Position numbers and translations under genes: made by a program. This document shows positions 1 to 64,000 of a stretch of 64,000 nucleotides of DNA, piece after piece. How positions within the stretch are numbered: position 1 is the stretch's first letter; each line of letters opens with the position of its first letter. The notes beneath the pieces are model-generated. The model ran no database searches. It was not told where the DNA came from and was given only the letters and a program-made list of their open reading frames with translations. Source of the stretch: an uncultured Bacilli bacterium (GTDB lineage: Bacteria; Bacillota_I; Bacilli_A; RFN20; CAG-826); contig CALVSI010000003.1 in NCBI GenBank assembly GCA_944358985.1, positions 41,388 to 105,387 on the forward strand, read 5' to 3'.

Positions 1-1840
1 CTTTATTTAATGGATTGAAGTAAACGATTTCATCAATTCTATTTAAAAATTCTGGTTTAAATGTGTGGTGTAATAATTCATTTACTTTATCTTTTTCTCC
101 GTGTAAAAGATATTCGCTGCCAATATTACTTGTCATTATTATGATAGTGTTTTTAAAATCCACTAATCGGCCTTGACTATCAGTCAATCGTCCATCATCA
201 AGAATTTGTAATAGCAAGTTAAATACTTCTGGATGGGCTTTTTCAATTTCGTCAAACAAGACAATTGAATATGGATTTCTTCTAACTTTTTCGGTTAATT
301 GTCCACCTTCTTCATAGCCAACATATCCTGGAGGAGCGCCTATTAATCTAGAGACAGAAAATTTTTCCATATATTCAGACATATCTATTCTTATGATATG
401 AGATTCACTGTCAAATAGGGCTTTCGCTAATGTTTTAGCAACCTCTGTTTTGCCAACACCAGTTGGACCCAAAAACATGAAGGAACCAATTGGTCTATTT
501 TGATCTTTTATACCTGCTCTTTGTCTTAATATCGCATCGCTTACTAAATGCAAAGCATCATCTTGACCAATGACTCTTTTTTGCAATGTTTCAAATAAGT
601 CTAATACCTTTTCTTTATCACCTTTTTTAATTCTTGAAACAGGTATGTTTGTCATCTTTGAAACAATTTTAGCTATTTCTTCTTCATCGACAACTTCTGA
701 CACTAACTTAGAAGCATCTTTATTGTTAACTTCAATTTCATTTAATTCTTTTTCTAATTTTGGAATATATTGATATTGAAGTTTGCTTGCTTTTTCATAA
801 TCGCCTTTGTTATAGGCAATTGATAAATCAAATTTTGCTTGCTCAATATCTTTTTTAAGTTGCTTTGCTTTGTTAATATCTTGTTTTTCTTGTTGCCATT
901 GTTTGGATAATTCTTCTTGTTTAATTTTACAATCATTTAACTCTTTTTCTAATGATTGCAATCTTTTTTTAGATGAATCGTCTTTCTCTTTACTAAGAGC
1001 AAATTTTTCAATTTCTAATTGACGAATTTTTCTATCTATTTCATCTAATTCAGCAGGGGAAGATTCAATTTCAACTTTAATTGAAGCACACGCTTCATCC
1101 ACTAAATCAATAGCTTTATCTGGCAAAAATCTATTTGTAATGTATCTATTAGATAAAGTTACAGCACTGACAAGAGCGGAATCAGTAATTTTAACCCCGT
1201 GATATGATTCAAATCTTTCTTTTAATCCTCTTAAAATAGATATAGAATCTTCAACACTTGGTTCATTAACTAAAACAGGTTGAAATCTTCTTTCAAGTGC
1301 ACGATCTTTTTCAATGTATTCTCGATACTCATTTAATGTTGTTGCGCCTATACAATCTATTTCTCCACGCGCAAGCATTGGTTTTAACATATTAGATGCA
1401 TCCAATGCACCATCTGATTTACCAGCACCAACAATAAGATGAATTTCATCAATGAATAAAATTATTTTTCCTTCTGATTTTTTAATTTTATTTAAAACTG
1501 CTTTTAATCTTTCTTCAAATTCACCACGATATTTTGCACCAGCGACTAATGCACCCATATCTAGTTCATATATTTCTTTTCCTTTTAAAGTATTAGGGAC
1601 ATCTTCTTTAACTATTCGCTGTGCTAAGCCTTCTAGTATTGCAGTTTTACCAACACCAGGTTCGCCAATTAAAATAACGTTGTTTTTGGTTTTACGTGCT
1701 AAAATTTGAATAATTTTTCTGATTTCTTCATCTCGTCCAATTACTGGATCAATTTTGCCACTTTTAACCTCAGCATTTATGTTTCGACCAAACTTTTCTA
1801 AGATATTTTCATCATTTGTATAATCTTGCATTTCTTGCAT
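1..1840 (-). CDS. clpB: ClpB-type AAA+ disaggregase, N-terminal ~613 codons (C-terminus runs off the window start); lacks the usual N-terminal substrate domain
   Basis: Absent from the ORF track because it is open at position 1. Manual reverse translation starts at the ATG on the complement of 1838-1840, with GGAGG 8 nt upstream. It gives [31 protein letters not shown] (Walker A, NBD1), a long coiled-coil middle domain ([27 protein letters not shown]..), GPTGVGKTE (Walker A, NBD2), LFDEIEKAH (Walker B) and ..[20 protein letters not shown] at the window edge. Confidence 0.9.
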
Positions 1841-1887
1841 AAATATCACCTCCTAAATTATTGGACATAATATTTATATACGTAAAA

Positions 1888-1914
1888 TTAGCACTTGTCA
1901 AGTGAGAGTGCTAA
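1888..1914 (-). promoter_or_regulatory. CIRCE operator (HrcA-type inverted repeat) overlapping the clpB promoter
   Basis: TTAGCACTT-N9-GAGTGCTAA at 1888-1914 differs from the consensus TTAGCACTC-N9-GAGTGCTAA at one position. On the clpB strand a TTGACA (complement of 1896-1901) sits inside the spacer. It is 17 nt from TATAAA (complement of 1873-1878), about 30 nt upstream of the clpB ATG. Confidence 0.85.
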
Positions 1915-1916
1915 AA

Positions 1917-2642
1917 TTATTGAATTTTCTTTATCACATCTACTATATTTTCATTGAAAACTAAATCACAAATATTATCATATGGTGTTTTTTGTTTATT
2001 AATTAAAATAATATTTTTTCCTTTAAAATATCTAATTAAGCCACTTGCAGGATAAACATTTAATGATGTTCCAACGATTATCAAAGTTTCACTAGTCATC
2101 ATTGCCGCGATAGCGAGTTGTATGTCATATTCATTTAATCCTTCTTCGTATAAGACTACATCAGGTTTTATAATTCCGTTACATTTATCACATCTTGGTA
2201 TTCCAATTGAATTTTTAACATATTCAGCATCAAAAGATTTATTACAATTCGTACAATAATTTCGATAAATTGATCCATGTAGTTCTATAACATTTGTTGA
2301 ATTAGCTTTTTGATGTAATCCATCGATATTTTGTGTTATGACAATTACTCTTTTATTTTTCTTTTCTAAATTTGCAAAATAATAATGCGCTAAATTTGGT
2401 TTAGCATTTAAAGGCATCATTTTTTCTTTATAATAGTCATAAAATTCTTTTGTGTGATTAATAAAAAAAGAATGAGATATTATTTCTTCTGGAGAAACAT
2501 TGATAGATAATTTTTCGTTGTATAAACCATTTTCGCTTCTAAAATCTTTTATTCCACTTTCGGTAGAAATTCCCGCTCCAGAAAAAAGTATAATTGATTT
2601 ACTTTCATCTATAATTTGTTTTAGTTTTAAATACTTGTCCAT
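1917..2642 (-). CDS. cobB: NAD-dependent protein deacylase, Sir2 family
   Basis: ORF track 1917..2645, whose first codon is TTG; the ATG one codon in (complement of 2640-2642) is preferred. Contains the GAGISTESGIKDFRS NAD-binding motif, the QNIDGLH catalytic motif and a CxxC..CxxC zinc module (CTNCN..CDKCNG). Confidence 0.9.
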   Translation of the reverse strand: MDKYLKLKQIIDESKSIILFSGAGISTESGIKDFRSENGLYNEKLSINVSPEEIISHSFFINHTKEFYDYYKEKMMPLNAKPNLAHYYFANLEKKNKRVIVITQNIDGLHQKANSTNVIELHGSIYRNYCTNCNKSFDAEYVKNSIGIPRCDKCNGIIKPDVVLYEEGLNEYDIQLAIAAMMTSETLIIVGTSLNVYPASGLIRYFKGKNIILINKQKTPYDNICDLVFNENIVDVIKKIQ

Positions 2643-2726
2643 CAAATTTATTATAGTACATTTTTAAAGCAATTTATTATGATGTTAAAAACTTTAAGAA
2701 TATAATAAAAATATGGAGGAAAGAAT

Positions 2727-3107
2727 ATGGAAGATAAATTTTATCGCTGCCCAATATGTGGAAATGTATTTGGTGTAATTCATGATGGTGGAGTAAGACC
2801 TATTTGTTGTGGTAAACCCATGGAAGAAATTAAAGCCAATAGTGTTGACGCCGCTAAAGAAAAACACGTTCCACATGTTGAATTAAGTGAAGGCACTTGT
2901 TTAGTTAAAGTAGGTGAAGTAGCCCATCCAATGACTGAAGAGCATTATATTGATTGGGTTATGATTCATACTAGTTTAGGTCGTCATCGTTTTGTTTTAA
3001 AACCAAACGAAAATCCAGAAGTTACATTAAACTTATCCATGGGAGAAAAAGTCTTAAAAGTTTATGCCCATTGTAATCTACATGGCCTCTGGGTTAAAGA
3101 ATTATAA
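2727..3107 (+). CDS. dfx: Desulfoferrodoxin (two-iron superoxide reductase)
   Basis: 126 aa. The N-terminal desulforedoxin-like Cys cluster is CPICG..CCG. The C-terminal SOR centre ligand pattern is present (KHVPH, HPMTEEHYI, HCNLHG). GGAGG lies 8 nt upstream of the ATG. Confidence 0.85.
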   Translation: MEDKFYRCPICGNVFGVIHDGGVRPICCGKPMEEIKANSVDAAKEKHVPHVELSEGTCLVKVGEVAHPMTEEHYIDWVMIHTSLGRHRFVLKPNENPEVTLNLSMGEKVLKVYAHCNLHGLWVKEL

Positions 3108-3121
3108 TTTAAAAACAATGT

Positions 3122-3150
3122 AAAAAGTGGTGATTTGCCACTTTTTCTTT
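3122..3150 (+). terminator. Rho-independent terminator after dfx
   Basis: Stem AAAAGTGG (3123-3130) pairs with CCACTTTT (3138-3145) around a 7-nt loop, and a T-run follows. Confidence 0.65.
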
Positions 3151-3216
3151 ATGACTTGCACAATATTTTACTAACTCTTTAAAGTATAGTGAAATTATTG
3201 TATTATAATTTTGTTT

Positions 3217-5277
3217 ATGAGCAACTACCGGTTTGGTCTAACAACTATTGGTTTCTGGTTGATACTTATTTTAAATGTCGTATTATTTGAAGGCATTAAT
3301 TTTTTTGCTAATACACCTTCAACAAGATTTGGCACTAGCGAATTAATACTTGTTTCCTTATTAGTTGCTATTCCTGCTTTGATTTATTACATAATTGAAA
3401 AACGAAAAAACAAAGCAAAAATTGGATGGGGAATATTTCCAATTTTTATCATATTTTTATTTTGCGGATTATTCGGTATTTGGTTTAGCCAATCATCATA
3501 CACTATCGATGGAGTAACGTTTGATTATAATGTAGATTTATTTCAAAAACTTTCTTGGACAATAGAGTTTACTATTGGATTAACTGTGATGTACTTAGCT
3601 TTTGCAATTTTCTCAAAAAGAATTTTAAGAGTTAAATCTTTGCGATTTATTTTATGGCTAATAGTTTTAGCAGGAATCTTTTGTATACTTTATTCTCTTG
3701 CCACTGAATTTTCTTCTTATCAAGCTATATTTTTAGGCGAAAAAGAAAATATTATGTCAATTAAATCTTTATTTATGAATGAAAATTCTTTTGGACAAAT
3801 GCTTTTATTATCTTTTTTTGCAGTGATGATGATAGACGCTATTAAATGTAAGTGGTGGCATTTTATTTTCTTCTTTATTCTTTATGCAGGATTAATATTC
3901 ACGACATCGTATACTTCTTTATTAGTTGCTTCACTTGGTTTTACATTCTATATCATTTATTTATTTTTCAAGAGTATAAAAAAACATCCATATCGAAACA
4001 CAATTTTACTTTCAATTTATTCTACTTTAATTGTCGGTGTAATTTGTTCATTTTGTTTTTTGGACTTGAGTAATGTAGAATTTGTTCAAAATTTAAAAGA
4101 ATTTATAATAGACAGGATTTTAGATAAAGATTATCAAACTTTTACTGGCCGTGTACAAATCTGGGAACGTGCTATGTCGATGTTGCAGACGCCTTTAGAT
4201 TTTGCCTTTGGTAAAGGATATGGTAATTTTACACAACTTTATCATGATTATACTTTTGCATTAAAAGGCATTGATCTTTATCACGTTGACTCGACATATG
4301 TCTACATCATTGGTTCATATGGTATTCTTGGTTTATTAACATACGCAAGTGGTATTTTTGCATTAATTGTGATTGCCTTTTATTGCATGGCTAAAAAAAG
4401 AGTTTTTATTACTATGCCGGCTTTAATAATTTTAATTTCATTATTAGTTTATGATGGATTTGAAACATATGTTCTTTTTATGCCAAACACTATCGGTACA
4501 ATTTCTTTCATTTTAATAGCTCTTCCAATTTTGATTGAATTTAATCATGTTAGAAAAGTACCATACATTGAATCATCTTTGATGACTAATAACAACCACT
4601 TAAATGTTATTAATTTTTCTAGCAAGATGATTATTCAATTATCATCTATAATTCTTTCTTGCTTGCTATTGATGTGTACAATTAACTTTGTATTTCTTAG
4701 CAAAAACTTACTTGTAAACACATTTGTATTTGTTGTTTTATTATTATCTTATCTTTTACTACCATATCTAATCGCTATGTGGTACAAATCTACTTCCCAT
4801 CGTGTAAGTGTATCTCGAGCAACGATTTTAACTTTGATATTATTTTTGATTCCAGTTATTCCTGCTGTTTCAATCGGGGCTTTTGTAAATGGTTCAATCG
4901 AATTATATTTGATGATTTATGTAATTGTTTTTGCGATTATTTTATCTATTGAATTAGTGTTCACATTAGTGTTGCAATCTAACGCTAAAGAATTTGCAAT
5001 GCTCATATTGAAGTATACAATTCGTCCGACCATCATATATTTTGGTTTATTCTTGTTTATCTTTATTCCAACATTTTATGTTATGAATTTAACATTTGAT
5101 TTTTCAATTATTGCTTTATCATCAATTTTAATTTTGATAGGTTTATTGTATTTATTATCTTTGTATTTCTTACCAAATTTAAAATCAGTTAGATTGTCCA
5201 ATCATATAATTGTTGAACAATTAAATAACCGCTACTTATTGAAACAAAAAATGGTGTTTGTTTTGAATAAAATTTAA
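3217..5277 (+). CDS. O-antigen ligase/polymerase family (Wzy_C-like) polytopic membrane protein with a long extra C-terminal multi-TM region
   Basis: ORF track 3211..5277 starts at TTG; the ATG at 3217 is preferred. More than 15 hydrophobic segments. Family-like motifs are FTTSYTSLLVASLG, FTGRVQIWERAMSMLQTPLDFAFGKGYGNF and YHVDSTYVYIIGSYGILGLL. No SD is visible. TATAAT at 3204-3209 ends 7 nt before the ATG, so the mRNA may be leaderless. Confidence 0.6.
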   Translation: MSNYRFGLTTIGFWLILILNVVLFEGINFFANTPSTRFGTSELILVSLLVAIPALIYYIIEKRKNKAKIGWGIFPIFIIFLFCGLFGIWFSQSSYTIDGVTFDYNVDLFQKLSWTIEFTIGLTVMYLAFAIFSKRILRVKSLRFILWLIVLAGIFCILYSLATEFSSYQAIFLGEKENIMSIKSLFMNENSFGQMLLLSFFAVMMIDAIKCKWWHFIFFFILYAGLIFTTSYTSLLVASLGFTFYIIYLFFKSIKKHPYRNTILLSIYSTLIVGVICSFCFLDLSNVEFVQNLKEFIIDRILDKDYQTFTGRVQIWERAMSMLQTPLDFAFGKGYGNFTQLYHDYTFALKGIDLYHVDSTYVYIIGSYGILGLLTYASGIFALIVIAFYCMAKKRVFITMPALIILISLLVYDGFETYVLFMPNTIGTISFILIALPILIEFNHVRKVPYIESSLMTNNNHLNVINFSSKMIIQLSSIILSCLLLMCTINFVFLSKNLLVNTFVFVVLLLSYLLLPYLIAMWYKSTSHRVSVSRATILTLILFLIPVIPAVSIGAFVNGSIELYLMIYVIVFAIILSIELVFTLVLQSNAKEFAMLILKYTIRPTIIYFGLFLFIFIPTFYVMNLTFDFSIIALSSILILIGLLYLLSLYFLPNLKSVRLSNHIIVEQLNNRYLLKQKMVFVLNKI

Positions 5278-5463
5278 AAAATTATAGTAAAAACGCTAAA
5301 TTTGTAGCGACAGTAAAAGGTTTTTCAAATATTTTATTAATGTCTAGATAACTAATTAACTTAGCGTTATAATTATTATGTAATTATGGGCGATTATTGT
5401 TTAACGCCTTAAATACATTAGATAATTTCTATTTAAATCACAACTAAAAGGGGGATTTGATTT

Positions 5464-7260
5464 ATGATGAAATTTAAAAAGTCCTACGCTTTCCTTTTTG
5501 CAGGAGTTTTAGCATTGTCTGTCGGCGCAGGATTATTACACACCATGCCTGAAACCTCACCAGTTAAGGCTGCGACAACAACCACCGATACTATTGTTGT
5601 TAGTGATACAAATGCAACTGGTAGTAGTTACGTAGAATTTTCTGGAGTAACCAAAGAATCTGGTGCTGTGTATGCAGGAGAAAACGCAAAAAATAGCAAT
5701 AGTATACAATTGCGTTCAAGCAAAAGTTCATCTGGAATTGTCTCAACAACTTCGGGTGGTTATATTAGAGAAGTATCTGCAACCTGGGCTTCTAATACTG
5801 ACGCCGCAAGAACTTTAGATGTCTATGGCTCTAATGTTGCATTTACAAAAGCCACCGAACTTTATAACGTTGCTGATACAGTGACAAAATTAGGAAGCAT
5901 TAAATATTCCGCTACTCCTAATTCATTACAAATAACTGGTGATTATCAATATGTTGGTGTTCGTTCAAATAGCGGAGCATTATATCTAGAGTCATTAAGT
6001 TTCACTTGGGAATCCGCTACTTCTGATCCAACTGTTAATATTATTGGAACAACAGAAGGAACTGCCGAGTCAAGTCTTACATTAGAAGCTTCTGCTAGTA
6101 ACTTTACTGGTTCAACCTTGACATATAATTGGACTGTTTTAGAAGAAGATATGGAACTTGTATCATTAGAAAACGAAACAACTAGTGCTGTTAAAGTTAA
6201 CTTATTAAAATCTGGTGTCGCAACAATTAATCTTACAGTAACTGATGAAAATGAAAATACTGCTAGTAAATCAGTTGATGTTACTATTCACGATGTTATT
6301 AGCGTTGCTGAAGCCAAAAAGTTAAGCAGCGGTACTGCATATGTCAAAGGTATCGTTTATGCGTTATATGGCTCCCCATATATTGCTGATGCTGATGGTA
6401 CAGGTATGCAACTATATGCAGGATATGGTGCTACATTAAATTGCAAAGTTGGCGATGAAATTATTGTTAAAGGTACGATTAGTGTTTTTAACGATGCAGT
6501 TCAACTTGGAAGCCCAGTCATTTTAGAAACTGTTAGTACTGGCAAAACTGTTACTCCTAAAACCGTTACTTATGATGAATTAAATGATGATTTATTAAGT
6601 GACTACATCGCTATTGAAAATATGGTATGGCATAGTGGAAAACCAACTGTTGGTTCAAACTCCAATATCGAATTCTATTCAAATGGTGATTCTTCAAAAA
6701 AATTCGTTTTGTATAGTCATAAAAATAATAGTGCTGATTACATTGCCTCATTAAATACCGCAATGACCGATTGGCAAGAAGATGTAACTACTGTTACCCT
6801 TACTGGTGTATATGCAAAATATAATCAAACTTTAGAAATTAACTTAACAAGTGCAACAACTTATGAAGTTGATAAAGTTGAAACATTTGCACGTTCATTC
6901 TTAGCGAATTTAACTTGTGATCCTGATGGTGTAACCGCTCCAAATACTGAAGAATGGAATGCTTTAGCAGCAGAATTTGCTTTATTATCAGAAGAAGAAA
7001 AAACTGTGTTCACCACTGGTGAAGGTGCATCACAAGTTGTTAATGAAGCAATCGCAAAATATGACTATGTCATGGATAAATATGGCGACAGCACATATAC
7101 TAATTTCATGAACAGAACATTAACAGAAAATGTTAATGATATCGTTCCAGCTGTGGATCAAACAAATAACATTATTATTATCGTTTCTGTTTGTGTCTTA
7201 GCGTTATCCGCTATCGCAGTATTTGTTATCATCTATCGTCGTAAAAGACTCTCAAAATAG
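5464..7260 (+). CDS. Secreted surface protein with C-terminal TM anchor; unknown N-terminal domain, Ig-like domain, tandem OB-like module
   Basis: 598 aa with a GGGGGA SD. Signal peptide is MMKFKKSYAFLFAGVLALSVGAG..VKA. The Ig-like segment is TLTYNWTVLEE..ATINLTVTDENENTASKSVDVTIH. The OB-like pattern is AYVKGIVYALYG..GMQLYAG..VGDEIIVKGTISVFNDAVQL. The C-terminal anchor is IIIIVSVCVLALSAIAVFVIIYRRKRLSK. Confidence 0.6.
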   Translation: MMKFKKSYAFLFAGVLALSVGAGLLHTMPETSPVKAATTTTDTIVVSDTNATGSSYVEFSGVTKESGAVYAGENAKNSNSIQLRSSKSSSGIVSTTSGGYIREVSATWASNTDAARTLDVYGSNVAFTKATELYNVADTVTKLGSIKYSATPNSLQITGDYQYVGVRSNSGALYLESLSFTWESATSDPTVNIIGTTEGTAESSLTLEASASNFTGSTLTYNWTVLEEDMELVSLENETTSAVKVNLLKSGVATINLTVTDENENTASKSVDVTIHDVISVAEAKKLSSGTAYVKGIVYALYGSPYIADADGTGMQLYAGYGATLNCKVGDEIIVKGTISVFNDAVQLGSPVILETVSTGKTVTPKTVTYDELNDDLLSDYIAIENMVWHSGKPTVGSNSNIEFYSNGDSSKKFVLYSHKNNSADYIASLNTAMTDWQEDVTTVTLTGVYAKYNQTLEINLTSATTYEVDKVETFARSFLANLTCDPDGVTAPNTEEWNALAAEFALLSEEEKTVFTTGEGASQVVNEAIAKYDYVMDKYGDSTYTNFMNRTLTENVNDIVPAVDQTNNIIIIVSVCVLALSAIAVFVIIYRRKRLSK

Positions 7261-7286
7261 AGATTTAGATAGTAAACAAAATTAAT

Positions 7287-7313
7287 AAAGACTGGCGTTT
7301 TGCCAGTCTTTTT
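7287..7313. terminator. Bidirectional terminator between convergent surface-protein gene and smpB
   Basis: Stem AGACTGGC (7289-7296) pairs with GCCAGTCT (7302-7309) around a 5-nt loop. It is A-rich on the 5' side and T-rich on the 3' side. Confidence 0.75.
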
Positions 7314-7332
7314 ATATGTTGTTTAATAGTTT

Positions 7333-7794
7333 TTAGTATTGTTTTAATTTAAGTTGTATATCTTTATTTATTGATTTTTGTTTTAAATCTTCTCGCTTAT
7401 CGTAAAGTTTTTTGCCTTTTCCTAAGGCTATTTCCAATTTGCACCTTCCATCTTTTAAATATAATTTTGTTGGTATAATTGTATAGCCTTGTTTAATAGA
7501 TTTTTGTTCATATTTTAATATTTGTTTTTTATGCAATAATAATTTTCTATCTCTTAATGGATCGTGATTAAAAATATTCCCTTTATCATATAAAGAAATA
7601 TTCATATTAATGATATATGCCTGATTATTTCTTATCATGATGTAAGCGTCATCAATAGATACTTTATTTAATCTAATAGATTTAATTTCTGTGCCTTTTA
7701 ATTCAATTCCACATTCTATTGGTTCTTCAATAAAATAATTAAATGAAGCTTTTTTATTTTTGCAAATGATTTTATAAGCATTTTTTTCTTTCAT
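7333..7794 (-). CDS. smpB: SsrA-binding protein SmpB
   Basis: 153 aa. It shows a typical SmpB sequence (NKKASFNY..IECGIELKGTEIKS.., DPLRDRKLLLHKKQI, KLEIALGKGKKLYDKRED). Confidence 0.95.
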   Translation of the reverse strand: MKEKNAYKIICKNKKASFNYFIEEPIECGIELKGTEIKSIRLNKVSIDDAYIMIRNNQAYIINMNISLYDKGNIFNHDPLRDRKLLLHKKQILKYEQKSIKQGYTIIPTKLYLKDGRCKLEIALGKGKKLYDKREDLKQKSINKDIQLKLKQY

Positions 7795-7925
7795 AAATAT
7801 ATTATCCTATAAAAATATATAAAAAGTATTTAGAAAAATAAATATCAAAATGATTATTATGATTTGTTATATTTATATTTTATTAATTACTTTACATATT
7901 TTTTTAAAATGATAAATTATTATCT

Positions 7926-9158
7926 ATGATAACTAATTTAAATGATTTAAATAATTATTTAATAACATTAAGAAAAGGTGATTATCAAAGATATAATTTT
8001 GATAATTTTTTGGAAAAAGTTAAATTTGAATATAACATTCCTTCTATTCATATAAGCGGCACTAATGGGAAAGGCAGTGTTGGAAATTATTTAAAAAACA
8101 TATATCTAGCAAAAGGATATAATGTTGGATATTTTCATTCACCATATTATAAAAGCATGCTAGAAATGATTTTATTAAATAATGAAGCAATTAAATTAGA
8201 TTATATCGATAAGATAATTTCTAAATATGATAAATATATTAAAAAATTTGATTTATCTGAATTTGAATTAGAAACATTTATCGCTTTAAATTATTTTAAA
8301 GATAATAATGTTGATATCGCTATTATTGAATGTGGAATGGGTGGGGAAGATGACGCTACTAACATATTCATTCCTAAATTATCTATAATTACTTCTATTT
8401 CTCTTGAACATACAATGTTTCTAGGCTCATCAATAACAGAAATTGCCAAAGCAAAATCTGGAATTATTAAAAGCGAAGTTGATGTAGTAATTGGCAAATT
8501 AAATGAGGAAGCTATTCAAGTTATTTATCAAGTTGCATTGCAAAATAAATCGAGTGTCTATCAAGTAGACAATTATTTTAATGAAAGATTAACTGATAAC
8601 GGTTATATGTTTGATACTATCAAGTACCATGATTTATTAATTAAATCCTTTGCAAAATATTCAATTGAAGACGCTATGATTGCTCTTAAAGCAGTTGAAA
8701 GATTAAATGAAATTTTACCCATTGATGAAGAAAGTATTAAAAAAGGTTTAAATAAATCACAGTTGCTTGGAAGGATGACGATAATTAATAAATCTCCTTT
8801 GAGCATTGTTGATGGAGCACATAATCCAGAAGCTATCACTTCTTTATGCGAATCAATTAACGCCTTAAATAAAGAAAATTTGAAAATTCATGTAATTTTT
8901 GCAGCGTTTTTAGATAAAAACATTCAAAATATGTTGTCTAGTTTAAATTTTATTTCTGATGATATTTATTTAACTACTTTCCCTCATATTAGGGCTAGAA
9001 AAGAAGAAGATTATCTTTTATATTTACAAGATTATTCTTACCAAGAAAATCCATTGGAGTTATACGAAAAATTAAAAAGTGAATTTTCCAATGATTTAAT
9101 ATTAATATGTGGGAGTTTAGCTTTTGCATTTTATATGATTGACAAGACAAGAGGTTAA
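7926..9158 (+). CDS. folC: Folylpolyglutamate synthase / dihydrofolate synthase family (Mur ligase fold)
   Basis: 410 aa. Contains the ATP-binding loop HISGTNGKGSV, the motifs IIECGMGGEDDATN and VDGAHNPEA, and has folT immediately downstream. Confidence 0.85.
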   Translation: MITNLNDLNNYLITLRKGDYQRYNFDNFLEKVKFEYNIPSIHISGTNGKGSVGNYLKNIYLAKGYNVGYFHSPYYKSMLEMILLNNEAIKLDYIDKIISKYDKYIKKFDLSEFELETFIALNYFKDNNVDIAIIECGMGGEDDATNIFIPKLSIITSISLEHTMFLGSSITEIAKAKSGIIKSEVDVVIGKLNEEAIQVIYQVALQNKSSVYQVDNYFNERLTDNGYMFDTIKYHDLLIKSFAKYSIEDAMIALKAVERLNEILPIDEESIKKGLNKSQLLGRMTIINKSPLSIVDGAHNPEAITSLCESINALNKENLKIHVIFAAFLDKNIQNMLSSLNFISDDIYLTTFPHIRARKEEDYLLYLQDYSYQENPLELYEKLKSEFSNDLILICGSLAFAFYMIDKTRG

Positions 9159-9162
9159 TAAC

Positions 9163-9951
9163 ATGAAAACTTATTCACTATGGAAAGGATATAATTTCAG
9201 CGTAATTCAAAAAATTGCTTTAGGAGGTTTATTTATTGCTCTTGCTTGCATATTAAACAAAGTTTTAGCAATTAATTATATAAGTGCAGTGCCATTTGTT
9301 AGAATCTCTTTTGGTGGTATTGCGATTATTATATTTGCATCTTATTTACTTGGTCCAATTTATGGAATGTTGATAGGGGGGCTTTCTGATATTCTTGGAT
9401 ATTTTATATTCGATATAAAAGCTTATCCATGGTTTCCTACAATTACACTTACTTATGTTTTACTTGGTTTTTGTGCACCAATCTTAATATATTTTGTTAA
9501 AAAAATAAAAAATGTAAATGTTTTAAGAATTATTACATATAGTTCAATGTTTACCTTTTTATTATTGACATCTTTATATTTAATAATATGCGATAAAGCA
9601 ATTATCTTTGAAAATGTATATACTATAGATCTTTGGATTAAAATACTATTTCCAACATTATCTTTGTTTTTATATATTGCGATGATTGTTATTTGCGAAC
9701 TTCTTTATAAAAAGCAAAAACAATCCGCTGTTCAAATCGATATTAATATTTTTCAATTAGTGTTTGTTTGTTTTATTTTAGATGTTTTTATAATAACTTT
9801 ATTTGGATCTTTAATGAAGGCGATCGCCTTTGGCTTAGACTTATTTTTAATAATCTTGTTTTGCCAAGTACTAACAATGTTTTTTAATGTCACATTTAAT
9901 ATAATTGTCTTAAATTTGCTTTTAAAAGTTGGAAAAAAATATTATCAATAG
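9163..9951 (+). CDS. folT: ECF-transporter S component, folate-family-like
   Basis: ORF track 9139..9951 starts at TTG; the ATG at 9163 with AGAGG 9 nt upstream is preferred. About 6 TM segments. The N-terminal KIALGGLFIALACILNKV and FGGIAIIIFASYLLGPIYGMLIGGLSDILGYF resemble ECF S-components. It is adjacent to folC. Substrate assignment rests on context only. Confidence 0.55.
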   Translation: MKTYSLWKGYNFSVIQKIALGGLFIALACILNKVLAINYISAVPFVRISFGGIAIIIFASYLLGPIYGMLIGGLSDILGYFIFDIKAYPWFPTITLTYVLLGFCAPILIYFVKKIKNVNVLRIITYSSMFTFLLLTSLYLIICDKAIIFENVYTIDLWIKILFPTLSLFLYIAMIVICELLYKKQKQSAVQIDINIFQLVFVCFILDVFIITLFGSLMKAIAFGLDLFLIILFCQVLTMFFNVTFNIIVLNLLLKVGKKYYQ

Positions 9952-10054
9952 ATATTGATAGCAATTAAATTTAATATTTAGATTTAAATTAGATTAAAAA
10001 TTAGATAAAATATATACATCGAACAATTTAAACACATAAGGAGGAATTTGCTAT

Positions 10055-12115
10055 ATGGATTTTTTAGCAAATAATATTCGTGATGTCGTTGTGCTCGGGC
10101 ACCAAGGGTCTGGCAAGACTTCTTTGGTGGAAGCAGTTTATGCAGTTGCGAATAATAAAAAAGACAAAGGAAGTATTGAAAAGAAAAACACAATTTCCGA
10201 TTTTACAGTCGAAGAGAAAAATCGTCTTACTTCATGTTCATTAAGCGTCGTTAATCTTGCGTATCAAAATTATAAGATGAATCTTATTGATATTCCAGGT
10301 AACGACGATTTTATTTATGAAGCCATTGGTGTTACTAAAATAGTTAAAGGTGCAATTTTAGTAATTGATGCTTCACAAGGTGTACAAGTTGAAACAGTTA
10401 AACATTATAAATTGTTAAAGAAAAGAGGAATTCCAACAATTATCTTTGTTAACAAAATGGATAAAGAAGAAGTTAATTTTGATGATGTGTTAAGTAATAT
10501 TCAAACTAAAATTTCTAAAACATGTGTTCCATTTTGTTTGCCGATTGGTCACGAACACAATTTTGATGGATTTATCAACGTTGTTGATTTAAAAGCTAGA
10601 AAATATAATGGTGTAGAATGTGTTGATGACGTTATACACGATGATAAAAAAGAAAAAGTTTTAGAATTGCATAACATGATTACTGAGCAAGTTGCTCTAA
10701 CTGATGATGCATTATTAGATAAATTTTTTGCTGGTGAAACATTAACGATGGATGAAATACATACCGGCTTACGTAAAGGGGTATTAAATGGTGATTTAAC
10801 TCCTGTTTTAGTGGGGTGTGCACTTAAAAATATTGGTATTCATACATTATTAAATATGTTGATTTCTTATTTGCCCGCACCAAATGATTTAAAACCATTT
10901 GCTTGCACTGACGCAAACGGAAACGAAATAGTAAGAAAAACAGAAGATAGCGAACCATTTTCTGCTTATATCTTTAAAACAACAGTCAACCCATATTCTG
11001 GCGTTGTTTCAATATTAAAAGTCAATTCCGGTACCTTGAAATTAGGTGATGAAGTTTATTGTCCTAACAATGGTCAATCTTATAAAGTGAATACCTTATT
11101 TTTTGTAAATGGCAACAGCCAAGAAAACACTAACATCGTCCATGCTGGTGATATATGTGGTATTTCTAAAATTGACGATTTAGAAAACGGATATACGATT
11201 TGTGATAAGAATAATGTTGCAAAATATGAACCTGCACATTTGCCAACCGCTGTTTATTTTAAATCGTTAGAAGTTGAAAACAAGAAAGACGAAGAAAAAA
11301 TAAATAATGCTTTATCAAAGATTTTAAAAGAAAGCCCATGCGTAGAATTAAAACGTAACCACGAAACCAAACAACTTTTAATAGGTGGTTTAAGCGATTC
11401 TCATATTGCTTACATTGCTGAAAGAATTAAAAATACCTATAACATCACCGTTACTCTTGGTGAGCCAAAAGTTGTTTATCGCGAAACAATTAAAGCTAGC
11501 GCTGAGGCTGAAGGAAGATATATTAAACAATCTGGTGGTTCTGGCTTTTATGGTGTAGTTGTTATGAGATTTTCACCAAGCGAGAAAAATGAATTTACAG
11601 AAGAAATTTTTGGCGGTTCTGTTCCAAAAAGTTATTTCCCCGCTGTTGAAAAGGGATTTTATGAATCACTTCAACAAGGTCTTTTAGCAGGATTTCCAGT
11701 TGTTGGTGTTAAAGCCACACTTCTTGATGGAAAATATCATAGTGTTGATTCAAATGAATTAGCCTTTAAGATGGCCGCTATTTTAGCGTTTAAAGAAGCA
11801 TATATGAAGTGTAAACCAACAATTTTAGAACCAATAATGAAAATAACAGTAAATGTTGAAAATCAATATATTGGCAATATTTTAAGCGATTTGAATTTAA
11901 GAAGAGCAAGAGTATTAAATATGGAAGAACTAGGTGATGATACTCAAAACATTGTTGCACTCGCTCCAGAAAGTGAAATTCTTGATTATGTAACAAAATT
12001 AAGAGTATTAACACAAGGCAGCGGTTTCTTTAATCGTGAATTTGATTCATTCCAAGAAGTTCCTAATTATCTTATCGATCAAGTATTAGCAAAAAATTCT
12101 TTATTAAATAAATAA
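10055..12115 (+). CDS. EF-G paralog (EF-G-like translational GTPase) with non-canonical G1/G3 motifs
   Basis: 686 aa with an AAGGAGG SD. G1 is GHQGSGKTS, G3 is DIPGNDDF (no His), G4 is NKMD. EF-G domains II to V are recognisable (e.g. GEPKVVYRETI, YHSVDSNELAFKMAA). The canonical fusA lies at 39399. Confidence 0.85.
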   Translation: MDFLANNIRDVVVLGHQGSGKTSLVEAVYAVANNKKDKGSIEKKNTISDFTVEEKNRLTSCSLSVVNLAYQNYKMNLIDIPGNDDFIYEAIGVTKIVKGAILVIDASQGVQVETVKHYKLLKKRGIPTIIFVNKMDKEEVNFDDVLSNIQTKISKTCVPFCLPIGHEHNFDGFINVVDLKARKYNGVECVDDVIHDDKKEKVLELHNMITEQVALTDDALLDKFFAGETLTMDEIHTGLRKGVLNGDLTPVLVGCALKNIGIHTLLNMLISYLPAPNDLKPFACTDANGNEIVRKTEDSEPFSAYIFKTTVNPYSGVVSILKVNSGTLKLGDEVYCPNNGQSYKVNTLFFVNGNSQENTNIVHAGDICGISKIDDLENGYTICDKNNVAKYEPAHLPTAVYFKSLEVENKKDEEKINNALSKILKESPCVELKRNHETKQLLIGGLSDSHIAYIAERIKNTYNITVTLGEPKVVYRETIKASAEAEGRYIKQSGGSGFYGVVVMRFSPSEKNEFTEEIFGGSVPKSYFPAVEKGFYESLQQGLLAGFPVVGVKATLLDGKYHSVDSNELAFKMAAILAFKEAYMKCKPTILEPIMKITVNVENQYIGNILSDLNLRRARVLNMEELGDDTQNIVALAPESEILDYVTKLRVLTQGSGFFNREFDSFQEVPNYLIDQVLAKNSLLNK

Positions 12116-12135
12116 GAAAGGAAGATAGAAGTTTT

Positions 12136-12546
12136 ATGTTAGAACCATATACCGAACAAGAATTATTCAATCTACGTCATGTCGTGGTGGAACCAGACAC
12201 AATCATTGATCGTTTTAAATGCACATTAGTGTGTTCAATCAATGGTAAGGATGAAATTATTGGTAAACGTAAATGGAAAGTTAAAGACATCAAAGGAGAA
12301 GGATATATCGGTTTTGATGCGTTTAATCATTCTGTTGAAAATGCAATTACACAAAGAATAAGAATCACTTATGTTGGACATGATTATGTCTGTGTATTTG
12401 TTAGAGAACCCGCAAAAGGAAACATTCCTCATTTGCATCGCGTTTCTTTAAAAGATAATGATTATGTAACTTCTGTTGATTGTGGTAATGGAATCGTTTA
12501 TAAATTAATCACAACAGTTAGAGAAAAAGAATTACCTGTTTATTAA
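12136..12546 (+). CDS. Hypothetical 136-aa protein, probably co-transcribed with the EF-G paralog
   Basis: Intact ORF 20 nt after the EF-G-paralog stop and followed by a terminator. I recognise no motif in it. Confidence 0.45.
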   Translation: MLEPYTEQELFNLRHVVVEPDTIIDRFKCTLVCSINGKDEIIGKRKWKVKDIKGEGYIGFDAFNHSVENAITQRIRITYVGHDYVCVFVREPAKGNIPHLHRVSLKDNDYVTSVDCGNGIVYKLITTVREKELPVY

Positions 12547-12570
12547 TAAAACTATTTAATTTTATTTTAA

Positions 12571-12609
12571 AAAAGCGAAGGAATTATTGTGTTTTTCTTC
12601 GCTTTTTAT
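12571..12609. terminator. Bidirectional terminator between convergent 12136 ORF and mntP
   Basis: Stem AAAAGCGAAG (12571-12580) pairs with CTTCGCTTTT (12597-12606) around a 16-nt loop, with A and T runs on either side. Confidence 0.7.
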
Positions 12610-12663
12610 ATTTTAAAAAATGTCATATTTTTACATAAATATTTGCAAAAAGCAGATATTTTA

Positions 12664-13239
12664 TTAAAAACCTAATGTATGTTCGCAAACAATATATATA
12701 CCTAATCCAATTAAAATTAGACCGCCTATAATATTGGCTATACTATAGTGACCTTTTAATAATTTATTTATTTGATGACCTAGTAAAACGCCCACTAATG
12801 CAATAACAAATGTGATACCAAAAATTATTAAAACATCATACGCAATAAATAAATCAAATGTCGTTAGTGTGATACCAACCGCTAAAGCATCTATGCTAGT
12901 TGCAAATCCTTGAAATAATACTGCATACCATTTAAACGTTATTTCTTTTTCTTCTTCTTTTTTAATAATATCTTTGATGCCCTCAAATAACATCCACAAA
13001 CCAATTCCAACTAATAAGGCAAACGCTACCCAATGGTCATAATCTTTTATATAATCCATGAATGTAGTGCCTAAAAAATAACCAATTGTGGGCATTATTC
13101 CTTGAAATAATCCAAACGTTAAGGCAATAAATAAAGATTGCCATATTTTGATATTTTTGATACGTATGCCATTACATATTGCTACTGCAAAGGCATCCAT
13201 GGCTAGGCCAATTCCAATTAAAATAATCTCAATCCACAT
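12664..13239 (-). CDS. mntP: Manganese efflux pump MntP family (DUF204 repeats)
   Basis: 191 aa with 6 TM segments. The duplicated motif is GLAMDAFAVAI (N-half) and ATSIDALAVGI (C-half). Confidence 0.85.
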   Translation of the reverse strand: MWIEIILIGIGLAMDAFAVAICNGIRIKNIKIWQSLFIALTFGLFQGIMPTIGYFLGTTFMDYIKDYDHWVAFALLVGIGLWMLFEGIKDIIKKEEEKEITFKWYAVLFQGFATSIDALAVGITLTTFDLFIAYDVLIIFGITFVIALVGVLLGHQINKLLKGHYSIANIIGGLILIGLGIYIVCEHTLGF

Positions 13240-13464
13240 AAACGTATAAAAGATATCATAATGGCTATTGATTGTAAATGAGACGCTTATTAAAGTTTTA
13301 ATAAGTTAACTTGCTTAAATTTAGTATTTGGAAGTCTTTTATTAAAGTATAAGGAAAAAATATCTAACAAACCCCAAATGTCAATACTGAATAATATTGT
13401 AATCATTTAAAGCTTGAATATTTGAAACATTTTATATGATAAGCAAGTTATCACATCAAGAATT

Positions 13465-13685
13465 TATATGCGGATGTGTTGTTCATGTGAAACCATTGTC
13501 CGTGTGCAAGCTACGACCCTGCAAAACGCGGTACGATGAAATTACTGCCACCCGAATATAATGTCGCAAAGCTCCGTTCGGATTACGAACGTATGCGAAA
13601 TATGCTATTCGGTGAAAAACCGAGTTTTGAGGAAATCATGAGCGCAATGACGCGGTTGGAAAAGGAAATCAATGCTATCAAGTAG
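13465..13685 (+). pseudogene. Compositionally foreign (about 45% GC) orphan gene fragment: 3' end of an unidentified protein-coding gene, N-terminus missing or frameshifted
   Basis: One frame reads ..NHCPCASYDPAKRGTMKLLPPEYNVAKLRSDYERMRNMLFGEKPSFEEIMSAMTRLEKEINAIK* (13491-13685). A second frame from ATG 13468 gives MRMCCSCETIVRVQATTLQNAVR*. Hand GC counts are 50%, 43% and 43% for lines 13491-13670, against 25% for the flank at 13321-13380. No ORF here reaches 60 aa. Confidence 0.45.
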
Positions 13686-13743
13686 AAAATTCACTGATGT
13701 ATCAAGTGCTTTTGCTTTACGTGTGATTTTTTATTTAAATATG

Positions 13744-13772
13744 TTGACAAGATAGATGTTGAAAAATATAAT
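13744..13772 (+). promoter_or_regulatory. Consensus sigma-A-type promoter for rpmG-secE-nusG
   Basis: TTGACA (13744-13749), a 17-nt spacer, then TATAAT (13767-13772), about 34 nt upstream of the rpmG ATG. Confidence 0.75.
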
Positions 13773-13805
13773 ATTTTTGCTTAAATTAAAATAGTGAGGC
13801 TTTAG

Positions 13806-13955
13806 ATGAGAGAAAAAGTGATTTTAATTTGCAGCGAATGTTTGTCAAGAAACTATGTAACAACAGTTAAAAAAGGCGAACAAAAACAACGCTTAGAAAT
13901 TAATAAATTTTGTCCCCGTTGTAACAAGTACACTATTCACAAGCAGTCCAAATAA
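13806..13955 (+). CDS. rpmG: 50S ribosomal protein L33
   Basis: Below the ORF-track cutoff, so translated by hand: [49 protein letters not shown] (49 aa, CxxC..CxxC zinc ribbon). It occupies the classic position upstream of secE-nusG. Confidence 0.9.
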
Positions 13956-13970
13956 AGGAGAAACAATATT

Positions 13971-14171
13971 ATGGGTTTAAAAAAATTTACTGGCGAAGTT
14001 GTTAAAGAAGGTCGCCGTGTAAGATGGCCAAAAAGAGATATCATGATAGCAAGTGTTATTACAGTTTTAGTTGTTGCTATTTTTGCTGGATTAATTTTAT
14101 GGTTAGAGGATTGGGCAGGTAATACATTATTAGAATTATTAAGAGATGCCTTCTCGACACTAAATAAATAA
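13971..14171 (+). CDS. secE: Preprotein translocase subunit SecE
   Basis: 66 aa with a single TM. The sequence FTGEVVKEGRRVRWPKRD is typical of SecE, and the gene lies between rpmG and nusG. Confidence 0.9.
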   Translation: MGLKKFTGEVVKEGRRVRWPKRDIMIASVITVLVVAIFAGLILWLEDWAGNTLLELLRDAFSTLNK

Positions 14172-14192
14172 TTGTAGGAGTAGGAGAGAGTT

Positions 14193-14798
14193 ATGAGCCA
14201 AAATCAAGGTGTATTATTAGATACTAATCCAGAACACAAAAGCGGTTTAGGTGAAAAAGAATGGTATGTTGTTAATACTTATTCTACTCATGAAAAGAAA
14301 GTCCAAGACAACCTTATAAAACGTGTTGAATCAATGGGACTACAAGATTTGGTATTCCGTATTATAGTTCCAGAAGAAGAAGTACCAGTAATGAAAGATG
14401 GCAAACCAACTGGAAAAACAAGAATGAAAATTATTTATTCCGGTTATGTTTTTGTTGAAATGATTATGACTGATTATGCTTGGTATGTCGTAAGAAACAC
14501 TCCAGGTGTTACTGGTTTCGTTGGTTCTTCTGGAAAAGGCACAAAGCCATTCCCAATTCCACGTGAACAAATTGAACCTGTTTTAAAAAGAATGGGTGTT
14601 GTTGATGATTCCATGTATGATCGTTATAAAGAAGGCGATTATGTTAAAATTATCAATGGACCATTTGAAGGTACTGAAGGAAAAATCATTTCTATTGATA
14701 AAGAAAAAGGAATGGTTGTTGTTGAAGCGACATTCTTTGGTAGAGCTTCGACATTTGATGTTGAATTTTCAAACATTGAAAAATCCAATATATTATAA
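14193..14798 (+). CDS. nusG: Transcription termination/antitermination factor NusG
   Basis: 201 aa. The NGN domain shows KEWYVVNTYSTHEKKV and the C-terminal KOW shows GDYVKIINGPFEGTEGKIISID. Confidence 0.95.
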   Translation: MSQNQGVLLDTNPEHKSGLGEKEWYVVNTYSTHEKKVQDNLIKRVESMGLQDLVFRIIVPEEEVPVMKDGKPTGKTRMKIIYSGYVFVEMIMTDYAWYVVRNTPGVTGFVGSSGKGTKPFPIPREQIEPVLKRMGVVDDSMYDRYKEGDYVKIINGPFEGTEGKIISIDKEKGMVVVEATFFGRASTFDVEFSNIEKSNIL

Positions 14799-14823
14799 TC
14801 AATAATATAAGATAAACTTGATA

Positions 14824-14848
14824 GGCTGTCTCATTGACAGCCTTTTTT
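14824..14848 (+). terminator. Rho-independent terminator after nusG
   Basis: GGCTGTC (14824-14830) pairs with GACAGCC (14836-14842) around a 5-nt loop, followed by TTTTTT. Confidence 0.8.
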
Positions 14849-14916
14849 AATACATTTGCTTGACAAATGTAATCTAACGGCGTATCTTTTGCTTATGTTT
14901 AAGGGAGGTCTTAAAG

Positions 14917-17346
14917 ATGAAAAAAGTACTTAGTGCAGTAGCAGTAGTCGCCTTAATGACTGGAGCCTTAGTCGGATGTACTCCAACCGAAAGTTCTAGT
15001 TCAATGTCTCAATCGTCTACTACTACATCATCGCAACCAAATCCTGTTGTTACTGATTACGCAGTCGGTATTAATAAAGGTGAGGGTGTCGATGTTACTT
15101 TAGTTACCAGCGCAAAAGAAAATGGTTTATATGCAGCTGGAAGCAGTGTTGAATTTAGTGTTGTCCTAACAAATGATCTATACGAAATTGTAAGTGTCAG
15201 TGTTAGCGACACAAATGTTGTTAAACTTGAAAACAACAATTATTCATTTGTTATGCCTAATAAAGACACAACAATTACTGTCGCTACCAATTCAATTGGT
15301 GATGGTAGTTTATTAAACGTCAGCGATGTCAAACAAGAAGATGTTCCTACTTCTTATGACACATTAAAAGAAAGATTAGCATATGCAAGTGCTGTTGAAG
15401 GAACTTATATGAAATCCGCGACTTTGGATTCAACATATGATTTCGATACAGATGATATTACTCATTATGAAGTAGTAGCAGGCAAAAATAATGTTTTAAT
15501 GATGAATGGTTATACATTATCTAGTGATACTTCTACGATTAGCGAACATCTTTCTGTTCAACGTGGAATGTATGATGAAGAACATTATTATTCAATTACA
15601 ACTAGTTCTAGTTATCAATCATTAAGTGTTGAGCCTGAATTTAAATTAGTGGTAGCAGATCCAACTTTACAAGAAGGCGAAGAAGCTCCAACTTTAGATG
15701 ACAACCACATGTATCAAAGCCAAGCTAATAAATTAGTGTCTAGCTATGGTTTAGTCGATTTATTAGTGGAAGAATTTTTCACAAATGATGAATTTGGTGA
15801 TAGATATTCCTATGATGAAGTTGAGGTTTCTAGTCAAGTAAATAGTGATAAAAAAACTTACACCACAACTGTTTATGGAACTTATGTTGGATATTCATCT
15901 TATCGTATTGGTGAAATGTTGTTAACATTTGATGGTGATGGTTTCTTAAATTCCGCTCATTACACAAGAACTGAATATGACATCAATGATTACAATGAAG
16001 CATTGGGTGAATTAGCAAGTGATGCTACTCCAATTTTAGATGTTTATACCAACTTTGACTTTGTTCGTGGATACAAACTACATGTCGAACCAGTTCTTGA
16101 TCCAACATATTATGCACCTAGCAATTATGATGTTAGAACATATATGAAAGTTGATGGCGTTTCTGAATATTTAGCAGTGGCAGATGGCACTGTTGAAGCA
16201 GGCTCTAAATTATCATTTGGATTTACTGTTAAAGATGATAATCCATGGGTTAACGCTCCAATTTTAGTTGGTGGAACAGAAGGATTTGTCGAAGTTAATG
16301 GTCAAGAAGCTCGTATTTTAAAAGAAGGTAGCTTTGAATTATATTTTGATAATGGTTTAGGTGAAATTAAGACTGTTGCACTTACTTCTACACCTGCTCA
16401 ACCACACGTTATTTCTACATCTTTAACAAATGGTTCTACCATTTTCACTGAGCAAGAAACAGACTTAGCAGTTTCTATTTTACCTGCTGAAGCTTCACAA
16501 GATGTGACAGTAGTAGTGGATGAATCAAGTTCTATTCAAGCCAATATTGTCGATAAAGGTAATGGCGTATTTGGCATAACACCTGCTTCAGTTGGCGATT
16601 TATCATTATTAATTACATCTAGTGCTAATCCAGAATTAAGCGTAGTTCTTCAATTGGTCGCTAGTGAAAAACCAGATGTTGAAGTTATTAAAGAAAAATT
16701 GTTCACAATGTCTTTAAAAGGTGATGCTTATTATAGCGATCATACAATTACCTTTGAAGAAAATGGACGTGGATATTATCAAGTCGATAGCGGTGATCCA
16801 ATTTCATTTACTTGGGAAATCGATGAAGTCAATTTAACTATTGATACAGTATTTGATAATCCATCTGACACAACTGGAGGATTCTCTCCATTTACTAATC
16901 TTGTAATTGTTGATGAAAACAACTTATTCGCTGTTGCCCATTATTATGGTAGCGATTATGATATGGATTTAGTATTTGGTGATCGTGTTGATTTTAGAGT
17001 TCCTGAAAGCGCTAGTGAAATTACATCTATTTTAACATCCAATACATTAAATTATTCTGAATATACTGATGAATACTGGGTCAATTTCAATAGCGATAAC
17101 ACAGGCATTATGCACGTTGATGAAGATGGAACTGATTATTATTCAACTTTTACTTGGTCAGTTGATGAAACAACATTAGAAGTTACCATCACACCAGATG
17201 ATGATTCCGCTCGTTATAATATTGAAGAAGTTTCTTTTGCTTCAATCTCATCAGTAAGTTTATCTATTAGTTACAATGGCGGTAGTGCTTATAGTTATGA
17301 TTTTGCACTTATCACAAGAACCACTATCGAACAACCACAAGCGTAA
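14917..17346 (+). CDS. Lipoprotein, member 1 of a four-gene paralogous cluster (809 aa)
   Basis: GGGAGG SD. Signal peptide plus lipobox is ..MTGALVGC, followed by the Ser/Thr tether TPTESSSSMSQSSTTTSSQ. An Ig-like segment is present. The family core motif is LLTFDGDGFL. Two C-terminal lipocalin-like modules carry ..ISFTWEIDEVNLTI and ..STFTWSVDETTLEVTI. Confidence 0.75.
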   Translation: MKKVLSAVAVVALMTGALVGCTPTESSSSMSQSSTTTSSQPNPVVTDYAVGINKGEGVDVTLVTSAKENGLYAAGSSVEFSVVLTNDLYEIVSVSVSDTNVVKLENNNYSFVMPNKDTTITVATNSIGDGSLLNVSDVKQEDVPTSYDTLKERLAYASAVEGTYMKSATLDSTYDFDTDDITHYEVVAGKNNVLMMNGYTLSSDTSTISEHLSVQRGMYDEEHYYSITTSSSYQSLSVEPEFKLVVADPTLQEGEEAPTLDDNHMYQSQANKLVSSYGLVDLLVEEFFTNDEFGDRYSYDEVEVSSQVNSDKKTYTTTVYGTYVGYSSYRIGEMLLTFDGDGFLNSAHYTRTEYDINDYNEALGELASDATPILDVYTNFDFVRGYKLHVEPVLDPTYYAPSNYDVRTYMKVDGVSEYLAVADGTVEAGSKLSFGFTVKDDNPWVNAPILVGGTEGFVEVNGQEARILKEGSFELYFDNGLGEIKTVALTSTPAQPHVISTSLTNGSTIFTEQETDLAVSILPAEASQDVTVVVDESSSIQANIVDKGNGVFGITPASVGDLSLLITSSANPELSVVLQLVASEKPDVEVIKEKLFTMSLKGDAYYSDHTITFEENGRGYYQVDSGDPISFTWEIDEVNLTIDTVFDNPSDTTGGFSPFTNLVIVDENNLFAVAHYYGSDYDMDLVFGDRVDFRVPESASEITSILTSNTLNYSEYTDEYWVNFNSDNTGIMHVDEDGTDYYSTFTWSVDETTLEVTITPDDDSARYNIEEVSFASISSVSLSISYNGGSAYSYDFALITRTTIEQPQA

Positions 17347-17369
17347 CTAAATATTAATATTTAAAACAT

Positions 17370-17399
17370 CAAAGACGTCTTCTTTTGAAGGCGTCTTTG
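17370..17399 (+). terminator. Strong hairpin between lipoprotein genes 1 and 2 (possible attenuating terminator or RNA-stability element)
   Basis: CAAAGACG-T-CTTC-TTTT-GAAG-G-CGTCTTTG at 17370-17399. No T-run follows, so termination efficiency is uncertain. Confidence 0.4.
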
Positions 17400-17435
17400 A
17401 TTACTATACGTAGAAAAATAGGAGAGAAACAATAC

Positions 17436-19274
17436 ATGCATATAAAAAAAGTAGCACTACTAGTTGCAACTTCACTTCTTTTAGTCGGTTGTAACAATAA
17501 TGATACATCTAGTTCAAGCATAATAAATTCATCTACATCTTCTTCAACTTCGAGTTCCAATAAAGATATATTGCCAAATATTGATGTTTTTCATTCGATA
17601 ACTGATATATTTGCATATTTAGAAACTGATGGTCTTGATTTAGAAGTTGAAAATGGTGTTTCGTTTGAAAAAAACATGTCTCAATTTGAACAAACGCAAT
17701 ACTCATCTACAACTATCAGCGATGTTTCAAGCGGTATATCTTATTTTGATACCACGCTTACTGTAAACGGGACACAAACAACAACACGCAACAATGGTGT
17801 AAATGAAACAACTCAAAAAGACAATTATAAAGGAATCACAACTTTATTAGATAATAAAATTTATTCAATTGTTGATTTTGAAAACGGAAAAGAAAACGAT
17901 TATGCAACAAGCGTTGATTTTACATCCTCTATGTCTAATTATTTATTAGAATTGACATCTGTTAACGCTGTCAGCACTTTGTTAAGTTATTATGATACAT
18001 ATTTATCTGATCAAATTATCAAAGGATTTGATGATATTGAACCTACTATCGATACAACAAACGGCTCTTTTTCATATCAAATAAAACAATCATGGACAAA
18101 AACTATTTCTTCTATTGATTTTGGCTTTGCCTGTAATATTGATATCTTATTTGATAAAGATGGAAATTTGTTAGAATTTGATTTTGAATATTCTGAACAT
18201 CAATTTATTATTGATGAAGTAACAGGAGATACAACTGAAGAAAGTTTTGTTATCTATTCAATAAATGATAATACTACAGTCACATTAGGGACAAAACAAA
18301 CATATAACAATGATTTTTTAAATCCATTAGATTATTTTATGACTGACTTTGTTCCTGCAATTTATGCTTATGAAGTAAGTGGTGAAACGCCTATTCTTCA
18401 AGATAATGAATCAATTGCTTATGATCGTTATTTAATTGCACAAGTTAAAGAAGTTACACCTATTAACGCTTTAGATACTGATTTAACAATTAGCGCTAGT
18501 TCAAATAGCAATGTTATAAGAGTTAGTAATGGCATTGCTAGCAGTGTCGGAGAAGGCACGACAACATTAACTATTACTAATGAAAACAAAACCATTAGCA
18601 AAACATTGCAAGTTACAGTCAAAGCTCCTAGTATGGAAAGAATTGAAGCTAATATTTATTCACAATATCATTACTTAAATGATACAGAAGATATTTATGT
18701 TACAGTTTATCCTGATAACACATTAGATTCTTTTGAAATTATTAATAACACTCCTGAAACTGCAAAGTTGAACGGACCAGATGAAAACAATTACTATAGT
18801 GTAACAAATATTGCACTTGGTGATGTTAGATTAACCGTTAGATGTGTAAATAATCCTGACATTTCCACTACAATAGAATATGAAGTAATTGAACAAAAAT
18901 CAAAAGAAGAAGTTATTGCAAATTTAATTGGTACTTGGTATGGTCCAATGTTAGACCAAAACAATGAAAATTATATTGAAAACGCTGCAAAAATTGAGTT
19001 TTTTGATGATAACAGCGGACAATTCACTTGTCAAAGCGATAATACAGGCATGTTATTTGTCCCAAATCAACCATATCAATTCACTTGGTCAGTTAATGAA
19101 AATAGTAGCTATACAGATCGTGTAGAAATTCTTATTTCTGAAATAACCGCTGACTGGACAGTTTATGACTATAACACGATGTGGCTATGGCTTGATGGGA
19201 AAAGTGCATATCTTCAACTTACTTGCACTGATTTCTTTGGTGCAAATGTTTTAAGTGATTTAGTAAAGGAGTAA
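17436..19274 (+). CDS. Lipoprotein, paralog cluster member 2 (612 aa from ATG 17436)
   Basis: ORF track 17385..19274; the ATG at 17436 with an AGGAGA SD is preferred. Lipobox is SLLLVGC and the tether is NNNDTSSSSIINSSTSSSTSSS. The core motif is DILFDKDGNLL. The Big_2-like Ig domain reads ISASSNSNVIRVSNG..GEGTTTLTITNENKTISKTLQVTV. The C-terminal module carries YQFTWSVNE. Confidence 0.75.
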   Translation: MHIKKVALLVATSLLLVGCNNNDTSSSSIINSSTSSSTSSSNKDILPNIDVFHSITDIFAYLETDGLDLEVENGVSFEKNMSQFEQTQYSSTTISDVSSGISYFDTTLTVNGTQTTTRNNGVNETTQKDNYKGITTLLDNKIYSIVDFENGKENDYATSVDFTSSMSNYLLELTSVNAVSTLLSYYDTYLSDQIIKGFDDIEPTIDTTNGSFSYQIKQSWTKTISSIDFGFACNIDILFDKDGNLLEFDFEYSEHQFIIDEVTGDTTEESFVIYSINDNTTVTLGTKQTYNNDFLNPLDYFMTDFVPAIYAYEVSGETPILQDNESIAYDRYLIAQVKEVTPINALDTDLTISASSNSNVIRVSNGIASSVGEGTTTLTITNENKTISKTLQVTVKAPSMERIEANIYSQYHYLNDTEDIYVTVYPDNTLDSFEIINNTPETAKLNGPDENNYYSVTNIALGDVRLTVRCVNNPDISTTIEYEVIEQKSKEEVIANLIGTWYGPMLDQNNENYIENAAKIEFFDDNSGQFTCQSDNTGMLFVPNQPYQFTWSVNENSSYTDRVEILISEITADWTVYDYNTMWLWLDGKSAYLQLTCTDFFGANVLSDLVKE

Positions 19275-19278
19275 AAAC

Positions 19279-21096
19279 ATGAAAAGAAAATTGTTTTCTA
19301 TTTTATCCATTGCAAGCGTATTAGCTCTTGGATTAACGGCTTGTACACCTGAAACAGTTTCAAGTAGTTCTAATTCTACATCTTCTAATACAACAACATC
19401 TTCTGAAAATGTTGATCAAATTCTTTCTAGCGATTTGCAAACATTATTAACACAGCAATATTACGCTAACGAAGTAAGAAACGCGAGTAAAATTGTCTAT
19501 CATGGTGATGAAAACCGTGGTGATACTGCCATTTATACTTATGATGAAGAATGGACTGTTTATGATGATGAAGTTGGATATGCAACTGGTAAAAATACAC
19601 TTAATTATCCAGATAGCGATACTCCTAACTCATATAAAGAAGATACATATCGACACATTGTTAAAACGGAAACTATCTCAAATCAAAAAATAATTTATTT
19701 TGTAACCGATTTTAATAATGATGGGGCACAATATCAAAATTGGTGTGATGATGCGACAAGACTACCAGTATATGAAAGTGAAATGCCTGGTTTAGTGGAA
19801 GGTAGCGATTATTTAGCACAAGGTTCCGTTATTGGTCAAATTAATAAACAAGTTAGTTTAATTGCTAGTAACTTTATCGCTGTTATGTTAAGTCAGGCAA
19901 ATGGTAATATTCCATATGTTCTTTCATATGTTAAAGACGGAAATCAAATTTATGAATTACAAGATTTTATTTTTGAAGTAGATGATTTAAAATACACATA
20001 CACGTTTTTATTAACATTTGATGATGATCGAATTATAAATGCTGAGCTTCACACTAGTGTGGATTATGGCGAAAATTATGTTATCACAATTGATGATACA
20101 TATACTGTTAGTTATGATGAAAGAACATCGTTTGCTAATTCTAATATTGATATGGACCCAAATAATTACTTTTTAGCTAGTGTAAGTGAAGTTAAAGGCT
20201 TTTATTATGATAATGGTGAAAAAGTTTATGTTGATTTAAACGATGTTCCTGTCGGTATATTTTTAGCATTTGAAGCTAGCGTATACGAACCATCTTTAGC
20301 AGTAGATTTATCTATGAACGCTGTTGAATCATCTAACCCTGCATTTGTAATAAGCGGAAATGTATTTGAAGTTACTGCTGCTGGTAGAGCAACATTAACT
20401 ATTGAAAGCCAAACCGGTGTTGTTTTAAATGTTAGTGTCGCTGCTGGTATTCCTGATGTTGAATCGATTACTTATACACACGCTACTAGTGATATTGAAT
20501 TAGATTATGATAGCGACGATAATCCTATTTATTCAATTTATGTTGGACAAACTTACGATAGCATTTATGTCGGTGTGGAACCAAACGAAGCCGGCTTAGA
20601 TAATCTAACTTGGGAAATAAGCGATTCTAGTGTTTTATCAATAACTAAGGTTGCTACTTATTCAACAATGATTGAACTTGAATACCAAGTATTAGCAAAT
20701 AATTCTTCAAAATCAGTTACTGTTACATTTAAAAGCGGAGAAGTCTCTTATGATGTCACTTATAATATTAAAGATGAACTAACTGATGAAGATAGAATTG
20801 CTATATTAATGAACACAGAATATCATTGGGATTCGTTGTATCAAGGTGGAAGTGCTGATTTGACATTTGTAAGTGAAACGACCGCACATTTACGTTTTTA
20901 TTCAGGCAACGAAATAATTGAAACTGATTTTACTTATTCGTTAAATGGCACTCAATTGATTGTTTCTAATTTAACAAATGCAGATTATCCATATGCATAT
21001 AATAGCGGTGATATCTCTTTAGATTGCCAAGAAATTACTTTACGAGTTGATGTTACTGCAAATGTTCATTATTTTTATCCAGTTGTAGAGGCATAA
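19279..21096 (+). CDS. Lipoprotein, paralog cluster member 3 (605 aa)
   Basis: Starts 4 nt after the previous stop, with an AAGGAG SD. Lipobox is LGLTAC and the tether is TPETVSSSSNSTSSNTTTSS. The core motif is LLTFDDDRII. An Ig-like segment reads AAGRATLTIESQTGVVLNVSV. The C-terminal module carries TDFTYSLNGTQLIV. Confidence 0.75.
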   Translation: MKRKLFSILSIASVLALGLTACTPETVSSSSNSTSSNTTTSSENVDQILSSDLQTLLTQQYYANEVRNASKIVYHGDENRGDTAIYTYDEEWTVYDDEVGYATGKNTLNYPDSDTPNSYKEDTYRHIVKTETISNQKIIYFVTDFNNDGAQYQNWCDDATRLPVYESEMPGLVEGSDYLAQGSVIGQINKQVSLIASNFIAVMLSQANGNIPYVLSYVKDGNQIYELQDFIFEVDDLKYTYTFLLTFDDDRIINAELHTSVDYGENYVITIDDTYTVSYDERTSFANSNIDMDPNNYFLASVSEVKGFYYDNGEKVYVDLNDVPVGIFLAFEASVYEPSLAVDLSMNAVESSNPAFVISGNVFEVTAAGRATLTIESQTGVVLNVSVAAGIPDVESITYTHATSDIELDYDSDDNPIYSIYVGQTYDSIYVGVEPNEAGLDNLTWEISDSSVLSITKVATYSTMIELEYQVLANNSSKSVTVTFKSGEVSYDVTYNIKDELTDEDRIAILMNTEYHWDSLYQGGSADLTFVSETTAHLRFYSGNEIIETDFTYSLNGTQLIVSNLTNADYPYAYNSGDISLDCQEITLRVDVTANVHYFYPVVEA

Positions 21097-21098
21097 TT

Positions 21099-21944
21099 AT
21101 GAAATTTCAAAAAGTAATTTTACCTATCGTATCAATTGTTTTGCTAGGTGGTTGCAATAATATAGAAAATTCTAGCTCTTCAACATCAATTAGTAGTTCT
21201 ATTTCATCATCTACAAGTATTGCTTCAACAACAAGTGAAGAACCCGCTATTGAGGATAATATTGAAGCTGTGCGTCAAATAATGAAAGAACTTAAAGGCA
21301 ATCACAATCACGCTAGTTATTCCATTACACAGTTTGATTATTATGGAGCGGTTGATATAACCACGACACGCACAGGCGAAAAAACATCTTATCAAGATTA
21401 TTTTTATCAAGATTTATATTCGGAACAAATTGGTGAAAGTACACCATATAATGGAAGAATCGATCGCGGTTTTGATAATTCAGAGCATCTTTATCAAATA
21501 ACACAAGTCGATAGTATTCTTAATAAAATTTTTATCGATAGAGATGATAATGGTGAATATCCTATTGATTATCTTGAATATTTTTTCTCAGTCGACTTTG
21601 CTACTATTTATTGTTATGAAGTATTAGATTCTTCTTTAACAGCATTAAAGCAATATAGCGATTGTTCAGCATATTTAGACACTAATATTTTTGATGTTGA
21701 TTTTAATCAAGATGGAGATAAATCATTTAACTATCGTTTAACATTTAAAAAAGGTAGTTATGTTCAATTCGAATTTTATCGTGAAGATACCTTAACAATT
21801 CAAAATGGCGAAATTATAAAATCACAATCGAGTTATTATCAATCAGTAGAAGACGCCACTAACTATCAATCAATCGCTAATGAAATTGAATATTCAACTG
21901 TCGATAGTGTTTACGATGGTGATAAATTAATAGATTTAAATTAA
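21099..21944 (+). CDS. Lipoprotein, paralog cluster member 4 (281 aa, core domain only)
   Basis: Starts 2 nt after the previous stop. Lipobox is VLLGGC and the tether is NNIENSSSSTSISSSISSSTSIASTTS. Its strand/helix layout resembles the N-terminal core of members 1 to 3. Confidence 0.7.
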   Translation: MKFQKVILPIVSIVLLGGCNNIENSSSSTSISSSISSSTSIASTTSEEPAIEDNIEAVRQIMKELKGNHNHASYSITQFDYYGAVDITTTRTGEKTSYQDYFYQDLYSEQIGESTPYNGRIDRGFDNSEHLYQITQVDSILNKIFIDRDDNGEYPIDYLEYFFSVDFATIYCYEVLDSSLTALKQYSDCSAYLDTNIFDVDFNQDGDKSFNYRLTFKKGSYVQFEFYREDTLTIQNGEIIKSQSSYYQSVEDATNYQSIANEIEYSTVDSVYDGDKLIDLN

Positions 21945-21956
21945 GACAAAATGAAC

Positions 21957-21987
21957 AAAAAGAACTGCGATTTGCAGTTCTTTTTTT
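21957..21987. terminator. Bidirectional terminator between lipoprotein cluster and ktrA
   Basis: AGAACTGC (21961-21968) pairs with GCAGTTCT (21974-21981) around a 5-nt loop, with an A-run upstream and T7 downstream. Confidence 0.8.
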
Positions 21988-22010
21988 AAGAATGTTCTTT
22001 AAAATATAAC

Positions 22011-22712
22011 TTATTTTTTTGTTTTTTTGTTTCTTACAACGCGGACCTTTTTACCATTAATGCCTTCTCTAAAAGCTTTAATTTCACGTGTTGTTCCAAC
22101 GACAAATACTTTGTCATCTGGAAGAATTTTATCATTTCCACCTGGAACAAATGAAGCACCATCGCTTCTAACGATTAATAAGATGTTTACACCGAATCGT
22201 TCTTTTGGTTGCAATTCCATCAAAGTAGTGGGAATAAAACTTGGATTAACCATAATTGAAACGACATTATATTTTCTATCTAGTTTGTAATAATCTTTAT
22301 AATCGTAACTTTCTAAACGATTAGCTAATCCCGCTCCCGCTGCTTTTTGTGGAGATACAACCTCAGTAGCGCCTAACTTTTTAACAATAGGAATATAATA
22401 ATCATTATCAACACGAACGATTATTCTTTTAACACCAATTTCTTTTAAAATAACGGTCGTTAAAATCATTGCTTTATCATTTTGACCAAAAGCAATAATT
22501 GCAGCATCAACATCTTTGATTCCTAATTCTTGAAGCGCTTCCTCGTTAGTGGAATCAGCAATAAAACAAGTTGGAAGAATGTCGGCGACTCTTTTAACAC
22601 TTTCTTCATTAGAATCGATTGCTATCACATCAACACCTTTGTCCACTAATTCCTCAACCACAGCAGTGCCAAATTGTCCTAAACCAATTACCGCATAAGA
22701 TTTTTTTGCCAT
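22011..22712 (-). CDS. ktrA: K+ uptake system peripheral subunit, RCK/NAD-binding (KtrA/TrkA family)
   Basis: 233 aa. Rossmann motif is AVIGLGQFGTAVVEEL, followed by an RCK_C-like C-terminal half. AGGAGG SD. Lies directly downstream of ktrB. Confidence 0.85.
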   Translation of the reverse strand: MAKKSYAVIGLGQFGTAVVEELVDKGVDVIAIDSNEESVKRVADILPTCFIADSTNEEALQELGIKDVDAAIIAFGQNDKAMILTTVILKEIGVKRIIVRVDNDYYIPIVKKLGATEVVSPQKAAGAGLANRLESYDYKDYYKLDRKYNVVSIMVNPSFIPTTLMELQPKERFGVNILLIVRSDGASFVPGGNDKILPDDKVFVVGTTREIKAFREGINGKKVRVVRNKKTKK

Positions 22713-22725
22713 TTTTTATACCTCC

Positions 22726-24126
22726 TTAGCCGATGAGAATATCTGTTTCAACATAACGGATATTTGCGTCTTGTTGACTATCTTTGCTATTAAATACTTG
22801 GAAGAATGTAATAGGTCCTAATCGACCAATAAACATTACTATTGATAACACTATTTTTGAAGCTGGATGCAAAGTAGGAGTAATTCCTGTTGACACGCCA
22901 ACTGTTCCAAATGCTGAAAAACTTTCATATAATAAATCAGTTAACCGACTTTGATCGTAATTTGGATTATTTGCTTCAATTGATGCACATATTACATAAG
23001 ACAATATTACAACACCAAACGCTAAAAATGTTAGCGAGAGACCTTTTAAAATTGTTTTTTGTGAAAAAAATCTTTTAAAAGCAATCACTCGTTTTCCGCG
23101 CAAATAGGAATACATAGTTAACACAATTAAAAAAGCAGTTGTGACTTTAATACCACCGCCAGTGGAAAGTGGTGCAGCGCCTATAAACATCAATAAACAA
23201 GATAATATTTTTCCTGCTACTGATAATGATGCTTGATCATAACTTGCAAATCCTGCTGTTCTAAGCGTTACACTTTGAAATAAGGCTTGCATAAAGTCCA
23301 TACTATTTTCACCCTTCATGCCATCTGTAAGCATGAACAATCCGGCCCCTCCAAATATTAATATAGTGGTCATGATTAACACTATTTTTGTAAAAACAGT
23401 GTATTGTTTTGGGTTCTTAAAAGTAAAAACTTCAATAACAACGACAAACGAGATACCACCGCAGACAATTAACAGCATTGTAATAATGCACAGATATTGA
23501 TATGCCCATTCTGGCATCATTAAAAGCAGCGATCCTTCTAACGCTGTTTCTCTTACAAATGACGTCGTAGAAAACATATCAAAACCAGCGTTATTATATG
23601 AAGAAATTGAATGAAATATACTTGCCCAAACAGCATCCCAAGGATTTTGATAAATTGTTAAAAAAGCTGGCAATGAAAGCAAAAACCCTGCAAATTCAAA
23701 ACAAAATGCAATTAAAATGACTTTTCTAACAAATTTTGCAAGCTGATTCATCGATTCAGCACCGACGATTTGACTTAATGAAAATCTATCTTTAAATTGT
23801 AATTTCTTTTTAAACAAAGTAATGATAAAAGCCAAGATTGTAATAAAACTTAAACCACCAACTTGAATGCAGATGATAACAATTAATTGTCCAAAAAAAG
23901 TTAAGTCATTAACGACCCCGCCCTTTAAAGATACAAGACCAGTCACACATGTTGCACTTGTTGCAGTAAATAATGCATCAACGAAATCTCCCCATTGTCC
24001 TGTCGTTTGCGCCATTGGTGTGCAAATAAAAAACGCACCAACAAAAATAACTAGGAAAAAGGAAATAATTGATAATAGAAACGGCGATATATGAATTTTA
24101 TTTTTTATCGATTCGTCTTTAAACAT
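22726..24126 (-). CDS. ktrB: K+ transporter membrane subunit (KtrB/TrkH family)
   Basis: ORF track 22726..24162; the second ATG (complement of 24124-24126, MFKDES.., GAAGGA upstream) is preferred. The protein is polytopic with repeated selectivity-filter-like glycine motifs (TATCVTGL, NNAGFD, RTAGFAS, FGTVGVSTG). Confidence 0.85.
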   Translation of the reverse strand: MFKDESIKNKIHISPFLLSIISFFLVIFVGAFFICTPMAQTTGQWGDFVDALFTATSATCVTGLVSLKGGVVNDLTFFGQLIVIICIQVGGLSFITILAFIITLFKKKLQFKDRFSLSQIVGAESMNQLAKFVRKVILIAFCFEFAGFLLSLPAFLTIYQNPWDAVWASIFHSISSYNNAGFDMFSTTSFVRETALEGSLLLMMPEWAYQYLCIITMLLIVCGGISFVVVIEVFTFKNPKQYTVFTKIVLIMTTILIFGGAGLFMLTDGMKGENSMDFMQALFQSVTLRTAGFASYDQASLSVAGKILSCLLMFIGAAPLSTGGGIKVTTAFLIVLTMYSYLRGKRVIAFKRFFSQKTILKGLSLTFLAFGVVILSYVICASIEANNPNYDQSRLTDLLYESFSAFGTVGVSTGITPTLHPASKIVLSIVMFIGRLGPITFFQVFNSKDSQQDANIRYVETDILIG

Positions 24127-24257
24127 AAGTCCTTCAATGCCACTATGATATATGCAAACCATAAAACTTGCAAATTTTATTTTTTTGAGAGGTAAATTTT
24201 ATTAATTTACTTCTTAATATTTTTTCACAAAAATTTTCTTTCGTTTTTAAAAATATG

Positions 24258-24286
24258 TTGAATTGAGTTTTTATATTTGATATCAT
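24258..24286 (+). promoter_or_regulatory. Candidate promoter for rplK-rplA
   Basis: TTGAAT (24258-24263), a 17-nt spacer, then TATCAT (24281-24286). A GC-enriched leader of about 100 nt follows. Confidence 0.5.
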
Positions 24287-24387
24287 ATCAAAGCATATCG
24301 CTTGAATGCGCGTATATGCATACGTGGTAGGGCGTGTGATTTCACCCGTTTCCCACTGCACGGACATTTTTAAAGGAGGAAAGTCAC

Positions 24388-24798
24388 GTGAGTAAAAAAA
24401 TCGCAAAAGTAGTGAAGATGGAACTTCCTGGTGGCGATGCCAAACCAGGACCAAAACTTGCTTCTGCCGGTGTTGTTATGCCAAAGTTTTGTACCGACTT
24501 TAATGCAAAAACTGCCGATAGACGAGGAGAGATTGTTCCAGTTATTATCACTGCCTATGAAGACAAGACATTTAGTTTTGTCATCAAAACCTCACCTGTT
24601 GCAGGTTTAATCTTAAAAGCAGCAGGAGTCAGTAAAGGTTCTGGCAATTCTAAAAACATCGTTGGACATATTTCCAAAGAAGATTTAAGAAAAATTGCCG
24701 AATACAAATTACCTGATTTAAATTGCCATGACGTTGAATCTGCAATGAAAATTGTTGCTGGTTCATGCCGTAACATGGGAATTAAAGTGGATGACTAA
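24388..24798 (+). CDS. rplK: 50S ribosomal protein L11
   Basis: 136 aa with a GTG start and an AAAGGAGG SD. Contains the typical PGPKLASAGVVMPKFCTDFN. Confidence 0.95.
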   Translation: MSKKIAKVVKMELPGGDAKPGPKLASAGVVMPKFCTDFNAKTADRRGEIVPVIITAYEDKTFSFVIKTSPVAGLILKAAGVSKGSGNSKNIVGHISKEDLRKIAEYKLPDLNCHDVESAMKIVAGSCRNMGIKVDD

Positions 24799-24812
24799 GG
24801 AGGTATTAAATC

Positions 24813-25496
24813 ATGCATAGAAGTAAAAAATATCGTGAAGTAGACCAATTAGTAGACCACAGCAAACTTTATACCTTAGAAGAAGCCTGTGAACTTGTTA
24901 AAAAAACTTCTGTAACAAAGTTTGATGCTTCAGTTGGTGTTTCATTAAAACTCAATGTTGATATGAAACAAGCTGATCAACAAGTTCGTGGTACATTGAT
25001 TCTTCCAAATGGTAATGGTAAGACCAAACGCGTCTTAGCAATTACTAACAAAGTTGAAGAAGCGACACAAGCTGGTGCTGACTTTGTTGGTGGTAAAGAA
25101 ATGTTAGAAAAAATTCAAAAAGAAAATTGGTTTGACTATGATGTCATCGTGGCAACACCTGACATGATGGGTGAATTAGGCCGTATGGGTCGTTTACTTG
25201 GCCCAAAAGGTTTAATGCCAAATCCAAAAACAGGTACAGTTTCTAACGACATTGCAAAAGCTATCAGCGAAATTAAAGCTGGTAAAGTTGAATACCGTTG
25301 TGACCGTGATGGTAATATGCACATTGCTTTTGCAAAAGTATCATTTGACGTCAATAAAATGGTGGAAAATTTAAAAACCATTGTTACCACTATCGTTAGA
25401 GTACGTCCAAGTGCGGTCAAAGGTGTATATATCACCAATGCTGTTATCCATACGACCATGGGACCTAGCATTAAAATTACTTTTGATGGAAGATAA
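24813..25496 (+). CDS. rplA: 50S ribosomal protein L1
   Basis: 227 aa with the typical sequences [18 protein letters not shown] and [14 protein letters not shown]. Confidence 0.95.
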
Positions 25497-25643
25497 TTCC
25501 ATCTTGGTCGGCTAATTAGATTTCAATATACCTAAGACAGTAACGGCTTTGCTTAATAATGTTACCGAGGTGGAATATAGATTTAGTTATTTCTCCTTAA
25601 CGTATATTGAACCTCAAAAATTTTAAAAGAAGGAGGTAAAACG
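25497..25643 (+). promoter_or_regulatory. Probable L10(L12)4 autoregulatory leader upstream of rplJ
   Basis: An 11-bp long-range helix pairs UUCCAUCUUGG (25497-25507) with CCGAGGUGGAA (25565-25575, 2 G-U pairs). It encloses an internal hairpin GUAAC..GUUAC and a CCUAAGACAG segment. Position and size fit the L10 leader known upstream of rplJ in Firmicutes. I could not run a covariance model. Confidence 0.5.
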
Positions 25644-26129
25644 ATGAATCAAATAACTTTGGATGCAAAAAAAGCAGTAGTGGATTCTATTGTTGGCAAG
25701 TTAAACAATGCTAAAACGACTGTCGTTTGTGAGTATCGTGGTTTGACTGTCAATCAATTAGAAGATTTGCGTAATAAATTACGTGAAACAAATTCCACAT
25801 TTTGCGTTTACAAGAATTCAATGGTTGTTCGTGCTTTAAAAGAAGTAGGACAAGAACAATTATCTGATATTCTTACTGGCCCAAATGCAATCATTTTCTC
25901 AGAAGATGTTATTGCTGGTGCTAAAGTCGCTGCAAAATTTGCAAAAAGAAATGATAATCTCGTTTTAAAAGGCGGTTTAGTTGAAGGCCGCGTTGTTGAT
26001 GCAAAAGGCATCAAAGAAATAGCAAGTCTACCAGGTAGAGAAGGCTTGATTTCAATGTTACTATCGTGCTTACAAGCACCAGTTCGCTCATTTGCTTGCG
26101 CTGTTAAAGCAGTAGCGGATAAAAACTAG
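25644..26129 (+). CDS. rplJ: 50S ribosomal protein L10
   Basis: 161 aa with an AGGAGG SD. Sequence and position (between rplA and rplL) are typical. Confidence 0.95.
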   Translation: MNQITLDAKKAVVDSIVGKLNNAKTTVVCEYRGLTVNQLEDLRNKLRETNSTFCVYKNSMVVRALKEVGQEQLSDILTGPNAIIFSEDVIAGAKVAAKFAKRNDNLVLKGGLVEGRVVDAKGIKEIASLPGREGLISMLLSCLQAPVRSFACAVKAVADKN

Positions 26130-26148
26130 CCAAAAGGAGGATATATAA

Positions 26149-26523
26149 ATGGCAAAATTAACAATTGAAGAAATTGTCGCTTCATTAGAAGAAATGACAG
26201 TATTAGAATTAAACGATTTAGTTAAAGCAGTTGAAGAAAAATTTGGTGTTACCGCTGCTGCACCTGTTGCAGTTGCTGCCGCTCCAGCTGAAGAAGAAGT
26301 TGCAAAAGGACCAAGTGAAGTTTCCTTAATTTTAAAAGCTGTTGGTGCTAGCAAAGTTCAAGTCATTAAAGCTGTTCAAGCTATCACAGGTCTTGGCTTA
26401 ATGGATGCAAAAAAACTTGTTGATGCTGCTCCAAGCCCAATTAAAGAACACATTTCACCAGTTGAAGCTGAAGAACACAAAAAAGCTTTAGTGGCTGCTG
26501 GTGCTGAAGTCGAAATTAAATAG
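26149..26523 (+). CDS. rplL: 50S ribosomal protein L7/L12
   Basis: 124 aa. Shows the Ala-rich hinge [15 protein letters not shown] and the C-terminal domain [24 protein letters not shown]. Confidence 0.95.
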
Positions 26524-26536
26524 TTAATCAAAAAAT

Positions 26537-27136
26537 ATGTCTCAATATTTTGATAACGATGATAAAGTTAAAACTTTTCAAAGAGAAATTAAATTCGAAA
26601 TTTTGGGGCAGCAATTAACATTTATAACCGATAACGGCGTATTTAGTAAAAAGCATATTGACGAAGGGACGAAGTTGCTTTTGCAAGCACTCGTTCCTCT
26701 TCGTCTATCTAATGACATATTAGATTTAGGATGTGGATATGGTGTTATTGGAATAACGATTGCCTATTTTAATAAGGATTGTCGTGTAGTTCTTGCTGAT
26801 GTTAATAAAAGAGCAGTGGAACTAACAAAATTAAATGTTAATAATCATCACCTTCATGCGCGTTGCACGTGTTTAATATCTAATATATATGAAAACATTG
26901 ATAGCGAATTTGATAATATTATCATTAATCCGCCGATACGTGCTGGGAAGGATGTTACCTATTCAATGTATTTGGGTGCTTATGAGCATCTTAAGAAAAA
27001 TGGGTGTTTATTTATCGTAATTCGTAAAGCTCAAGGTGCACCAAGTGCTTTTAAATATTTAGAAAGCCTATTTAAGAGTGTTTGTGTGATTGCCAAGGGC
27101 AAAGGTTACTGGATAATAAAAGCTTTAAAAATATAA
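26537..27136 (+). CDS. Class I SAM-dependent methyltransferase, RsmC/RsmD-like small-domain family (ybxB-like position between rplL and rpoB)
   Basis: 199 aa. SAM motif is ILDLGCGYGVIG and the catalytic motif is IIINPPIRAGK (NPPxR type). As I recall, Bacillus carries a methyltransferase gene (ybxB) at the same position. Confidence 0.75.
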   Translation: MSQYFDNDDKVKTFQREIKFEILGQQLTFITDNGVFSKKHIDEGTKLLLQALVPLRLSNDILDLGCGYGVIGITIAYFNKDCRVVLADVNKRAVELTKLNVNNHHLHARCTCLISNIYENIDSEFDNIIINPPIRAGKDVTYSMYLGAYEHLKKNGCLFIVIRKAQGAPSAFKYLESLFKSVCVIAKGKGYWIIKALKI

Positions 27137-27148
27137 AGGAGCCCGCTG

Positions 27149-30100
27149 ATGTCAAAACAAAACAATATTAGAGATATCAATTCATTGGCCCAATTAAATA
27201 ATGGCCGTGTTAATTATTCAAAAATTTCTGGTAGTCTTCCTTTACCTAATCTTGTTGAAATTCAAACAAAATCATATGAAGAATTTAAACAAAAAGGATT
27301 AGATGAAGTATTTAAAGAAATATTTCCTATCACTAACTACACTAATACATTAGAAATTAGTTATGTTAATGTCGAACTTGGAGAGCCCAAACATTCTTTT
27401 TTAGATTGTAAAGCTCGCGATTTGAATTATTGCGTTCCAATGCATGTTTCTTTACGCTTGCACCGTAAACAAAGCGGTTTAATTCAAGAATCTAAAATAT
27501 ATATGGGCGAGTTACCATTAATGACCAATTCTGGCACATTTATCATTAATGGTGCGGAAAGAGTAATTGTTTCACAATTAGTTCGTTCTCCTGGTGCATA
27601 TATGTCAAAAACCCGCGATGAAAAATCCGGTAAATTTATTTATGAAGCTGATTTGATTCCAGGTCGTGGAACTTGGTTAGAATTTGAAAGCGATCAAAAA
27701 GATATTTTAAATGTTCGTATTGATCGTCAACGTAAAATGAATGCTGGAACTTTCTTAAAAGCCATTGGTTTAGAAAAAGATGAAACTATTTTCTCATTGT
27801 TTGGCAAAAGGAAGAACTTAGTAGAGACATTAAAAAAGAATGTTGATATTACTGAAGATCCACAACTTAAAAAACTAAATTATTCTATTAGCGAATGTGC
27901 ATTAGTGGATATTTTTAGAAAATTAAAACCTGGTGAACCAGTTACAAAAGAAAGTATTGTTAATTTCTTAGTACAAAAATTCTTTGATGATAAGCGCTAC
28001 GACTTAGGGCGTGCTGGCCGTTATAAATTTAATATTAAATTAGGTGTTTATAATCGTTTAGTCAACGCTATATTGGCGGAAAACCTTATTTCTAGTGATG
28101 GTGAAGTTGTTTATAAAAAAGGTGATCGATTAACTGAAAGTGATGTCGACCATTTGCGCGATATTGAATTTTTTGAAAAAGGTGCGCACACTAAGACAAT
28201 TAAGGTTAATCAAAACCTTGATACTCATTCAACAGTAAACATTGTTAAAGTTTACACTGATGATAGTAAAGATACTGTTGCAAATATTATTGGTACAGAT
28301 TTAAATGAAACACTTTCACGCGTTACTATTTCTGATATGATTGCTACCTTCTCATATTTTATGAATATTCAAGATGGTATTGGCACATTTGATGATATTG
28401 ATCATTTAGGAAACAGACGTGTTAGATGTGTTGGTGAATTGATTCAAAATCAATTTAGAGTTGGCCTTTCTAAAATGGCTAAATCTGTCCAACAAAAAAT
28501 GTCTACTACGAATGTTGAAGAAGCAACTTTAAAGAAGTTAATCAATATTCGTCCTTTGACCTCTTCAATTAGAGAATTCTTTGCTCAAAGTCAACTTTCT
28601 CAATTTATGGATCAAGTTAATCCTTTAGCAGAGTTAACAAATAAAAGACGTCTATCTGCATTAGGTCCTGGTGGTTTAACTAGAGATCGTGCATCAAGTG
28701 AGGTTCGTGACGTTCACTTCTCACATTATGGACGTATTTGCCCAATTGAGACTCCAGAAGGTCAAAACATTGGTTTAATTAATAACTTAGCAACTTACGC
28801 TAAAGTTAATCCATATGGATTTATTGAAACACCATATCGTCGTGTTGAACATCGCGATGGTAAGGCTTTCGTATTAGATGGTGTTGAAAATACTGATTAT
28901 TTAGACGCAATGAGTGAATTTGAATTAGTTATCGCCGAAGCAAATATTAATTTGTCTAGCGATGGCGAAATTCTTGATGATGAAGTTATTGCTCGTTATA
29001 GAGGAGAAAACATTGTCGCAAATAAAAATGATGTCGATTATGTTGACGTTTCTCCAAAACAAATTGTTTCTATTGCAGCAGCATGTATTCCTTTCTTAGA
29101 AAACGATGATACTACACGTGCATTGATGGGTGCAAACATGCAACGTCAAGCTCTTCCATTATTAAGACCACACGCTCCATTTGTTGGAACTGGTATGGAA
29201 AATCAAATTGCTCATGACTCCGGATTAGCGGTTATTGCTAGCAATGATGGGGAAGTAGTGTATAACGATTCTTGTTCAATTAAAGTCAAAGAAGGAGACA
29301 AGGTTCGTACATATCAACTACAAAAATTTGAACCATCAAACCAAGGAACATGTATTAATCAACACTCAATTGTCAAATTAGGTGATAAAGTTAAAAAAGG
29401 ACAAATTATTGCTGATGGACCAGCAATGCAAAATGGCGATTTAGCATTAGGGCAAAACGTCACCATCGCCTTTATGACATGGAATGGATATAACTACGAA
29501 GACGCGGTTATTATGTCTGAAAGACTCGTTAAAGATGATACATATACTTCAATACATATTGAAGAACATCAAATTGAGTGCCGCGAAACAAAATTAGGTG
29601 ATGAAGAAATTACTCGTGATATTCCTAACGTCGGAGAAGACGCTAAAGCTTATTTAGACGAAAGAGGAATAATTATTCCAGGTGCAGAAGTTAAAGAAGG
29701 AGATATCCTTGTTGGTAAAGTCACACCAAAAGGACAAACCGAACCAACACCAGAAGAAAAATTATTAATGGCTATTTTCTCTGACAAAACAAAAGAAGGA
29801 AAAGATGCTTCTTTACGTGTTCCACATGGTGGAAGCGGTATTGTTTTGGATGTCAAAGTTTTCAAACGTAGTGAAGGAGCGGAATTAGCACCTGGTGTTA
29901 ACGAAGTTGTAAGAGTCTATATCGTTCAAAAACGTAAAATATCTGAAGGTGATAAGATGTCAGGAAGACATGGTAATAAAGGTGTTATTTCTCGTATCTT
30001 GCCTGAAGAAGATATGCCATTTTTACCTGATGGTACACCAATCGATATTATGTTAAATCCTCTTGGTGTTCCTTCTCGTATGAATATTGGTCAAATTTTA

Positions 30101-30772
30101 GAAGTCCATTTAGGTATGGCCTTAAAGAAATTAGGCTATAAAATTGCAACACCAGTTTTTGATGGTATTACAAATGAAGAAATATTTGATTTAATGAATA
30201 AAGCCAAAATGGATCCAGATGGCAAGACAGTCTTATATGATGGCCGTACAGGTGAACGTTTTGATGAAAGAATTACTGTCGGTGTCATGTATATGATTAA
30301 ACTTGTCCACATGGTTGATGATAAGTTGCACGCTCGTGCGACAGGTCCATATTCACTAGTCACACAACAACCATTAGGAGGTAAAGCTCAAAATGGTGGA
30401 CAAAGATTTGGTGAAATGGAAGTCTGGGCTTTGGAAGCTTATGGTGCTGCTCACATTTTACAAGAAATTTTAACAATTAAATCTGATGATCGTGTTGGAA
30501 GAAGAAAAACTTATGAAGCGATTATTCGTGGTAGACAAATACCAAAACCAGGCATTCCAGAAGCCTTTAAGGTTTTAGTCAAAGAATTGCAAGCCTTATC
30601 TTTAGATGTACGTTTGCTAGATGGTGAAGGTTATAACATCGATATGGATGAACTTGCAAAAGATGCTGAAAAAGAAGAAAGAAAATCAGATGCATATTTA
30701 AGACAAACTACTGACCAAACTGAAGTAGATGTTGAAGATTCATCGTTTACTCTTGATTCTTCAAATAATTAA
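27149..30772 (+). CDS. rpoB: DNA-directed RNA polymerase subunit beta
   Basis: 1207 aa with hallmark blocks ([61 protein letters not shown]). Confidence 0.98.
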
Positions 30773-30789
30773 AGGAGGGAAAATAAGAT

Positions 30790-33700
30790 ATGTTTGATGT
30801 CAAAAAATTAAGCGCGATTAAAATTGGCTTAGCCTCTCCAGAAGCAATTCGTAGTTGGTCACACGGTGAAGTCACTAGACCAGAAACTATTAATTATCGT
30901 AGCCAAAAACCAGAAATGGCAGGATTGTACTGCGAAAAGATTTTTGGTCCTAGCAAAGATTATGAATGCCACTGCGGAAAATACAAAAAAATTCGTTATG
31001 CTGGTATTGTATGTGAAAAATGTGGTGTAGAAGTTACCACTAAAGAAGTTAGACGTGAAAGAATGGGTCATATTGAACTAGCTTCTCCATGTACTCATAT
31101 TTGGTATTTAAAAGGCATTCCTTCTCGCATTGGATTAATTTTAGATGTTTCACCAAAACATCTTGAAGAAGTTGTTTATTTTGCAGCACACATTGTTTTA
31201 GAACCAGGTATGTCTAGCAAATTATCGGTTGGCGAATTCATCGATGAAAAAAATGGACGTGAAGTCTTTATTCCTGTTTTAAAAGAAATTTTAGAAAATG
31301 ATGAATGGGGATTAAAAGGCAAAAACGAAAGTTATGATTATCAAAGATGTGTTGAATTAATTGATCGTTTGAGCAACCGTAATGAAGTGTTTGATTTTGA
31401 AACTACTTCTAAATTTGTTGCCAATCATACAATTGATCCAAAAACAGGCAATGGTGCTGTATTTAGTGAAGGTGCAGAAGCAATTAAAAAATTATTGCAA
31501 GCTGTTGATTTAAATAAAGAAAGCGAATCGATTAAAGCTCGTTTAAAAGATGCAACTGAACAAAATAGAGCAAAATTAATTAAACGTTTAGAAGTTATTG
31601 AAGATTTTAGAAAGTCTAATAATAAACCTGAATGGATGATATTAGATGTTATTCCTGTCATTCCACCAGATTTAAGACCAATGCTTCAATTAGATGGCGG
31701 ACGTTTTGCTACTTCTGATTTAAATGACTTATATAGAAGAGTTATTTCACGAAATAATCGTTTGAAAAAACTTATTGATATGAGTGCTCCTCAAGTCATT
31801 TTGATGAACGAAAAACGTATGTTACAAGAAGCAGTGGATGCTTTAATTGATAATGGCCGTCGTAATAAGCCAGTTCAAGGAACAGGTGGTAGACCATTAA
31901 AATCTTTATCATCGACATTAAAAGGAAAACAAGGCCGTTTTAGACAAAATCTTTTAGGTAAACGTGTTGACTATTCTGGTCGTAGCGTTATCGCGGTTGG
32001 ACCATCATTAAAAATGTATCAATGTGGTTTACCAAGAGAAATGGCTATTCAATTATTAAGACCATTCATTGCTTGTGAATTATTAAAAAGAGGGTACGCT
32101 ACCGCTCATAAACAAGCTGATCGCATCATCGATCGTTATGATAATGTTGTCTTTGATATTATCGAAGAAATTATTTCCTTCCACCCAGTATTGTTAAATA
32201 GAGCACCTACTCTTCACAGATTAGGTATTCAAGCTTTCCAACCAATACTTGTTGATGGACGTGCAATTCGTTTGCACCCATTAGTGTGTACAGGATTTAA
32301 CGCTGACTTTGATGGCGACCAGATGGCGGTTCACGTTCCACTTTCTAAAGCCGCTCAAGAAGAAGCTTTAGATTTGATGTTAGCAAGTAATAATATATTA
32401 GGTCCAAAAGATGGAAAACCAATTGTTACTCCATCTCAAGACATGGTTTTAGGTAATTATTATTTAACATTAGAAGAAACAAAAGAAGATTTCTTAAAAA
32501 CTGCAGAAATTTTAAGAAGTCACAATGATATTGAAGAAGCTGAAAAATATGAATTATACGCTGCTAGTGAAGGAAAACTATTCAAAACAGTTAACGATGT
32601 TATTAAAGCGTACAATTTAAAACAAATTCATTTGCATAATCGTATTGCAATTGTTGGTTCAGCTTTATTAAAAGAAGATTTTGATGATTATATGAATTCA
32701 TCATATCTATTAACAAGTGTTGGTAAAGTTATTTTCAATTTAATTTTCCCAGCCGATTTCCCATATTTAAATTTGGTTAATGATGCTAATTTGCATGGTG
32801 ATAAAGAATATATGAAAAAATTCTTTGTCCCGCGCGGTAGCAATGTTAAAGAAGAAATCAAAAAGATGCCTATTCATAAACCATTTAAAAAGAAAGATTT
32901 AGGCACGATTATTAATGAAATCTTTATTAGATATGGAACAACAAAAACAAGTGCAGTCTTAGATAAATTAAAAGACCAAGGATTTACTTACGCAACTTAT
33001 GCTGGTATTACTGTCTCTTTAGCAGATATCTCTATCGTTGAAGGAAAAGAAGAAATGATCGCTAAGGGTGATGAAAAAGTCCGTCAAATCAATGAATTAT
33101 TTGAAAATGGTTTATTAACTGATTCTGAAAGACATAAACACGTTGTCGATGTTTGGAATAATGTTTTAGATCAAGTTAAACAAAAATTAACCAAACAATT
33201 CGAAGAAGATGATAAAAACCCATTATTCATGATGTCCGATAGCGGTGCTCGTGGTAATATTTCTAACTTCGTCCAACTAGCCGGTATGAGAGGTCTTATG
33301 GGTAATACATCAGGTGAAACTATCGAATTACCTGTTAAATCTTGTTTCCGTGAAGGTATGTCTGTGGCGGAATTCTTTATTGCAACACATGGTGCACGTA
33401 AAGGTGGTGCTGATACTGCATTAAAAACCGCTGACTCAGGATATTTGACAAGACGTTTGGTTGACGTTAGCCATGATGTTATCGTCAGAGAAGAAGATTG
33501 CCATACCGATCATGGATTTGAAGTTAGCGAAATTATAGATTCAGCTAGAAACGCTGTTATTGTCAAATTATATGATCGTCTTGTTGGTCGTTATGCCTTA
33601 AATGATATTGTTAATCCTCAAACTGGAGAAGTTATTGTTAAAGGTAATACAATGATTGATGAAGAACACGCTCAACAAATTATTGATGCTGGTATAACTC

Positions 33701-34743
33701 ATGTTAAAATTCGTTCATTATTTGGTTGTGAAACTAAAAATGGTGTTTGTGCACATTGTTACGGACGTAACTTAGCAACTGGTGATGAAGTTAAAGTTGG
33801 TGAAGCTGTCGGTGTTATGGCTGCTCAATCCATCGGTGAACCTGGTACTCAATTAACAATGAGAACCTTCCATACTGGTGGTGTTGCTGGTAGCGATATT
33901 ACTCAAGGTTTACCACGTGTTCAAGAATTGTTTGAAGCACGTAATCCTAAAGGTGAAGCCACAATTAGTGAAATTTCTGGTACTGTCAAAGAAATTAGTG
34001 AAGAAAATGGCCGCTATAAAGTCGTTGTCGAAAATGAATTAGAATCAAAAGAATATCTTACTAATTATGGTGCTAGATTAAGAGTTAAAAAAGGCGATTC
34101 AATTAAAAATGGTGGAAAGATTACCGAAGGTGCTATTTCTCCAAAGAAATTAATCGAAGTAAGCGATATTACTACTGTTGAAAAATATATCTTAAAAGAA
34201 GTTCAAAAAGTATATTCTTTACAAGGTATTTCAATTTCAGACAAACACATCGAAGTAATTATCCGTCAAATGTTAAGCAAAGGACATGTTATTGATTCAG
34301 GTGATACAAACTTATTAAGTGGTGTCAATATTGATATAACTTCTATTACCGAAGCTAATCGCCGTGCTTTATTAGAAGGAAAACGCCCAGCTGTATTTTA
34401 TCCAACTATATTTGGTATTAGAAAAATTGCTCTTGAAAGTGGTTCATTCCTTTCGGCAGCGTCATTCCAAGAAACTACTCGTGTTTTAACTGATGCTGCA
34501 ATAAAAGGAAAAGTAGACCACTTGCATGGCTTAAAAGAAAATGTAATTACTGGAAAACTTATTCCAGCCGGAAGAGGCTTGTTAAGTGAAGAACAAGAAG
34601 ACGCAATTTTAAAAGATTTCAGTGTCGATAAAGCCATGGCAAAAGTTAAAGATCAATACATTGAAGCACATGATCGTGCCATTCAAGAAATGGATAATAA
34701 ACTAGCTAAGAAAAAGCAAGAACAAGAAGAAAGCAGTTTATAA
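30790..34743 (+). CDS. rpoC: DNA-directed RNA polymerase subunit beta-prime
   Basis: 1317 aa. Contains the zinc-binding [16 protein letters not shown], the catalytic [14 protein letters not shown], and trigger-loop and bridge-helix blocks. Confidence 0.98.
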
Positions 34744-34770
34744 TTCCTGATCAATAAATAATAATTTTAA

Positions 34771-34815
34771 AAAAGCTGTTCATTTTAAAATAATCGCGTG
34801 AACAGCTTTTTATTT
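34771..34815 (+). terminator. Rho-independent terminator after rpoC
   Basis: AAAAGCTGTTCA (34771-34782) pairs with TGAACAGCTTTT (34799-34810) around a 16-nt loop, followed by a T-run. Confidence 0.75.
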
Positions 34816-34935
34816 TAACAAATCAAAAAATATCTATATTTTGTAAAAAAAGACAAAAAAAGTTTAGTTTTGCATAAAATTAAGTATTTTTTATGAATTT
34901 TATTTTTCCATAAATTTGTTTAAAAAATACTTTTG

Positions 34936-34964
34936 TTGACAAATATTTTAAAATGCATTACACT
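34936..34964 (+). promoter_or_regulatory. Candidate promoter for the first M6-like protease gene
   Basis: TTGACA (34936-34941), a 17-nt spacer, then TACACT (34959-34964), about 60 nt upstream of the ATG at 35027. Confidence 0.55.
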
Positions 34965-35026
34965 TTTTGCATTAATTACATCTTCAATAAATTGAAGAAC
35001 AATTAATTGAAAAGGAGGCAATAAAT

Positions 35027-36670
35027 ATGAAAACTAGAAGTTTAAGTTTATTTGGATTATTTGCAGTTGCAGCGTTAGCCTTAACAGCTTGTGATCCCAA
35101 TCCAGGTGTTTCAAGCACTAGCGAAGAAACCTGGGATAATTATTTTATATTAAACGGCAGTGACGCTAATGACGATTTTAATGAATTAAGAACTGCATAT
35201 GTCTACGATACTGAAGCTAATCAATCTGGTGATGTTAGAGTGTTAGTAGTGCCAGTTGAATTTTCCAATTTCAAAGCTGATGATTTACCATTAGGAAGAG
35301 AAGGTACAAAAGAAGCTATTGAAACAGTTTTATTCGGTGGTGATTCTTCAAAAGATGATCAAGTTATGTGGGAAACATTAACATCATTTTATGAAAAATC
35401 CAGTTATGGTAAATGTAAAATTACTGGCGAAGTCATGGATTGGTGGACTTTAGACATGAATACTTTAGAATTTGCCAACAACTATGGTGTGTCAAACTTA
35501 GTAAACGCTGTCAATGACTATTATCGTACTGGTGAAGGAAGCGAAATTATTGATGTCAATGATTTTGACGCTGACGACGATGGTTATATCGATTTAACAT
35601 TCTTTGTTTATTCTTGTCCTGAAAAAACAAATGGTAATGAAGATGTTTTCTGGGCATATACTACTCAACGTTCTAATTTTAACCCTGATTTAACTGTTGC
35701 AAATATTTCACGTTATATTTGGGCTTCATATAATTTCATGTACGAAGGTGGATATTATGACGATAATGATAATTTCCATTCTTGGACAAATGCTCAAAAA
35801 ACAAGTGGAGAAGCAACTTTAGATGGTCATACTTATATTCATGAAGCTGGTCATGGTTTAGGTTTAGCGGACTATTATTCATACGATTATAATGGCGACG
35901 CACCGATGGGTGGTGCTGATATGATGGACAATAACGTTGGTGATAACAACGCTTATTCTAAAACTTTGATGGGTTGGATTGATCCAATGGTAGTTACTGG
36001 AAATACTCGTATTACTTTAAGAAGTTTCGAATTATATGGTGACGCTATTATCGTTCCAATTCGTGCAGTTCAAGAAAATGATTATGAAGAAGCTGTCAGA
36101 TTAGCAGGGGACAATGCTGCTGATGTTAAATTTGGTGAAGATTTTACAATCTTAAGTGAATACTTAATTATTCAATTTGATACACCTGATGGCTTAGCTT
36201 ACGCTGATGGTTTACACAAATACAGAAATGCTTATCCATTGTTTTATAACACCAATGGTGTAAGAATTATCCATTCTGATTCTCGTATCGGTGTTTTCAG
36301 TCTTCAAGATGGTTCATTTGCTCAATATGTTGAAACTCCACATTTAAATGCTTCAGCATCTGAATCTTATTACACTGATTTTGCTCATGATAATACCAAA
36401 ACAAGAACTGTTAACAATAACAGATTATTACAATTAATTACCCCTCTTAATGGCGGTACTGCTAATTTGGATATCGTTCATAATGAAGCCTTATGGCAAG
36501 AAGGACAATCTCTTATTAATTGGCAAATGAACACTAATGTTGAGGGTTCTTTAACAAATGAACGCTATACATTAGGCTATGATATTTCAATTGTTGAAAT
36601 TGATGATGAAAACAAAACTTGTACAATTGAAATAACCATTCATGAAGACGCAACAACTCCTGCAGCTTAA
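35027..36670 (+). CDS. Lipoprotein, M6 (immune inhibitor A-like) zinc metalloprotease family
   Basis: 547 aa with an AAGGAGG SD. Lipobox is LALTAC and the tether is DPNPGVSSTSEE. M6-type N-terminal blocks are VRVLVVPVEFSNF and LTSFYEKSSYGK. The zinc motif is HEAGHGLGLADYY. Confidence 0.75.
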   Translation: MKTRSLSLFGLFAVAALALTACDPNPGVSSTSEETWDNYFILNGSDANDDFNELRTAYVYDTEANQSGDVRVLVVPVEFSNFKADDLPLGREGTKEAIETVLFGGDSSKDDQVMWETLTSFYEKSSYGKCKITGEVMDWWTLDMNTLEFANNYGVSNLVNAVNDYYRTGEGSEIIDVNDFDADDDGYIDLTFFVYSCPEKTNGNEDVFWAYTTQRSNFNPDLTVANISRYIWASYNFMYEGGYYDDNDNFHSWTNAQKTSGEATLDGHTYIHEAGHGLGLADYYSYDYNGDAPMGGADMMDNNVGDNNAYSKTLMGWIDPMVVTGNTRITLRSFELYGDAIIVPIRAVQENDYEEAVRLAGDNAADVKFGEDFTILSEYLIIQFDTPDGLAYADGLHKYRNAYPLFYNTNGVRIIHSDSRIGVFSLQDGSFAQYVETPHLNASASESYYTDFAHDNTKTRTVNNNRLLQLITPLNGGTANLDIVHNEALWQEGQSLINWQMNTNVEGSLTNERYTLGYDISIVEIDDENKTCTIEITIHEDATTPAA

Positions 36671-36676
36671 TTAGAT

Positions 36677-36721
36677 AGGCATTATATAAATAAAGGTGTA
36701 ACGAAAGTTATGCCTTTTTTC
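36677..36721 (+). terminator. Possible terminator after the first protease gene
   Basis: AGGCAT (36677-36682) pairs with ATGCCT (36710-36715). The loop is large and holds an inner TAAC/GTTA hairpin. TTTTTT follows. Confidence 0.4.
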
Positions 36722-36748
36722 TTATAAATTGATAAAATATTTATTGAT

Positions 36749-38311
36749 ATGAAACTTAAAAATTTTTTTGCTTTATTTATATTATTGTTAACTTTATCCG
36801 CTTGTAATTATGTCGATATAAGTTTTATACCATTCACAGACTTTATCGAGCCAAGTCAAACAAAGCACAATTATCAAAGTGTTGAACTTTTAAATGACTA
36901 TCCAGATCCAACTTCTAAAAAAAATGAAATTGAGAATTTGTCTGATTTAGTTGCATCCACTAATAACGGAAGAACATATAAAACGGTCCAGACAACTGGC
37001 GATATAAACATTTTAGTTATTCCAATAAGTTTCCAAGATTCAAATAAAACTAATTTAGATGATAAAAAGATTTTCATTGAAAATGCTTTTTTTGGTGATA
37101 CGAGTAAAAATGTAAACGAATCACTTACTTCTTTTTATAACAAATCCAGTTATGGACATTTAAAAATACAAGGAAAGGTGAGTGATTTCTTTCATGCAGA
37201 CATTTTTGCTAATTCCTTACTTTCGGAATATGGTTCTAATTTAAATGCTTCTCGCATGGTTTTGGATTTAGCTATTAATTGGTATAAAGAAACTTATGAT
37301 GATATTGAAACTTTTGATAATGATAAGGACGGATATATTGATTGTGTTTACTTAATTTATGATTATAAACTAGGCAATAGCAATTCATTATTTTGGGGAT
37401 ACACTGATCGAATTGATCCTCTTGAAAAAGTAAATAATGTCGTTATTAATGATGAAGAGCCTTATGCTTCAACATATATTTGGGCTTCTTATGATTTTAT
37501 TAAACCCGCTAGTAATAACTTAGTGGATAGCCATGTTATTATTCATGAATTTGGTCACGCTCTAGGATTAGATGATTTTTACAATAACACGGATTATCAA
37601 CCTCTTGGTTTTAGTGATATGATGGATTGCAATTTAGGTGACCACAATGCATATTCTAAAATGGCATTTAATTGGACAGCGCCAATTATAATTAAAGATA
37701 GCACTACAATCGACTTACAACTATTTCAAGATACTGGTCAATGTATACTTATTCCAACTTCTGCTGGTTATAATAATTCAATATTTGATGAATTTTTACT
37801 TTTAGAATTTTATTCTCCAACTGGAATAAATTATAAAGATACTTTATTGGATTATGAATATTACAATAGTAATAATAATTTCAATAAAGTCTCCTTATTT
37901 TCTCAATATGGAATTAAGTTATATCATGTTGACGCTAGGGCAGCGTATGTTAGAAATAAAGGTCTTGGAAATATTATAACTATTTTAAGTGATTCAAATT
38001 CAAAGAACAAAATGGACGAATATAAAAAGCAATGTGAAGACAACGGGGAATATTTTACTTATTGCTTAGATTTTGCTTTTTCTAATAGAAATATTAATCA
38101 TCCATTTATTTCACTTATAGAAGCAGGTGGTAAAAATACTTTCAAAGAAGGAAATAAAATAACTAACGCAACCTTATTTCAAAAAGGTGATAGTTTTGGT
38201 TATGACACATATTCAGATTTTAAGTTTTATAACGGGGATGATTTAACATATAAATTTTCTATTGTTGATATGACTAGCAAAGTCGCAACAATAAAATTTG
38301 AAAAAAATTAA
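36749..38311 (+). CDS. Lipoprotein, second diverged M6-like zinc metalloprotease paralog
   Basis: 520 aa. Lipobox is LTLSAC. Blocks are INILVIPISFQDS, LTSFYNKSSYGH and the zinc motif HEFGHALGLDDFY. It is noticeably more AT-rich than its neighbour (hand count 27% against 37% on sample lines). No SD is visible. Confidence 0.7.
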   Translation: MKLKNFFALFILLLTLSACNYVDISFIPFTDFIEPSQTKHNYQSVELLNDYPDPTSKKNEIENLSDLVASTNNGRTYKTVQTTGDINILVIPISFQDSNKTNLDDKKIFIENAFFGDTSKNVNESLTSFYNKSSYGHLKIQGKVSDFFHADIFANSLLSEYGSNLNASRMVLDLAINWYKETYDDIETFDNDKDGYIDCVYLIYDYKLGNSNSLFWGYTDRIDPLEKVNNVVINDEEPYASTYIWASYDFIKPASNNLVDSHVIIHEFGHALGLDDFYNNTDYQPLGFSDMMDCNLGDHNAYSKMAFNWTAPIIIKDSTTIDLQLFQDTGQCILIPTSAGYNNSIFDEFLLLEFYSPTGINYKDTLLDYEYYNSNNNFNKVSLFSQYGIKLYHVDARAAYVRNKGLGNIITILSDSNSKNKMDEYKKQCEDNGEYFTYCLDFAFSNRNINHPFISLIEAGGKNTFKEGNKITNATLFQKGDSFGYDTYSDFKFYNGDDLTYKFSIVDMTSKVATIKFEKN

Positions 38312-38318
38312 AAAAATA

Positions 38319-38347
38319 TTGCAATAATTTTTCACCTTATATATATT
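38319..38347 (+). promoter_or_regulatory. Candidate promoter for rpsL-rpsG-fusA(-tuf)
   Basis: TTGCAA (38319-38324), a 17-nt spacer, then TATATT (38342-38347). The leader of about 100 nt contains the hairpin GCCTAAaatcTTAGGC. Confidence 0.45.
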
Positions 38348-38450
38348 ATAAGAGCGCCTAAAATCTTAGGCTTTGTGACCGAAAGGTTATTTTTTAAAGG
38401 GCAAAATGATACGCCCGGATACGTTGCAGTTAAATTGAAAGGAGAAAAAT

Positions 38451-38870
38451 ATGCCAACAATTAATCAGTTAGTTCGTCAAGGCAGAACCCAATCAGTCAA
38501 AAAATCCAAATCACCTGCACTTGGTAAAAGATGGAATACTTTAAAAAGCAAATCCACTAACCAAAATGCTTCACAAAAACGTGGAGTTTGCACCCGTGTT
38601 GGAACAATGACACCTAAAAAACCAAACTCTGCTTTGCGTAAATACGCTCGTGTTCGTTTGTCTAATGGATATGAAGTTACCGCTTACATTGGTGGAGAAG
38701 GGCACAACTTACAAGAGCACTCAACTGTTATGATTCGTGGAGGACGTGTTAAAGATTTACCTGGTGTTCGTTATCACATTATTCGTGGAACATTAGATTG
38801 CGCAGGTATTGAAGCACGTCGTCAAGGTCGTAGCCAATATGGAACTAAAAAACCAAAAGGCAATGACTAA
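38451..38870 (+). CDS. rpsL: 30S ribosomal protein S12
   Basis: 139 aa. Contains [11 protein letters not shown].. and [18 protein letters not shown]. Confidence 0.97.
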
Positions 38871-38915
38871 TTAATATATCAAAACAAAAAATAAATTATT
38901 AAGGAGGAAATAAAT

Positions 38916-39386
38916 ATGCCACGTAAGGGAGGTGTGGTAAGAAGAGATGTCTTACCAGATCCAATTTATAGTTCAAAATTGGTTACACGTTTGATCAATA
39001 AAATTATGCTAGATGGTAAAAAAGGCACTGCTGAAAAAATTTTATATAGTGCTTTTAATAAAGTCGAAGCAAAAACTGGCAAACCAGCAATGGATGTATT
39101 TGCCACTGCTATGAATAACATTATGCCAGAAGTCGAATTAAAATTACGTCGTATTGGTGCTGGTAACTATCAAGTACCAATTGAAGTTAATCCAGATCGT
39201 AAAGTCACACTAGGTCTTAGATGGCTCGTTAATTATTCGCGTTTAAGAGGCGAAAAATCAATGGAAGATCGTCTTGCTGGTGAAATAATTGATGCTGCTA
39301 ACGGTACAGGAGCTTCTGTTAAGAAGAAAGAAGATACTCATCGTATGGCTGAAGCTAATAAAGCCTATGCACATTATCGTTGGTAA
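38916..39386 (+). CDS. rpsG: 30S ribosomal protein S7
   Basis: 156 aa. Contains [17 protein letters not shown].. and ..NKAYAHYRW. Confidence 0.97.
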
Positions 39387-39398
39387 TAGGTGGATGCT

Positions 39399-41477
39399 AT
39401 GGCACGTGAATACGATTTAGCACATACAAGAAATATCGGCATCATGGCACACATTGATGCTGGTAAAACAACTTGCACAGAAAGAATTTTGTTCTTTACT
39501 CATAAAATCCATAAAATTGGCGAAACCCATGAGGGAAGCGCTACTATGGACTGGATGGTGCAAGAACAAGAAAGAGGTATTACTATTACTAGTGCAGCAA
39601 CAACTGCATTTTGGAAAGGTAATCGTATTAATATTATCGATACTCCTGGGCACGTCGACTTCACTGTTGAAGTTGAAAGATCGCTTCGTGTTTTAGATGG
39701 TGCAGTTACTGTCTTAGATGGTAAAAATGGTGTTGAACCACAAACTGAAACTGTTTGGAGACAAGGAAGTAAATATGGTGTTCCAAGAATTGTCTTTGTT
39801 AATAAACTAGACGCAATTGGTGCTGATTTTGAAATGAGTGTCAACTCTTTGCATGAACGTTTAGCCGCGAATGCAGTTGCTGTTCAATATCCTATCGGCA
39901 TTGAATCAACACTTAAAGGTTGTATCGATTTAGTGGAAATGAAGGGATGGGAATATGATAAAGATGTCAATGAACCACCTCATGAAGTTCCAATTCCAGC
40001 TGAATATGTTGATAAAGCTAATGAATTACATCAAAAATTATTAGAAGCTATTGCGGCTTTTGATGATGATATTATGATGAAAGTGTTAGAAGGCGAAACA
40101 CTTACTGTTGAAGAAATTAAATCAACAATAAGAAAAGCTGTTTTAACAGGTGAGTTCTTCCCAGTTTTCTGCGGCTCAGCATACAAAAATAAAAATATTC
40201 AATTATTGTTAGATGGTATTATTGACTATTTACCATCACCACTAGATATTCCGCCTGCTAAAGGGGAAGATAAAAATGGTGGAGAAGTTTTATGCGCCGC
40301 GGATGATGATGCACCTTTAGCGTCATTAGCATTTAAGATTGCTTCTGATCCATTTATTGGTCGTTTAGCGTATGTCCGTGTTTATTCTGGTGTTTTGAAA
40401 AGCGGTTCATATGTTTATAATTCCAGCAAAGGTGTCAAAGAAAGAATTGGACGTGTTGTCTTAATGCACGCTAATCATAGAGAAGAAGTTGATGCTCTAC
40501 ATGCTGGTGATATTGGTGCGGTTGTTGGTTTAAAAAACACAATAACTGGTGATACATTATGTGACCCTGAGCATATTGTTATTCTTGAGAAGATGGAGTT
40601 TCCAGAGCCAGTTATTGAAGAAGCAGTTGAACCAAAAACAAAAGCCGACCAAGAAAAAATGACAATCGCTTTATTAAAACTTGCAGAAGAAGACCCAACA
40701 TTTAAAGTTCACACTAATAATGAAACTGGTCAAACAATTATTGCCGGTGTCGGTGAATTGCATTTGGATGTCTTAGTTGATCGTTTAAGAAGAGAATTTA
40801 ATGTCCAAGTCAATGTTGGTGCTCCTCAAGTTGGATATCGTGAAACAATCAAATCCACTGCTGAATGTGAAGGAAAATATATCAGACAAAGCGGTGGTCG
40901 TGGTCAATATGGTCACGTTTGGATTAGATTTGAACCTAATCCAGGTAAAGGTTTTGAATTCGTAGACGCAATCGTTGGTGGTACTGTTCCAAAAGAATAC
41001 ATTAAGCCAACAAAAGATGGTCTTGAAGATTCTTTAAATCGTGGTTTAATTGCTGGTTATCCAGTCATGGATATCAAAGCTACTCTTTTCGATGGTAGTT
41101 ACCACGATGTCGACTCTAGTGAAGCTGCATTTAAAATTGCTGCTTCTATGGCTTTAAAAGAAGCAGCTAAAAAATGTAATCCTGTTTTATTAGAGCCAAT
41201 CATGTCATTAGAAATTACTGTTCCAGAACAATATTATGGTGATGTCGTTGGAGATATTGCTAGAAGAAGAGGTACAGTAATGGGTGAAAACCAAAGAGGA
41301 AATGCAAAAATTATTGATGCCCAAGTCCCACTCGCACAAATGTTTGGATACGTTACTGATTTGCGTTCAATGACACAAGGTAGAGGTAATTATACAATGC
41401 AATTTGACCACTATGGTGAATGCCCAAGATTCGTTGCTGAAGAAATTATTAAAAAATCAGGAATGAACAATCGTTAA
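39399..41477 (+). CDS. fusA: Elongation factor G (canonical)
   Basis: ORF track 39390..41477 starts at GTG; the ATG at 39399 (MAREYDL.., AGGTGG 5 nt upstream) is preferred. Canonical motifs are [21 protein letters not shown] and GSAYKN. Confidence 0.97.
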
Positions 41478-41493
41478 TTAATACCTATTGGTA

Positions 41494-41521
41494 TTGACTA
41501 AAAAAACAAATTTGCTATACT
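41494..41521 (+). promoter_or_regulatory. Candidate internal promoter for tuf
   Basis: TTGACT (41494-41499), a 16-nt spacer, then TATACT (41516-41521), about 50 nt upstream of the tuf ATG. Confidence 0.45.
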
Positions 41522-41571
41522 TATTTCGTTAGAGTTTTTTTTGACGAAACTATTACTAAGGAGGAATCAAA

Positions 41572-42756
41572 ATGGCAAAAGAAAAATTTGATAGATCCAA
41601 AGTTCACGTGAATATTGGTACTATCGGACACGTTGATCATGGCAAAACTACATTAACCGCCGCGATCACAAAAGTTCTCGCCAAACAAGGCGGAGCAAAA
41701 GAAATGGCTTATGATCAAATCGATAAAGCTCCTGAAGAAAAAGCTCGTGGTATCACGATTAATACAGCTCACATCGAATATCAAACAGCTAAACGTCACT
41801 ATGCCCACGTTGACTGTCCAGGGCACGCTGACTATGTTAAAAATATGATTACTGGTGCAGCTCAAATGGATGGTGCTATCCTTGTTGTTGCTGCAACCGA
41901 TGGTGTTATGCCACAAACAAGAGAACACATCTTACTTGCTCGTCAAGTTGGTGTTCCATACATCGTTGTGTTCTTAAACAAAACTGATTTAGTTGATGAC
42001 CCAGAATTAATCGACTTAGTCGAAATGGATGTCCGTGATTTATTAAATAAATACGGATTCCCAGGTGATGAAGTTCCAGTCGTCAAAGGTTCTGCTCGTA
42101 AAGCATTAGATGGCGATCCAGAAGCTGAAAAAGCAATTCTTGAATTAATGGACGCTGTTGATAGCTATATTCCAAATCCTGTTCACGATTTAGACAAACC
42201 TTTCTTACTTGCTATCGAAGACGTTATGACCATCTCTGGTCGTGGTACTGTCGTTACTGGCCGTGTTGAAAGAGGTATTGCTAAATTAGGTGATGAAGTT
42301 GAAATCGTTGGTATTCGTCCAACAATCAAATCTGTCATTACTGGTCTTGAATCATTCCGTAAGATTCTTGATACAGCTGAAGCTGGCGATAACGTTGGTG
42401 TCTTGCTCCGTGGTATTAACCGTGATCAAGTCGAACGTGGTCAAGTTTTAGCAAAACCTGGTACTGTTACTCCTCACACCAAATTTAAAGCTAATGTCTA
42501 TGTTTTAACAAAAGAAGAAGGTGGCCGTCATACAGCTTTCTTAAGTAACTATCGTCCACAATTCTATTTCAGAACAACTGACGTTACTGGTGTTATTACT
42601 TTACCAAGTGATGTTAAGATGGTCATGCCAGGCGATAACGTTGAATTAACCGTTGAATTAATTCACCCAATCGCTATTGAAAAAGGTACCAAATTCTCCA
42701 TCCGTGAAGGTGGTAGAACCGTTGGTGCTGGTACCGTTAACGAAATCTTAAAATAA
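41572..42756 (+). CDS. tuf: Elongation factor Tu
   Basis: 394 aa. Contains [18 protein letters not shown] and NKTD. Confidence 0.98.
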
Positions 42757-42780
42757 GTTAACGTCTTAATTAAAACTAAT

Positions 42781-42818
42781 AAGACTGTTTAATCTAATAG
42801 GTTGGACAGTCTTTTTTT
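42781..42818 (+). terminator. Rho-independent terminator after tuf
   Basis: AAGACTGT (42781-42788) pairs with ACAGTCTT (42806-42813), followed by a T-run. Confidence 0.7.
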
Positions 42819-42982
42819 AAATCAAAGTAAAAATGGTATGGATAAAGATAATAAGAAAAAGATTTATCGTAGCATTATTTCATCTTTGTTTTTTTATTAG
42901 TGGATATTGGTTTTATTGTTATTGATTTGTTATATGTGTCTTAGACAATGAATTAATATTACTAACTTTATGATGTTTTTAG

Positions 42983-43014
42983 TATAATATATGCGTGCTC
43001 AGCACGTATATATT
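42983..43014 (+). promoter_or_regulatory. -10 box plus overlapping 29-bp palindromic operator upstream of the ZIP transporter operon
   Basis: TATAAT lies at 42983-42988. The inverted repeat 42986-43014 is centred on C43000. Its arms TATATGCGTGCT and AGCACGTATATA are extended by AA/TT, and its only imperfection is one G/T position. Confidence 0.6.
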
Positions 43015-43020
43015 TGTATT

Positions 43021-43860
43021 ATGGATCCGGTTTTATATGTAGTTATTGGTTTTGCGATTATTTTTTTAGGAACCACTTTAGGTAGTGCATTAGTTTTTAT
43101 TTTTAAAAAAGATATTTCACCACGCTTAAATACAATATTTCTTGGTTTTGCCGCGGGTGTCATGATAGCTGCCGCTATTTGGTCGTTAGTTGATCCAGCT
43201 TTAGAGCAAGGACATGAATTTTTTAAAAATTTATTTCCAGAACGTGAAGAAGGAGATGGATTAGTAACATTTTTAGGAGTTTTGCCAGCTGTAGGTGGCA
43301 TTGTGTTAGGATGTTTATTTTTATTATTGCTCGATCATATCATTCCACACATTCATAAAACTGGTAACGAAGAAGGCATAAAAAGTAGATTAAATAAAGA
43401 AATTAAATTTTTTCTTGCTGTTACAATTCATAATATTCCAGAAGGCTTGACTGTTGGTTTTGCTTTTGGTGCAGCCTGGGCAAATGTCGCTTCTGGTGGA
43501 GCAGAAGTTTTAATGGCTCCATTAGCGGTTGCGATTGGAATGGCTATTCAAAATTTTCCAGAAGGGGCAACTGTTGCATTACCATTTTCAACTGAGTTAA
43601 ATTCAAAAACAAAAGGATTTTTATTAGGAAGTGCATCTGGTATTGTTGAGCCAATCGCGGCAATTATCGGTTTCTTTTTATCTTTTGCCTTGGTAGGAGC
43701 ACAGCCATGGTTTTTAGCTTTTGGTGCTGGTGCGATGATTTTTGTTGTTATTGAAGATATTATTCCTGACGCTATGTCATTTAAAAAACCACATCTTGCT
43801 ACTTGGTCAGCAGTTATTGGGTTTTTGATTATGATGGCGTTAGATGTTACACTAGGATAG
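43021..43860 (+). CDS. ZIP family divalent-metal (zinc) transporter, ZupT/GufA-like
   Basis: ORF track 42991..43860; the ATG at 43021 is preferred because 42991 lies inside the operator palindrome. Eight TM segments with metal-site motifs HNIPEGLTVGFAFG and QNFPEGATVALPF. Confidence 0.8.
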   Translation: MDPVLYVVIGFAIIFLGTTLGSALVFIFKKDISPRLNTIFLGFAAGVMIAAAIWSLVDPALEQGHEFFKNLFPEREEGDGLVTFLGVLPAVGGIVLGCLFLLLLDHIIPHIHKTGNEEGIKSRLNKEIKFFLAVTIHNIPEGLTVGFAFGAAWANVASGGAEVLMAPLAVAIGMAIQNFPEGATVALPFSTELNSKTKGFLLGSASGIVEPIAAIIGFFLSFALVGAQPWFLAFGAGAMIFVVIEDIIPDAMSFKKPHLATWSAVIGFLIMMALDVTLG

Positions 43861-43863
43861 CAT

Positions 43864-44964
43864 ATGAAAGAAAAAAAGAAAGAAGAAAAATATTTAGATA
43901 TTGCTCCAATTACCAAGGGAAGAAGAATGTTAGTGTTTCTTGGGGATTTCTTTATTAATTTTATTGTTGCGATGTTTATATTTAATATTATTGCATTTCC
44001 TATTGGACAAGTTAGTTCTGGTTATGATGAAAAAATGGCTTTAATTGATAATGCCGAAAAAGATAGAAATCAAGTATTATATGATAATAAACTTTTGTAT
44101 TACGAATTGGATGAGGAAAAAAATTCTCTTCAATTAAATTTAAATTACACTTTTGATTTATATTTACGTTACTACGTGTTTGAAAATGATGAAGATGTTC
44201 AATATGAAGTCATTAAGAAATATTATGTTGAAATAGTTAAAGACGAATCTTTGTATTTAAATTTGTATCGTGATGTTAACAAAAGTTATAACTTTTTTGA
44301 TATAACAAATAACAATATTCATCTTAAACAAGAATACAAAGATAGTTTGAAATTGTATTTTGATGAAGATGATGTTTTAGGAGAAGAAGATTTACATAAC
44401 TATGATACTTTTTTAAATAACGTTTTCTTGTTTTTATATTCTGAAATGCTTTTAAATATCGAACAAAATAATACTATTCCAGAATATAACAACTATCAAA
44501 CTGTTGTTAAAGAAGTTAACAATTATTATGATATTTTAATTGTTACGTGTTCTTATGTCTCGTTTTTAATTAGCAGTATTATCTTTTATTTAGTTATACC
44601 TATGATTAATAAAAGCGGAAAGACAATAACAATGCAAATAATGAAAATTGAAAGAGTGGCAATTAACAATTTATATTTTTTAAAACGAAAAGAAAGAATA
44701 TTACAATTTGTTTTTGAATTAGTATTTAACTTAGCTTTCATCATGTTTTTACCATCATTTGTAGTTAGTTTTAATTATTTATTTTCCGCAGGGACTCTTT
44801 TTATTGTATCTTTAATTTCTTTAATTTTAATAATTGCTTCTTTTGTATCTATTTTACTAACAGCGTATAATCGCAGTTTAATTGACTTTATTTCTCAAAC
44901 TGTTTTAATATCAAGTGATGACTTTGATGAAATGGCAAGAATAAAAGGATATTTACATGATTGA
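43864..44964 (+). CDS. RDD-family membrane protein with a large inserted soluble domain (paralog 1)
   Basis: 366 aa, starting 3 nt after the ZIP stop. The N-terminal RDD-like segment is ITKGRRMLVFLGDFFINFIV and the distal segment is PMINKSGKTITMQIMKIERV. About 170 aa of Asn/Tyr/Glu-rich soluble sequence separates them. Confidence 0.6.
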   Translation: MKEKKKEEKYLDIAPITKGRRMLVFLGDFFINFIVAMFIFNIIAFPIGQVSSGYDEKMALIDNAEKDRNQVLYDNKLLYYELDEEKNSLQLNLNYTFDLYLRYYVFENDEDVQYEVIKKYYVEIVKDESLYLNLYRDVNKSYNFFDITNNNIHLKQEYKDSLKLYFDEDDVLGEEDLHNYDTFLNNVFLFLYSEMLLNIEQNNTIPEYNNYQTVVKEVNNYYDILIVTCSYVSFLISSIIFYLVIPMINKSGKTITMQIMKIERVAINNLYFLKRKERILQFVFELVFNLAFIMFLPSFVVSFNYLFSAGTLFIVSLISLILIIASFVSILLTAYNRSLIDFISQTVLISSDDFDEMARIKGYLHD

Positions 44965-45994
44965 AAACAAAGACAATAAAACTTATATAACTTACCAATA
45001 CGCAAGATTTTTCAAACGTGTTATGGCTAATCTAATTGATATTATTTTATTTTTGTTTTGTTTTGGTATTTTATTTGTTTCCACAAGAGCAATAGTTAAT
45101 TCCACAGAATATGGCAAAAATGTTAACGAAGAATTATATAACATTCGTTTAGAAAGCGGGCTATATGAACGTGTTGTTAGTCAGGATAATCGTTTATTAG
45201 ATATAGTTAGTTATATTAACGAATTCTATGGTTCCGCTAGTCAAAAAAAATCTAATGCAGTTGGATCTATTAATAAATTTTTAAATTATAGTCAAAAAGT
45301 GTGTGATGAGAAAACATATAATGAAATTTATGAAAGTTATTTAAATTATTTTTATGATGATGAATTAGTGTATTTTGATGAAAAAACTAATACAAGCACG
45401 CCTTATTTTTTAAAAGAAGTGGATGATGATGGTTTTGTAATTGAAAATGAAGAATGTCCTGCTAATTATTTAGAGTATTATGAAAATGCTTATGCACCAT
45501 TTATTGATAACGTATTGCAAGGTTATTTAATTACCGCAATTCCTAATTATTATGAACTAAATAAATTTTCTGGTGATATGTTATTTTATGTTGAAATACC
45601 AGTTTCTTATTTGTTGTCAGGTATATTAATTTATTTTGTTCCGACATTAATTTTTAAAAGAGGAAGAAAAACTTTTGGGAAAGCTATTTATCGTATTGGT
45701 TTAGTGGATAAAAACTTTCTAAATCCATCATTTGGTAGAAGTTTTGCAAGGTTTTGCATATTTTATTTTGCTGAATTAATTCTTTCATTGTTTACATTTG
45801 GTATTCCATACATTATTTCATTTTCGTTAATGGCGTTTTCTAAAAAAAGACAAGGTTTTTGCGATTACATGTTGGGGTTGTATGAAGTAGATACTACAAA
45901 TCTAAAAATATTTTATAATCTCACTGATGCAAAAATTAATTCGATTGAAAAGCCAACAAAAGATATCAAATTTAAAAATCGTGATTTAACATAA
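44957..45994 (+). CDS. RDD-family membrane protein with a large inserted soluble domain (paralog 2)
   Basis: 345 aa. Its start overlaps the previous stop (ATGATTGA). RDD-like segments are YARFFKRVMANLIDIILFLF and TLIFKRGRKTFGKAIYRIGLVDKN. Confidence 0.6.
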   Translation: MIENKDNKTYITYQYARFFKRVMANLIDIILFLFCFGILFVSTRAIVNSTEYGKNVNEELYNIRLESGLYERVVSQDNRLLDIVSYINEFYGSASQKKSNAVGSINKFLNYSQKVCDEKTYNEIYESYLNYFYDDELVYFDEKTNTSTPYFLKEVDDDGFVIENEECPANYLEYYENAYAPFIDNVLQGYLITAIPNYYELNKFSGDMLFYVEIPVSYLLSGILIYFVPTLIFKRGRKTFGKAIYRIGLVDKNFLNPSFGRSFARFCIFYFAELILSLFTFGIPYIISFSLMAFSKKRQGFCDYMLGLYEVDTTNLKIFYNLTDAKINSIEKPTKDIKFKNRDLT

Positions 45995-46058
45995 AAATAG
46001 TCTTCTGTCAACGCTAAAAAAACTCATTTTCAACATTGCTTGGAAAATAAAAAATGGT

Positions 46059-46087
46059 TTGCATATATACTTATTGTGATTTACAAT
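46059..46087 (+). promoter_or_regulatory. Near-consensus promoter for the 46132-59991 operon
   Basis: TTGCAT (46059-46064), a 17-nt spacer, then TACAAT (46082-46087), about 45 nt upstream of the ATG at 46132. Confidence 0.6.
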
Positions 46088-46131
46088 TTAATTGCACGAA
46101 TAATTAAATAATTATTGGAGGTTAATTGCCC

Positions 46132-48225
46132 ATGAGCAATAAAAGGTTATTCCTAACGGCGTCTATTGTCGCGATTGGTTTAGGTGGTGTTGCTTTGTTA
46201 AGCACGTCACTTTCACAACCTTCCTATAATTTTTCTCAAACAAAAAACATTAATAATGCAGCTAGTATCGATACGAAGAAAAATGCTGAAATAGTTATTG
46301 AAGATTTTGATTTTGAAAACGCTATTGGATTGTCGACAAGTGATTTAAGCATATCAATTACAAAATCATCTATAACTCCTGAAACACAGTCTTATTCTGT
46401 AACATTTTCTTCATCGATTTTGGCTTATGCTAATAGAGATGGAAAAGTTTATGTAACAATAACTGATCCATCATTTAATCCTAATGAACAAGAAACAATT
46501 TCAGATCCAGATTTAAGACCTAGATATCCTGGAGCAGTTTATACTATTACGAATGTTAAAACTAATAATGGATTAGGTGAATCTGTTGTTATTCCTCGTA
46601 CGATGGCAAGAGGTACACAATTTTACATCGATATAGATACAATTTATGAAAACGCTATTGATGAGACCAATAAAGCGAATGTAAATTCCATTGTTATTCC
46701 AAATAACATTGAATATATTTCTGAAAATGCATTTACAGGGTTAACCTTTCCTGACGTTAAAATTTATTGTGAAGCAGATGAAAAACCTGAAGGATGGGCC
46801 GATAATTGGACAGATTGTCAAAATATTGTTTGGGGATATACTCTAACTGAGGAACAAGAAAAAATAGCCACTTATAATGTACAAAGCAATCGTACTTTTG
46901 GTAATGATAGAAATTTCATGCTTGGATATGAAGATGGTGATGGTAGATATTATCCTTTGATTATGAAATATGATTTATTGGATTTATCCACTAATAGCGT
47001 AAGCGAAGAATATGCTGTTCTTCCAATAGATAGCGGAATTAGAAATTATGATGTCAATAGCCGCTATGAAGGTGTTGGAAGTTCTGTTGGTTCTTCAACT
47101 TATACAAAAACCATCGATATAGAAATGAGTGAGTCATATCAAATCCAAGATGACACTATCGTTTTTTATGGTATTTATGATGCCGAAAGAGAAGGACCAG
47201 GTAAACCATATTTTCCTGTTACTACTAATTCCTACTATGCAGGGGCTGGTGTAGGATATGCAATGCGAGAAAACATATCTGATTATATTACTTATGAATT
47301 TGATATGAGTTCTTCTTTTCAAGGCTTTACATCATTGTCAATGAATGTTGATAGAGTCCCTGGCATTTATGAAAAACTTAAAGAATCAACTTATGAAACT
47401 AATAAAGCAAATATCGCTAATGGGTTAATGTCAATTAGATATCGCTTTGTTAACTTAAATTCAATGTATTATCAAATAACATATGAATATAATGGCGAAC
47501 TTATTTCTGTTGATGTTCCAATCAATAGCGATATTCCAAGATATATTTTATCTTATGAAAAAGGAAATTATGTTTCGTTCTTAATTGAAAATTCCACTGT
47601 TGGAGAAGGATTTAACGGATCTAATATTAAAGAATTTTCTCTTGTTGGATTAACTATTTCAATGGATTTATTCACAACAAGTGGGGCAATTGTTTCTAAA
47701 TCATCAACCTCAACAAGATTTGGTGTTATTCCAGTAATTAGAACTGGCACTATGGTTGTACCAGAAGCCAAATCCACCGACAGCGGTACTACAAATTATT
47801 ATTTTGACAGCGTCAACTTCTATAATGGCGATTTAGTATTGATTCTAACTTGCGTTATATTTGCTGTTGTTTTTACATTAGGTGCAGTCGGATTATTCTT
47901 ATATATGAGACACAAATATCGTAATGATGAATTCAGACGTGTAAAACCTAAAAAATTTATTAAATCCGCAATTACATTATTTGCAGGAATGTTAACAGTA
48001 ATTTTAGCTATAATCTTCATTTACTTTAGAAGCGTCCCATTTAACAATGCGATTGTTGTTTTCAATCCTGTCGACATTTATGTCATTGTGTTTGCTATTG
48101 CTTCTGTGCTATTTATTGGCTATTACATTCGATATCTTTTAATAACTGTTAAGGCCGAAAGAGAACGAAGAAGAGTTATAAAATTAAAGTTGGATGAATC
48201 ATCAGATGATGATGGTACAAAATAA
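46132..48225 (+). CDS. Surface-exposed BspA-type leucine-rich-repeat protein with N-terminal signal/anchor and three C-terminal TM helices
   Basis: ORF track 46126..48225; the ATG at 46132 with GGAGG 10 nt upstream is preferred. The LRR_5-like block is VVIPRTMARGTQFYIDIDTIYENAI..VNSIVIPNNIEYISENAFTGL..VKIYCEADEKPEGWADNW. The C-terminal TMs are LVLILTCVIFAVVFTLGAVGLFLY, AITLFAGMLTVILAIIFIYF and IYVIVFAIASVLFIGYYIRYLL, followed by a charged tail. Confidence 0.65.
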   Translation: MSNKRLFLTASIVAIGLGGVALLSTSLSQPSYNFSQTKNINNAASIDTKKNAEIVIEDFDFENAIGLSTSDLSISITKSSITPETQSYSVTFSSSILAYANRDGKVYVTITDPSFNPNEQETISDPDLRPRYPGAVYTITNVKTNNGLGESVVIPRTMARGTQFYIDIDTIYENAIDETNKANVNSIVIPNNIEYISENAFTGLTFPDVKIYCEADEKPEGWADNWTDCQNIVWGYTLTEEQEKIATYNVQSNRTFGNDRNFMLGYEDGDGRYYPLIMKYDLLDLSTNSVSEEYAVLPIDSGIRNYDVNSRYEGVGSSVGSSTYTKTIDIEMSESYQIQDDTIVFYGIYDAEREGPGKPYFPVTTNSYYAGAGVGYAMRENISDYITYEFDMSSSFQGFTSLSMNVDRVPGIYEKLKESTYETNKANIANGLMSIRYRFVNLNSMYYQITYEYNGELISVDVPINSDIPRYILSYEKGNYVSFLIENSTVGEGFNGSNIKEFSLVGLTISMDLFTTSGAIVSKSSTSTRFGVIPVIRTGTMVVPEAKSTDSGTTNYYFDSVNFYNGDLVLILTCVIFAVVFTLGAVGLFLYMRHKYRNDEFRRVKPKKFIKSAITLFAGMLTVILAIIFIYFRSVPFNNAIVVFNPVDIYVIVFAIASVLFIGYYIRYLLITVKAERERRRVIKLKLDESSDDDGTK

Positions 48226-48239
48226 ATAAGGAGTTAGAT

Positions 48240-50168
48240 ATGGAAATTAGAATTAAAGATTTAACTAAAATCTTCCCAGGCGATCCAAAGAAAAACATTC
48301 GTGACACAATTGCTGTCAAAGATTTAGACTTTGTTGTCCCTGATGGTAAATTGGTTGGATTGTTAGGACCTTCTGGATGTGGCAAATCTACAACACTTTA
48401 TATGATAAGTGGTTTGCAAAATCCAACATCTGGAGAAGTTTGGTTTGGTGATCAAGAAGTTACAAATCTATCTCCTGAAAAAAGAGGTATTGGTTTAGTT
48501 TTCCAAAACTATGCTTTATATCCTCACATGACGATTTATAAAAACATCGAATTCCCTTTGACTAATTTGAAAGTCGAAGTACCACTTGTTGACTTTTATA
48601 ATTATGAATATGTAGTTGAACACGATGTAAAAGAAAATGAAAAATTATATTTCTTACAAAAGTCTATTAGATCGTTGATGATGCGTGCTGGATTATCTTT
48701 TAATCAATATAGTGTTCAAATTGAAAAAAACAAAGAACATCCTGATCACATTATAATTCACATTTTGTTAAAGAAAGTGTCAGTGGAAGCTAAAAAATTA
48801 ATAGAAGAAAACTTTCCACTTATTATTAAATCACCTTTAACCTTATTAAAAGAAGAAAAAGCTAGCGAAACACTTTATGATAGTTCGTTTAGAGCCACTG
48901 TTAATAATGTCAGTGATAACGCAATCACATCCTTAACATTTAAAGGCGATTTAACAAAGAAATTTGATGTCGGTAATATTGATGATTTGATTAATAAGAC
49001 CAAAAATATTATAAAAACTAATAAATTTGCTCATATTGAAGGTGTCCTTATTACTAGAACACAATCAGGCGGTTATGAATTGATGGCAATGTTAAATAAT
49101 CTCAATTTCGCAAGAATTGAAGAGTGTGTTAAAGCAATTTCGTCTGTTTATAACTTTAACAGCGTTAATACTTTTATCACTGATATGAAAGATAAAAGTT
49201 TAGAAGTTGTTGTCAAAAATCATTTAAAACAAAACAATATCAAATATTCTGATTTCAAGTTGTATTTTGATAAGAAAAATATCAAATTGTACTTCAAATT
49301 AGTGCGCGTTAGCAAAGAAGGCGCAAAAGATGTTTTAGATGAATTGGCAAAACAATTACAATTAACGGATATCGAATTATCTTCAACGATTGCAATCGCT
49401 CATCGTAAATTGACAAAAGAAGAAAGAAGATCGATTGTTATGTCCACTGCGAAGTTAGTGCAAGTAGATGAATATTTGCAAAGAAAGCCTTCTCAATTAT
49501 CTGGTGGTCAACAACAACGTGTCGCTATTGCTCGTGCTCTTGTTAAACGACCAAGAGTGTTATTATTAGACGAACCATTATCTAACTTAGATGCTCGTTT
49601 AAGATTACAAACTAGAGAAGAAATTCGTCGTATTCAAAAAGAAACTGGTATTACAACAGTTTTCGTCACTCATGACCAAGAAGAAGCAATGTCCATTTCT
49701 GATAAGATTGTCGTTATGAAATTTGGAGAAATGCAACAAATTGACGCTCCACAAAACGTTTATAACGATCCTGCTAACTTATTCGTTGCACAATTCTTAG
49801 GTACCCCTCCAATTAATGTCTTTAAAGGCGAAATTAAAGACAACAAAGTTGTTGTTGGAGATGATGTTGTTTATACATTAAAAGAAAAGGTTGCAGATAA
49901 AAAAGTTTATGTTGCAATACGTCCAGAAGGTTTTGCAATTGCGGATAAGAAAGATAAAGAAGTTTTGCACGCCAAATTATCTATGATTCAAATTCTTGGA
50001 CGCGATATTTCAATGGTGGCAACAAATCCACAGTGTACAAAAGAGACATTTAAAATAATTATTTCAAGTGAAGATCGCACTGATGAAGAAAATCTATCCC
50101 TAAAAGTTAAACCAAATAAGATGTTTATATTTGACGCAGATAGTGAAGAAAGAATCTATATCAAATAG
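48240..50168 (+). CDS. ABC importer ATP-binding protein, MalK/UgpC/MsmX type, with a ~276-aa insertion in the helical subdomain
   Basis: 642 aa. Contains Walker A GPSGCGKST, Q-loop LVFQNYALYPHMT, signature LSGGQQQRVAIARA, Walker B LLLDEPLSNLD, H-loop VTHDQ and a C-terminal TOBE-like domain. Canonical family members are about 360-380 aa. Confidence 0.9.
   Translation: MEIRIKDLTKIFPGDPKKNIRDTIAVKDLDFVVPDGKLVGLLGPSGCGKSTTLYMISGLQNPTSGEVWFGDQEVTNLSPEKRGIGLVFQNYALYPHMTIYKNIEFPLTNLKVEVPLVDFYNYEYVVEHDVKENEKLYFLQKSIRSLMMRAGLSFNQYSVQIEKNKEHPDHIIIHILLKKVSVEAKKLIEENFPLIIKSPLTLLKEEKASETLYDSSFRATVNNVSDNAITSLTFKGDLTKKFDVGNIDDLINKTKNIIKTNKFAHIEGVLITRTQSGGYELMAMLNNLNFARIEECVKAISSVYNFNSVNTFITDMKDKSLEVVVKNHLKQNNIKYSDFKLYFDKKNIKLYFKLVRVSKEGAKDVLDELAKQLQLTDIELSSTIAIAHRKLTKEERRSIVMSTAKLVQVDEYLQRKPSQLSGGQQQRVAIARALVKRPRVLLLDEPLSNLDARLRLQTREEIRRIQKETGITTVFVTHDQEEAMSISDKIVVMKFGEMQQIDAPQNVYNDPANLFVAQFLGTPPINVFKGEIKDNKVVVGDDVVYTLKEKVADKKVYVAIRPEGFAIADKKDKEVLHAKLSMIQILGRDISMVATNPQCTKETFKIIISSEDRTDEENLSLKVKPNKMFIFDADSEERIYIK
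48576..49403 (+). other. Insertion domain within the ABC ATPase (aa ~113-388), four degenerate strand-turn-strand-helix units
   Basis: The insert sits between FPLTNLKV and LTKEERRSIVMSTAKLVQVDEYLQRKPSQLSGGQ. The four units are YSVQIEKNKEHPDHIIIHILLKKVSVEAKKLIEENF, FRATVNNVSDNAITSLTFKGDL..NIDDLINKTKNIIK, IEGVLITRTQSGGYELMAMLNNLNFARIEECVKAISSVY and FKLYFDKKNIKLYFKLVRVSKEGAKDVLDELAKQLQL. Confidence 0.6.
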
Positions 50169-50183
50169 TTATAGGTGAAGTTT

Positions 50184-51257
50184 ATGTTTAAATTGAAGAA
50201 GAAAGAAGAAATGGTGGAAAACGTCAACGTTAACGCTGATGGAACAGCGGTTCTTTCTGACACGACTTATAACGAAGAAGAAAACGTTGTTGTTAGACTC
50301 ATTTCTCATCGTAAAAACAAAAAACCTTATCAAATTACTGGTATTGAAGATGTCAGTGCTAAAAACAATTGGAAAGCCTGGCTATATCTTGGACCAGTTA
50401 TAGTTTTAATCGCAGTATTTTTGATTTATCCTTTGATTAACACTATTTTTATCGCCTTTACTGAAAACTATCAATATGCATCTGGTCAATTTGATGGTTT
50501 CACATTAAATAACTTTGGTGTTATTTTAAATTTGACACCGACAGCGTTAGGAGTTCACGAAGAATATTTTACTAGATATGCTATTCCTAACACCTTTTTA
50601 ATCGTTTTTGTAACTGTTCCTATTTCAACCTTATTAGCGTTAATTATTTCAGTTGCTTTAAATTCTATAAAATGGTTCCAAAAAATATTACAAACAGTAT
50701 TTTTCTTACCATATGTTACTAACGCTATCGCGGTTGGTATGGTTTTCAGCGTTATATTTGATGATCATGGTATTATCAATTATATTTTCAATACTGATAT
50801 AACTTGGATTTATGGTGCTCAACCAATGACCGCTATGATTCCACTTTGTTTATACATCATCTGGTCCTCCATACCATTTAAAATTTTAGTTTTCTTAAGT
50901 GGTTTACAAGGAATTGATAAGCAATATTATCAAGCTGCTCAAATCGATTCTTGTAGTCGTGGTAAAGTATTATGGAAAATTACTGTTCCATTATTATCAC
51001 CTCAAATACTTTATATTCTTGTTACAAGCTTTATTGGTGCGTTTAAAGAATATACTTCTGTTGTTGGTTTGTTCGATGGACCTGGAACAATGGGTGAAAA
51101 TGGTGATCCAAATATGGAAACAATCGTTTTCTATATTTATGATAAACTTGCAAATCAAACTTCATTAGCGGCAGCAGCTGCTGTGTTCTTGTTTGTTATT
51201 ATCTTATTATTTACGTTATTACAATTCGCGGTTTCTAAATCGCGTGTCCATTATTAG
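50184..51257 (+). CDS. ABC importer permease (MalF/UgpA-like) with ~65-aa cytoplasmic N-terminal extension
   Basis: ORF track 50175..51257 starts at GTG; the ATG at 50184 with AGGTGA upstream is preferred. Six TM segments with an EAA-like loop: GIDKQYYQAAQIDSCSRGKVLWKITVPLLSP. Confidence 0.85.
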   Translation: MFKLKKKEEMVENVNVNADGTAVLSDTTYNEEENVVVRLISHRKNKKPYQITGIEDVSAKNNWKAWLYLGPVIVLIAVFLIYPLINTIFIAFTENYQYASGQFDGFTLNNFGVILNLTPTALGVHEEYFTRYAIPNTFLIVFVTVPISTLLALIISVALNSIKWFQKILQTVFFLPYVTNAIAVGMVFSVIFDDHGIINYIFNTDITWIYGAQPMTAMIPLCLYIIWSSIPFKILVFLSGLQGIDKQYYQAAQIDSCSRGKVLWKITVPLLSPQILYILVTSFIGAFKEYTSVVGLFDGPGTMGENGDPNMETIVFYIYDKLANQTSLAAAAAVFLFVIILLFTLLQFAVSKSRVHY

Positions 51258-51271
51258 GAAGGAGGCAGTTT

Positions 51272-52273
51272 ATGGAAAAAAACAATTCGTCTAATAAAAA
51301 AATAAATAAACCTGTAAATAGTTCTCCTTATCCTATTTTTGCACCAGATGTTGATTCAATTGTAATTTCAATAGAAGAAGCTGGTCGTACAGTGGATTCA
51401 ATCAAAAGACAAGAAAAAGTCACACATATTATTTCAACGATATTGACTTATATATTTATCGTTGCACTTGCTCTTGTCGTTATTTTCCCATTTTATTGGA
51501 TGATTATTACATCTTTAAAACAAAATAGCGAAATTACAAATGTTAATCAAACGTTTTTCCCAACAATAGTGATGTGGTCAAACTATGTTTACGTTTTCCA
51601 AGTATTCGATTTTGTCACATTTATGGGTAACACTATTGTTGTTGCGATATTCTCAACAATTGGTACATTATTGACGACCATTTTTGCGGCGTTCGCGTTT
51701 GCAAGATTAAAATTTAAAGGCCGCGAATCATTATTTTTAGTCTTCTTGATGACTATGATGATTCCTGGCGAAATGATGGTCATTTCCAATTATGTTACCG
51801 TTGCTTCTTTTGGTTGGATTGGTGAAGGTCAAACACTAATTGAAGCTTACGCTGCGATGATTGTTCCTTTCTGGATCAGCGTCTTCTACATTTATTTATT
51901 GCGTCAAAACTTTAAACAGATTCCTAATGAACTATACTTGGCCGCGAAAGTGGATGGAAAATCAGATTGGAGTTTCCTTTGGAGAGTTATGGTTCCATTA
52001 GCAATGCCAACATTGATTTCTATTACTATTTTGAAATTTATGGGAACATGGAATTCTTACGTGTGGCCAAATTTGGTTACTCAAGAAGAATCCTTTAGAC
52101 TTATTTCTAATGGTCTTAGAAGTTCAAGCTTCGTTGATGTCGACTCAGGACAAACAGAATATGGTTATCAAACCGCTGCAACGATGCTTGTCACTGTCCC
52201 GTTATTCTTATTATTCGTCTTCTTTAGAAAATACATCATGCGTGGTGTTGGAAGAGCGGGTATTAAAGGATAA
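51272..52273 (+). CDS. ABC importer permease (MalG/UgpE-like) with ~55-aa N-terminal extension
   Basis: 333 aa with an AGGAGG SD. EAA-like loop is IPNELYLAAKVDGKSDWSFLWRVMVPLAMP. Confidence 0.85.
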   Translation: MEKNNSSNKKINKPVNSSPYPIFAPDVDSIVISIEEAGRTVDSIKRQEKVTHIISTILTYIFIVALALVVIFPFYWMIITSLKQNSEITNVNQTFFPTIVMWSNYVYVFQVFDFVTFMGNTIVVAIFSTIGTLLTTIFAAFAFARLKFKGRESLFLVFLMTMMIPGEMMVISNYVTVASFGWIGEGQTLIEAYAAMIVPFWISVFYIYLLRQNFKQIPNELYLAAKVDGKSDWSFLWRVMVPLAMPTLISITILKFMGTWNSYVWPNLVTQEESFRLISNGLRSSSFVDVDSGQTEYGYQTAATMLVTVPLFLLFVFFRKYIMRGVGRAGIKG

Positions 52274-52335
52274 TAAAATTGATTATTATAATGCTTACAT
52301 TATTTTAAAAAAAGACTTATATTTTGGAGGTATTT

Positions 52336-53823
52336 ATGAAAAAAAGTCGAATAATGCTAATGTTGCCTGTCGCACTTGCCATGTTATTAGCATCTTGTGG
52401 TCCAAACAATGCTGGTAGCACAACTAGTGTTGCTGGTGGTGGATCAGGCGGAGGTTTTGTTAAAGAAAAAACCGATATATATTTTTGGCACACATTTTCT
52501 TATGTGACAGAGCTTGAAAATATTGTCAACGCATTTCAAAAAATCGAACCAAATGTCACTGTTCACTTAGAAAAACAAAATGGTGGATATGATGGATTAA
52601 AAACAACAGTAATTAACGGTATTGCTGCTGGAAACACTCCTGATTTAGTTCTTGCTTATCCAGATCATGTCGCAGAATATCTTGATTATGGTATTGCTGT
52701 TGATGCAGATCCTTACATTAATAATGAAGAATATGGCTGGACCGAAGAAGAATATAATGATGTCATTCCAAATTTTATGGAAGAAGGTCAATCTTACAGC
52801 ATTCCTGGTACTTATTCCTTGCCTATGGCTAAATCCACTGAAGCAATGTTTTATAATGAAGATGTTTTAATTGGTTTAGACTTGTCTGCTTATGATTCCA
52901 CTATTAACAATGGTGAAGCTTTGGATGCTGATTATTTAAATAATCTTACTTGGGAAGAGTTGTTCAAAAAATTATGTCCAGCAATTACTGCATATAACGA
53001 TGCTCAACCAGCAACTGAAAAGATTTTATTAGAAAATGAAGCTTATCATGGTATTTTTGCATACGATAGCGATGATAATTTATTCATCACACTCGCTAAA
53101 CAATATGGTTATGGATATACCGCTTTAAATGAAACAACAGGTACTGGTGAAATATTATTCAACAATCCTGAAATGAAATCTTTAATGAAAGTATTTAATG
53201 ATGCTGCAAATAAAGGATATATCATTACTAAAGGTACTTCTGGTGGCAATTACACCAATGAATTCTTTACAAAACAAAATACTTTATTTTCAGTAGGTTC
53301 CACTGGTGGATATAAATATCAAGTCGCTGATACTTTCGATGTTGGTGTTGCTAATATTCCAAGAGCAGAAGGCAAAGACTATTATGTTATCAACCAAGGA
53401 CCATCTATTGCTATGTTAGAAACTAACAAAGCTAATACTGAAAATCGTAAATTAGCAACTTGGTTGTTCTATAAATTCCTAACAAATGCTGAAAATACTT
53501 TATATTGGGGAACTCAAACAGGATATATGCCAGTTCGTTTATCCAGTTATGAAAGCGATGCTTATCTAGACTACATTAGTTTAGAAGGTAAATCAGAATA
53601 TTCCCCTGAATTATTAGCTGCTAAAGTTGGTGTTTATAGTCAAACAATCGCAAGCAGTGGTTCATTATTTGTTTCCGCAGTATTTAAAGGAAGTTCAACA
53701 GCTCGTCAACAAGCCGCTTCTGTCATGAGCCAAGTCTTACTTGCTTCTAAAGAATTGTGCACTGACAATTGGTTGAATGGTATTTTTGAAACAGCAGTCA
53801 ATCAAACAAAATTAGCAATGTAA
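52336..53823 (+). CDS. ABC substrate-binding lipoprotein 1 (family-1 extracellular solute-binding protein)
   Basis: ORF track 52324..53823 starts at TTG; the ATG at 52336 with a GGAGG SD is preferred. Lipobox is MLLASC and the Gly/Ser tether is GPNNAGSTTSVAGGGSGGG. Blocks shared with the next gene are IYFWHTF, AYPDHVAEYL, AMFYNEDV and LTWEE. Confidence 0.8.
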   Translation: MKKSRIMLMLPVALAMLLASCGPNNAGSTTSVAGGGSGGGFVKEKTDIYFWHTFSYVTELENIVNAFQKIEPNVTVHLEKQNGGYDGLKTTVINGIAAGNTPDLVLAYPDHVAEYLDYGIAVDADPYINNEEYGWTEEEYNDVIPNFMEEGQSYSIPGTYSLPMAKSTEAMFYNEDVLIGLDLSAYDSTINNGEALDADYLNNLTWEELFKKLCPAITAYNDAQPATEKILLENEAYHGIFAYDSDDNLFITLAKQYGYGYTALNETTGTGEILFNNPEMKSLMKVFNDAANKGYIITKGTSGGNYTNEFFTKQNTLFSVGSTGGYKYQVADTFDVGVANIPRAEGKDYYVINQGPSIAMLETNKANTENRKLATWLFYKFLTNAENTLYWGTQTGYMPVRLSSYESDAYLDYISLEGKSEYSPELLAAKVGVYSQTIASSGSLFVSAVFKGSSTARQQAASVMSQVLLASKELCTDNWLNGIFETAVNQTKLAM

Positions 53824-53852
53824 ATTGTTAGATTATTTAAGGAGGCAATTAC

Positions 53853-55319
53853 ATGAAAAAAACTACACTCATTGGTTCATTAGCACTTCTAGCAACATTA
53901 GCTACAAGTGCTTGTGGACCTAATAATAATGGTGGCGATGGTGATACAGTCAATATTTATTTTTGGCATACTTTTGGTCAAACCATCGTTGAAACACTCG
54001 AAAGAAAAATTAATCAATTCGTTGATTTAGTTGAAGAAAACGAAGGCGTTAAAGTTCAAATTCATTTGAGCAATTCTGGTTCTTATGACGATATTTTAAA
54101 GAAAATTAATGATGGATTTGCTGCTGGTAACATACCCACGATGGCGGTCGCTTATCCAGATCACGTCGCAGAATATTTAAATCGCGAAACCTACGCTGGA
54201 CAATATGTTGTAAATCTTCAAACTATGGCGGATAACGAAGAATACGGTTTTAATACTCAACCATATTTAGGCGATAGTGCTGGCATGGATGACTTTGTTC
54301 AAACTTATATTGATGAAGGCACACATTATGCTAGAGAAGGTTTATATTCTATTCCATTTATGAAGTCTAGCGAAATTATGTTTTATAATGTTGAAGCTGT
54401 TCAACTAGCTCTTAATGGTAATAGCGAATTCACAGGTTATCGTCCAGAATTTGCCGGAAGTGAAGATCAAATCAACGCTTTCTTAAGAAATTTAACTTGG
54501 GATGAATTTATGGATTTCTGTGAATTCATCAATGCGAATAAGCAATATATTTCTAACACTATTGAAGTTCCTGCATATTATGATAGTGATGCAAACTTAT
54601 TCATTTCTAAAATGTTCCAAAACAACGTTCCTTATTCTAGCGTTAATGAAGATGGAAGTGGAAATGTTGATTTTAAAGATGGAGAAGCTTTGCAAGCCGC
54701 AAAAGATATTGTTAGAGAATTAAAAGAAGATTTTGATAAAGGTTTATTTACCACTAAAGGTGTTAAAGGCACTTATGGTAGTAACGACTTTACTCAAATC
54801 AAATCAATTTTCTCTATTGGTTCAACTGGTGGAACTGGATATAACGTTCCTGCTAGTGATGCTTTTACCGTCGGTGTTGTTAAAGTTCCTTATGACAACA
54901 CTCCAATGTATGTTTCGCAAGGACCAACTCTTTGTATAATGAATTCTTCAACTATTAGCGAACAAGAAAATTCAATGCGTGTTCGTTATGCATGGGAATT
55001 CATTAAATATTTAACTAATGCTAATAATAATGTTGAAATATGCATTAATGGTAGCAATGGTTATGTTCCAGTTAGAGAATCAGCATATGAAACAGATGAT
55101 TTCATGGCTTTTATTGAAGGTGGAGATATTTACGCTGAAGCCTCACGTGTCTCTTTTGAAGACATCGATAACAACTTTATTGTTACTCCTGTTTTTAAAG
55201 GTAGTGCAACATTAAGAGATGAAGGCGGAAGCATTCTTGCCAGCGTCTTTAGAAATACTAAAGATATTGATACAGCCTTTGATGATGCTATCAATGAAAC
55301 ACTATTAGCAATGAGCTAA
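53853..55319 (+). CDS. ABC substrate-binding lipoprotein 2 (diverged paralog of the previous gene)
   Basis: 488 aa with an AAGGAGG SD. Lipobox is LATSAC and the tether is GPNNNGGDGD. Shared blocks are IYFWHTF, AYPDHVAEYL, IMFYNVEA and LTWDEF. Confidence 0.8.
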   Translation: MKKTTLIGSLALLATLATSACGPNNNGGDGDTVNIYFWHTFGQTIVETLERKINQFVDLVEENEGVKVQIHLSNSGSYDDILKKINDGFAAGNIPTMAVAYPDHVAEYLNRETYAGQYVVNLQTMADNEEYGFNTQPYLGDSAGMDDFVQTYIDEGTHYAREGLYSIPFMKSSEIMFYNVEAVQLALNGNSEFTGYRPEFAGSEDQINAFLRNLTWDEFMDFCEFINANKQYISNTIEVPAYYDSDANLFISKMFQNNVPYSSVNEDGSGNVDFKDGEALQAAKDIVRELKEDFDKGLFTTKGVKGTYGSNDFTQIKSIFSIGSTGGTGYNVPASDAFTVGVVKVPYDNTPMYVSQGPTLCIMNSSTISEQENSMRVRYAWEFIKYLTNANNNVEICINGSNGYVPVRESAYETDDFMAFIEGGDIYAEASRVSFEDIDNNFIVTPVFKGSATLRDEGGSILASVFRNTKDIDTAFDDAINETLLAMS

Positions 55320-55336
55320 TAAGAAAGGAAAATTAG

Positions 55337-56782
55337 ATGCTAAAATTTACTCGTAAAATTCCTTTGTTAGCTATTTTAGGTGTCGTGATGATTTCATTAG
55401 CGTCATGTACTCCTGATACTACTTCTACTCAGCCAGAATGGATAGATTATGTAAATGATGGTTCTGTTAGTTTGAAGTTAGATTATGAAGAGCATGATTT
55501 CTATACAGATGGAATTGGTCAAGTTACTGTCAAATACGAAAAACAATGTATTGATGGTGATACAGTCCACTTTGATCCAATTGTCACCACAACTAGTAGC
55601 GAACGTATTAAATCCCGTTTTTATGGTGTTGATACACCAGAATCAACTGGTAAAATTCAACCATGGGGTAAACAAGCAAGCGATTTCACTCATGAAAAAG
55701 TTTGGAATGCAGTGCAAAATGGTACGGTAGTTCTTTCCTCACCATATAATGACTATCACACTCCAGAACCAGATTCTACTGGTGAAAGATATGTCACCCT
55801 TGTTTGGATTAATGAAACAGTTAAAAATGCTCCTAAAGAAGACTTAATATTATTAAATTTAATGTTAGTTCAAGAAGGATATTCTACTGCTAAAAACGTT
55901 ATGGACTTCCCAGAAATGGCAGATACATTTACTGCCGCGGAAGCTCAAGCGAAAGCCTTCCAATTACATATTCATAGTTCTGAAAATCCACCAGGATGGA
56001 ATGACGGCGAATATCGTGTTGATGTCTCCTTGTTGGATTTAAAAATTGAAATTGAAAAGACTTTAGAAGATCCTGATTATATTCCAGAATATAATAATGA
56101 AAAAATTACATTTACTGGTACAGTTGCTGGATTTGCAAACCATATTCTTTATTTAGTCCAATACTTTACTGAAGAAGAAGGAGCCCGCTATCCAGAAGGA
56201 GAATATGCTGGAATTAATATTTTCGTCGGCATGTCTGATCCACCATCAAAATATAGAGAAAGAAATGCCTTTATTCAGGTTAGTGGAACAGCTGTTTATA
56301 GCAATTTTGGCTTCCAAATAACCGATACTGAAGGACGTTTTCCAAATACTATTTCTTATAGTGATTCTGATGCAAAAGTATTATTAACACCAGAAGAAAA
56401 TATTGATGAAGATTCACTCTATACATTTGAATATACACGCGAAGAATTAAACGATGTTGTTACTTTAAAAAATTATGAATCTTTAAATACCGCTGTTAAG
56501 GTAACTGAACCATTAGTTGTCCAAGATGTCTATATTGCTGCTAACAATGAAATTACAGTTTACTTTGAAAATTGTGAATTCAATGCATATGTTTGCTTTA
56601 TGTACCGTGGTAATCCTGATAAACCAAACGAATATTGGTATACTGAAGAACAATGGATTGGAAAACGTATGTATATCCAAGGCATTTATACCTATCATGA
56701 TTCCGTCAGCGGAAGAAGAAGTTGGCAAATTAACCCAACAAATAATGCAGACTTTGTTTGGGCGGATGCGCCTACTGCCTAA
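55337..56782 (+). CDS. Membrane-anchored lipoprotein nuclease: staphylococcal (thermo)nuclease domain plus C-terminal tandem OB-like module
   Basis: 481 aa with lipobox ISLASC. SNase catalytic and Ca-binding pattern is CIDGDTVHF..IKSRFYGVDTPES..GERYVTLVW..NLMLVQEGYSTA. The C-terminal OB-like pattern is ITFTGTVAGFANHILYLVQ..GINIFVG..NAFIQVSGTAVYSNFGFQIT. Confidence 0.8.
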   Translation: MLKFTRKIPLLAILGVVMISLASCTPDTTSTQPEWIDYVNDGSVSLKLDYEEHDFYTDGIGQVTVKYEKQCIDGDTVHFDPIVTTTSSERIKSRFYGVDTPESTGKIQPWGKQASDFTHEKVWNAVQNGTVVLSSPYNDYHTPEPDSTGERYVTLVWINETVKNAPKEDLILLNLMLVQEGYSTAKNVMDFPEMADTFTAAEAQAKAFQLHIHSSENPPGWNDGEYRVDVSLLDLKIEIEKTLEDPDYIPEYNNEKITFTGTVAGFANHILYLVQYFTEEEGARYPEGEYAGINIFVGMSDPPSKYRERNAFIQVSGTAVYSNFGFQITDTEGRFPNTISYSDSDAKVLLTPEENIDEDSLYTFEYTREELNDVVTLKNYESLNTAVKVTEPLVVQDVYIAANNEITVYFENCEFNAYVCFMYRGNPDKPNEYWYTEEQWIGKRMYIQGIYTYHDSVSGRRSWQINPTNNADFVWADAPTA

Positions 56783-56803
56783 ATAATATAAGGGGAGTTG
56801 TTT

Positions 56804-57283
56804 ATGTTATATTGTTCAAATTGTGGTAAAAAAATCGATGAAAAAAAAGTTGAAGCTAAATTGAATTCTTTAGTTTCTCAACAAAATGTTATTAACGATC
56901 AAACTGTAGTCGTTTATGTTTGCCCACGCTGCGAACATATTATTCATCGTGATTTAGATGAAAATGACGTTAAACAACTCTCACGTGCAGCACACGCTGA
57001 AATACAAAGAAGTAATAATTTCTTTTCATCAGGGATGGGTAATGTAGTTACTGGAGTTATTGCTTTAGCGATTGCTATCATCTTTTATTGCTTATCGATT
57101 GATTTGCAAAATCAAATGATTTTAGATACCCAATGTGCTGAATTTTATGTTTTCATTGTTTTAACAGTCATCGGTGGAGCAATGTTTATTGTTGGTCTCG
57201 TGTTGGCTATATTTGGTGCGGTTAAAAAACACCATTATTATAGTCTACTTGATGATATCAAAAATAAGACTTTTATCCAGTAA
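56804..57283 (+). CDS. Zinc-ribbon membrane protein (N-terminal CxxC..CxxC, two C-terminal TM helices)
   Basis: ORF track 56798..57283 starts at TTG; the ATG at 56804 with GGGGAG upstream is preferred. The zinc ribbon is CSNCGKKI..CPRCEHI. The TM helices are VVTGVIALAIAIIFYCL and FYVFIVLTVIGGAMFIVGLVLAIFGAV. Confidence 0.55.
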   Translation: MLYCSNCGKKIDEKKVEAKLNSLVSQQNVINDQTVVVYVCPRCEHIIHRDLDENDVKQLSRAAHAEIQRSNNFFSSGMGNVVTGVIALAIAIIFYCLSIDLQNQMILDTQCAEFYVFIVLTVIGGAMFIVGLVLAIFGAVKKHHYYSLLDDIKNKTFIQ

Positions 57284-57345
57284 AAGTCATTCATCATTTA
57301 TCTTGTTAAAAGATAATATTGCGATAAAAAATATAGGAGGAAATT

Positions 57346-59991
57346 ATGAAATTAAAACTATTACCAATCGCATTACTTGCTGTTGTTAGCCTTGGTTTAG
57401 CAGCTTGTGACAATAATGTTACAAGTTCCACAAGCACAACATCATCACAACAAGTTGTCGTTGAAACGTTTAAAATTTCAAACAAAGATGCCTTAACCGC
57501 AGCATGGGGATTAAATCAAGGCAATCGTCAAATTAATTTTGAAATCGTTCCAGAGACAAACATTAACACAGCAATCAGTTCTGGTGCATTAAAAATTACA
57601 TCCAGCAATACTGAAGTTGCTACAATTGCTAATCGTATGATTATGCCACAAGGTGTTGGTACAGCCACGATTAGTGCTTCTTATGGTGGTTTAACAGATA
57701 GTGTTGATATTACCATAAGCGAAAATGTCACCATGAAATTAAAAGATGTCAGAGCAGGAATTTCTTCTGGTGATATCGCAGAAGGCGATAAAGTTTCATT
57801 TAATGGTAAAATTACCGCGACTATGGCAGAAAGCGACATCGGAGATGGCGTTTATGTTCAAGATGGCGAATATGCATTAATGATTTATGGCGGTGACTTA
57901 GAAAAATTATGGAATGCTGGTGATTTTGAAATTGGTGATACCGTTCACGTTGAAGGTTCATTATCTCCATTTAATGGTTTAAACGAAGTTCAACCAACTA
58001 TTTTTGAAGAAGTTAGTGATACAACTATTGCAGAACCAACTGCTTTAACAATTACCGCTGATAATTTCTCAGCTGGTGCTCTTGCCGGTCAAGATGGACG
58101 TTTATTCGTCGTCGAAGATGCAAAATATGTTGATGGTGAAGTTAATATCGGAAGTCATTCAACAATTAATTTTGCCTTAGCTAACGCTGACGGTGTTGAT
58201 GTTACACTTCCAGTTCGTTTAAATTACCACACCGGTAATGATGAAATGAATATGTTTAAAGGCATTGTCGATGCTTTAGAAAAAGGCGATTTAGTCGATC
58301 TTTATGGTGTTATTAGTTGGTACAACTTACCACAATTATCACCACAATTCTTAGCTGATAAAACTGTCAGTGAAAACATTGTTCCAGTTGAAACTTTAGC
58401 TAATCCATCCGCTGTTACAATTACTGGCGAAGATAGTATTGCAACTGGAAATAGTGTTGTATATAGTGCAAGTGTCACTCCAAGTAATGCTAATCAAGCT
58501 GTTACTTGGACAAGTAGTGATACAAGTGTTGCAACCGTTAATCAATATACTGGTTCTGTTTCACCTCTTAAAGAAGGTAAATTTACTTTAACCGCTACTA
58601 GCCGTATTGATAATGAAGTCAAAGGCACAAAAGAAATTAACGTTATCGTTGATGCTGATGCTCCACAAGTATTAATTAGCGAAGCCGAAGATGGCAAAAC
58701 TTACTTATTTGGTGTCTACCAAGGAAATACTGGTTCAACATTATTTGCTAATGGATCTATAGCTGATGAATACTATTTAGCAACAACAACCGACTATAAT
58801 GAAGCCATTGAATTCACCGCTCATAAGAGTGCTGATGGCAAATGGTCATTTGAAAGTGAAAAAGGTTATTTAGCTTTAACTGCAAAAGATAATGGTGATA
58901 ATGGTGCAAATCCAACTTATAGTACAACTGAATTCTTGTTTGACTATAATTCAACTTATAATACCTATACTGCAGAAGTCGTCGTTCCAGGTCATGAAAG
59001 TGAAGCAAACACTTATTACATTGGAACTTATAAAACTTATACTACTTTAAGTGCTTCCGCTATTTCTTATGCAGGTGGAAGTTTCGTTGGACATCTTTAT
59101 ACTTTTGAAGAACAAGTTATTCCACCACAACCAGAACAACCAACAAAAGTAACTGAATTAACTGCTGGTACTTATAAATTAGGTATGGAAGTTGCTGCTG
59201 ATGATATTAGATATATTACTGGCGAAATGGTTAGTACTTATTACTTTGGCACAATGCCCGATTATAATAAGTCACAAGATGTTACTGTTGCTGCAAGTGG
59301 TGATGGCTGGACATTCCAATTAGATAACGGTAAATATATTGGTGCAGTCGTCGATGGAACTCATACTAACAATGTTTTCCAAGAAACCCCATATGTTTGG
59401 AACTATGATGCCACAAATGGTATTTGGACTGTATTAGAAGAAACAACAGTTTATTTAGGAAACTATGGTAATTACACAACAAGCATTGCTTTAAGAGAAT
59501 CTGTTGATTTCCATTGTTTCTTCTATACTGGTGATGTAGCTTCTGTTGAAGTTCCTGAACCAACATTGGTCACTACTCCTGTTAGTGGTCAATCCTATTT
59601 ATTTGGCCTTTATCAAGAACAAGAAGCAACATATTATTACGCTACTGGTTCAATGGCAGGATACTATATGGGTACAACAAGTGATTACACTCAAGCTAAA
59701 GAAATCATCGTAACTGCTTCTGGTGAAGGCTGGATTCTTCAATTTGAAGGTGGTAAATACATCGGAAGTGCACAAAGTGGTACACATTATAATGTCACTT
59801 TGGTTGACACCGCTGAACAAGCCACAGTTTGGACTTATAATACTCAATATAATTGTTTCCAAGCCCTTATAGGTGATACAGAATGTTGGATGGGCACATA
59901 TGGTCAATATAACACAATCGGCGGTTACACAATGGACAAGATTAGTGAAACCAATCAATATCATGCTCATTTATACACAATGGATGCCTAA
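57346..59991 (+). CDS. 881-aa surface lipoprotein: two Big_2-like Ig domains, tandem OB-like module, three tandem copies of an unassigned ~130-145-aa domain
   Basis: AGGAGG SD. Lipobox is LGLAAC and the tether is DNNVTSSTSTTSSQQ. Big_2-like segments are LKITSSNTEVATIANR..GVGTATISASYGGLTDSVDITI and VTWTSSDTSVATVNQYTGSVSPLKEGKFTLTATS. The OB-like pattern is VSFNGKITATMA..GVYVQDGEYALMIYG..IGDTVHVEGSLSPFNGLNEVQ. Confidence 0.75.
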   Translation: MKLKLLPIALLAVVSLGLAACDNNVTSSTSTTSSQQVVVETFKISNKDALTAAWGLNQGNRQINFEIVPETNINTAISSGALKITSSNTEVATIANRMIMPQGVGTATISASYGGLTDSVDITISENVTMKLKDVRAGISSGDIAEGDKVSFNGKITATMAESDIGDGVYVQDGEYALMIYGGDLEKLWNAGDFEIGDTVHVEGSLSPFNGLNEVQPTIFEEVSDTTIAEPTALTITADNFSAGALAGQDGRLFVVEDAKYVDGEVNIGSHSTINFALANADGVDVTLPVRLNYHTGNDEMNMFKGIVDALEKGDLVDLYGVISWYNLPQLSPQFLADKTVSENIVPVETLANPSAVTITGEDSIATGNSVVYSASVTPSNANQAVTWTSSDTSVATVNQYTGSVSPLKEGKFTLTATSRIDNEVKGTKEINVIVDADAPQVLISEAEDGKTYLFGVYQGNTGSTLFANGSIADEYYLATTTDYNEAIEFTAHKSADGKWSFESEKGYLALTAKDNGDNGANPTYSTTEFLFDYNSTYNTYTAEVVVPGHESEANTYYIGTYKTYTTLSASAISYAGGSFVGHLYTFEEQVIPPQPEQPTKVTELTAGTYKLGMEVAADDIRYITGEMVSTYYFGTMPDYNKSQDVTVAASGDGWTFQLDNGKYIGAVVDGTHTNNVFQETPYVWNYDATNGIWTVLEETTVYLGNYGNYTTSIALRESVDFHCFFYTGDVASVEVPEPTLVTTPVSGQSYLFGLYQEQEATYYYATGSMAGYYMGTTSDYTQAKEIIVTASGEGWILQFEGGKYIGSAQSGTHYNVTLVDTAEQATVWTYNTQYNCFQALIGDTECWMGTYGQYNTIGGYTMDKISETNQYHAHLYTMDA
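58666..59988 (+). repeat. Three tandem protein-domain repeats inside the 57346 lipoprotein gene (aa ~441-588, ~600-730, ~741-881)
   Basis: Columns shared by eye are GKTYLFGVYQ / GTYKLGMEV / GQSYLFGLYQ; YYLATTTDYNEA / YYFGTMPDYNKS / YYMGTTSDYTQA; SADGKWSFESEKGYLA / SGDGWTFQLDNGKYIG / SGEGWILQFEGGKYIG; YYIGTYKTYTT / VYLGNYGNYTT / CWMGTYGQYNT. The repeats end in HLYTFE / FFYTGD / HLYTMD. Confidence 0.7.
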
Positions 59992-60016
59992 TTAAACATA
60001 TAAACCCAAAAAACAC

Positions 60017-60046
60017 AAGTAAGGCTGGGAGACCAGCCTTACTTTT
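60017..60046 (+). terminator. Strong rho-independent terminator ending the 46-60 kb operon
   Basis: AAGTAAGGCTGG (60017-60028) pairs with CCAGCCTTACTT (60033-60044) around a GAGA tetraloop, followed by a T-run. Confidence 0.85.
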
Positions 60047-60108
60047 ATCCCAAAACCCAAAAAAACAATTGTAATAACAAAAAACTTATTTTAAGATATA
60101 TTGACACT

Positions 60109-60184
60109 GGACCGTTAGCTCAGCTGGCAGAGCAACTGACTCTTAATCAGTGGGTCATAGGTTCGATTCCTATACGGTTCACCA
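60109..60184 (+). tRNA. tRNA-Lys, anticodon CUU, with encoded CCA
   Basis: A 76-nt cloverleaf folded by hand. Acceptor GGACCGT pairs with ACGGTTC (one G-U). D arm is GCTC-AGCTGGCA-GAGC. Anticodon arm is ACTGA-CTCTTAA-TCAGT, with CTT at positions 34-36. T arm is ATAGG-TTCGATT-CCTAT. Discriminator is A, followed by CCA. Confidence 0.9.
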
Positions 60185-60196
60185 ATTAAACTATTC

Positions 60197-60225
60197 CCAC
60201 TGATTAAGCGTCAGTGGCTTTTTTT
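60197..60225 (+). terminator. Rho-independent terminator after tRNA-Lys
   Basis: CCACTGA (60197-60203) pairs with TCAGTGG (60211-60217) around a 7-nt loop, followed by a C and then T7. Confidence 0.8.
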
Positions 60226-60628
60226 AGGACTCTTTAGAATTTAAATAATAAAACAAGTCAAACATTATGGAATTTGAAGGGAATTTTATAAAGTAATAAG
60301 ACATATTTTATTCAAGTATAAATTAGTTTTTTGATTCTTTTATCAAGTGGTTTGATTGCGTTGTTAAGAATTAACCTTGTCTTGCCAACTTAATTGTTTA
60401 CCTATCTTTAATTTTTCCTTTTAAACATAATTTATGAATTCTTCTATCTGAGTTTTCCATTTATCACTAGAATGTTTGGTTATCATTAGATATGTGTTAT
60501 TTCTCCATTGAAATAATGTAATGTCAGATATGATTGAAATTTTATATTAACAGTTAAGTATTTTAGTCTAATAATTACAATATTAAATATGTATTCAAAA
60601 TGTAGATTATTTGTTTTAAAATAAATAC

Positions 60629-61072
60629 ATGAAAACACCACACATAAGTATATTAAAAAAATATTTTTCTTGTTTAAAAAGAATGAAGAAAAAATATGTT
60701 ACTAGCGAACTTCTTTCAAAAGAGGTTGGCGTTTATCCTGAAATCATTAACGAAACATTTTCTTATTTTGATCCGATGGTCAATATGGATTATCAATACA
60801 ATTTGATGGATTTATATGATGATTTAGAAAAATTGATTAATGATTTATCCAAAGAAAACGAAAACAAACCTCATAAAAAGTTAGTAACAAAAAAACAATT
60901 AGATCAATATTCATCCATTGGAGATTTCATTTATCAAAAAATGACTATATCTGGAATTATTGATAGAAGTGTTGTTTTAAATGACGCTGATTTGAGAACT
61001 TTAAAAAGATTAATTAATCAAGAACAAGCATTAAGAAAAAACGCTAGTAAGAAAAATAAAATAAAAAGATAA
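60629..61072 (+). CDS. Small protein with a Rex-N-terminal-like winged-helix DNA-binding domain but no Rossmann/NAD(H) domain
   Basis: 147 aa. ILKKYFSCLKRMKK..KYVTSELLSKEVGVYPEIINETFSYFDPMVNMDYQYNLMDLYDDLEKL aligns by eye with Bacillus Rex [52 protein letters not shown] (recalled from memory). The C-terminal half is helical and basic, and unrelated to the Rex dinucleotide-binding fold. Confidence 0.45.
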   Translation: MKTPHISILKKYFSCLKRMKKKYVTSELLSKEVGVYPEIINETFSYFDPMVNMDYQYNLMDLYDDLEKLINDLSKENENKPHKKLVTKKQLDQYSSIGDFIYQKMTISGIIDRSVVLNDADLRTLKRLINQEQALRKNASKKNKIKR

Positions 61073-61146
61073 TTTTTTTATATTATTTCATTTTAGTATA
61101 ATATATACTAATTATTGGTCAATTTAACTATTATTTGGAGGAAAAT

Positions 61147-64000
61147 ATGGAAGTTAAAAAGAATTTTCTAGCCGTCGATGGTAATACCGCTGCTGCATTA
61201 GAAAGTTATAATTATGCAGAAGTTGCGGGTATTTATCCAATTACACCATCATCACCGATGGCTGAATTAGTGGATGTTTATGCTTCGCAAGGTCGTTTAA
61301 ACTTTTTTGGCAGTGTTGTTAAAGTTGTCGAAATGCAATCAGAAGGTGGTGCTTCTGGTGCTGTTCATGGAGCCTTGCAAGGCGGTAGTTTAGCTGTTAC
61401 TTATACAGCCAGCCAAGGTTTGCTATTAATGATACCAAATATTTATAAATGGGTTGGTGAAGAATTGCCTGTTGTCGTTCATGTCTCTGCTCGTTCTTTA
61501 GCGACTCGTGCATTATCAATTTTTGGTGATCATCAAGATATTTACGCTGTTAGACAAACAGGTGCTGTTATGTTGTGCTCACATTCTGTTCAAGAAATTG
61601 CTGATTTAGCTAATGTTGCACATTTAATCGCTATTGATGGTGAAGTTCCTGTTATCCATTTCTTTGATGGTTTTAGAACATCACATGAAATTCAAAATGT
61701 TGAATTTGTAGATGATGCTGAATGGAAAAAACTTCTCCCAATGGATAAGGTAGAAAAATTTAGATCAAGAGCTTTAAATCCTCACACCCATCCTGTTACT
61801 CGTGGTGGAGCGGAAAATGATGACATTTATTTCCAAGGTCGTGAAGCTCAAAATCAACATTATGAAAAAGTGGTGGATGTCGCATGCAAATATTTTGATG
61901 AAGCTAGTAAATTAACTGGTAGACATTATGCACCTTTTACATATTATGGCAGCAAAGATGCTGAATATGTTATTGTTGCAATGGGAAGTGTTACCGAAAC
62001 CATTTTAGAAGTTATTGATGAATTAAAAGATTCTAAACTAGGATTAGTTAAAGTTCATCTTTATCGTCCTTTCTCAATGAAACATTTCTTATCTGTTTTG
62101 CCAAAAACAGTTAAAAGAATTGCTGTTTTAGATAGAACAAAAGAAGTAGGTGCTTCTGGTGAACCATTATATTTAGATGTTGTTTCTTGCTTAAATAGAA
62201 GTGGTTTGAACAATGTTGAAGTTTTTGGTGGCCGTTATGGTTTGTCTAGTAAAGACACTCAACCAAAAGATATGAAAGCCGTTTTTGATTTCTTAAGAAG
62301 TGAAAAACCATGGCATGATTTTACAGTAGGAATTAATGATGATGTTACACATAAATCGATTCCTGTCGATGATAATTTCCACGTTAAAGCCGATTATACT
62401 TCTTGCTTATTTTATGGTTTAGGTAGTGATGGTACAGTTTCTGCGAATAAGTCATCAATTAAAATTATTAGTGAAGCTACCCATCAATACGCTCAAGCAT
62501 ATTTTGCTTATGACTCTAGAAAAGCTGGTGGTGTTACACGTAGTCACTTAAGATTTGGTAAATCTCCAATCCATTCGACATATTATGTTAGTAACGCTGA
62601 CTTTATTAGCTGTTCATTAGACACCTATATTTTTAAATTTGATATGTTAAAGAATTTAAAAGAAGGCGGAACATTCTTATTAAATACCGATATGGATGAT
62701 GAAACATTGATCAAATCAATGCCAAATCGTATGAAATATTATTTAGCAAAAAAACATGCAAAAATGTATGTTATTGATGCTAATAAGATTGCAGGTGAAA
62801 TTGGTATGGGCCGTCATACTAACACAACTTTGCAGGCTAGTTTTTTCTACTTAAATCCAAGCATTATGCCTTATGAACAAGCACAAGATTTGATGAAAGT
62901 TTATGCCAAAAAATCTTATGCTAAAAAAGGTGAAGATGTTGTCTTAATGAATTATAAAGCAATCGATGCAGGTGCTGAAGGTTTAAGAGAAATCAAAGTC
63001 GATCCAAAATGGGCTGAATTAAAACCTGTCATGGAAAGAAAATTAACTGGTGACGAATATTTTGATTCTTATGTTTCTTTAATTGGTGATTTGGATGGGG
63101 ATAATTTACCAGTTAGTAAATTCAAAGAATTCGAATTAGAAGATGGAACAATGGAAAACAATATTACTTTCAAAGAAAAACGTAGTATTGCTGATCGCGT
63201 ACCTCTTTGGCATAAAGAAGATTGTATTCAATGTAATCAATGTGCCTTTGTTTGTCCACATGCGACAATTAGACCATTCATGCTTGATGAAAAAGAATTG
63301 GAAAACGCTCCTGACATTGTTAAAAATGATGTTACAGATGTTAAGGGTGGACCAAATGTTAAAGGCTTAAAATTTAAAATTCAAGTTTCAACTCAAAATT
63401 GTGTTGGCTGTGGATTGTGTGTTATTGAATGTTTAGGAAATAAAATTCCTGGTAAAAAAGCTCTTGAACTTGTTGAAGCTAAATCACAATTTGCTCAAGA
63501 AGAAGGTGCTGATTACTTATTCAAACACGTCACATACAAGTCAGATAAGTTCCCACTTACAACTACTAAAGGCGTTGGATTCTTAATGCCATATATGGAA
63601 GTTAGTGGTGCGTGTGCTGGTTGTGGCGAAACCCCATATTATCGTTTAGTTTCACAATTATTCGGTAAGGATATGTTAGTGGCTAACGCTACTGGATGTT
63701 CTTCAATTTATTCTGGTTCAACTCCATTAACACCATTCTGTACTGATAAAGATGGTAATGGTATTGCTTGGGCTAACTCATTATTTGAAGATAATGCTGA
63801 ATTTGGTTATGGTATGAGAATTGCCACTGACCATAAATTACATAAAATTGTTACGATTTTAGAAAACGCTAAAGAAGCAGACGATGTATCTAAAGAATTA
63901 AAAGATGTTATTGATAATTATCTTGCTAATATTAAAAATAGAGACGTTTCTAGAAACATTGTTAAAGATTTAGTAAGATTAGTCAAAGAAAGCAAAAACG
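61147..64000 (+). CDS. nifJ: Pyruvate:ferredoxin (flavodoxin) oxidoreductase, N-terminal ~951 codons (3' end beyond the window)
   Basis: Absent from the ORF track because it is open at the window end. Hand translation from ATG 61147 (GGAGG SD) gives MEVKKNFLAVDGNTAAALESYNYAEVAGIYPITPSSPMAE... The ferredoxin domain EDCIQCNQCAFVCPHATIRPF lies at about 63220, with a second CVGCGLCVIEC cluster. The TPP-domain motif GACAGCGETPY lies at about 63610. Confidence 0.93.
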   Translation, partial: MEVKKNFLAVDGNTAAALESYNYAEVAGIYPITPSSPMAELVDVYASQGRLNFFGSVVKVVEMQSEGGASGAVHGALQGGSLAVTYTASQGLLLMIPNIYKWVGEELPVVVHVSARSLATRALSIFGDHQDIYAVRQTGAVMLCSHSVQEIADLANVAHLIAIDGEVPVIHFFDGFRTSHEIQNVEFVDDAEWKKLLPMDKVEKFRSRALNPHTHPVTRGGAENDDIYFQGREAQNQHYEKVVDVACKYFDEASKLTGRHYAPFTYYGSKDAEYVIVAMGSVTETILEVIDELKDSKLGLVKVHLYRPFSMKHFLSVLPKTVKRIAVLDRTKEVGASGEPLYLDVVSCLNRSGLNNVEVFGGRYGLSSKDTQPKDMKAVFDFLRSEKPWHDFTVGINDDVTHKSIPVDDNFHVKADYTSCLFYGLGSDGTVSANKSSIKIISEATHQYAQAYFAYDSRKAGGVTRSHLRFGKSPIHSTYYVSNADFISCSLDTYIFKFDMLKNLKEGGTFLLNTDMDDETLIKSMPNRMKYYLAKKHAKMYVIDANKIAGEIGMGRHTNTTLQASFFYLNPSIMPYEQAQDLMKVYAKKSYAKKGEDVVLMNYKAIDAGAEGLREIKVDPKWAELKPVMERKLTGDEYFDSYVSLIGDLDGDNLPVSKFKEFELEDGTMENNITFKEKRSIADRVPLWHKEDCIQCNQCAFVCPHATIRPFMLDEKELENAPDIVKNDVTDVKGGPNVKGLKFKIQVSTQNCVGCGLCVIECLGNKIPGKKALELVEAKSQFAQEEGADYLFKHVTYKSDKFPLTTTKGVGFLMPYMEVSGACAGCGETPYYRLVSQLFGKDMLVANATGCSSIYSGSTPLTPFCTDKDGNGIAWANSLFEDNAEFGYGMRIATDHKLHKIVTILENAKEADDVSKELKDVIDNYLANIKNRDVSRNIVKDLVRLVKESKN

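Follow-up and report, generated by a model that had tools for sequence, protein, structure and literature searches.

A conserved gene block linking a predicted lipid-anchored nuclease and OB-fold lipoproteins to a UgpB-like ABC importer in uncultured gut Bacilli: a candidate system for the use of extracellular nucleic acid

What does an ABC importer carry when its genes are linked to those of a nuclease and of OB-fold lipoproteins? This question was raised by a locus of an uncultured Bacilli bacterium (assembly GCA_944358985.1, contig CALVSI010000003.1), lying in a window, i.e. the whole analysed stretch of DNA, of 64,000 nucleotides. The initial annotation described nine genes on one strand and ORF calling bore this out: nine ORFs, with the sizes and order given there, occupied positions 46126-59991 of the plus strand and encoded a membrane protein (g1), an ATPase (g2), two permeases (g3 and g4), two substrate-binding proteins (SBPs; g5 and g6), a nuclease (g7), a zinc-ribbon protein (g8) and an OB lipoprotein (g9). 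The start codons of g1, g3, g5 and g8 were moved to a later ATG, guided by RBS position (46132, 50184, 52336 and 56804, respectively). Once these starts were adopted, intergenic gaps amounted to 14-62 bp, as had been claimed, and each of the nine genes was preceded by its own RBS. The features of the locus were the following:

46058-46087, plus strand: promoter-like site; no other non-coding gap of notable size precedes g1
46132-48225, plus strand: g1, membrane protein of 697 aa, heading the cluster in 66 of the 66 loci with enough flank
48240-50168, plus strand: g2, MalK/UgpC-type ABC ATPase of 642 aa, present in 68/68 loci
48549-49403, plus strand: insert of ~280 aa in the helical subdomain of g2 (aa 104-388), splitting the ABC domain
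50184-51257, plus strand: g3, UgpA/MalF-type permease, present in 70/70 loci with a median identity of 68 %
51272-52273, plus strand: g4, UgpE/MalG-type permease, present in 70/70 loci with a median identity of 78 %
52336-53823, plus strand: g5, substrate-binding lipoprotein 1, lipobox LLASC, assigned to the UgpB clade
53853-55319, plus strand: g6, substrate-binding lipoprotein 2, lipobox ATSAC, paralogue of g5
55337-56068, plus strand: N-terminal part of g7, lipoprotein signal (SLASC) and SNase domain (Pfam SNase, 2.7e-9)
56069-56779, plus strand: tail of g7, modelled as two OB folds (aa 245-335 and 336-481; tail-only model, pLDDT 93.9)
56804-57283, plus strand: g8, 159 aa, N-terminal CxxC...CxxC zinc ribbon and two TM segments, present in 75/75 loci
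57346-59991, plus strand: g9, OB lipoprotein of 881 aa, variable across loci
60017-60044, plus strand: 12-bp hairpin 3' of g9 (-20.7 kcal/mol, z -6.0)
60109-60184, plus strand: tRNA-Lys (CTT)
60197-60226, plus strand: canonical intrinsic terminator 3' of the tRNA-Lys, an 8-bp stem followed by CTTTTTTT

The promoter-like site reads TTTGCA-18-TACAAT, or TTGCAT-17-TACAAT in an alternative register. Its earlier description as near-consensus was not upheld: nine of 12 consensus positions were matched (3-4 of 6 in the -35 hexamer and 5 of 6 in the -10 hexamer), and such sites were not enriched in the region, with 83 found against 85 expected from shuffles. Position alone makes a promoter upstream of g1 plausible. 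Since the stretch separating g1 from the RDD-family gene before it contained no predicted terminator, read-through from that gene into g1 is possible, and a search for internal terminators in the block returned no convincing candidate. What had been called a strong terminator after g9 proved to be a strong hairpin, but one without a plus-strand U-tract; since its T-run sits on the minus strand, it is regarded as an imperfect terminator of the plus strand. The tRNA-Lys located further downstream is possibly co-transcribed with the cluster. For the nine genes we infer a single transcript.

Comparison across genomes, a check proposed in the initial annotation, supported the nine genes as a conserved unit. 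Related loci were collected by nuclease similarity, so that co-occurrence was tested mainly in one direction; g1-g8 were kept in all informative loci, representing at least 80 species-level genomes, and the order was colinear in 79 of 80 loci. Among loci with enough flank, g1 was present in 66/66, g2 in 68/68, g3 to g5 in 70/70 each, g6 in 73/73 and g8 in 75/75, and nuclease identity among conserved loci fell as low as 41 %. One locus (L081), retrieved independently via a divergent ATPase, displayed the same block. A g9-type lipoprotein with one to seven OB copies came after g8 in 74 loci. Some species displayed OB domains fused onto the nuclease itself, and in others a second lipoprotein gene (LTD+SNase) was inserted within the block.

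The intact staphylococcal-nuclease motif set and tandem OB-like tail previously attributed to g7 were both recovered, the latter at the fold level. The Pfam SNase match (PF00565) cleared the cut-off, and the AF2 model compared with SNase structures in Foldseek gave TMt values of 0.82-0.86. Residues D73, D75, T76, R94, D99, T100, E102 and R151 were invariant among 23 homologues; by motif context, we take D75, D99, T100, R94, E102 and R151 to be the equivalents of D21, D40, T41, R35, E43 and R87 of S. aureus. The catalytic set (DGDT, R94, DTPE and R151) is intact, and cleavage activity is predicted. The tail was present in 79/79 nuclease orthologues and its secondary-structure order fits a five-stranded OB barrel. 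In Foldseek searches of the PDB, the top matches of the tail model included the tandem-OB SSBs of Deinococcus and Thermus, the p202 HIN domain, OB domains of AspRS and LysRS, TEN1/STN1 and PriB; all top matches were OB proteins (E 1.5e-4 to 3e-2, probability up to 1.0, TMt up to 0.58). The tail thus consists of two OB folds of the SSB/TEN1/aaRS type.

The lipoprotein g9 has the 881 aa first reported. It is composed of a Big_2-like domain (aa 30-128), two OB domains (129-232 and 233-345), a Big_2 domain (346-437) and three C-terminal repeats of ~145 aa (438-590, 591-735 and 736-881), which were confined to 11-14 loci. The profile of its OB copies matched RPA32 (1e-4) and STN1, and 10 of 71 g9-type OB copies matched Pfam tRNA_anti-codon (PF01336). 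OB domains of nucleic-acid type were confirmed by profile in g9, for which nucleic-acid binding is predicted. As for the OB module said to be common to g9 and the g7 tail, the presence of OB domains in both was borne out, but their sameness is only weakly suggested: hhalign gave 38 % probability (E 3e-4) over the first tail domain only, and BLASTP found nothing. For g8, the zinc ribbon and two TM segments described earlier were found again; searches of Pfam and NCBIfam returned sub-threshold zinc-ribbon matches and no family match.

Both g5 and g6 carry Pfam SBP_bac_8, and their description as paralogous lipoproteins was accurate (33 % identity, E 7e-73). Their ligand class was addressed, as had been suggested, by comparing orthologue profiles with the PDB, which pointed to organophosphate/dinucleotide binders and not to sugar binders. 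M. tuberculosis UgpB, Thermus 7C0F and E. coli UgpB were the top matches of g5, each at E ~1e-17, with the best sugar binder at ~1e-10 (2e-10). For g6, 7C0F came top (7e-18), E. coli UgpB reached 2e-11 and a GPC binder 8e-5; no sugar binder fell under E 1e-3, the only structures to pass being UgpB-clade members. These profiles support a position of g5 and g6 in the UgpB clade, apart from sugar binders. In this clade, two Tyr and two Ser coordinate the phosphate (PMC12718374). Invariant Y85, S167, S322 and Y397 of g5, and Y78, S172, S324 and Y404 of g6, align with these phosphate-contact residues; the quartet appears to be kept in both proteins, the mapping being a profile alignment and not a structure. 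It also aligns with the matching residues of 7C0F, with a spacing in agreement with the published 64/143/266/342. The counterparts in M. tuberculosis UgpB are presumably Y78, S153, S272 and Y345. A single conserved Trp (LTWEE / TWDEF) was found in the region of the Trp-Trp clamp of G3P/G1P binders. As to named families, 14 of 21 g6 orthologues matched NCBIfam lipo_P68 and nine matched UgpB; matches of g5 (1e-17) and g6 (6e-13) to NCBIfam 'P68 family surface lipoprotein' and of g5 to Pfam 'Mycoplasma MG185/MG260 protein' (3e-4) were under cut-off.

The ATPase had been called oversized, which its ~280-aa insert confirms. Read by eye, the translation seems to contain Walker A, Q-loop, LSGGQ, Walker B and H-loop, and the C-terminal part corresponds to a MalK-like regulatory region. 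The insert was constant in length in 69/69 orthologues and had no match in the PDB and Pfam; just 10 representative proteins among 1.84 billion matched it, and it is restricted to the lineage of this locus. NCBIfam ranked UgpC first for g2 (3.9e-103, split over two stretches), UgpA for g3 and UgpE for g4, all far under the equivalog cut-offs. The two permeases carry Pfam BPD_transp_1 and display the N-terminal extensions noticed earlier, of ~55 aa (cytosolic) in g3 relative to UgpA and ~47 aa in g4 relative to UgpE.

The view of g1 as an LRR surface protein with three TM segments had to be revised. Four TM segments were found, one N-terminal and three C-terminal, enclosing an ectodomain of ~530 aa, and the LRR character was limited to a short BspA-type LRR_5-like stretch (aa ~150-240). 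Pfam LRR_5 reached E 0.022 at best, under cut-off and with no threshold-passing repeat array, and similarity to LRR_5 proteins spanned 6-15 % of g1 for nearly all matches (24 % at most). Orthologues were found in 68 loci; the LRR-like module was absent from a ~500-aa class (~19 of the full-length orthologues) and this segment is dispensable. The g1 core had no match in Pfam and the PDB. The cytosolic loop K-Y-(K/R)-N-D-E-F-R-R of g1 is invariant, and the protein also has DDDGTK at its C-terminus.

Nuclease-linked ABC transporters have a genuine precedent in mycoplasmas, as named in the initial annotation (PMC3585158). In M. agalactiae, the P80 binding protein, the SNase MAG_5040 and the ABC transporter are co-transcribed, the transcript being polycistronic by RT-PCR (PMC3585158). 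According to the published model the nuclease supplies the importer with nucleic-acid precursors, the substrate being unproven, in agreement with what had been noted before (PMC3585158; PMC9740415). Operons of this kind comprise MAG_5030 (P80)/MAG_5040/MAG_5050-5070, MPN133-136, mhp379 of M. hyopneumoniae and MHO_0730 of M. hominis. They share with the present locus a lipoprotein SNase adjoining a same-strand CUT1-type ATPase, two permeases and a lipoprotein SBP. The order differs, being SBP-nuclease-ATPase-permeases in mycoplasmas and g1-ATPase-permeases-SBP-SBP-nuclease-Zn-ribbon-OB lipoprotein here. Unlike the mycoplasma operons, the locus encodes a pair of binding proteins. The published mycoplasma descriptions that were consulted do not include a tandem-OB tail, an OB-repeat lipoprotein, g1, a zinc-ribbon protein or the 280-aa insert of the ATPase. 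Its host is not a mollicute and carries wall-synthesis genes (a Mur ligase and a Wzy_C protein). The proposal of an expanded mycoplasma-type version holds for the combination of nuclease, SBP and ABC transporter; with a differing order, only 10 relatives of the insert and sub-cut-off family scores, the components are at most putative orthologues of the mycoplasma genes. No description of the expanded eight-to-nine-gene version was found in the literature searched. The idea of a nuclease feeding an importer is already published for mycoplasmas, and the locus is a new variant of it.

Among solved proteins, the best relative of g6 and joint best of g5 is 7C0F, the U3G (UpG dinucleotide)-binding protein of Thermus thermophilus (Chandravanshi et al., FEBS J 2021, via the SI of PMC12718374), likewise placed in the UgpB clade of CUT1. 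It is the only dinucleotide-binding SBP reported, and its physiological ligand is itself uncertain. It shares the Tyr/Ser phosphate contacts with g5 and g6, and its ligand, a dinucleoside monophosphate, is the kind of product that nucleases leave. The two lipoproteins are ~80-90 aa longer than 7C0F, their two Ser positions lie ~35 aa further apart, and the alignments are partial, local and of low identity. UgpB proteins (E. coli 4AQ4, M. tuberculosis 4MFI/6R1B and marine 9LFF) belong to the same clade, and the permeases and ATPase of their systems are of the same type as g2-g4; unlike in UgpB systems, the genomic partners here are a nuclease and OB proteins, not a glycerophosphodiesterase. A surface-anchored nuclease with nucleic-acid-type OB folds, like g7, is also encountered in B. 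subtilis YhcR and S. sanguinis SWAN (PMC4118848). Both of these are sortase-anchored single large proteins, and descriptions of them mention no link with an ABC importer. YhcR reportedly combines OB folds with an SNase domain, yields 3'-nucleotides and bears a 5'-nucleotidase domain of its own, a domain absent from the locus.

Taken together, it seems reasonably probable that the block is a surface system that uses extracellular nucleic acid and imports phosphorylated mono- or dinucleotides. The OB lipoprotein g9 and the OB folds of g7 would hold DNA or RNA on the external face of the membrane, where the lipid-anchored SNase, with its catalytic residues intact, would cut it. SNase-type enzymes release 3'-phosphorylated mono- and dinucleotides. 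The phosphorylated products would be bound by g5 and g6 and passed to permeases g3 and g4, with g2 powering uptake; g1, g8 and the g2 insert may be accessory or regulatory parts restricted to the lineage and, as a speculation, the invariant cytosolic motifs of g1 might dock on the g2 insert. Solved members of the UgpB clade bind G3P, glycerophosphocholine or the dinucleotide UpG. One pathway is favoured by how strictly nuclease, OB lipoprotein and transporter stay linked across deep divergence, and likewise by the OB-nuclease fusions and the extra nuclease genes. Uptake of intact nucleotides is documented in M. mycoides, with no gene assigned (PMC6609329). As counterweights, UgpB-clade proteins mostly bind G3P or glycerophosphodiesters, and the possible ligands of OB folds include oligosaccharides and proteins as well. 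Only tentatively, and with more doubt than confidence, may the block be proposed to import phosphorylated nucleotides or dinucleotides intact, as the first bacterial importer of this kind to be identifiable. In such a nucleic-acid utilisation locus, polymer captured by the OB lipoproteins would be trimmed by the tethered nuclease, and the two UgpB-like SBPs would pass 3'-phospho mono- or dinucleotides to an ABC transporter whose ATPase would be controlled via the insert and via g1, a four-TM partner. The original reading as nucleic-acid capture and salvage was supported in part: the unit, the nuclease and the OB folds were retained and the clade of the SBPs agrees with it, whereas the mycoplasma orthology is putative at most.

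The main rival to nucleotide import is glycerophosphodiester uptake: a true Ugp-type importer of sn-glycerol-3-phosphate/glycerophosphodiesters, with the nuclease and OB proteins fulfilling a separate phosphate-scavenging or defensive function in a shared transcription unit. We consider it unlikely, yet it accounts for several observations. The g5 profile matched GPC-binding and G3P-binding UgpB as strongly as 7C0F, a protein that, per the abstract of its paper, is said to bind GPC as well, at a second site; NCBIfam placed UgpC, UgpA and UgpE first for the transporter genes. In M. pneumoniae, MPN134-136 are annotated as a G3P Ugp transporter and a mutant in the nuclease-lipoprotein MPN133 grew poorly on glycerol. 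Order RF39, related to the host, is without fatty-acid synthesis (PMC6784871), so that gut Bacilli of this type may need lipid precursors. Against such uptake stand the strict linkage, the fusions and the additional nuclease genes inside the block; moreover, the dinucleotide binder was clearly a nearer relative of g6 than the G3P and GPC binders were, and no glycerophosphodiesterase gene lies within the block. Some genomes (L054 and L010) carry an additional, plainer CUT1 cluster without nuclease, a candidate for their ordinary system of sugar or Ugp type.

Import of dephosphorylated products (nucleosides, deoxyribose/ribose), after the action of a separate surface phosphatase or nucleotidase as assumed in classical nucleoside-salvage models, appears improbable. 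CUT1 systems typically carry sugars, and in M. bovis nucleoside uptake was connected with a UgpE-like permease of a gts-type operon (PMC12838404). Directly downstream of the block in L081 lies a gene with a faint 5_nucleotid_C match; in the lineage of the window, however, this place is taken by PFOR, and the conserved genes of the block include neither a phosphatase nor a nucleotidase. The Tyr/Ser quartet apparently retained in g5 and g6 is that of a phosphate-binding clade, and sugar binders failed E 1e-3 with the g6 profile and did not beat 1e-10 with that of g5. It is very improbable that the genes are adjacent merely because a small genome that rearranges slowly has conserved its synteny, with no joint function. 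The window and L081 do share macro-synteny with rpsL-rpsG-fusA-tuf, and a gene pair unrelated to the block (up2/up1) is also a frequent neighbour, but this pair switched from upstream to downstream in 10 loci while g1-g8 stayed intact and colinear. The tight gaps and the RBS of every gene also oppose mere adjacency, as does the combination of nuclease, SBP and ABC transporter having arisen or persisted in mycoplasmas in another gene order.

The cargo of the nuclease-linked ABC transporters of mycoplasmas is a question two decades old. For the import of phosphorylated mono- or dinucleotides favoured here, the locus supplies many diverse g5/g6 sequences and a lead, the closest solved relative being a dinucleotide binder; the ligand question is directly testable with recombinant proteins. 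The g1 core, the g2 insert and g8 may reveal new regulation or added subunits of a type I ABC importer. The uncultivated order RF39 is an example of the reduced-genome gut Bacilli found widely across human gut metagenomes, whose import needs bear on cultivation. The hosts of the block are uncultured gut Bacilli with small genomes. The samples behind the related loci were from human and animal gut and from rumen.

The nine plus-strand genes at 46126-59991 (g1 to g9) probably capture and cleave extracellular nucleic acid, a function that would be coupled to the import of phosphorylated breakdown products. The core of this idea, a nuclease feeding an ABC importer, is already published for mycoplasmas. 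M. agalactiae co-transcribes the lipoprotein P80, the SNase MAG_5040 and an ABC transporter, and its nuclease was proposed to supply the importer (PMC3585158); this proposal was repeated in reviews for M. pneumoniae, M. hominis, M. bovis and M. hyopneumoniae (PMC9740415). The precedent named in the initial annotation is genuine. In Firmicutes, YhcR-type OB folds are also known from surface nucleases. What is new here is an expanded and strictly conserved gene set, its OB modules and a link to a dinucleotide-binding relative, together with three conserved parts without a match in the libraries searched (the g1 core, the ATPase insert and g8). Searching the literature on RFN20 or RF39 combined with nuclease terms retrieved no description of the g1-g9 block.

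Nine genes on one strand had been announced from the sequence and nine ORFs were found, all on the plus strand:

g1, 699 codons, membrane protein
g2, 642 codons, ATPase with a large insert
g3, 360 codons, permease
g4, 333 codons, permease
g5, 499 codons, binding lipoprotein (lipobox LLASC)
g6, 488 codons, binding lipoprotein (lipobox ATSAC)
g7, 481 codons, lipoprotein nuclease (lipobox SLASC)
g8, 161 codons, zinc-ribbon protein
g9, 881 codons, last lipoprotein (lipobox GLAAC)

Shine-Dalgarno positions favoured later ATG starts for g1 (46132), g3 (50184), g5 (52336) and g8 (56804), and with these starts the intergenic gaps were 14-62 bp, as short as previously indicated. The near-consensus promoter that had been proposed matched at best nine of the 12 consensus positions and lost that description; promoter-like sites were not enriched in the region (83 observed versus 85 expected from shuffled sequence). 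The site upstream of g1 is plausible by position only, solely because it lies in the single sizeable non-coding gap. The leader upstream of g1 showed no riboswitch. The strong terminator reported after g9 was retained as a strong hairpin (60017-60044, -20.7 kcal/mol, z -6.0), but one with the T-run on the minus strand. Two further features followed:

within 60109-60226, plus strand, tRNA-Lys(CTT), flanked by the post-g9 hairpin and the sole canonical plus-strand terminator
60197-60226, plus strand, canonical terminator, 3' of tRNA-Lys(CTT)

Since the only canonical terminator on this strand comes after the tRNA, the latter may be co-transcribed with the block.

Scanning one genome per species with the nuclease alignment yielded 266 relatives, of which the best 80 were kept as loci (L001 to L080). 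All 80 derived from metagenome bins of gut or rumen origin that were either mislabelled or assigned to Bacilli, Bacillales or Erysipelotrichaceae; among them were Clostridium sp. CAG:288, Ca. Enterosoma and Ca. Onthovivens, at least the first of which belongs to GTDB order RFN20. Synteny was assessed by tblastn. Among those of the best 80 with enough flank, g1 was present in 66/66 loci, g2 in 68/68, g3, g4 and g5 each in 70/70, g6 in 73/73 and g8 in 75/75. Gene order was colinear in 79 of the best 80 loci, with nuclease identities as low as 41%, and a g9-type lipoprotein followed g8 in 74 loci. As these loci had been chosen by nuclease similarity, an additional one (L081) was fetched through a divergent ATPase as an independent look; block and rpsL-tuf neighbourhood were both the same there. 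Further ATPase fragments matching the g2 insert lay on contigs too short for gene context. A gene pair (window 43864-45994) encoding a 366-aa protein without Pfam match and a 345-aa RDD-family membrane protein, with an eight-nt overlap, was located directly 5' of g1 in 46 of the loci L001-L080 and 3' of the g9-type gene in ten, shifting position around the block as one unit.

The nuclease g7 matched Pfam SNase (2.7e-9), and the motif set described as intact was invariant across 23 homologues (D73, D75, T76, R94, D99, T100, E102 and R151). The full model (pLDDT 87.9) resembled SNase structures with TMt 0.82-0.86; its PDB fold search was swamped by SNase mutants and uninformative on the tail, which was modelled alone instead (pLDDT 93.9). 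Sequence and profile searches with this 250-residue tail gave no match in Pfam or PDB, and its identification came through fold comparison only. The best PDB matches were OB-fold proteins throughout, including the two-OB SSBs of Deinococcus and Thermus, the p202 HIN domain, TEN1/STN1, the anticodon domains of Asp/Lys/Asn-tRNA synthetases, PriB and RMI2. On this ground the tail is a tandem OB module, as had been suspected, and it was found in 79/79 nuclease orthologues from the best 80 of 266. In five loci a second lipoprotein nuclease gene (~380 aa, lamin-tail domain LTD plus SNase) was encountered between the g7 and g8 orthologues:

L064:11420-12568
L065:10500-11651
L072:11420-12568
L075:11419-12549
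L080:11461-12600

Some nuclease orthologues reached 670-824 aa; in these, the usual tandem-OB tail is followed by fused OB domains of the g9 type (L076:9980-12454 and the homologues P0083, P0091, P0093 and P0111).

The last lipoprotein, g9, displayed the order Big_2-like, OB, OB, Big_2, followed by three ~145-aa repeats. A profile of its first OB domain detected 210 copies in 76 ORFs, with one to seven per protein, and matched RPA32 (1e-4), STN1 and YhaM in the PDB; ten of 71 g9-type OB copies were accepted as Pfam tRNA_anti-codon OB domains. It had been held that g9 carries the same module as the g7 tail. OB domains are indeed present, but the likeness was weak: BLASTP of the tail against g9 gave no significant match, and hhalign aligned the g9 OB profile with the first tail domain only (38% probability, E 3e-4).

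The ATPase g2 is a complete MalK/UgpC-type protein whose helical subdomain holds a ~280-aa insert, constant in size in 69/69 orthologues. The permeases g3 and g4 are UgpA/UgpE-like and carry the N-terminal extensions previously noticed. The binding lipoproteins g5 and g6 share 33% identity and are ancient paralogues. Their ligand class was examined by searching orthologue profiles against the PDB:

g5 profile: M. tuberculosis UgpB, 7C0F and E. coli UgpB all ~1e-17; sugar binders 2e-10 or weaker
g6 profile: 7C0F 7e-18, E. coli UgpB 2e-11; no sugar binders at 1e-3

Both accordingly belong to the UgpB clade. According to the supplementary information of PMC12718374, 7C0F is a Thermus protein binding uridylyl-3'-5'-phosphoguanosine. 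Two tyrosines and two serines holding the phosphate are strictly conserved in G3P, GPC and U3G binders, in contrast to glucose binders (PMC12718374). The corresponding positions were invariant in our alignments (g5 Y85/S167/S322/Y397; g6 Y78/S172/S324/Y404), and together with the clade placement they indicate a ligand most likely bearing a phosphate or phosphodiester group. The NCBIfam name 'P68 family' was set aside as a sign of identity with P80, M. bovis 'P68' being a P48 homologue.

The main rival reading, uptake of glycerophosphodiester or G3P by this transporter, seems rather unlikely. It agrees with the depiction of the M. pneumoniae transporter as a G3P system and with the MPN133 mutant, which is impaired on glycerol. 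Import of nucleic acid breakdown products agrees with the relationship to 7C0F and with the variations of the block (OB fusions and the extra LTD+SNase gene), which all stay within nucleic-acid-related domains. Intact nucleotides are taken up by M. mycoides, an activity without assigned gene (PMC6609329).

A paralogous CUT1 ABC cluster, consisting of an ATPase and two permeases, was observed a few kb downstream of the block in two related loci (L054:15061-19979 and L010:18198-21254); the stretch seen contained no nuclease. In L054 it also included one binding protein, 25% identical to g5, and its ATPase insert was only ~118 aa; in L010 the ATPase halves were ~40 bp apart, leaving essentially no insert.

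Three conserved parts resisted classification. The profile of the ATPase insert had no Pfam or PDB relative, and only ten relatives were found among 1.84 billion representative proteins. The g1 protein, taken earlier for an LRR surface protein with three TM segments, displayed one N-terminal and three C-terminal ones; its LRR_5-like stretch is short and real, but below the Pfam threshold and missing from ~500-aa orthologues. Invariant features were a cytosolic loop K-Y-K/R-N-D-E-F-R-R and a C-terminal DDDGTK. A word-index search gave six full-length homologues, LRR_5 proteins swamped an alignment search, and the core profile had no Pfam or PDB relatives. TM2 and the K-N-D-E-F-R-R loop (window 47800-47900) showed a likeness over 51 residues (E 7e-4) to a chain named 'transmembrane protein, putative' in 7w5z_M and four other entries; this may be chance. 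The zinc-ribbon protein g8, with two TM segments, was conserved everywhere. The strict co-occurrence of g1, the insert and g8 suggested, as speculation, that these parts influence the transporter at its cytosolic face.

The window is chromosomal, with rpoB, rpoC, rpsL, rpsG, fusA and tuf upstream of the block; among its products are a Mur ligase and a Wzy_C protein, which indicate a host that makes a cell wall. The standard genetic code is used (stops TAA 34, TAG 7 and TGA 1 in 42 ORFs). AGG-to-Met recoding, known in family CAG-288 of GTDB order RFN20, was rejected for the window: AGG occurred three times per 10,000 codons versus 212 for ATG, which puts the organism outside the recoding clade of that family. 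An ORF at 10055-12115 displayed the full EF-G domain set; if the 695-aa ORF at 39390-41477, which adjoins rpsL/rpsG/tuf, is the canonical fusA, as assumed from position and size, two EF-G-type genes are present in the window. At 14917-21096, Pfam gave no match at E 1e-5 for a run of three large ORFs (809, 629 and 605 aa). Rfam RF00557, the ribosomal protein L10 leader, scored 49.4 bits at 25513-25596, presumably ahead of rplJ-rplL. The next large gene downstream of the block encodes an 1185-aa pyruvate:ferredoxin oxidoreductase (~61135-64000, running off the end), also found downstream in a related locus (L001:15711-19268); it is unrelated to the block.

Follow-up and report, generated by a model that had tools for sequence, protein, structure and literature searches.

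The window, which is the whole stretch of 64,000 nucleotides that was analysed, comes from an uncultured Bacilli bacterium of the gut and contains an operon encoding a sugar-type ABC importer together with several surface proteins. The operon is made of the following genes:

46126..48225, + strand: membrane-anchored surface protein of 699 aa with three TM helices at its C-terminal end; the syntenic block starts with this gene (from synteny)
48240..50168, + strand: ATPase ORF of the MalK/MsmX/UgpC type, 642 aa, carrying an insertion (from the ORF list)
50175..52273, + strand: two BPD_transp_1 permeases, 360 and 333 aa (from Pfam, the PDB homologues SugB/MalG/AlgM and synteny)
52324..56782, + strand: two SBP_bac_8 lipoproteins and an SNase-domain lipoprotein, end of the operon (from Pfam)

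The 699-aa surface protein, for which Pfam and NCBIfam gave no family, lies immediately upstream of the ATPase in 31/31 genomes. The binding proteins show sub-threshold matches to the mycoplasma lipoprotein families Lipoprotein_X and lipo_P68 in Pfam/NCBIfam. The same gene order is found in L032 and L033, and across the 31 genomes compared the operon surrounding the ATPase is the same wherever the insertion occurs.

I mapped the ATPase onto solved homologues with phmmer. The protein matches the PDB in two stretches (E 3.5e-81), residues 20–108 corresponding to residues 13–101 of 2yyz and residues 389–639 to residues 103–358, and MsmX, SugC and MalK give an equivalent split alignment. The resulting parts of the protein are:

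48240..48563, + strand: N-terminal part of the NBD, residues 1–108, with Walker A, Q-loop and helix 1 of the helical subdomain (YKNIEFPLT); aligns with 2yyz residues 13–101
48564..49403, + strand: insertion, residues 109–388, 280 aa; aligned to no solved homologue
49404..49799, + strand: C-terminal part of the NBD, residues 389–520, with helix 2 of the helical subdomain, LSGGQ, Walker B, D-loop and H-loop; aligns with 2yyz from residue 103
49800..50165, + strand: C-terminal OB/TOBE-type domain, residues 521–642, from the alignment to 2yyz, 2it1 and MsmX

The catalytic motifs, read from the translation, follow the canonical order: Walker A (GPSGCGKST, 43–51), the Q-loop (Q89), LSGGQ (420–424), Walker B (440–445, with LLLDE at 441–445 containing the catalytic Glu) and the H-loop (H478). 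Pfam ABC_tran matches with an E-value of 1.1e-34, while the NCBIfam UgpC/GlcV/PotA-type models match in two stretches, every one of them under its equivalog cut-off. Identity between orthologues is high on both sides of the insertion, at 88–100% for residues 1–108 (across 30 orthologues) and 85–99% for the C-terminal NBD part. Residues 521–639 reach the last residues of the 2yyz, 2it1 and MsmX C-terminal domains in the phmmer alignments, and Pfam OB_MalK on its own is sub-threshold (E 0.003). The ORF, the motif positions and the PDB alignment thus bear out the initial annotation of a 642-aa ATPase with every canonical ABC motif and a TOBE-like C-terminal domain.

The alignment to solved homologues is broken only at 108/389, so the whole extra length forms one block: a single loop residue between helices 1 and 2 of the helical subdomain is replaced by 280 residues. 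Instead of the usual contiguous NBD of ~240 aa, in a protein of ~360–380 aa, the domain is split at this point. As the initial annotation had proposed, the extra residues make up one insert and are not spread over the protein, and its limits for the insert (48576–49403) were right to within 4 residues of those given by phmmer (48564–49403). The insertion is therefore a genuine and discrete element in the helical subdomain of a CUT1-like type I importer ATPase.

A number of database entries that include pieces of the insert are chimeric fragments, which speaks for an artefact or a mobile element, be it a misassembly, an intein or the fusion of a foreign gene. I regard this as excluded: in 31 genomes, and in at least 120 independent clusters as well, the insert sits in frame at one and the same site, and it is under purifying selection. 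The junctions (FPLT|NLKVE and AIAH|RKLT) contain neither a Cys/Ser/Thr nucleophile nor a His-Asn pair, the insert beginning with N-L-K and ending with A-H before an R. An intein or a misassembly is accordingly ruled out by the junction residues and by recurrence across many genomes.

Orthologues of 635–648 aa with the insert are present in 31 species genomes, and a full-length search recovered full-length insert-bearing ATPases in at least 120 metagenomic protein clusters, the family being abundant in metagenomes from gut and rumen. When only the insert served as query, homologue searches listed at least five and at least two matches, figures that are no sign of rarity because the full-length search gave those 120 or more clusters. 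Between orthologues the insert retains 30–40% identity and keeps its length. With dN/dS values of 0.08 and 0.22 it is under purifying selection, and its rate of evolution is four to five times that of the ATPase core.

I then modelled the insert with AlphaFold2. The insert-only model, built from a 12-sequence alignment, has a mean pLDDT of 91.7, a pTM of 0.67, and contains 12 strands and 6 helices; within the full-length model, pLDDT over the insert is 75–94. The predicted secondary structure runs b-a-b-b-a-b, b-b-a-b-b-a-b, a-b-b-a-b, which corresponds to three modules of ~90 aa, D1, D2 and D3:

48567..48593, + strand: N-linker KVEVPLV(D/T)F, nearly invariant (mean column entropy 0.36)
48594..48866, + strand: module D1, residues 119–209, predicted b-a-b-b-a-b (AlphaFold2 secondary structure)
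48867..48902, + strand: D1-D2 linker and strand b5, with conserved SDALFDxxxRATV (entropy 0.68–1.05; D214 and R218 invariant)
48924..49190, + strand: module D2, residues 229–317, predicted b-a-b-b-a-b, the most variable module (AlphaFold2 secondary structure)
49194..49391, + strand: module D3, residues 319–384, predicted a-b-b-a-b (AlphaFold2 and match to the D1 profile)
49242..49310, + strand: hairpin b10-b11 in D3, rich in Lys/Tyr/Phe, SDFKLYFDKKNxKVYFKL (entropy 0.9–1.4; D338, K340 and Y342 invariant)

In the model, the fourth strand of D3 may be either b5 or b9, a choice that bears on whether D2 would be nested as an insertion within D3. Residues V112, E113, P115, L116 and F119 are unchanged in 29 insert sequences, and the hairpin b10-b11 is the best-conserved element within the insert. 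The model confidence, the conservation between orthologues and the dN/dS values argue for a conserved, folded domain and against a disordered linker, in agreement with what had been supposed initially. The insert is a compact accessory domain, under selection and specific to this lineage, for which three ferredoxin-like alpha/beta modules are predicted.

The initial annotation had divided the insert differently, into four tandem strand-turn-strand-helix repeats of 40–45 aa derived from internal duplication. Four hairpin-helix elements are indeed present in the predicted structure, and the two halves of D2, which are two of these units, match each other weakly (E 0.005). They are accompanied by two more b-a elements and two single strands, so that the 12 strands and 6 helices make up three four-stranded modules, inside which the four elements sit. 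Profile self-alignment with hhalign detected no fourfold period, and the remaining pairs of hairpin-helix units gave E-values of 0.05–0.4. The sole off-diagonal match in the insert profile is that of D1 to D3 (score 20.7, against 10.9 ± 2.4 for column shuffles), which is weak but in register, with an E-value of 0.04 inside the full insert profile. The only natural change in copy number is found in P0131, a 722-aa variant in which one whole module of 88 aa is duplicated, the extra module matching the D2 profile in register (E 3.4e-5). The fourfold arrangement is thus largely refuted, and I consider it very improbable; the hairpin-helix elements stand as parts of three modules, and not as repeats.

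To find relatives of the insert, I compared the insert-only model with known structures using Foldseek. The best matches were tandem ACT pairs, domains III/V of EF-G/LepA and designed ferredoxins. Matches to tandem ACT/ferredoxin-like proteins had E-values of 1e-5 to 1e-6 and TM-scores of at most 0.36 on the target. With the full-length model the matches were dominated by the ABC core, and a viral structure library gave only generic ferredoxin-like matches to the insert. The b-a-b-b-a-b topology of ACT domains, in units of ~70–90 aa, is seen in the insert in the predicted structure only. At the sequence level, none of 29 inserts matched ACT or any ACT-clan family of Pfam at E ≤ 0.1, and the insert profile found nothing below E 0.45 among PDB sequences; taken together, the Pfam, NCBIfam and PDB searches gave no sequence relative. 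The fold class proposed at the outset (ACT- or ferredoxin-like) therefore holds, while membership of the ACT family does not. An exhaustive search of representative sequences with the insert HMM returned 17 matches, all close relatives or fragments of ATPases from the same lineage except for P0022, a eukaryote-like repeat protein (E 6e-4) that was judged spurious; the insert was found neither as a stand-alone protein nor in another context among these. Any kinship with the long ATPases of mycoplasmas must consequently lie beyond the reach of HMMER with this profile. The idea that the insert binds nucleic acids was dropped, as the net charge of the modules is near zero (D1 −1.5, D2 +0.3, D3 +2.0).

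Since the best Foldseek matches include ligand-binding ACT pairs (1u8s, 2nyi), the regulatory domains of aspartokinase (3mah and 3s1t), and SerB, the insert could be an ACT-like sensor, in which a cytoplasmic small molecule (the imported substrate, a nucleotide or a second messenger) would lock the helical subdomain in an inactive state. This would amount to trans-inhibition from within the NBD rather than through a C-terminal domain. In favour of this, the conserved polar residues D214, R218, D248, D338, K340 and Y342 are clustered on a few strands, and inhibition through substrate-binding accessory domains on the ATPase is known for type I importers (PMC3971661). Against this, the 29 inserts have no match to ACT or a related family in Pfam, the insert profile has no PDB sequence match below E 0.45, the TM-scores indicate a generic fold resemblance only, and the ATPase already possesses the usual regulatory OB/TOBE domain at its C-terminus. 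A sensor role is also compatible with docking to the permeases, but leaves unexplained the specific co-variation with the permease tails described below. I consider it possible but unlikely. The ferredoxin-like fold class is, in itself, equally typical of ligand-binding regulatory domains.

Both permeases possess additional cytoplasmic segments at their N-terminus:

50175..50369, + strand: extra N-terminal cytoplasmic segment of permease 1 (AlgM1 residue 9 aligns with residue 63)
51272..51427, + strand: extra N-terminal cytoplasmic segment of permease 2, about 40–45 aa (SugB residue 20 = residue 66; MalG residue 14 = residue 57)

The tail of permease 1 extends about 54–62 aa beyond solved homologues and includes a motif conserved in 30 orthologues, T[IV]VRLVS..K.Y.VTGI[ED]DV (TVVRLVS form). 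That of permease 2 contains the conserved motif Y[IP]DFK.V.VN.N[IL]VLS[IL]EE[AS]GKTVD[AS]IK (NIVLSIEEAGKTVD form).

I next asked how the evolution of the insert relates to that of these segments, by correlating distance matrices from 26 non-redundant species after removal of a proxy for phylogeny. Distances in the insert and in the N-terminal motif of permease 2 are correlated with a partial r of 0.58 (permutation p 0.0005), the tail segments being short, hard to align and dependent on inferred start codons. In a scan of all operon proteins, divided into 137 windows of 36 residues, the five top windows all fall in the two permease N-terminal segments (partial r 0.56–0.37). The top 3 of the 137 belong to the tail of permease 2, and co-variation of the permease 1 tail with the insert is 0.37–0.46. 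By comparison, the mean for 81 control windows of equal evolutionary speed is −0.02 ± 0.11, and none of them exceeds 0.27. Within the ATPase, the co-variation with the permease tails is located in D1, in the D3 hairpin b10-b11 and in the flanking helices of the helical subdomain, with little in D2. D1 is the best stretch (partial r 0.50–0.52 with the permease 2 tail), and the hairpin b10-b11 reaches 0.40 with the same tail. The insert thus appears to co-evolve with the extra cytoplasmic tails of both permeases, which lends specific support to the early suggestion that it could engage them. Co-variation between distance matrices is, however, a sign of linked evolution and not of physical contact.

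The insert might instead be a scaffold for another partner, such as a cytoplasmic protein (for example a processing enzyme), the tail of the 699-aa protein or the downstream zinc-ribbon protein, or might simply make the ATPase more stable, with no action on coupling. Ferredoxin-like sheets often serve as protein-protein surfaces, adaptor surfaces often evolve fast, as this insert does at four to five times the rate of the core, and the gene just before that of the ATPase encodes, in every genome, an uncharacterised membrane protein. That same 699-aa protein nonetheless shows no co-variation with the insert, whether in its C-terminal TM/tail region (partial r 0.12, p 0.12) or in its ectodomain (−0.06). 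I regard a role of this kind as improbable.

The reading I put forward, tentatively, is that the insert may serve as an accessory platform for docking or regulation, carried by the mobile helical subdomain and engaging the permease tails. D1, D3 and the invariant N- and C-linkers would form a base adjoining the helical subdomain, and D2 would be a distal module, free to vary and to duplicate. The base would dock the lineage-specific, conserved N-terminal segments of the permeases, above all that of the MalG-like permease 2, so that the ATPase would touch the membrane domain at a second place besides the coupling-helix groove. No part of ABC ATPases varies more than the helical subdomain, which rotates during the cycle (PMC3971661, PMC6906923), turning against the RecA-like subdomain each time ATP is cycled. 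Such a contact would stabilise the assembly and could tune or gate coupling. Where the insert would lie with respect to the membrane domains is deduced solely from the site at which it enters the ATPase. For the P0131 variant, an accompanying change in permease length was looked for and none was found, and a link between its extra module and longer permease tails was rejected for that reason; this fits a distal D2, and provides no positive support for docking.

A bolder version, which I consider rather unlikely, is that the insert is a new control element: a switch on the rotating helical subdomain, worked by the permease tails and/or by a cytoplasmic ligand on the Lys/Tyr-rich sheet of D3, so that coupling would be licensed within the NBD and not by the C-terminal domain. 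In any case the finding yields a concrete and testable structural hypothesis, namely that the permease tails are bound by the insert, and the insert represents a domain family not yet included in Pfam.

The system described here has much in common with known CUT1 importers. The ATPase shares its catalytic motifs, an end-to-end core and a C-terminal OB/TOBE-type domain with the MalK/MsmX/UgpC/SugC-type enzymes (2yyz, 6yir, 7cad, 1q12), and the partner set is the same, with two BPD_transp_1 permeases and SBP_bac_8 lipoproteins. In contrast, CUT1 ATPases are ~360–380 aa long, whereas this one has 642 aa with 280 residues between helices 1 and 2 of the helical subdomain, and solved CUT1 permeases lack the N-terminal cytoplasmic segments present on both permeases here.

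Accessory domains on importer ATPases are also found in MetN (C2 domain), ModC and MalK (TOBE/OB domains), and the MetN C2 domain has a ferredoxin/ACT-like fold, the same fold class as the insert. These domains are C-terminal and hold two ATPase subunits apart, whereas the insert is built of three modules set within the helical subdomain, in a protein that has an OB domain at its C-terminus as well; Pfam searches of 29 inserts and the PDB profile search gave no sequence relation to them. An accessory domain at this place, in the helical subdomain, is not known to have been described for ABC importers. The role of C-terminal regulatory domains in trans-inhibition of type I importers is established (PMC3971661), and accessory domains of ABC importers have been described either as C-terminal and regulatory or as fusions with membrane or binding domains (PMC3971661, PMC6906923). 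A 31-kDa domain of three modules, on the element that passes the ATP-driven motion to the coupling helices, would represent a different place of control.

Tandem ACT proteins (the GcvR-like 1u8s and 2nyi, and the regulatory domains of aspartokinase and SerB), the top Foldseek matches of the insert, likewise consist of repeated b-a-b-b-a-b modules. Their sequence identity to the insert is 7–15%, however, ACT HMMs do not match it, and the TM-scores of at most 0.36 on the target imply that its modules are arranged differently.

An insertion after the Q-loop and before LSGGQ is also seen in the coiled coils of Rad50/SMC/RecN, the insertion and UvrB-binding domains of UvrA, and the arm of ABCF/ABCE. 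The split matches of Pfam AAA_21 and SMC_N to the ATPase arise because its insertion shares this Rad50/SMC-type topological position. In these proteins the inserts mediate partner binding. They are however soluble, DNA- or ribosome-associated proteins and do not form part of transporters, and what is inserted in them is a coiled coil, a zinc module or a helical hairpin instead of a ferredoxin-like array.

Finally, the ATPases of the nuclease-linked ABC operons of mycoplasmas, MG187/MPN134, are also oversized, at about 585 aa, and the logic of those operons is similar to that of the present one, with lipoproteins at the surface, an SNase-type nuclease and an ABC importer. Mycoplasma operons of this composition have been reported (PMC12115388), and the strictly conserved operon with its surface nuclease resembles those for uptake of nucleic-acid precursors in mycoplasmas. 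Were the insert a switch of the kind considered above, and were the ~200 extra residues of the MG187-type ATPases the same device, this would suggest a role for an uncharacterised part of a transporter in a near-minimal genome.

Alignment of the ATPase against all PDB chains with phmmer matches it to the sugar-importer ATPases of ∼360 aa in two stretches. Residues 20–108 correspond to residues 13–101 of 2yyz and residues 389–639 to its residues 103–358 (E 3.5e-81), and the same split is obtained with MsmX (6yir), SugC (7cad) and MalK (1q12). The extra length is therefore a single block of 280 residues:

48240–50168, + strand: ORF for the ABC importer ATPase, 642 aa
48564–49403, + strand: the insert, residues 109–388 (280 residues), unaligned between the two PDB-matched stretches

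The initial annotation had proposed a discrete insert in the helical subdomain at 48576–49403, and both placement and coordinates proved correct. The insert takes the place of 1 loop residue between the first (YKNIEFPL) and second (RKLTKEERR...) helices of this subdomain. The translation contains the Walker A motif (GPSGCGKST, 43–51), the Q-loop (Q89), the signature (LSGGQ, 420–424), Walker B (LLLDE, 441–445) and H478 at the H-loop position, and the alignment extends through the C-terminal OB/TOBE-type domain to the end of the solved proteins. Pfam reports ABC_tran in two pieces with split AAA_21/SMC_N matches, as is typical of interrupted ABC domains, and no significant match was found within the window's insert. 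The window is an ordinary chromosomal context of ∼32% G+C, read with genetic code 11.

In a scan of one genome per species, the insert was present in 31 genomes, all from uncultured gut or rumen Bacilli (labelled Bacilli, Bacillales, Erysipelotrichaceae or Coprobacillus), and the ATPase gene is complete in 30 of these, each encoding 635–648 aa. A full-length protein search yielded at least 120 ATPase clusters of 635–722 aa, with 60–99% identity. In four metagenomic entries (P0015, P0016, P0019 and P0023), part of the ATPase is fused to unrelated sequence (a response-regulator receiver, an S24/LexA-like peptidase or a signal-peptide protein among such entries); chimeric assembly or truncated gene calling most likely accounts for them, and they should not be taken for alternative domain contexts. 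Among orthologues the catalytic core is 85–100% identical and the insert only 30–40%, yet the latter aligns almost without indels. Compared with the closest genome, the insert has a dN/dS of 0.08, and compared with the next one 0.22 (core, 0–0.07); it is under purifying selection, while evolving several times as fast as the core. When 1.84 billion representatives were searched exhaustively by HMM with the insert profile, 17 proteins were retrieved, all fragments of the same ATPases apart from one spurious match, and the insert is thus confined to this context.

AlphaFold2 gave the insert a pLDDT of 75–94 from a shallow alignment that left the core unresolved, and a mean pLDDT of 91.7 (pTM 0.67) for the insert alone with 12 sequences, so the insert is not a disordered linker. 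Together with the length conservation and purifying selection, this bears out the earlier proposal of a folded, conserved domain. The predicted secondary structure, numbered as protein residue minus 109, is:

10–100: b-a-b-b-a-b
104–208: b-b-a-b-b-a-b
210–275: a-b-b-a-b

The 12 strands (b1–b12) and 6 helices suffice for three four-stranded ferredoxin-like modules of ∼90 aa, labeled D1, D2 and D3. In the model, the fourth strand of D3 may be either b5 or b9, a choice that decides whether D2 is nested in D3. Foldseek matched the insert model to PDB entries at E 1e-5 to 1e-6, including tandem ACT pairs (1u8s, 2nyi, and the aspartokinase and SerB regulatory domains), LepA/EF-G domains III/V, AcrD porter subdomains and designed ferredoxin tandems. 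Identities of 7–15% and low TM-scores (≤0.36 normalised to target) establish a fold class, not a family, and on the predicted structure the ferredoxin/ACT-like class suggested initially is upheld. No Pfam family recurs among 29 inserts, none of which matches an ACT model; no NCBIfam match was found in the insert, and its profile found nothing below E 0.45 in PDB sequences. A role of the insert as an ACT-like ligand sensor, suggested by the tandem ACT matches, is less likely than docking to permease tails, with which it is compatible. Nucleic-acid binding by the insert was also considered, and its near-neutral net charge argues against it.

Profile self-alignment of the 29 inserts revealed no fourfold period, and the fourfold 40–45-aa repeat described earlier is not supported. 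The sole in-register self-match is between D1 and D3 (score 20.7, versus 10.9 ± 2.4 in 100 column shuffles, one of which reached it); the halves of D2 show weak similarity to each other (E 0.005). The unit can be read from an ATPase variant of 722 aa:

L032:7001–9169 and L033:7001–9169: ATPase variant P0131, 722 aa, found on three contigs in the same operon

An additional 88-aa piece lies between b5 and b6, and aligns in register with the D2 profile over b-a-b-b-a(-b) (hhalign E 3.4e-5); by this match, the fourth module is a tandem copy of D2. The operon is otherwise identical, with unchanged permease lengths. The evolutionary unit is therefore the whole ∼90-aa module, and the four hairpin-helix elements noted initially are real at the level of secondary structure, but each makes up half of a larger module.

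In all genomes examined the gene order is RDD protein, 699-aa surface protein, ATPase, permease 1, permease 2, binding protein 1 and binding protein 2. An SNase-domain lipoprotein follows in the window, the closest relative (L001) and L032/L033, which are all the loci whose sequence extends that far.

46126–48225, + strand: membrane-anchored surface protein, 699 aa, directly upstream of the ATPase in 31/31 genomes
52324–56782, + strand: two SBP_bac_8 lipoproteins (the binding proteins), then the 481-aa SNase-domain lipoprotein

The 699-aa protein, with an N-terminal signal anchor, a ∼550-aa ectodomain and three C-terminal TM helices, belongs to no Pfam or NCBIfam family and evolves very fast (27–45% identity). 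Possibly it serves the transporter as an accessory subunit at the surface. Ahead of the operon lie two neighbouring multi-pass membrane proteins (43864–45994, + strand), the second of the RDD family; both keep this position in most related genomes. Immediately upstream of the pair come fusA and tuf, in L032/L033 as in the window, and synteny therefore covers the whole neighbourhood. In the stretch 24388–42756, an L10 leader (Rfam RF00557; 25513–25596, + strand) is followed by large ORFs whose size and position fit rplJ/rplL, rpoB, rpoC, rpsL/rpsG, fusA and tuf, of which only fusA/tuf are backed by annotation, through Pfam matches of their syntenic counterparts in L032/L033. After the nuclease gene, a 161-aa ORF (56798–57283, + strand) has an N-terminal zinc-ribbon-like CxxC segment and hydrophobic segments, with only sub-threshold Pfam matches. 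The insert may be shared with the mycoplasma ATPases MG187/MPN134, which are ∼585 aa long. The binding proteins of the present operon match the mycoplasma lipoprotein families Lipoprotein_X (MG185/MG260) and lipo_P68, in both cases below threshold. The lipoprotein/SNase layout appears similar to that of mycoplasma operons combining a nuclease with ABC uptake (PMC12115388), so by analogy the importer might take up a compound derived from nucleic acids and not a sugar.

Both permeases possess conserved N-terminal cytoplasmic extensions that the solved homologues AlgM1/M2, SugB and MalG lack:

50175–50369, + strand: permease 1 extension, ∼60 aa
51272–51427, + strand: permease 2 extension, ∼45 aa

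In alignments, permease 1 residue 63 corresponds to AlgM1 residue 9, and permease 2 residues 66 and 57 to SugB residue 20 and MalG residue 14, respectively. Each extension has a strand-like hydrophobic motif, the conserved motifs being T[IV]VRLVS...VTGI[ED]DV in permease 1 and NIVLSIEEAGKTVDAIK in permease 2. I measured co-variation as the correlation of pairwise distances after removing a phylogeny proxy (the ATPase core and both transmembrane cores). The insert co-varies with the permease-2 N-motif (partial r 0.58, permutation p 0.0005) and more weakly with permease 1 (0.22, p 0.02); there was none with the binding protein, nor with the 699-aa protein, whether in its ectodomain or in its C-terminal TM and tail region. 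In an unbiased scan of 137 segments of 36 residues from all operon proteins, the five top scores (0.56, 0.49, 0.47, 0.46, 0.37) all fall within the two permease N-terminal segments, against a mean of −0.02 ± 0.11 and a maximum of 0.27 for 81 equally fast-evolving controls. Along the ATPase, the signal maps to D1 (0.50–0.52), to the conserved hairpin b10–b11 in D3 (0.40) and to the two helical-subdomain helices that flank the insert (0.36–0.42), and not to D2 (0.08–0.18). Within the insert, conservation is highest in the two linkers, in b5 and in the Lys/Tyr/Phe-rich hairpin (SDFKLYFDKKxxKVYFKL). The proposed tether to the permease extensions thus gains specific support, of an indirect, co-evolutionary kind.

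The helical subdomain is the most variable part of ABC ATPases, and rotates in the ATP cycle (PMC3971661, PMC6906923). I tentatively propose, at somewhat less than even likelihood and from sequence co-variation, that D1, D3 and the linkers would form a base adjoining this subdomain and engaging the permease tails, with D2 as a distal module, expendable or duplicable; contact between insert and tails would make the complex more stable, and could serve to tune coupling. The ATPase is a canonical CUT1-type protein with an accessory three-module domain, in a position undescribed for ABC importers in two reviews, which place the known regulatory domains of type I importers at the C-terminus (PMC3971661, PMC6906923).
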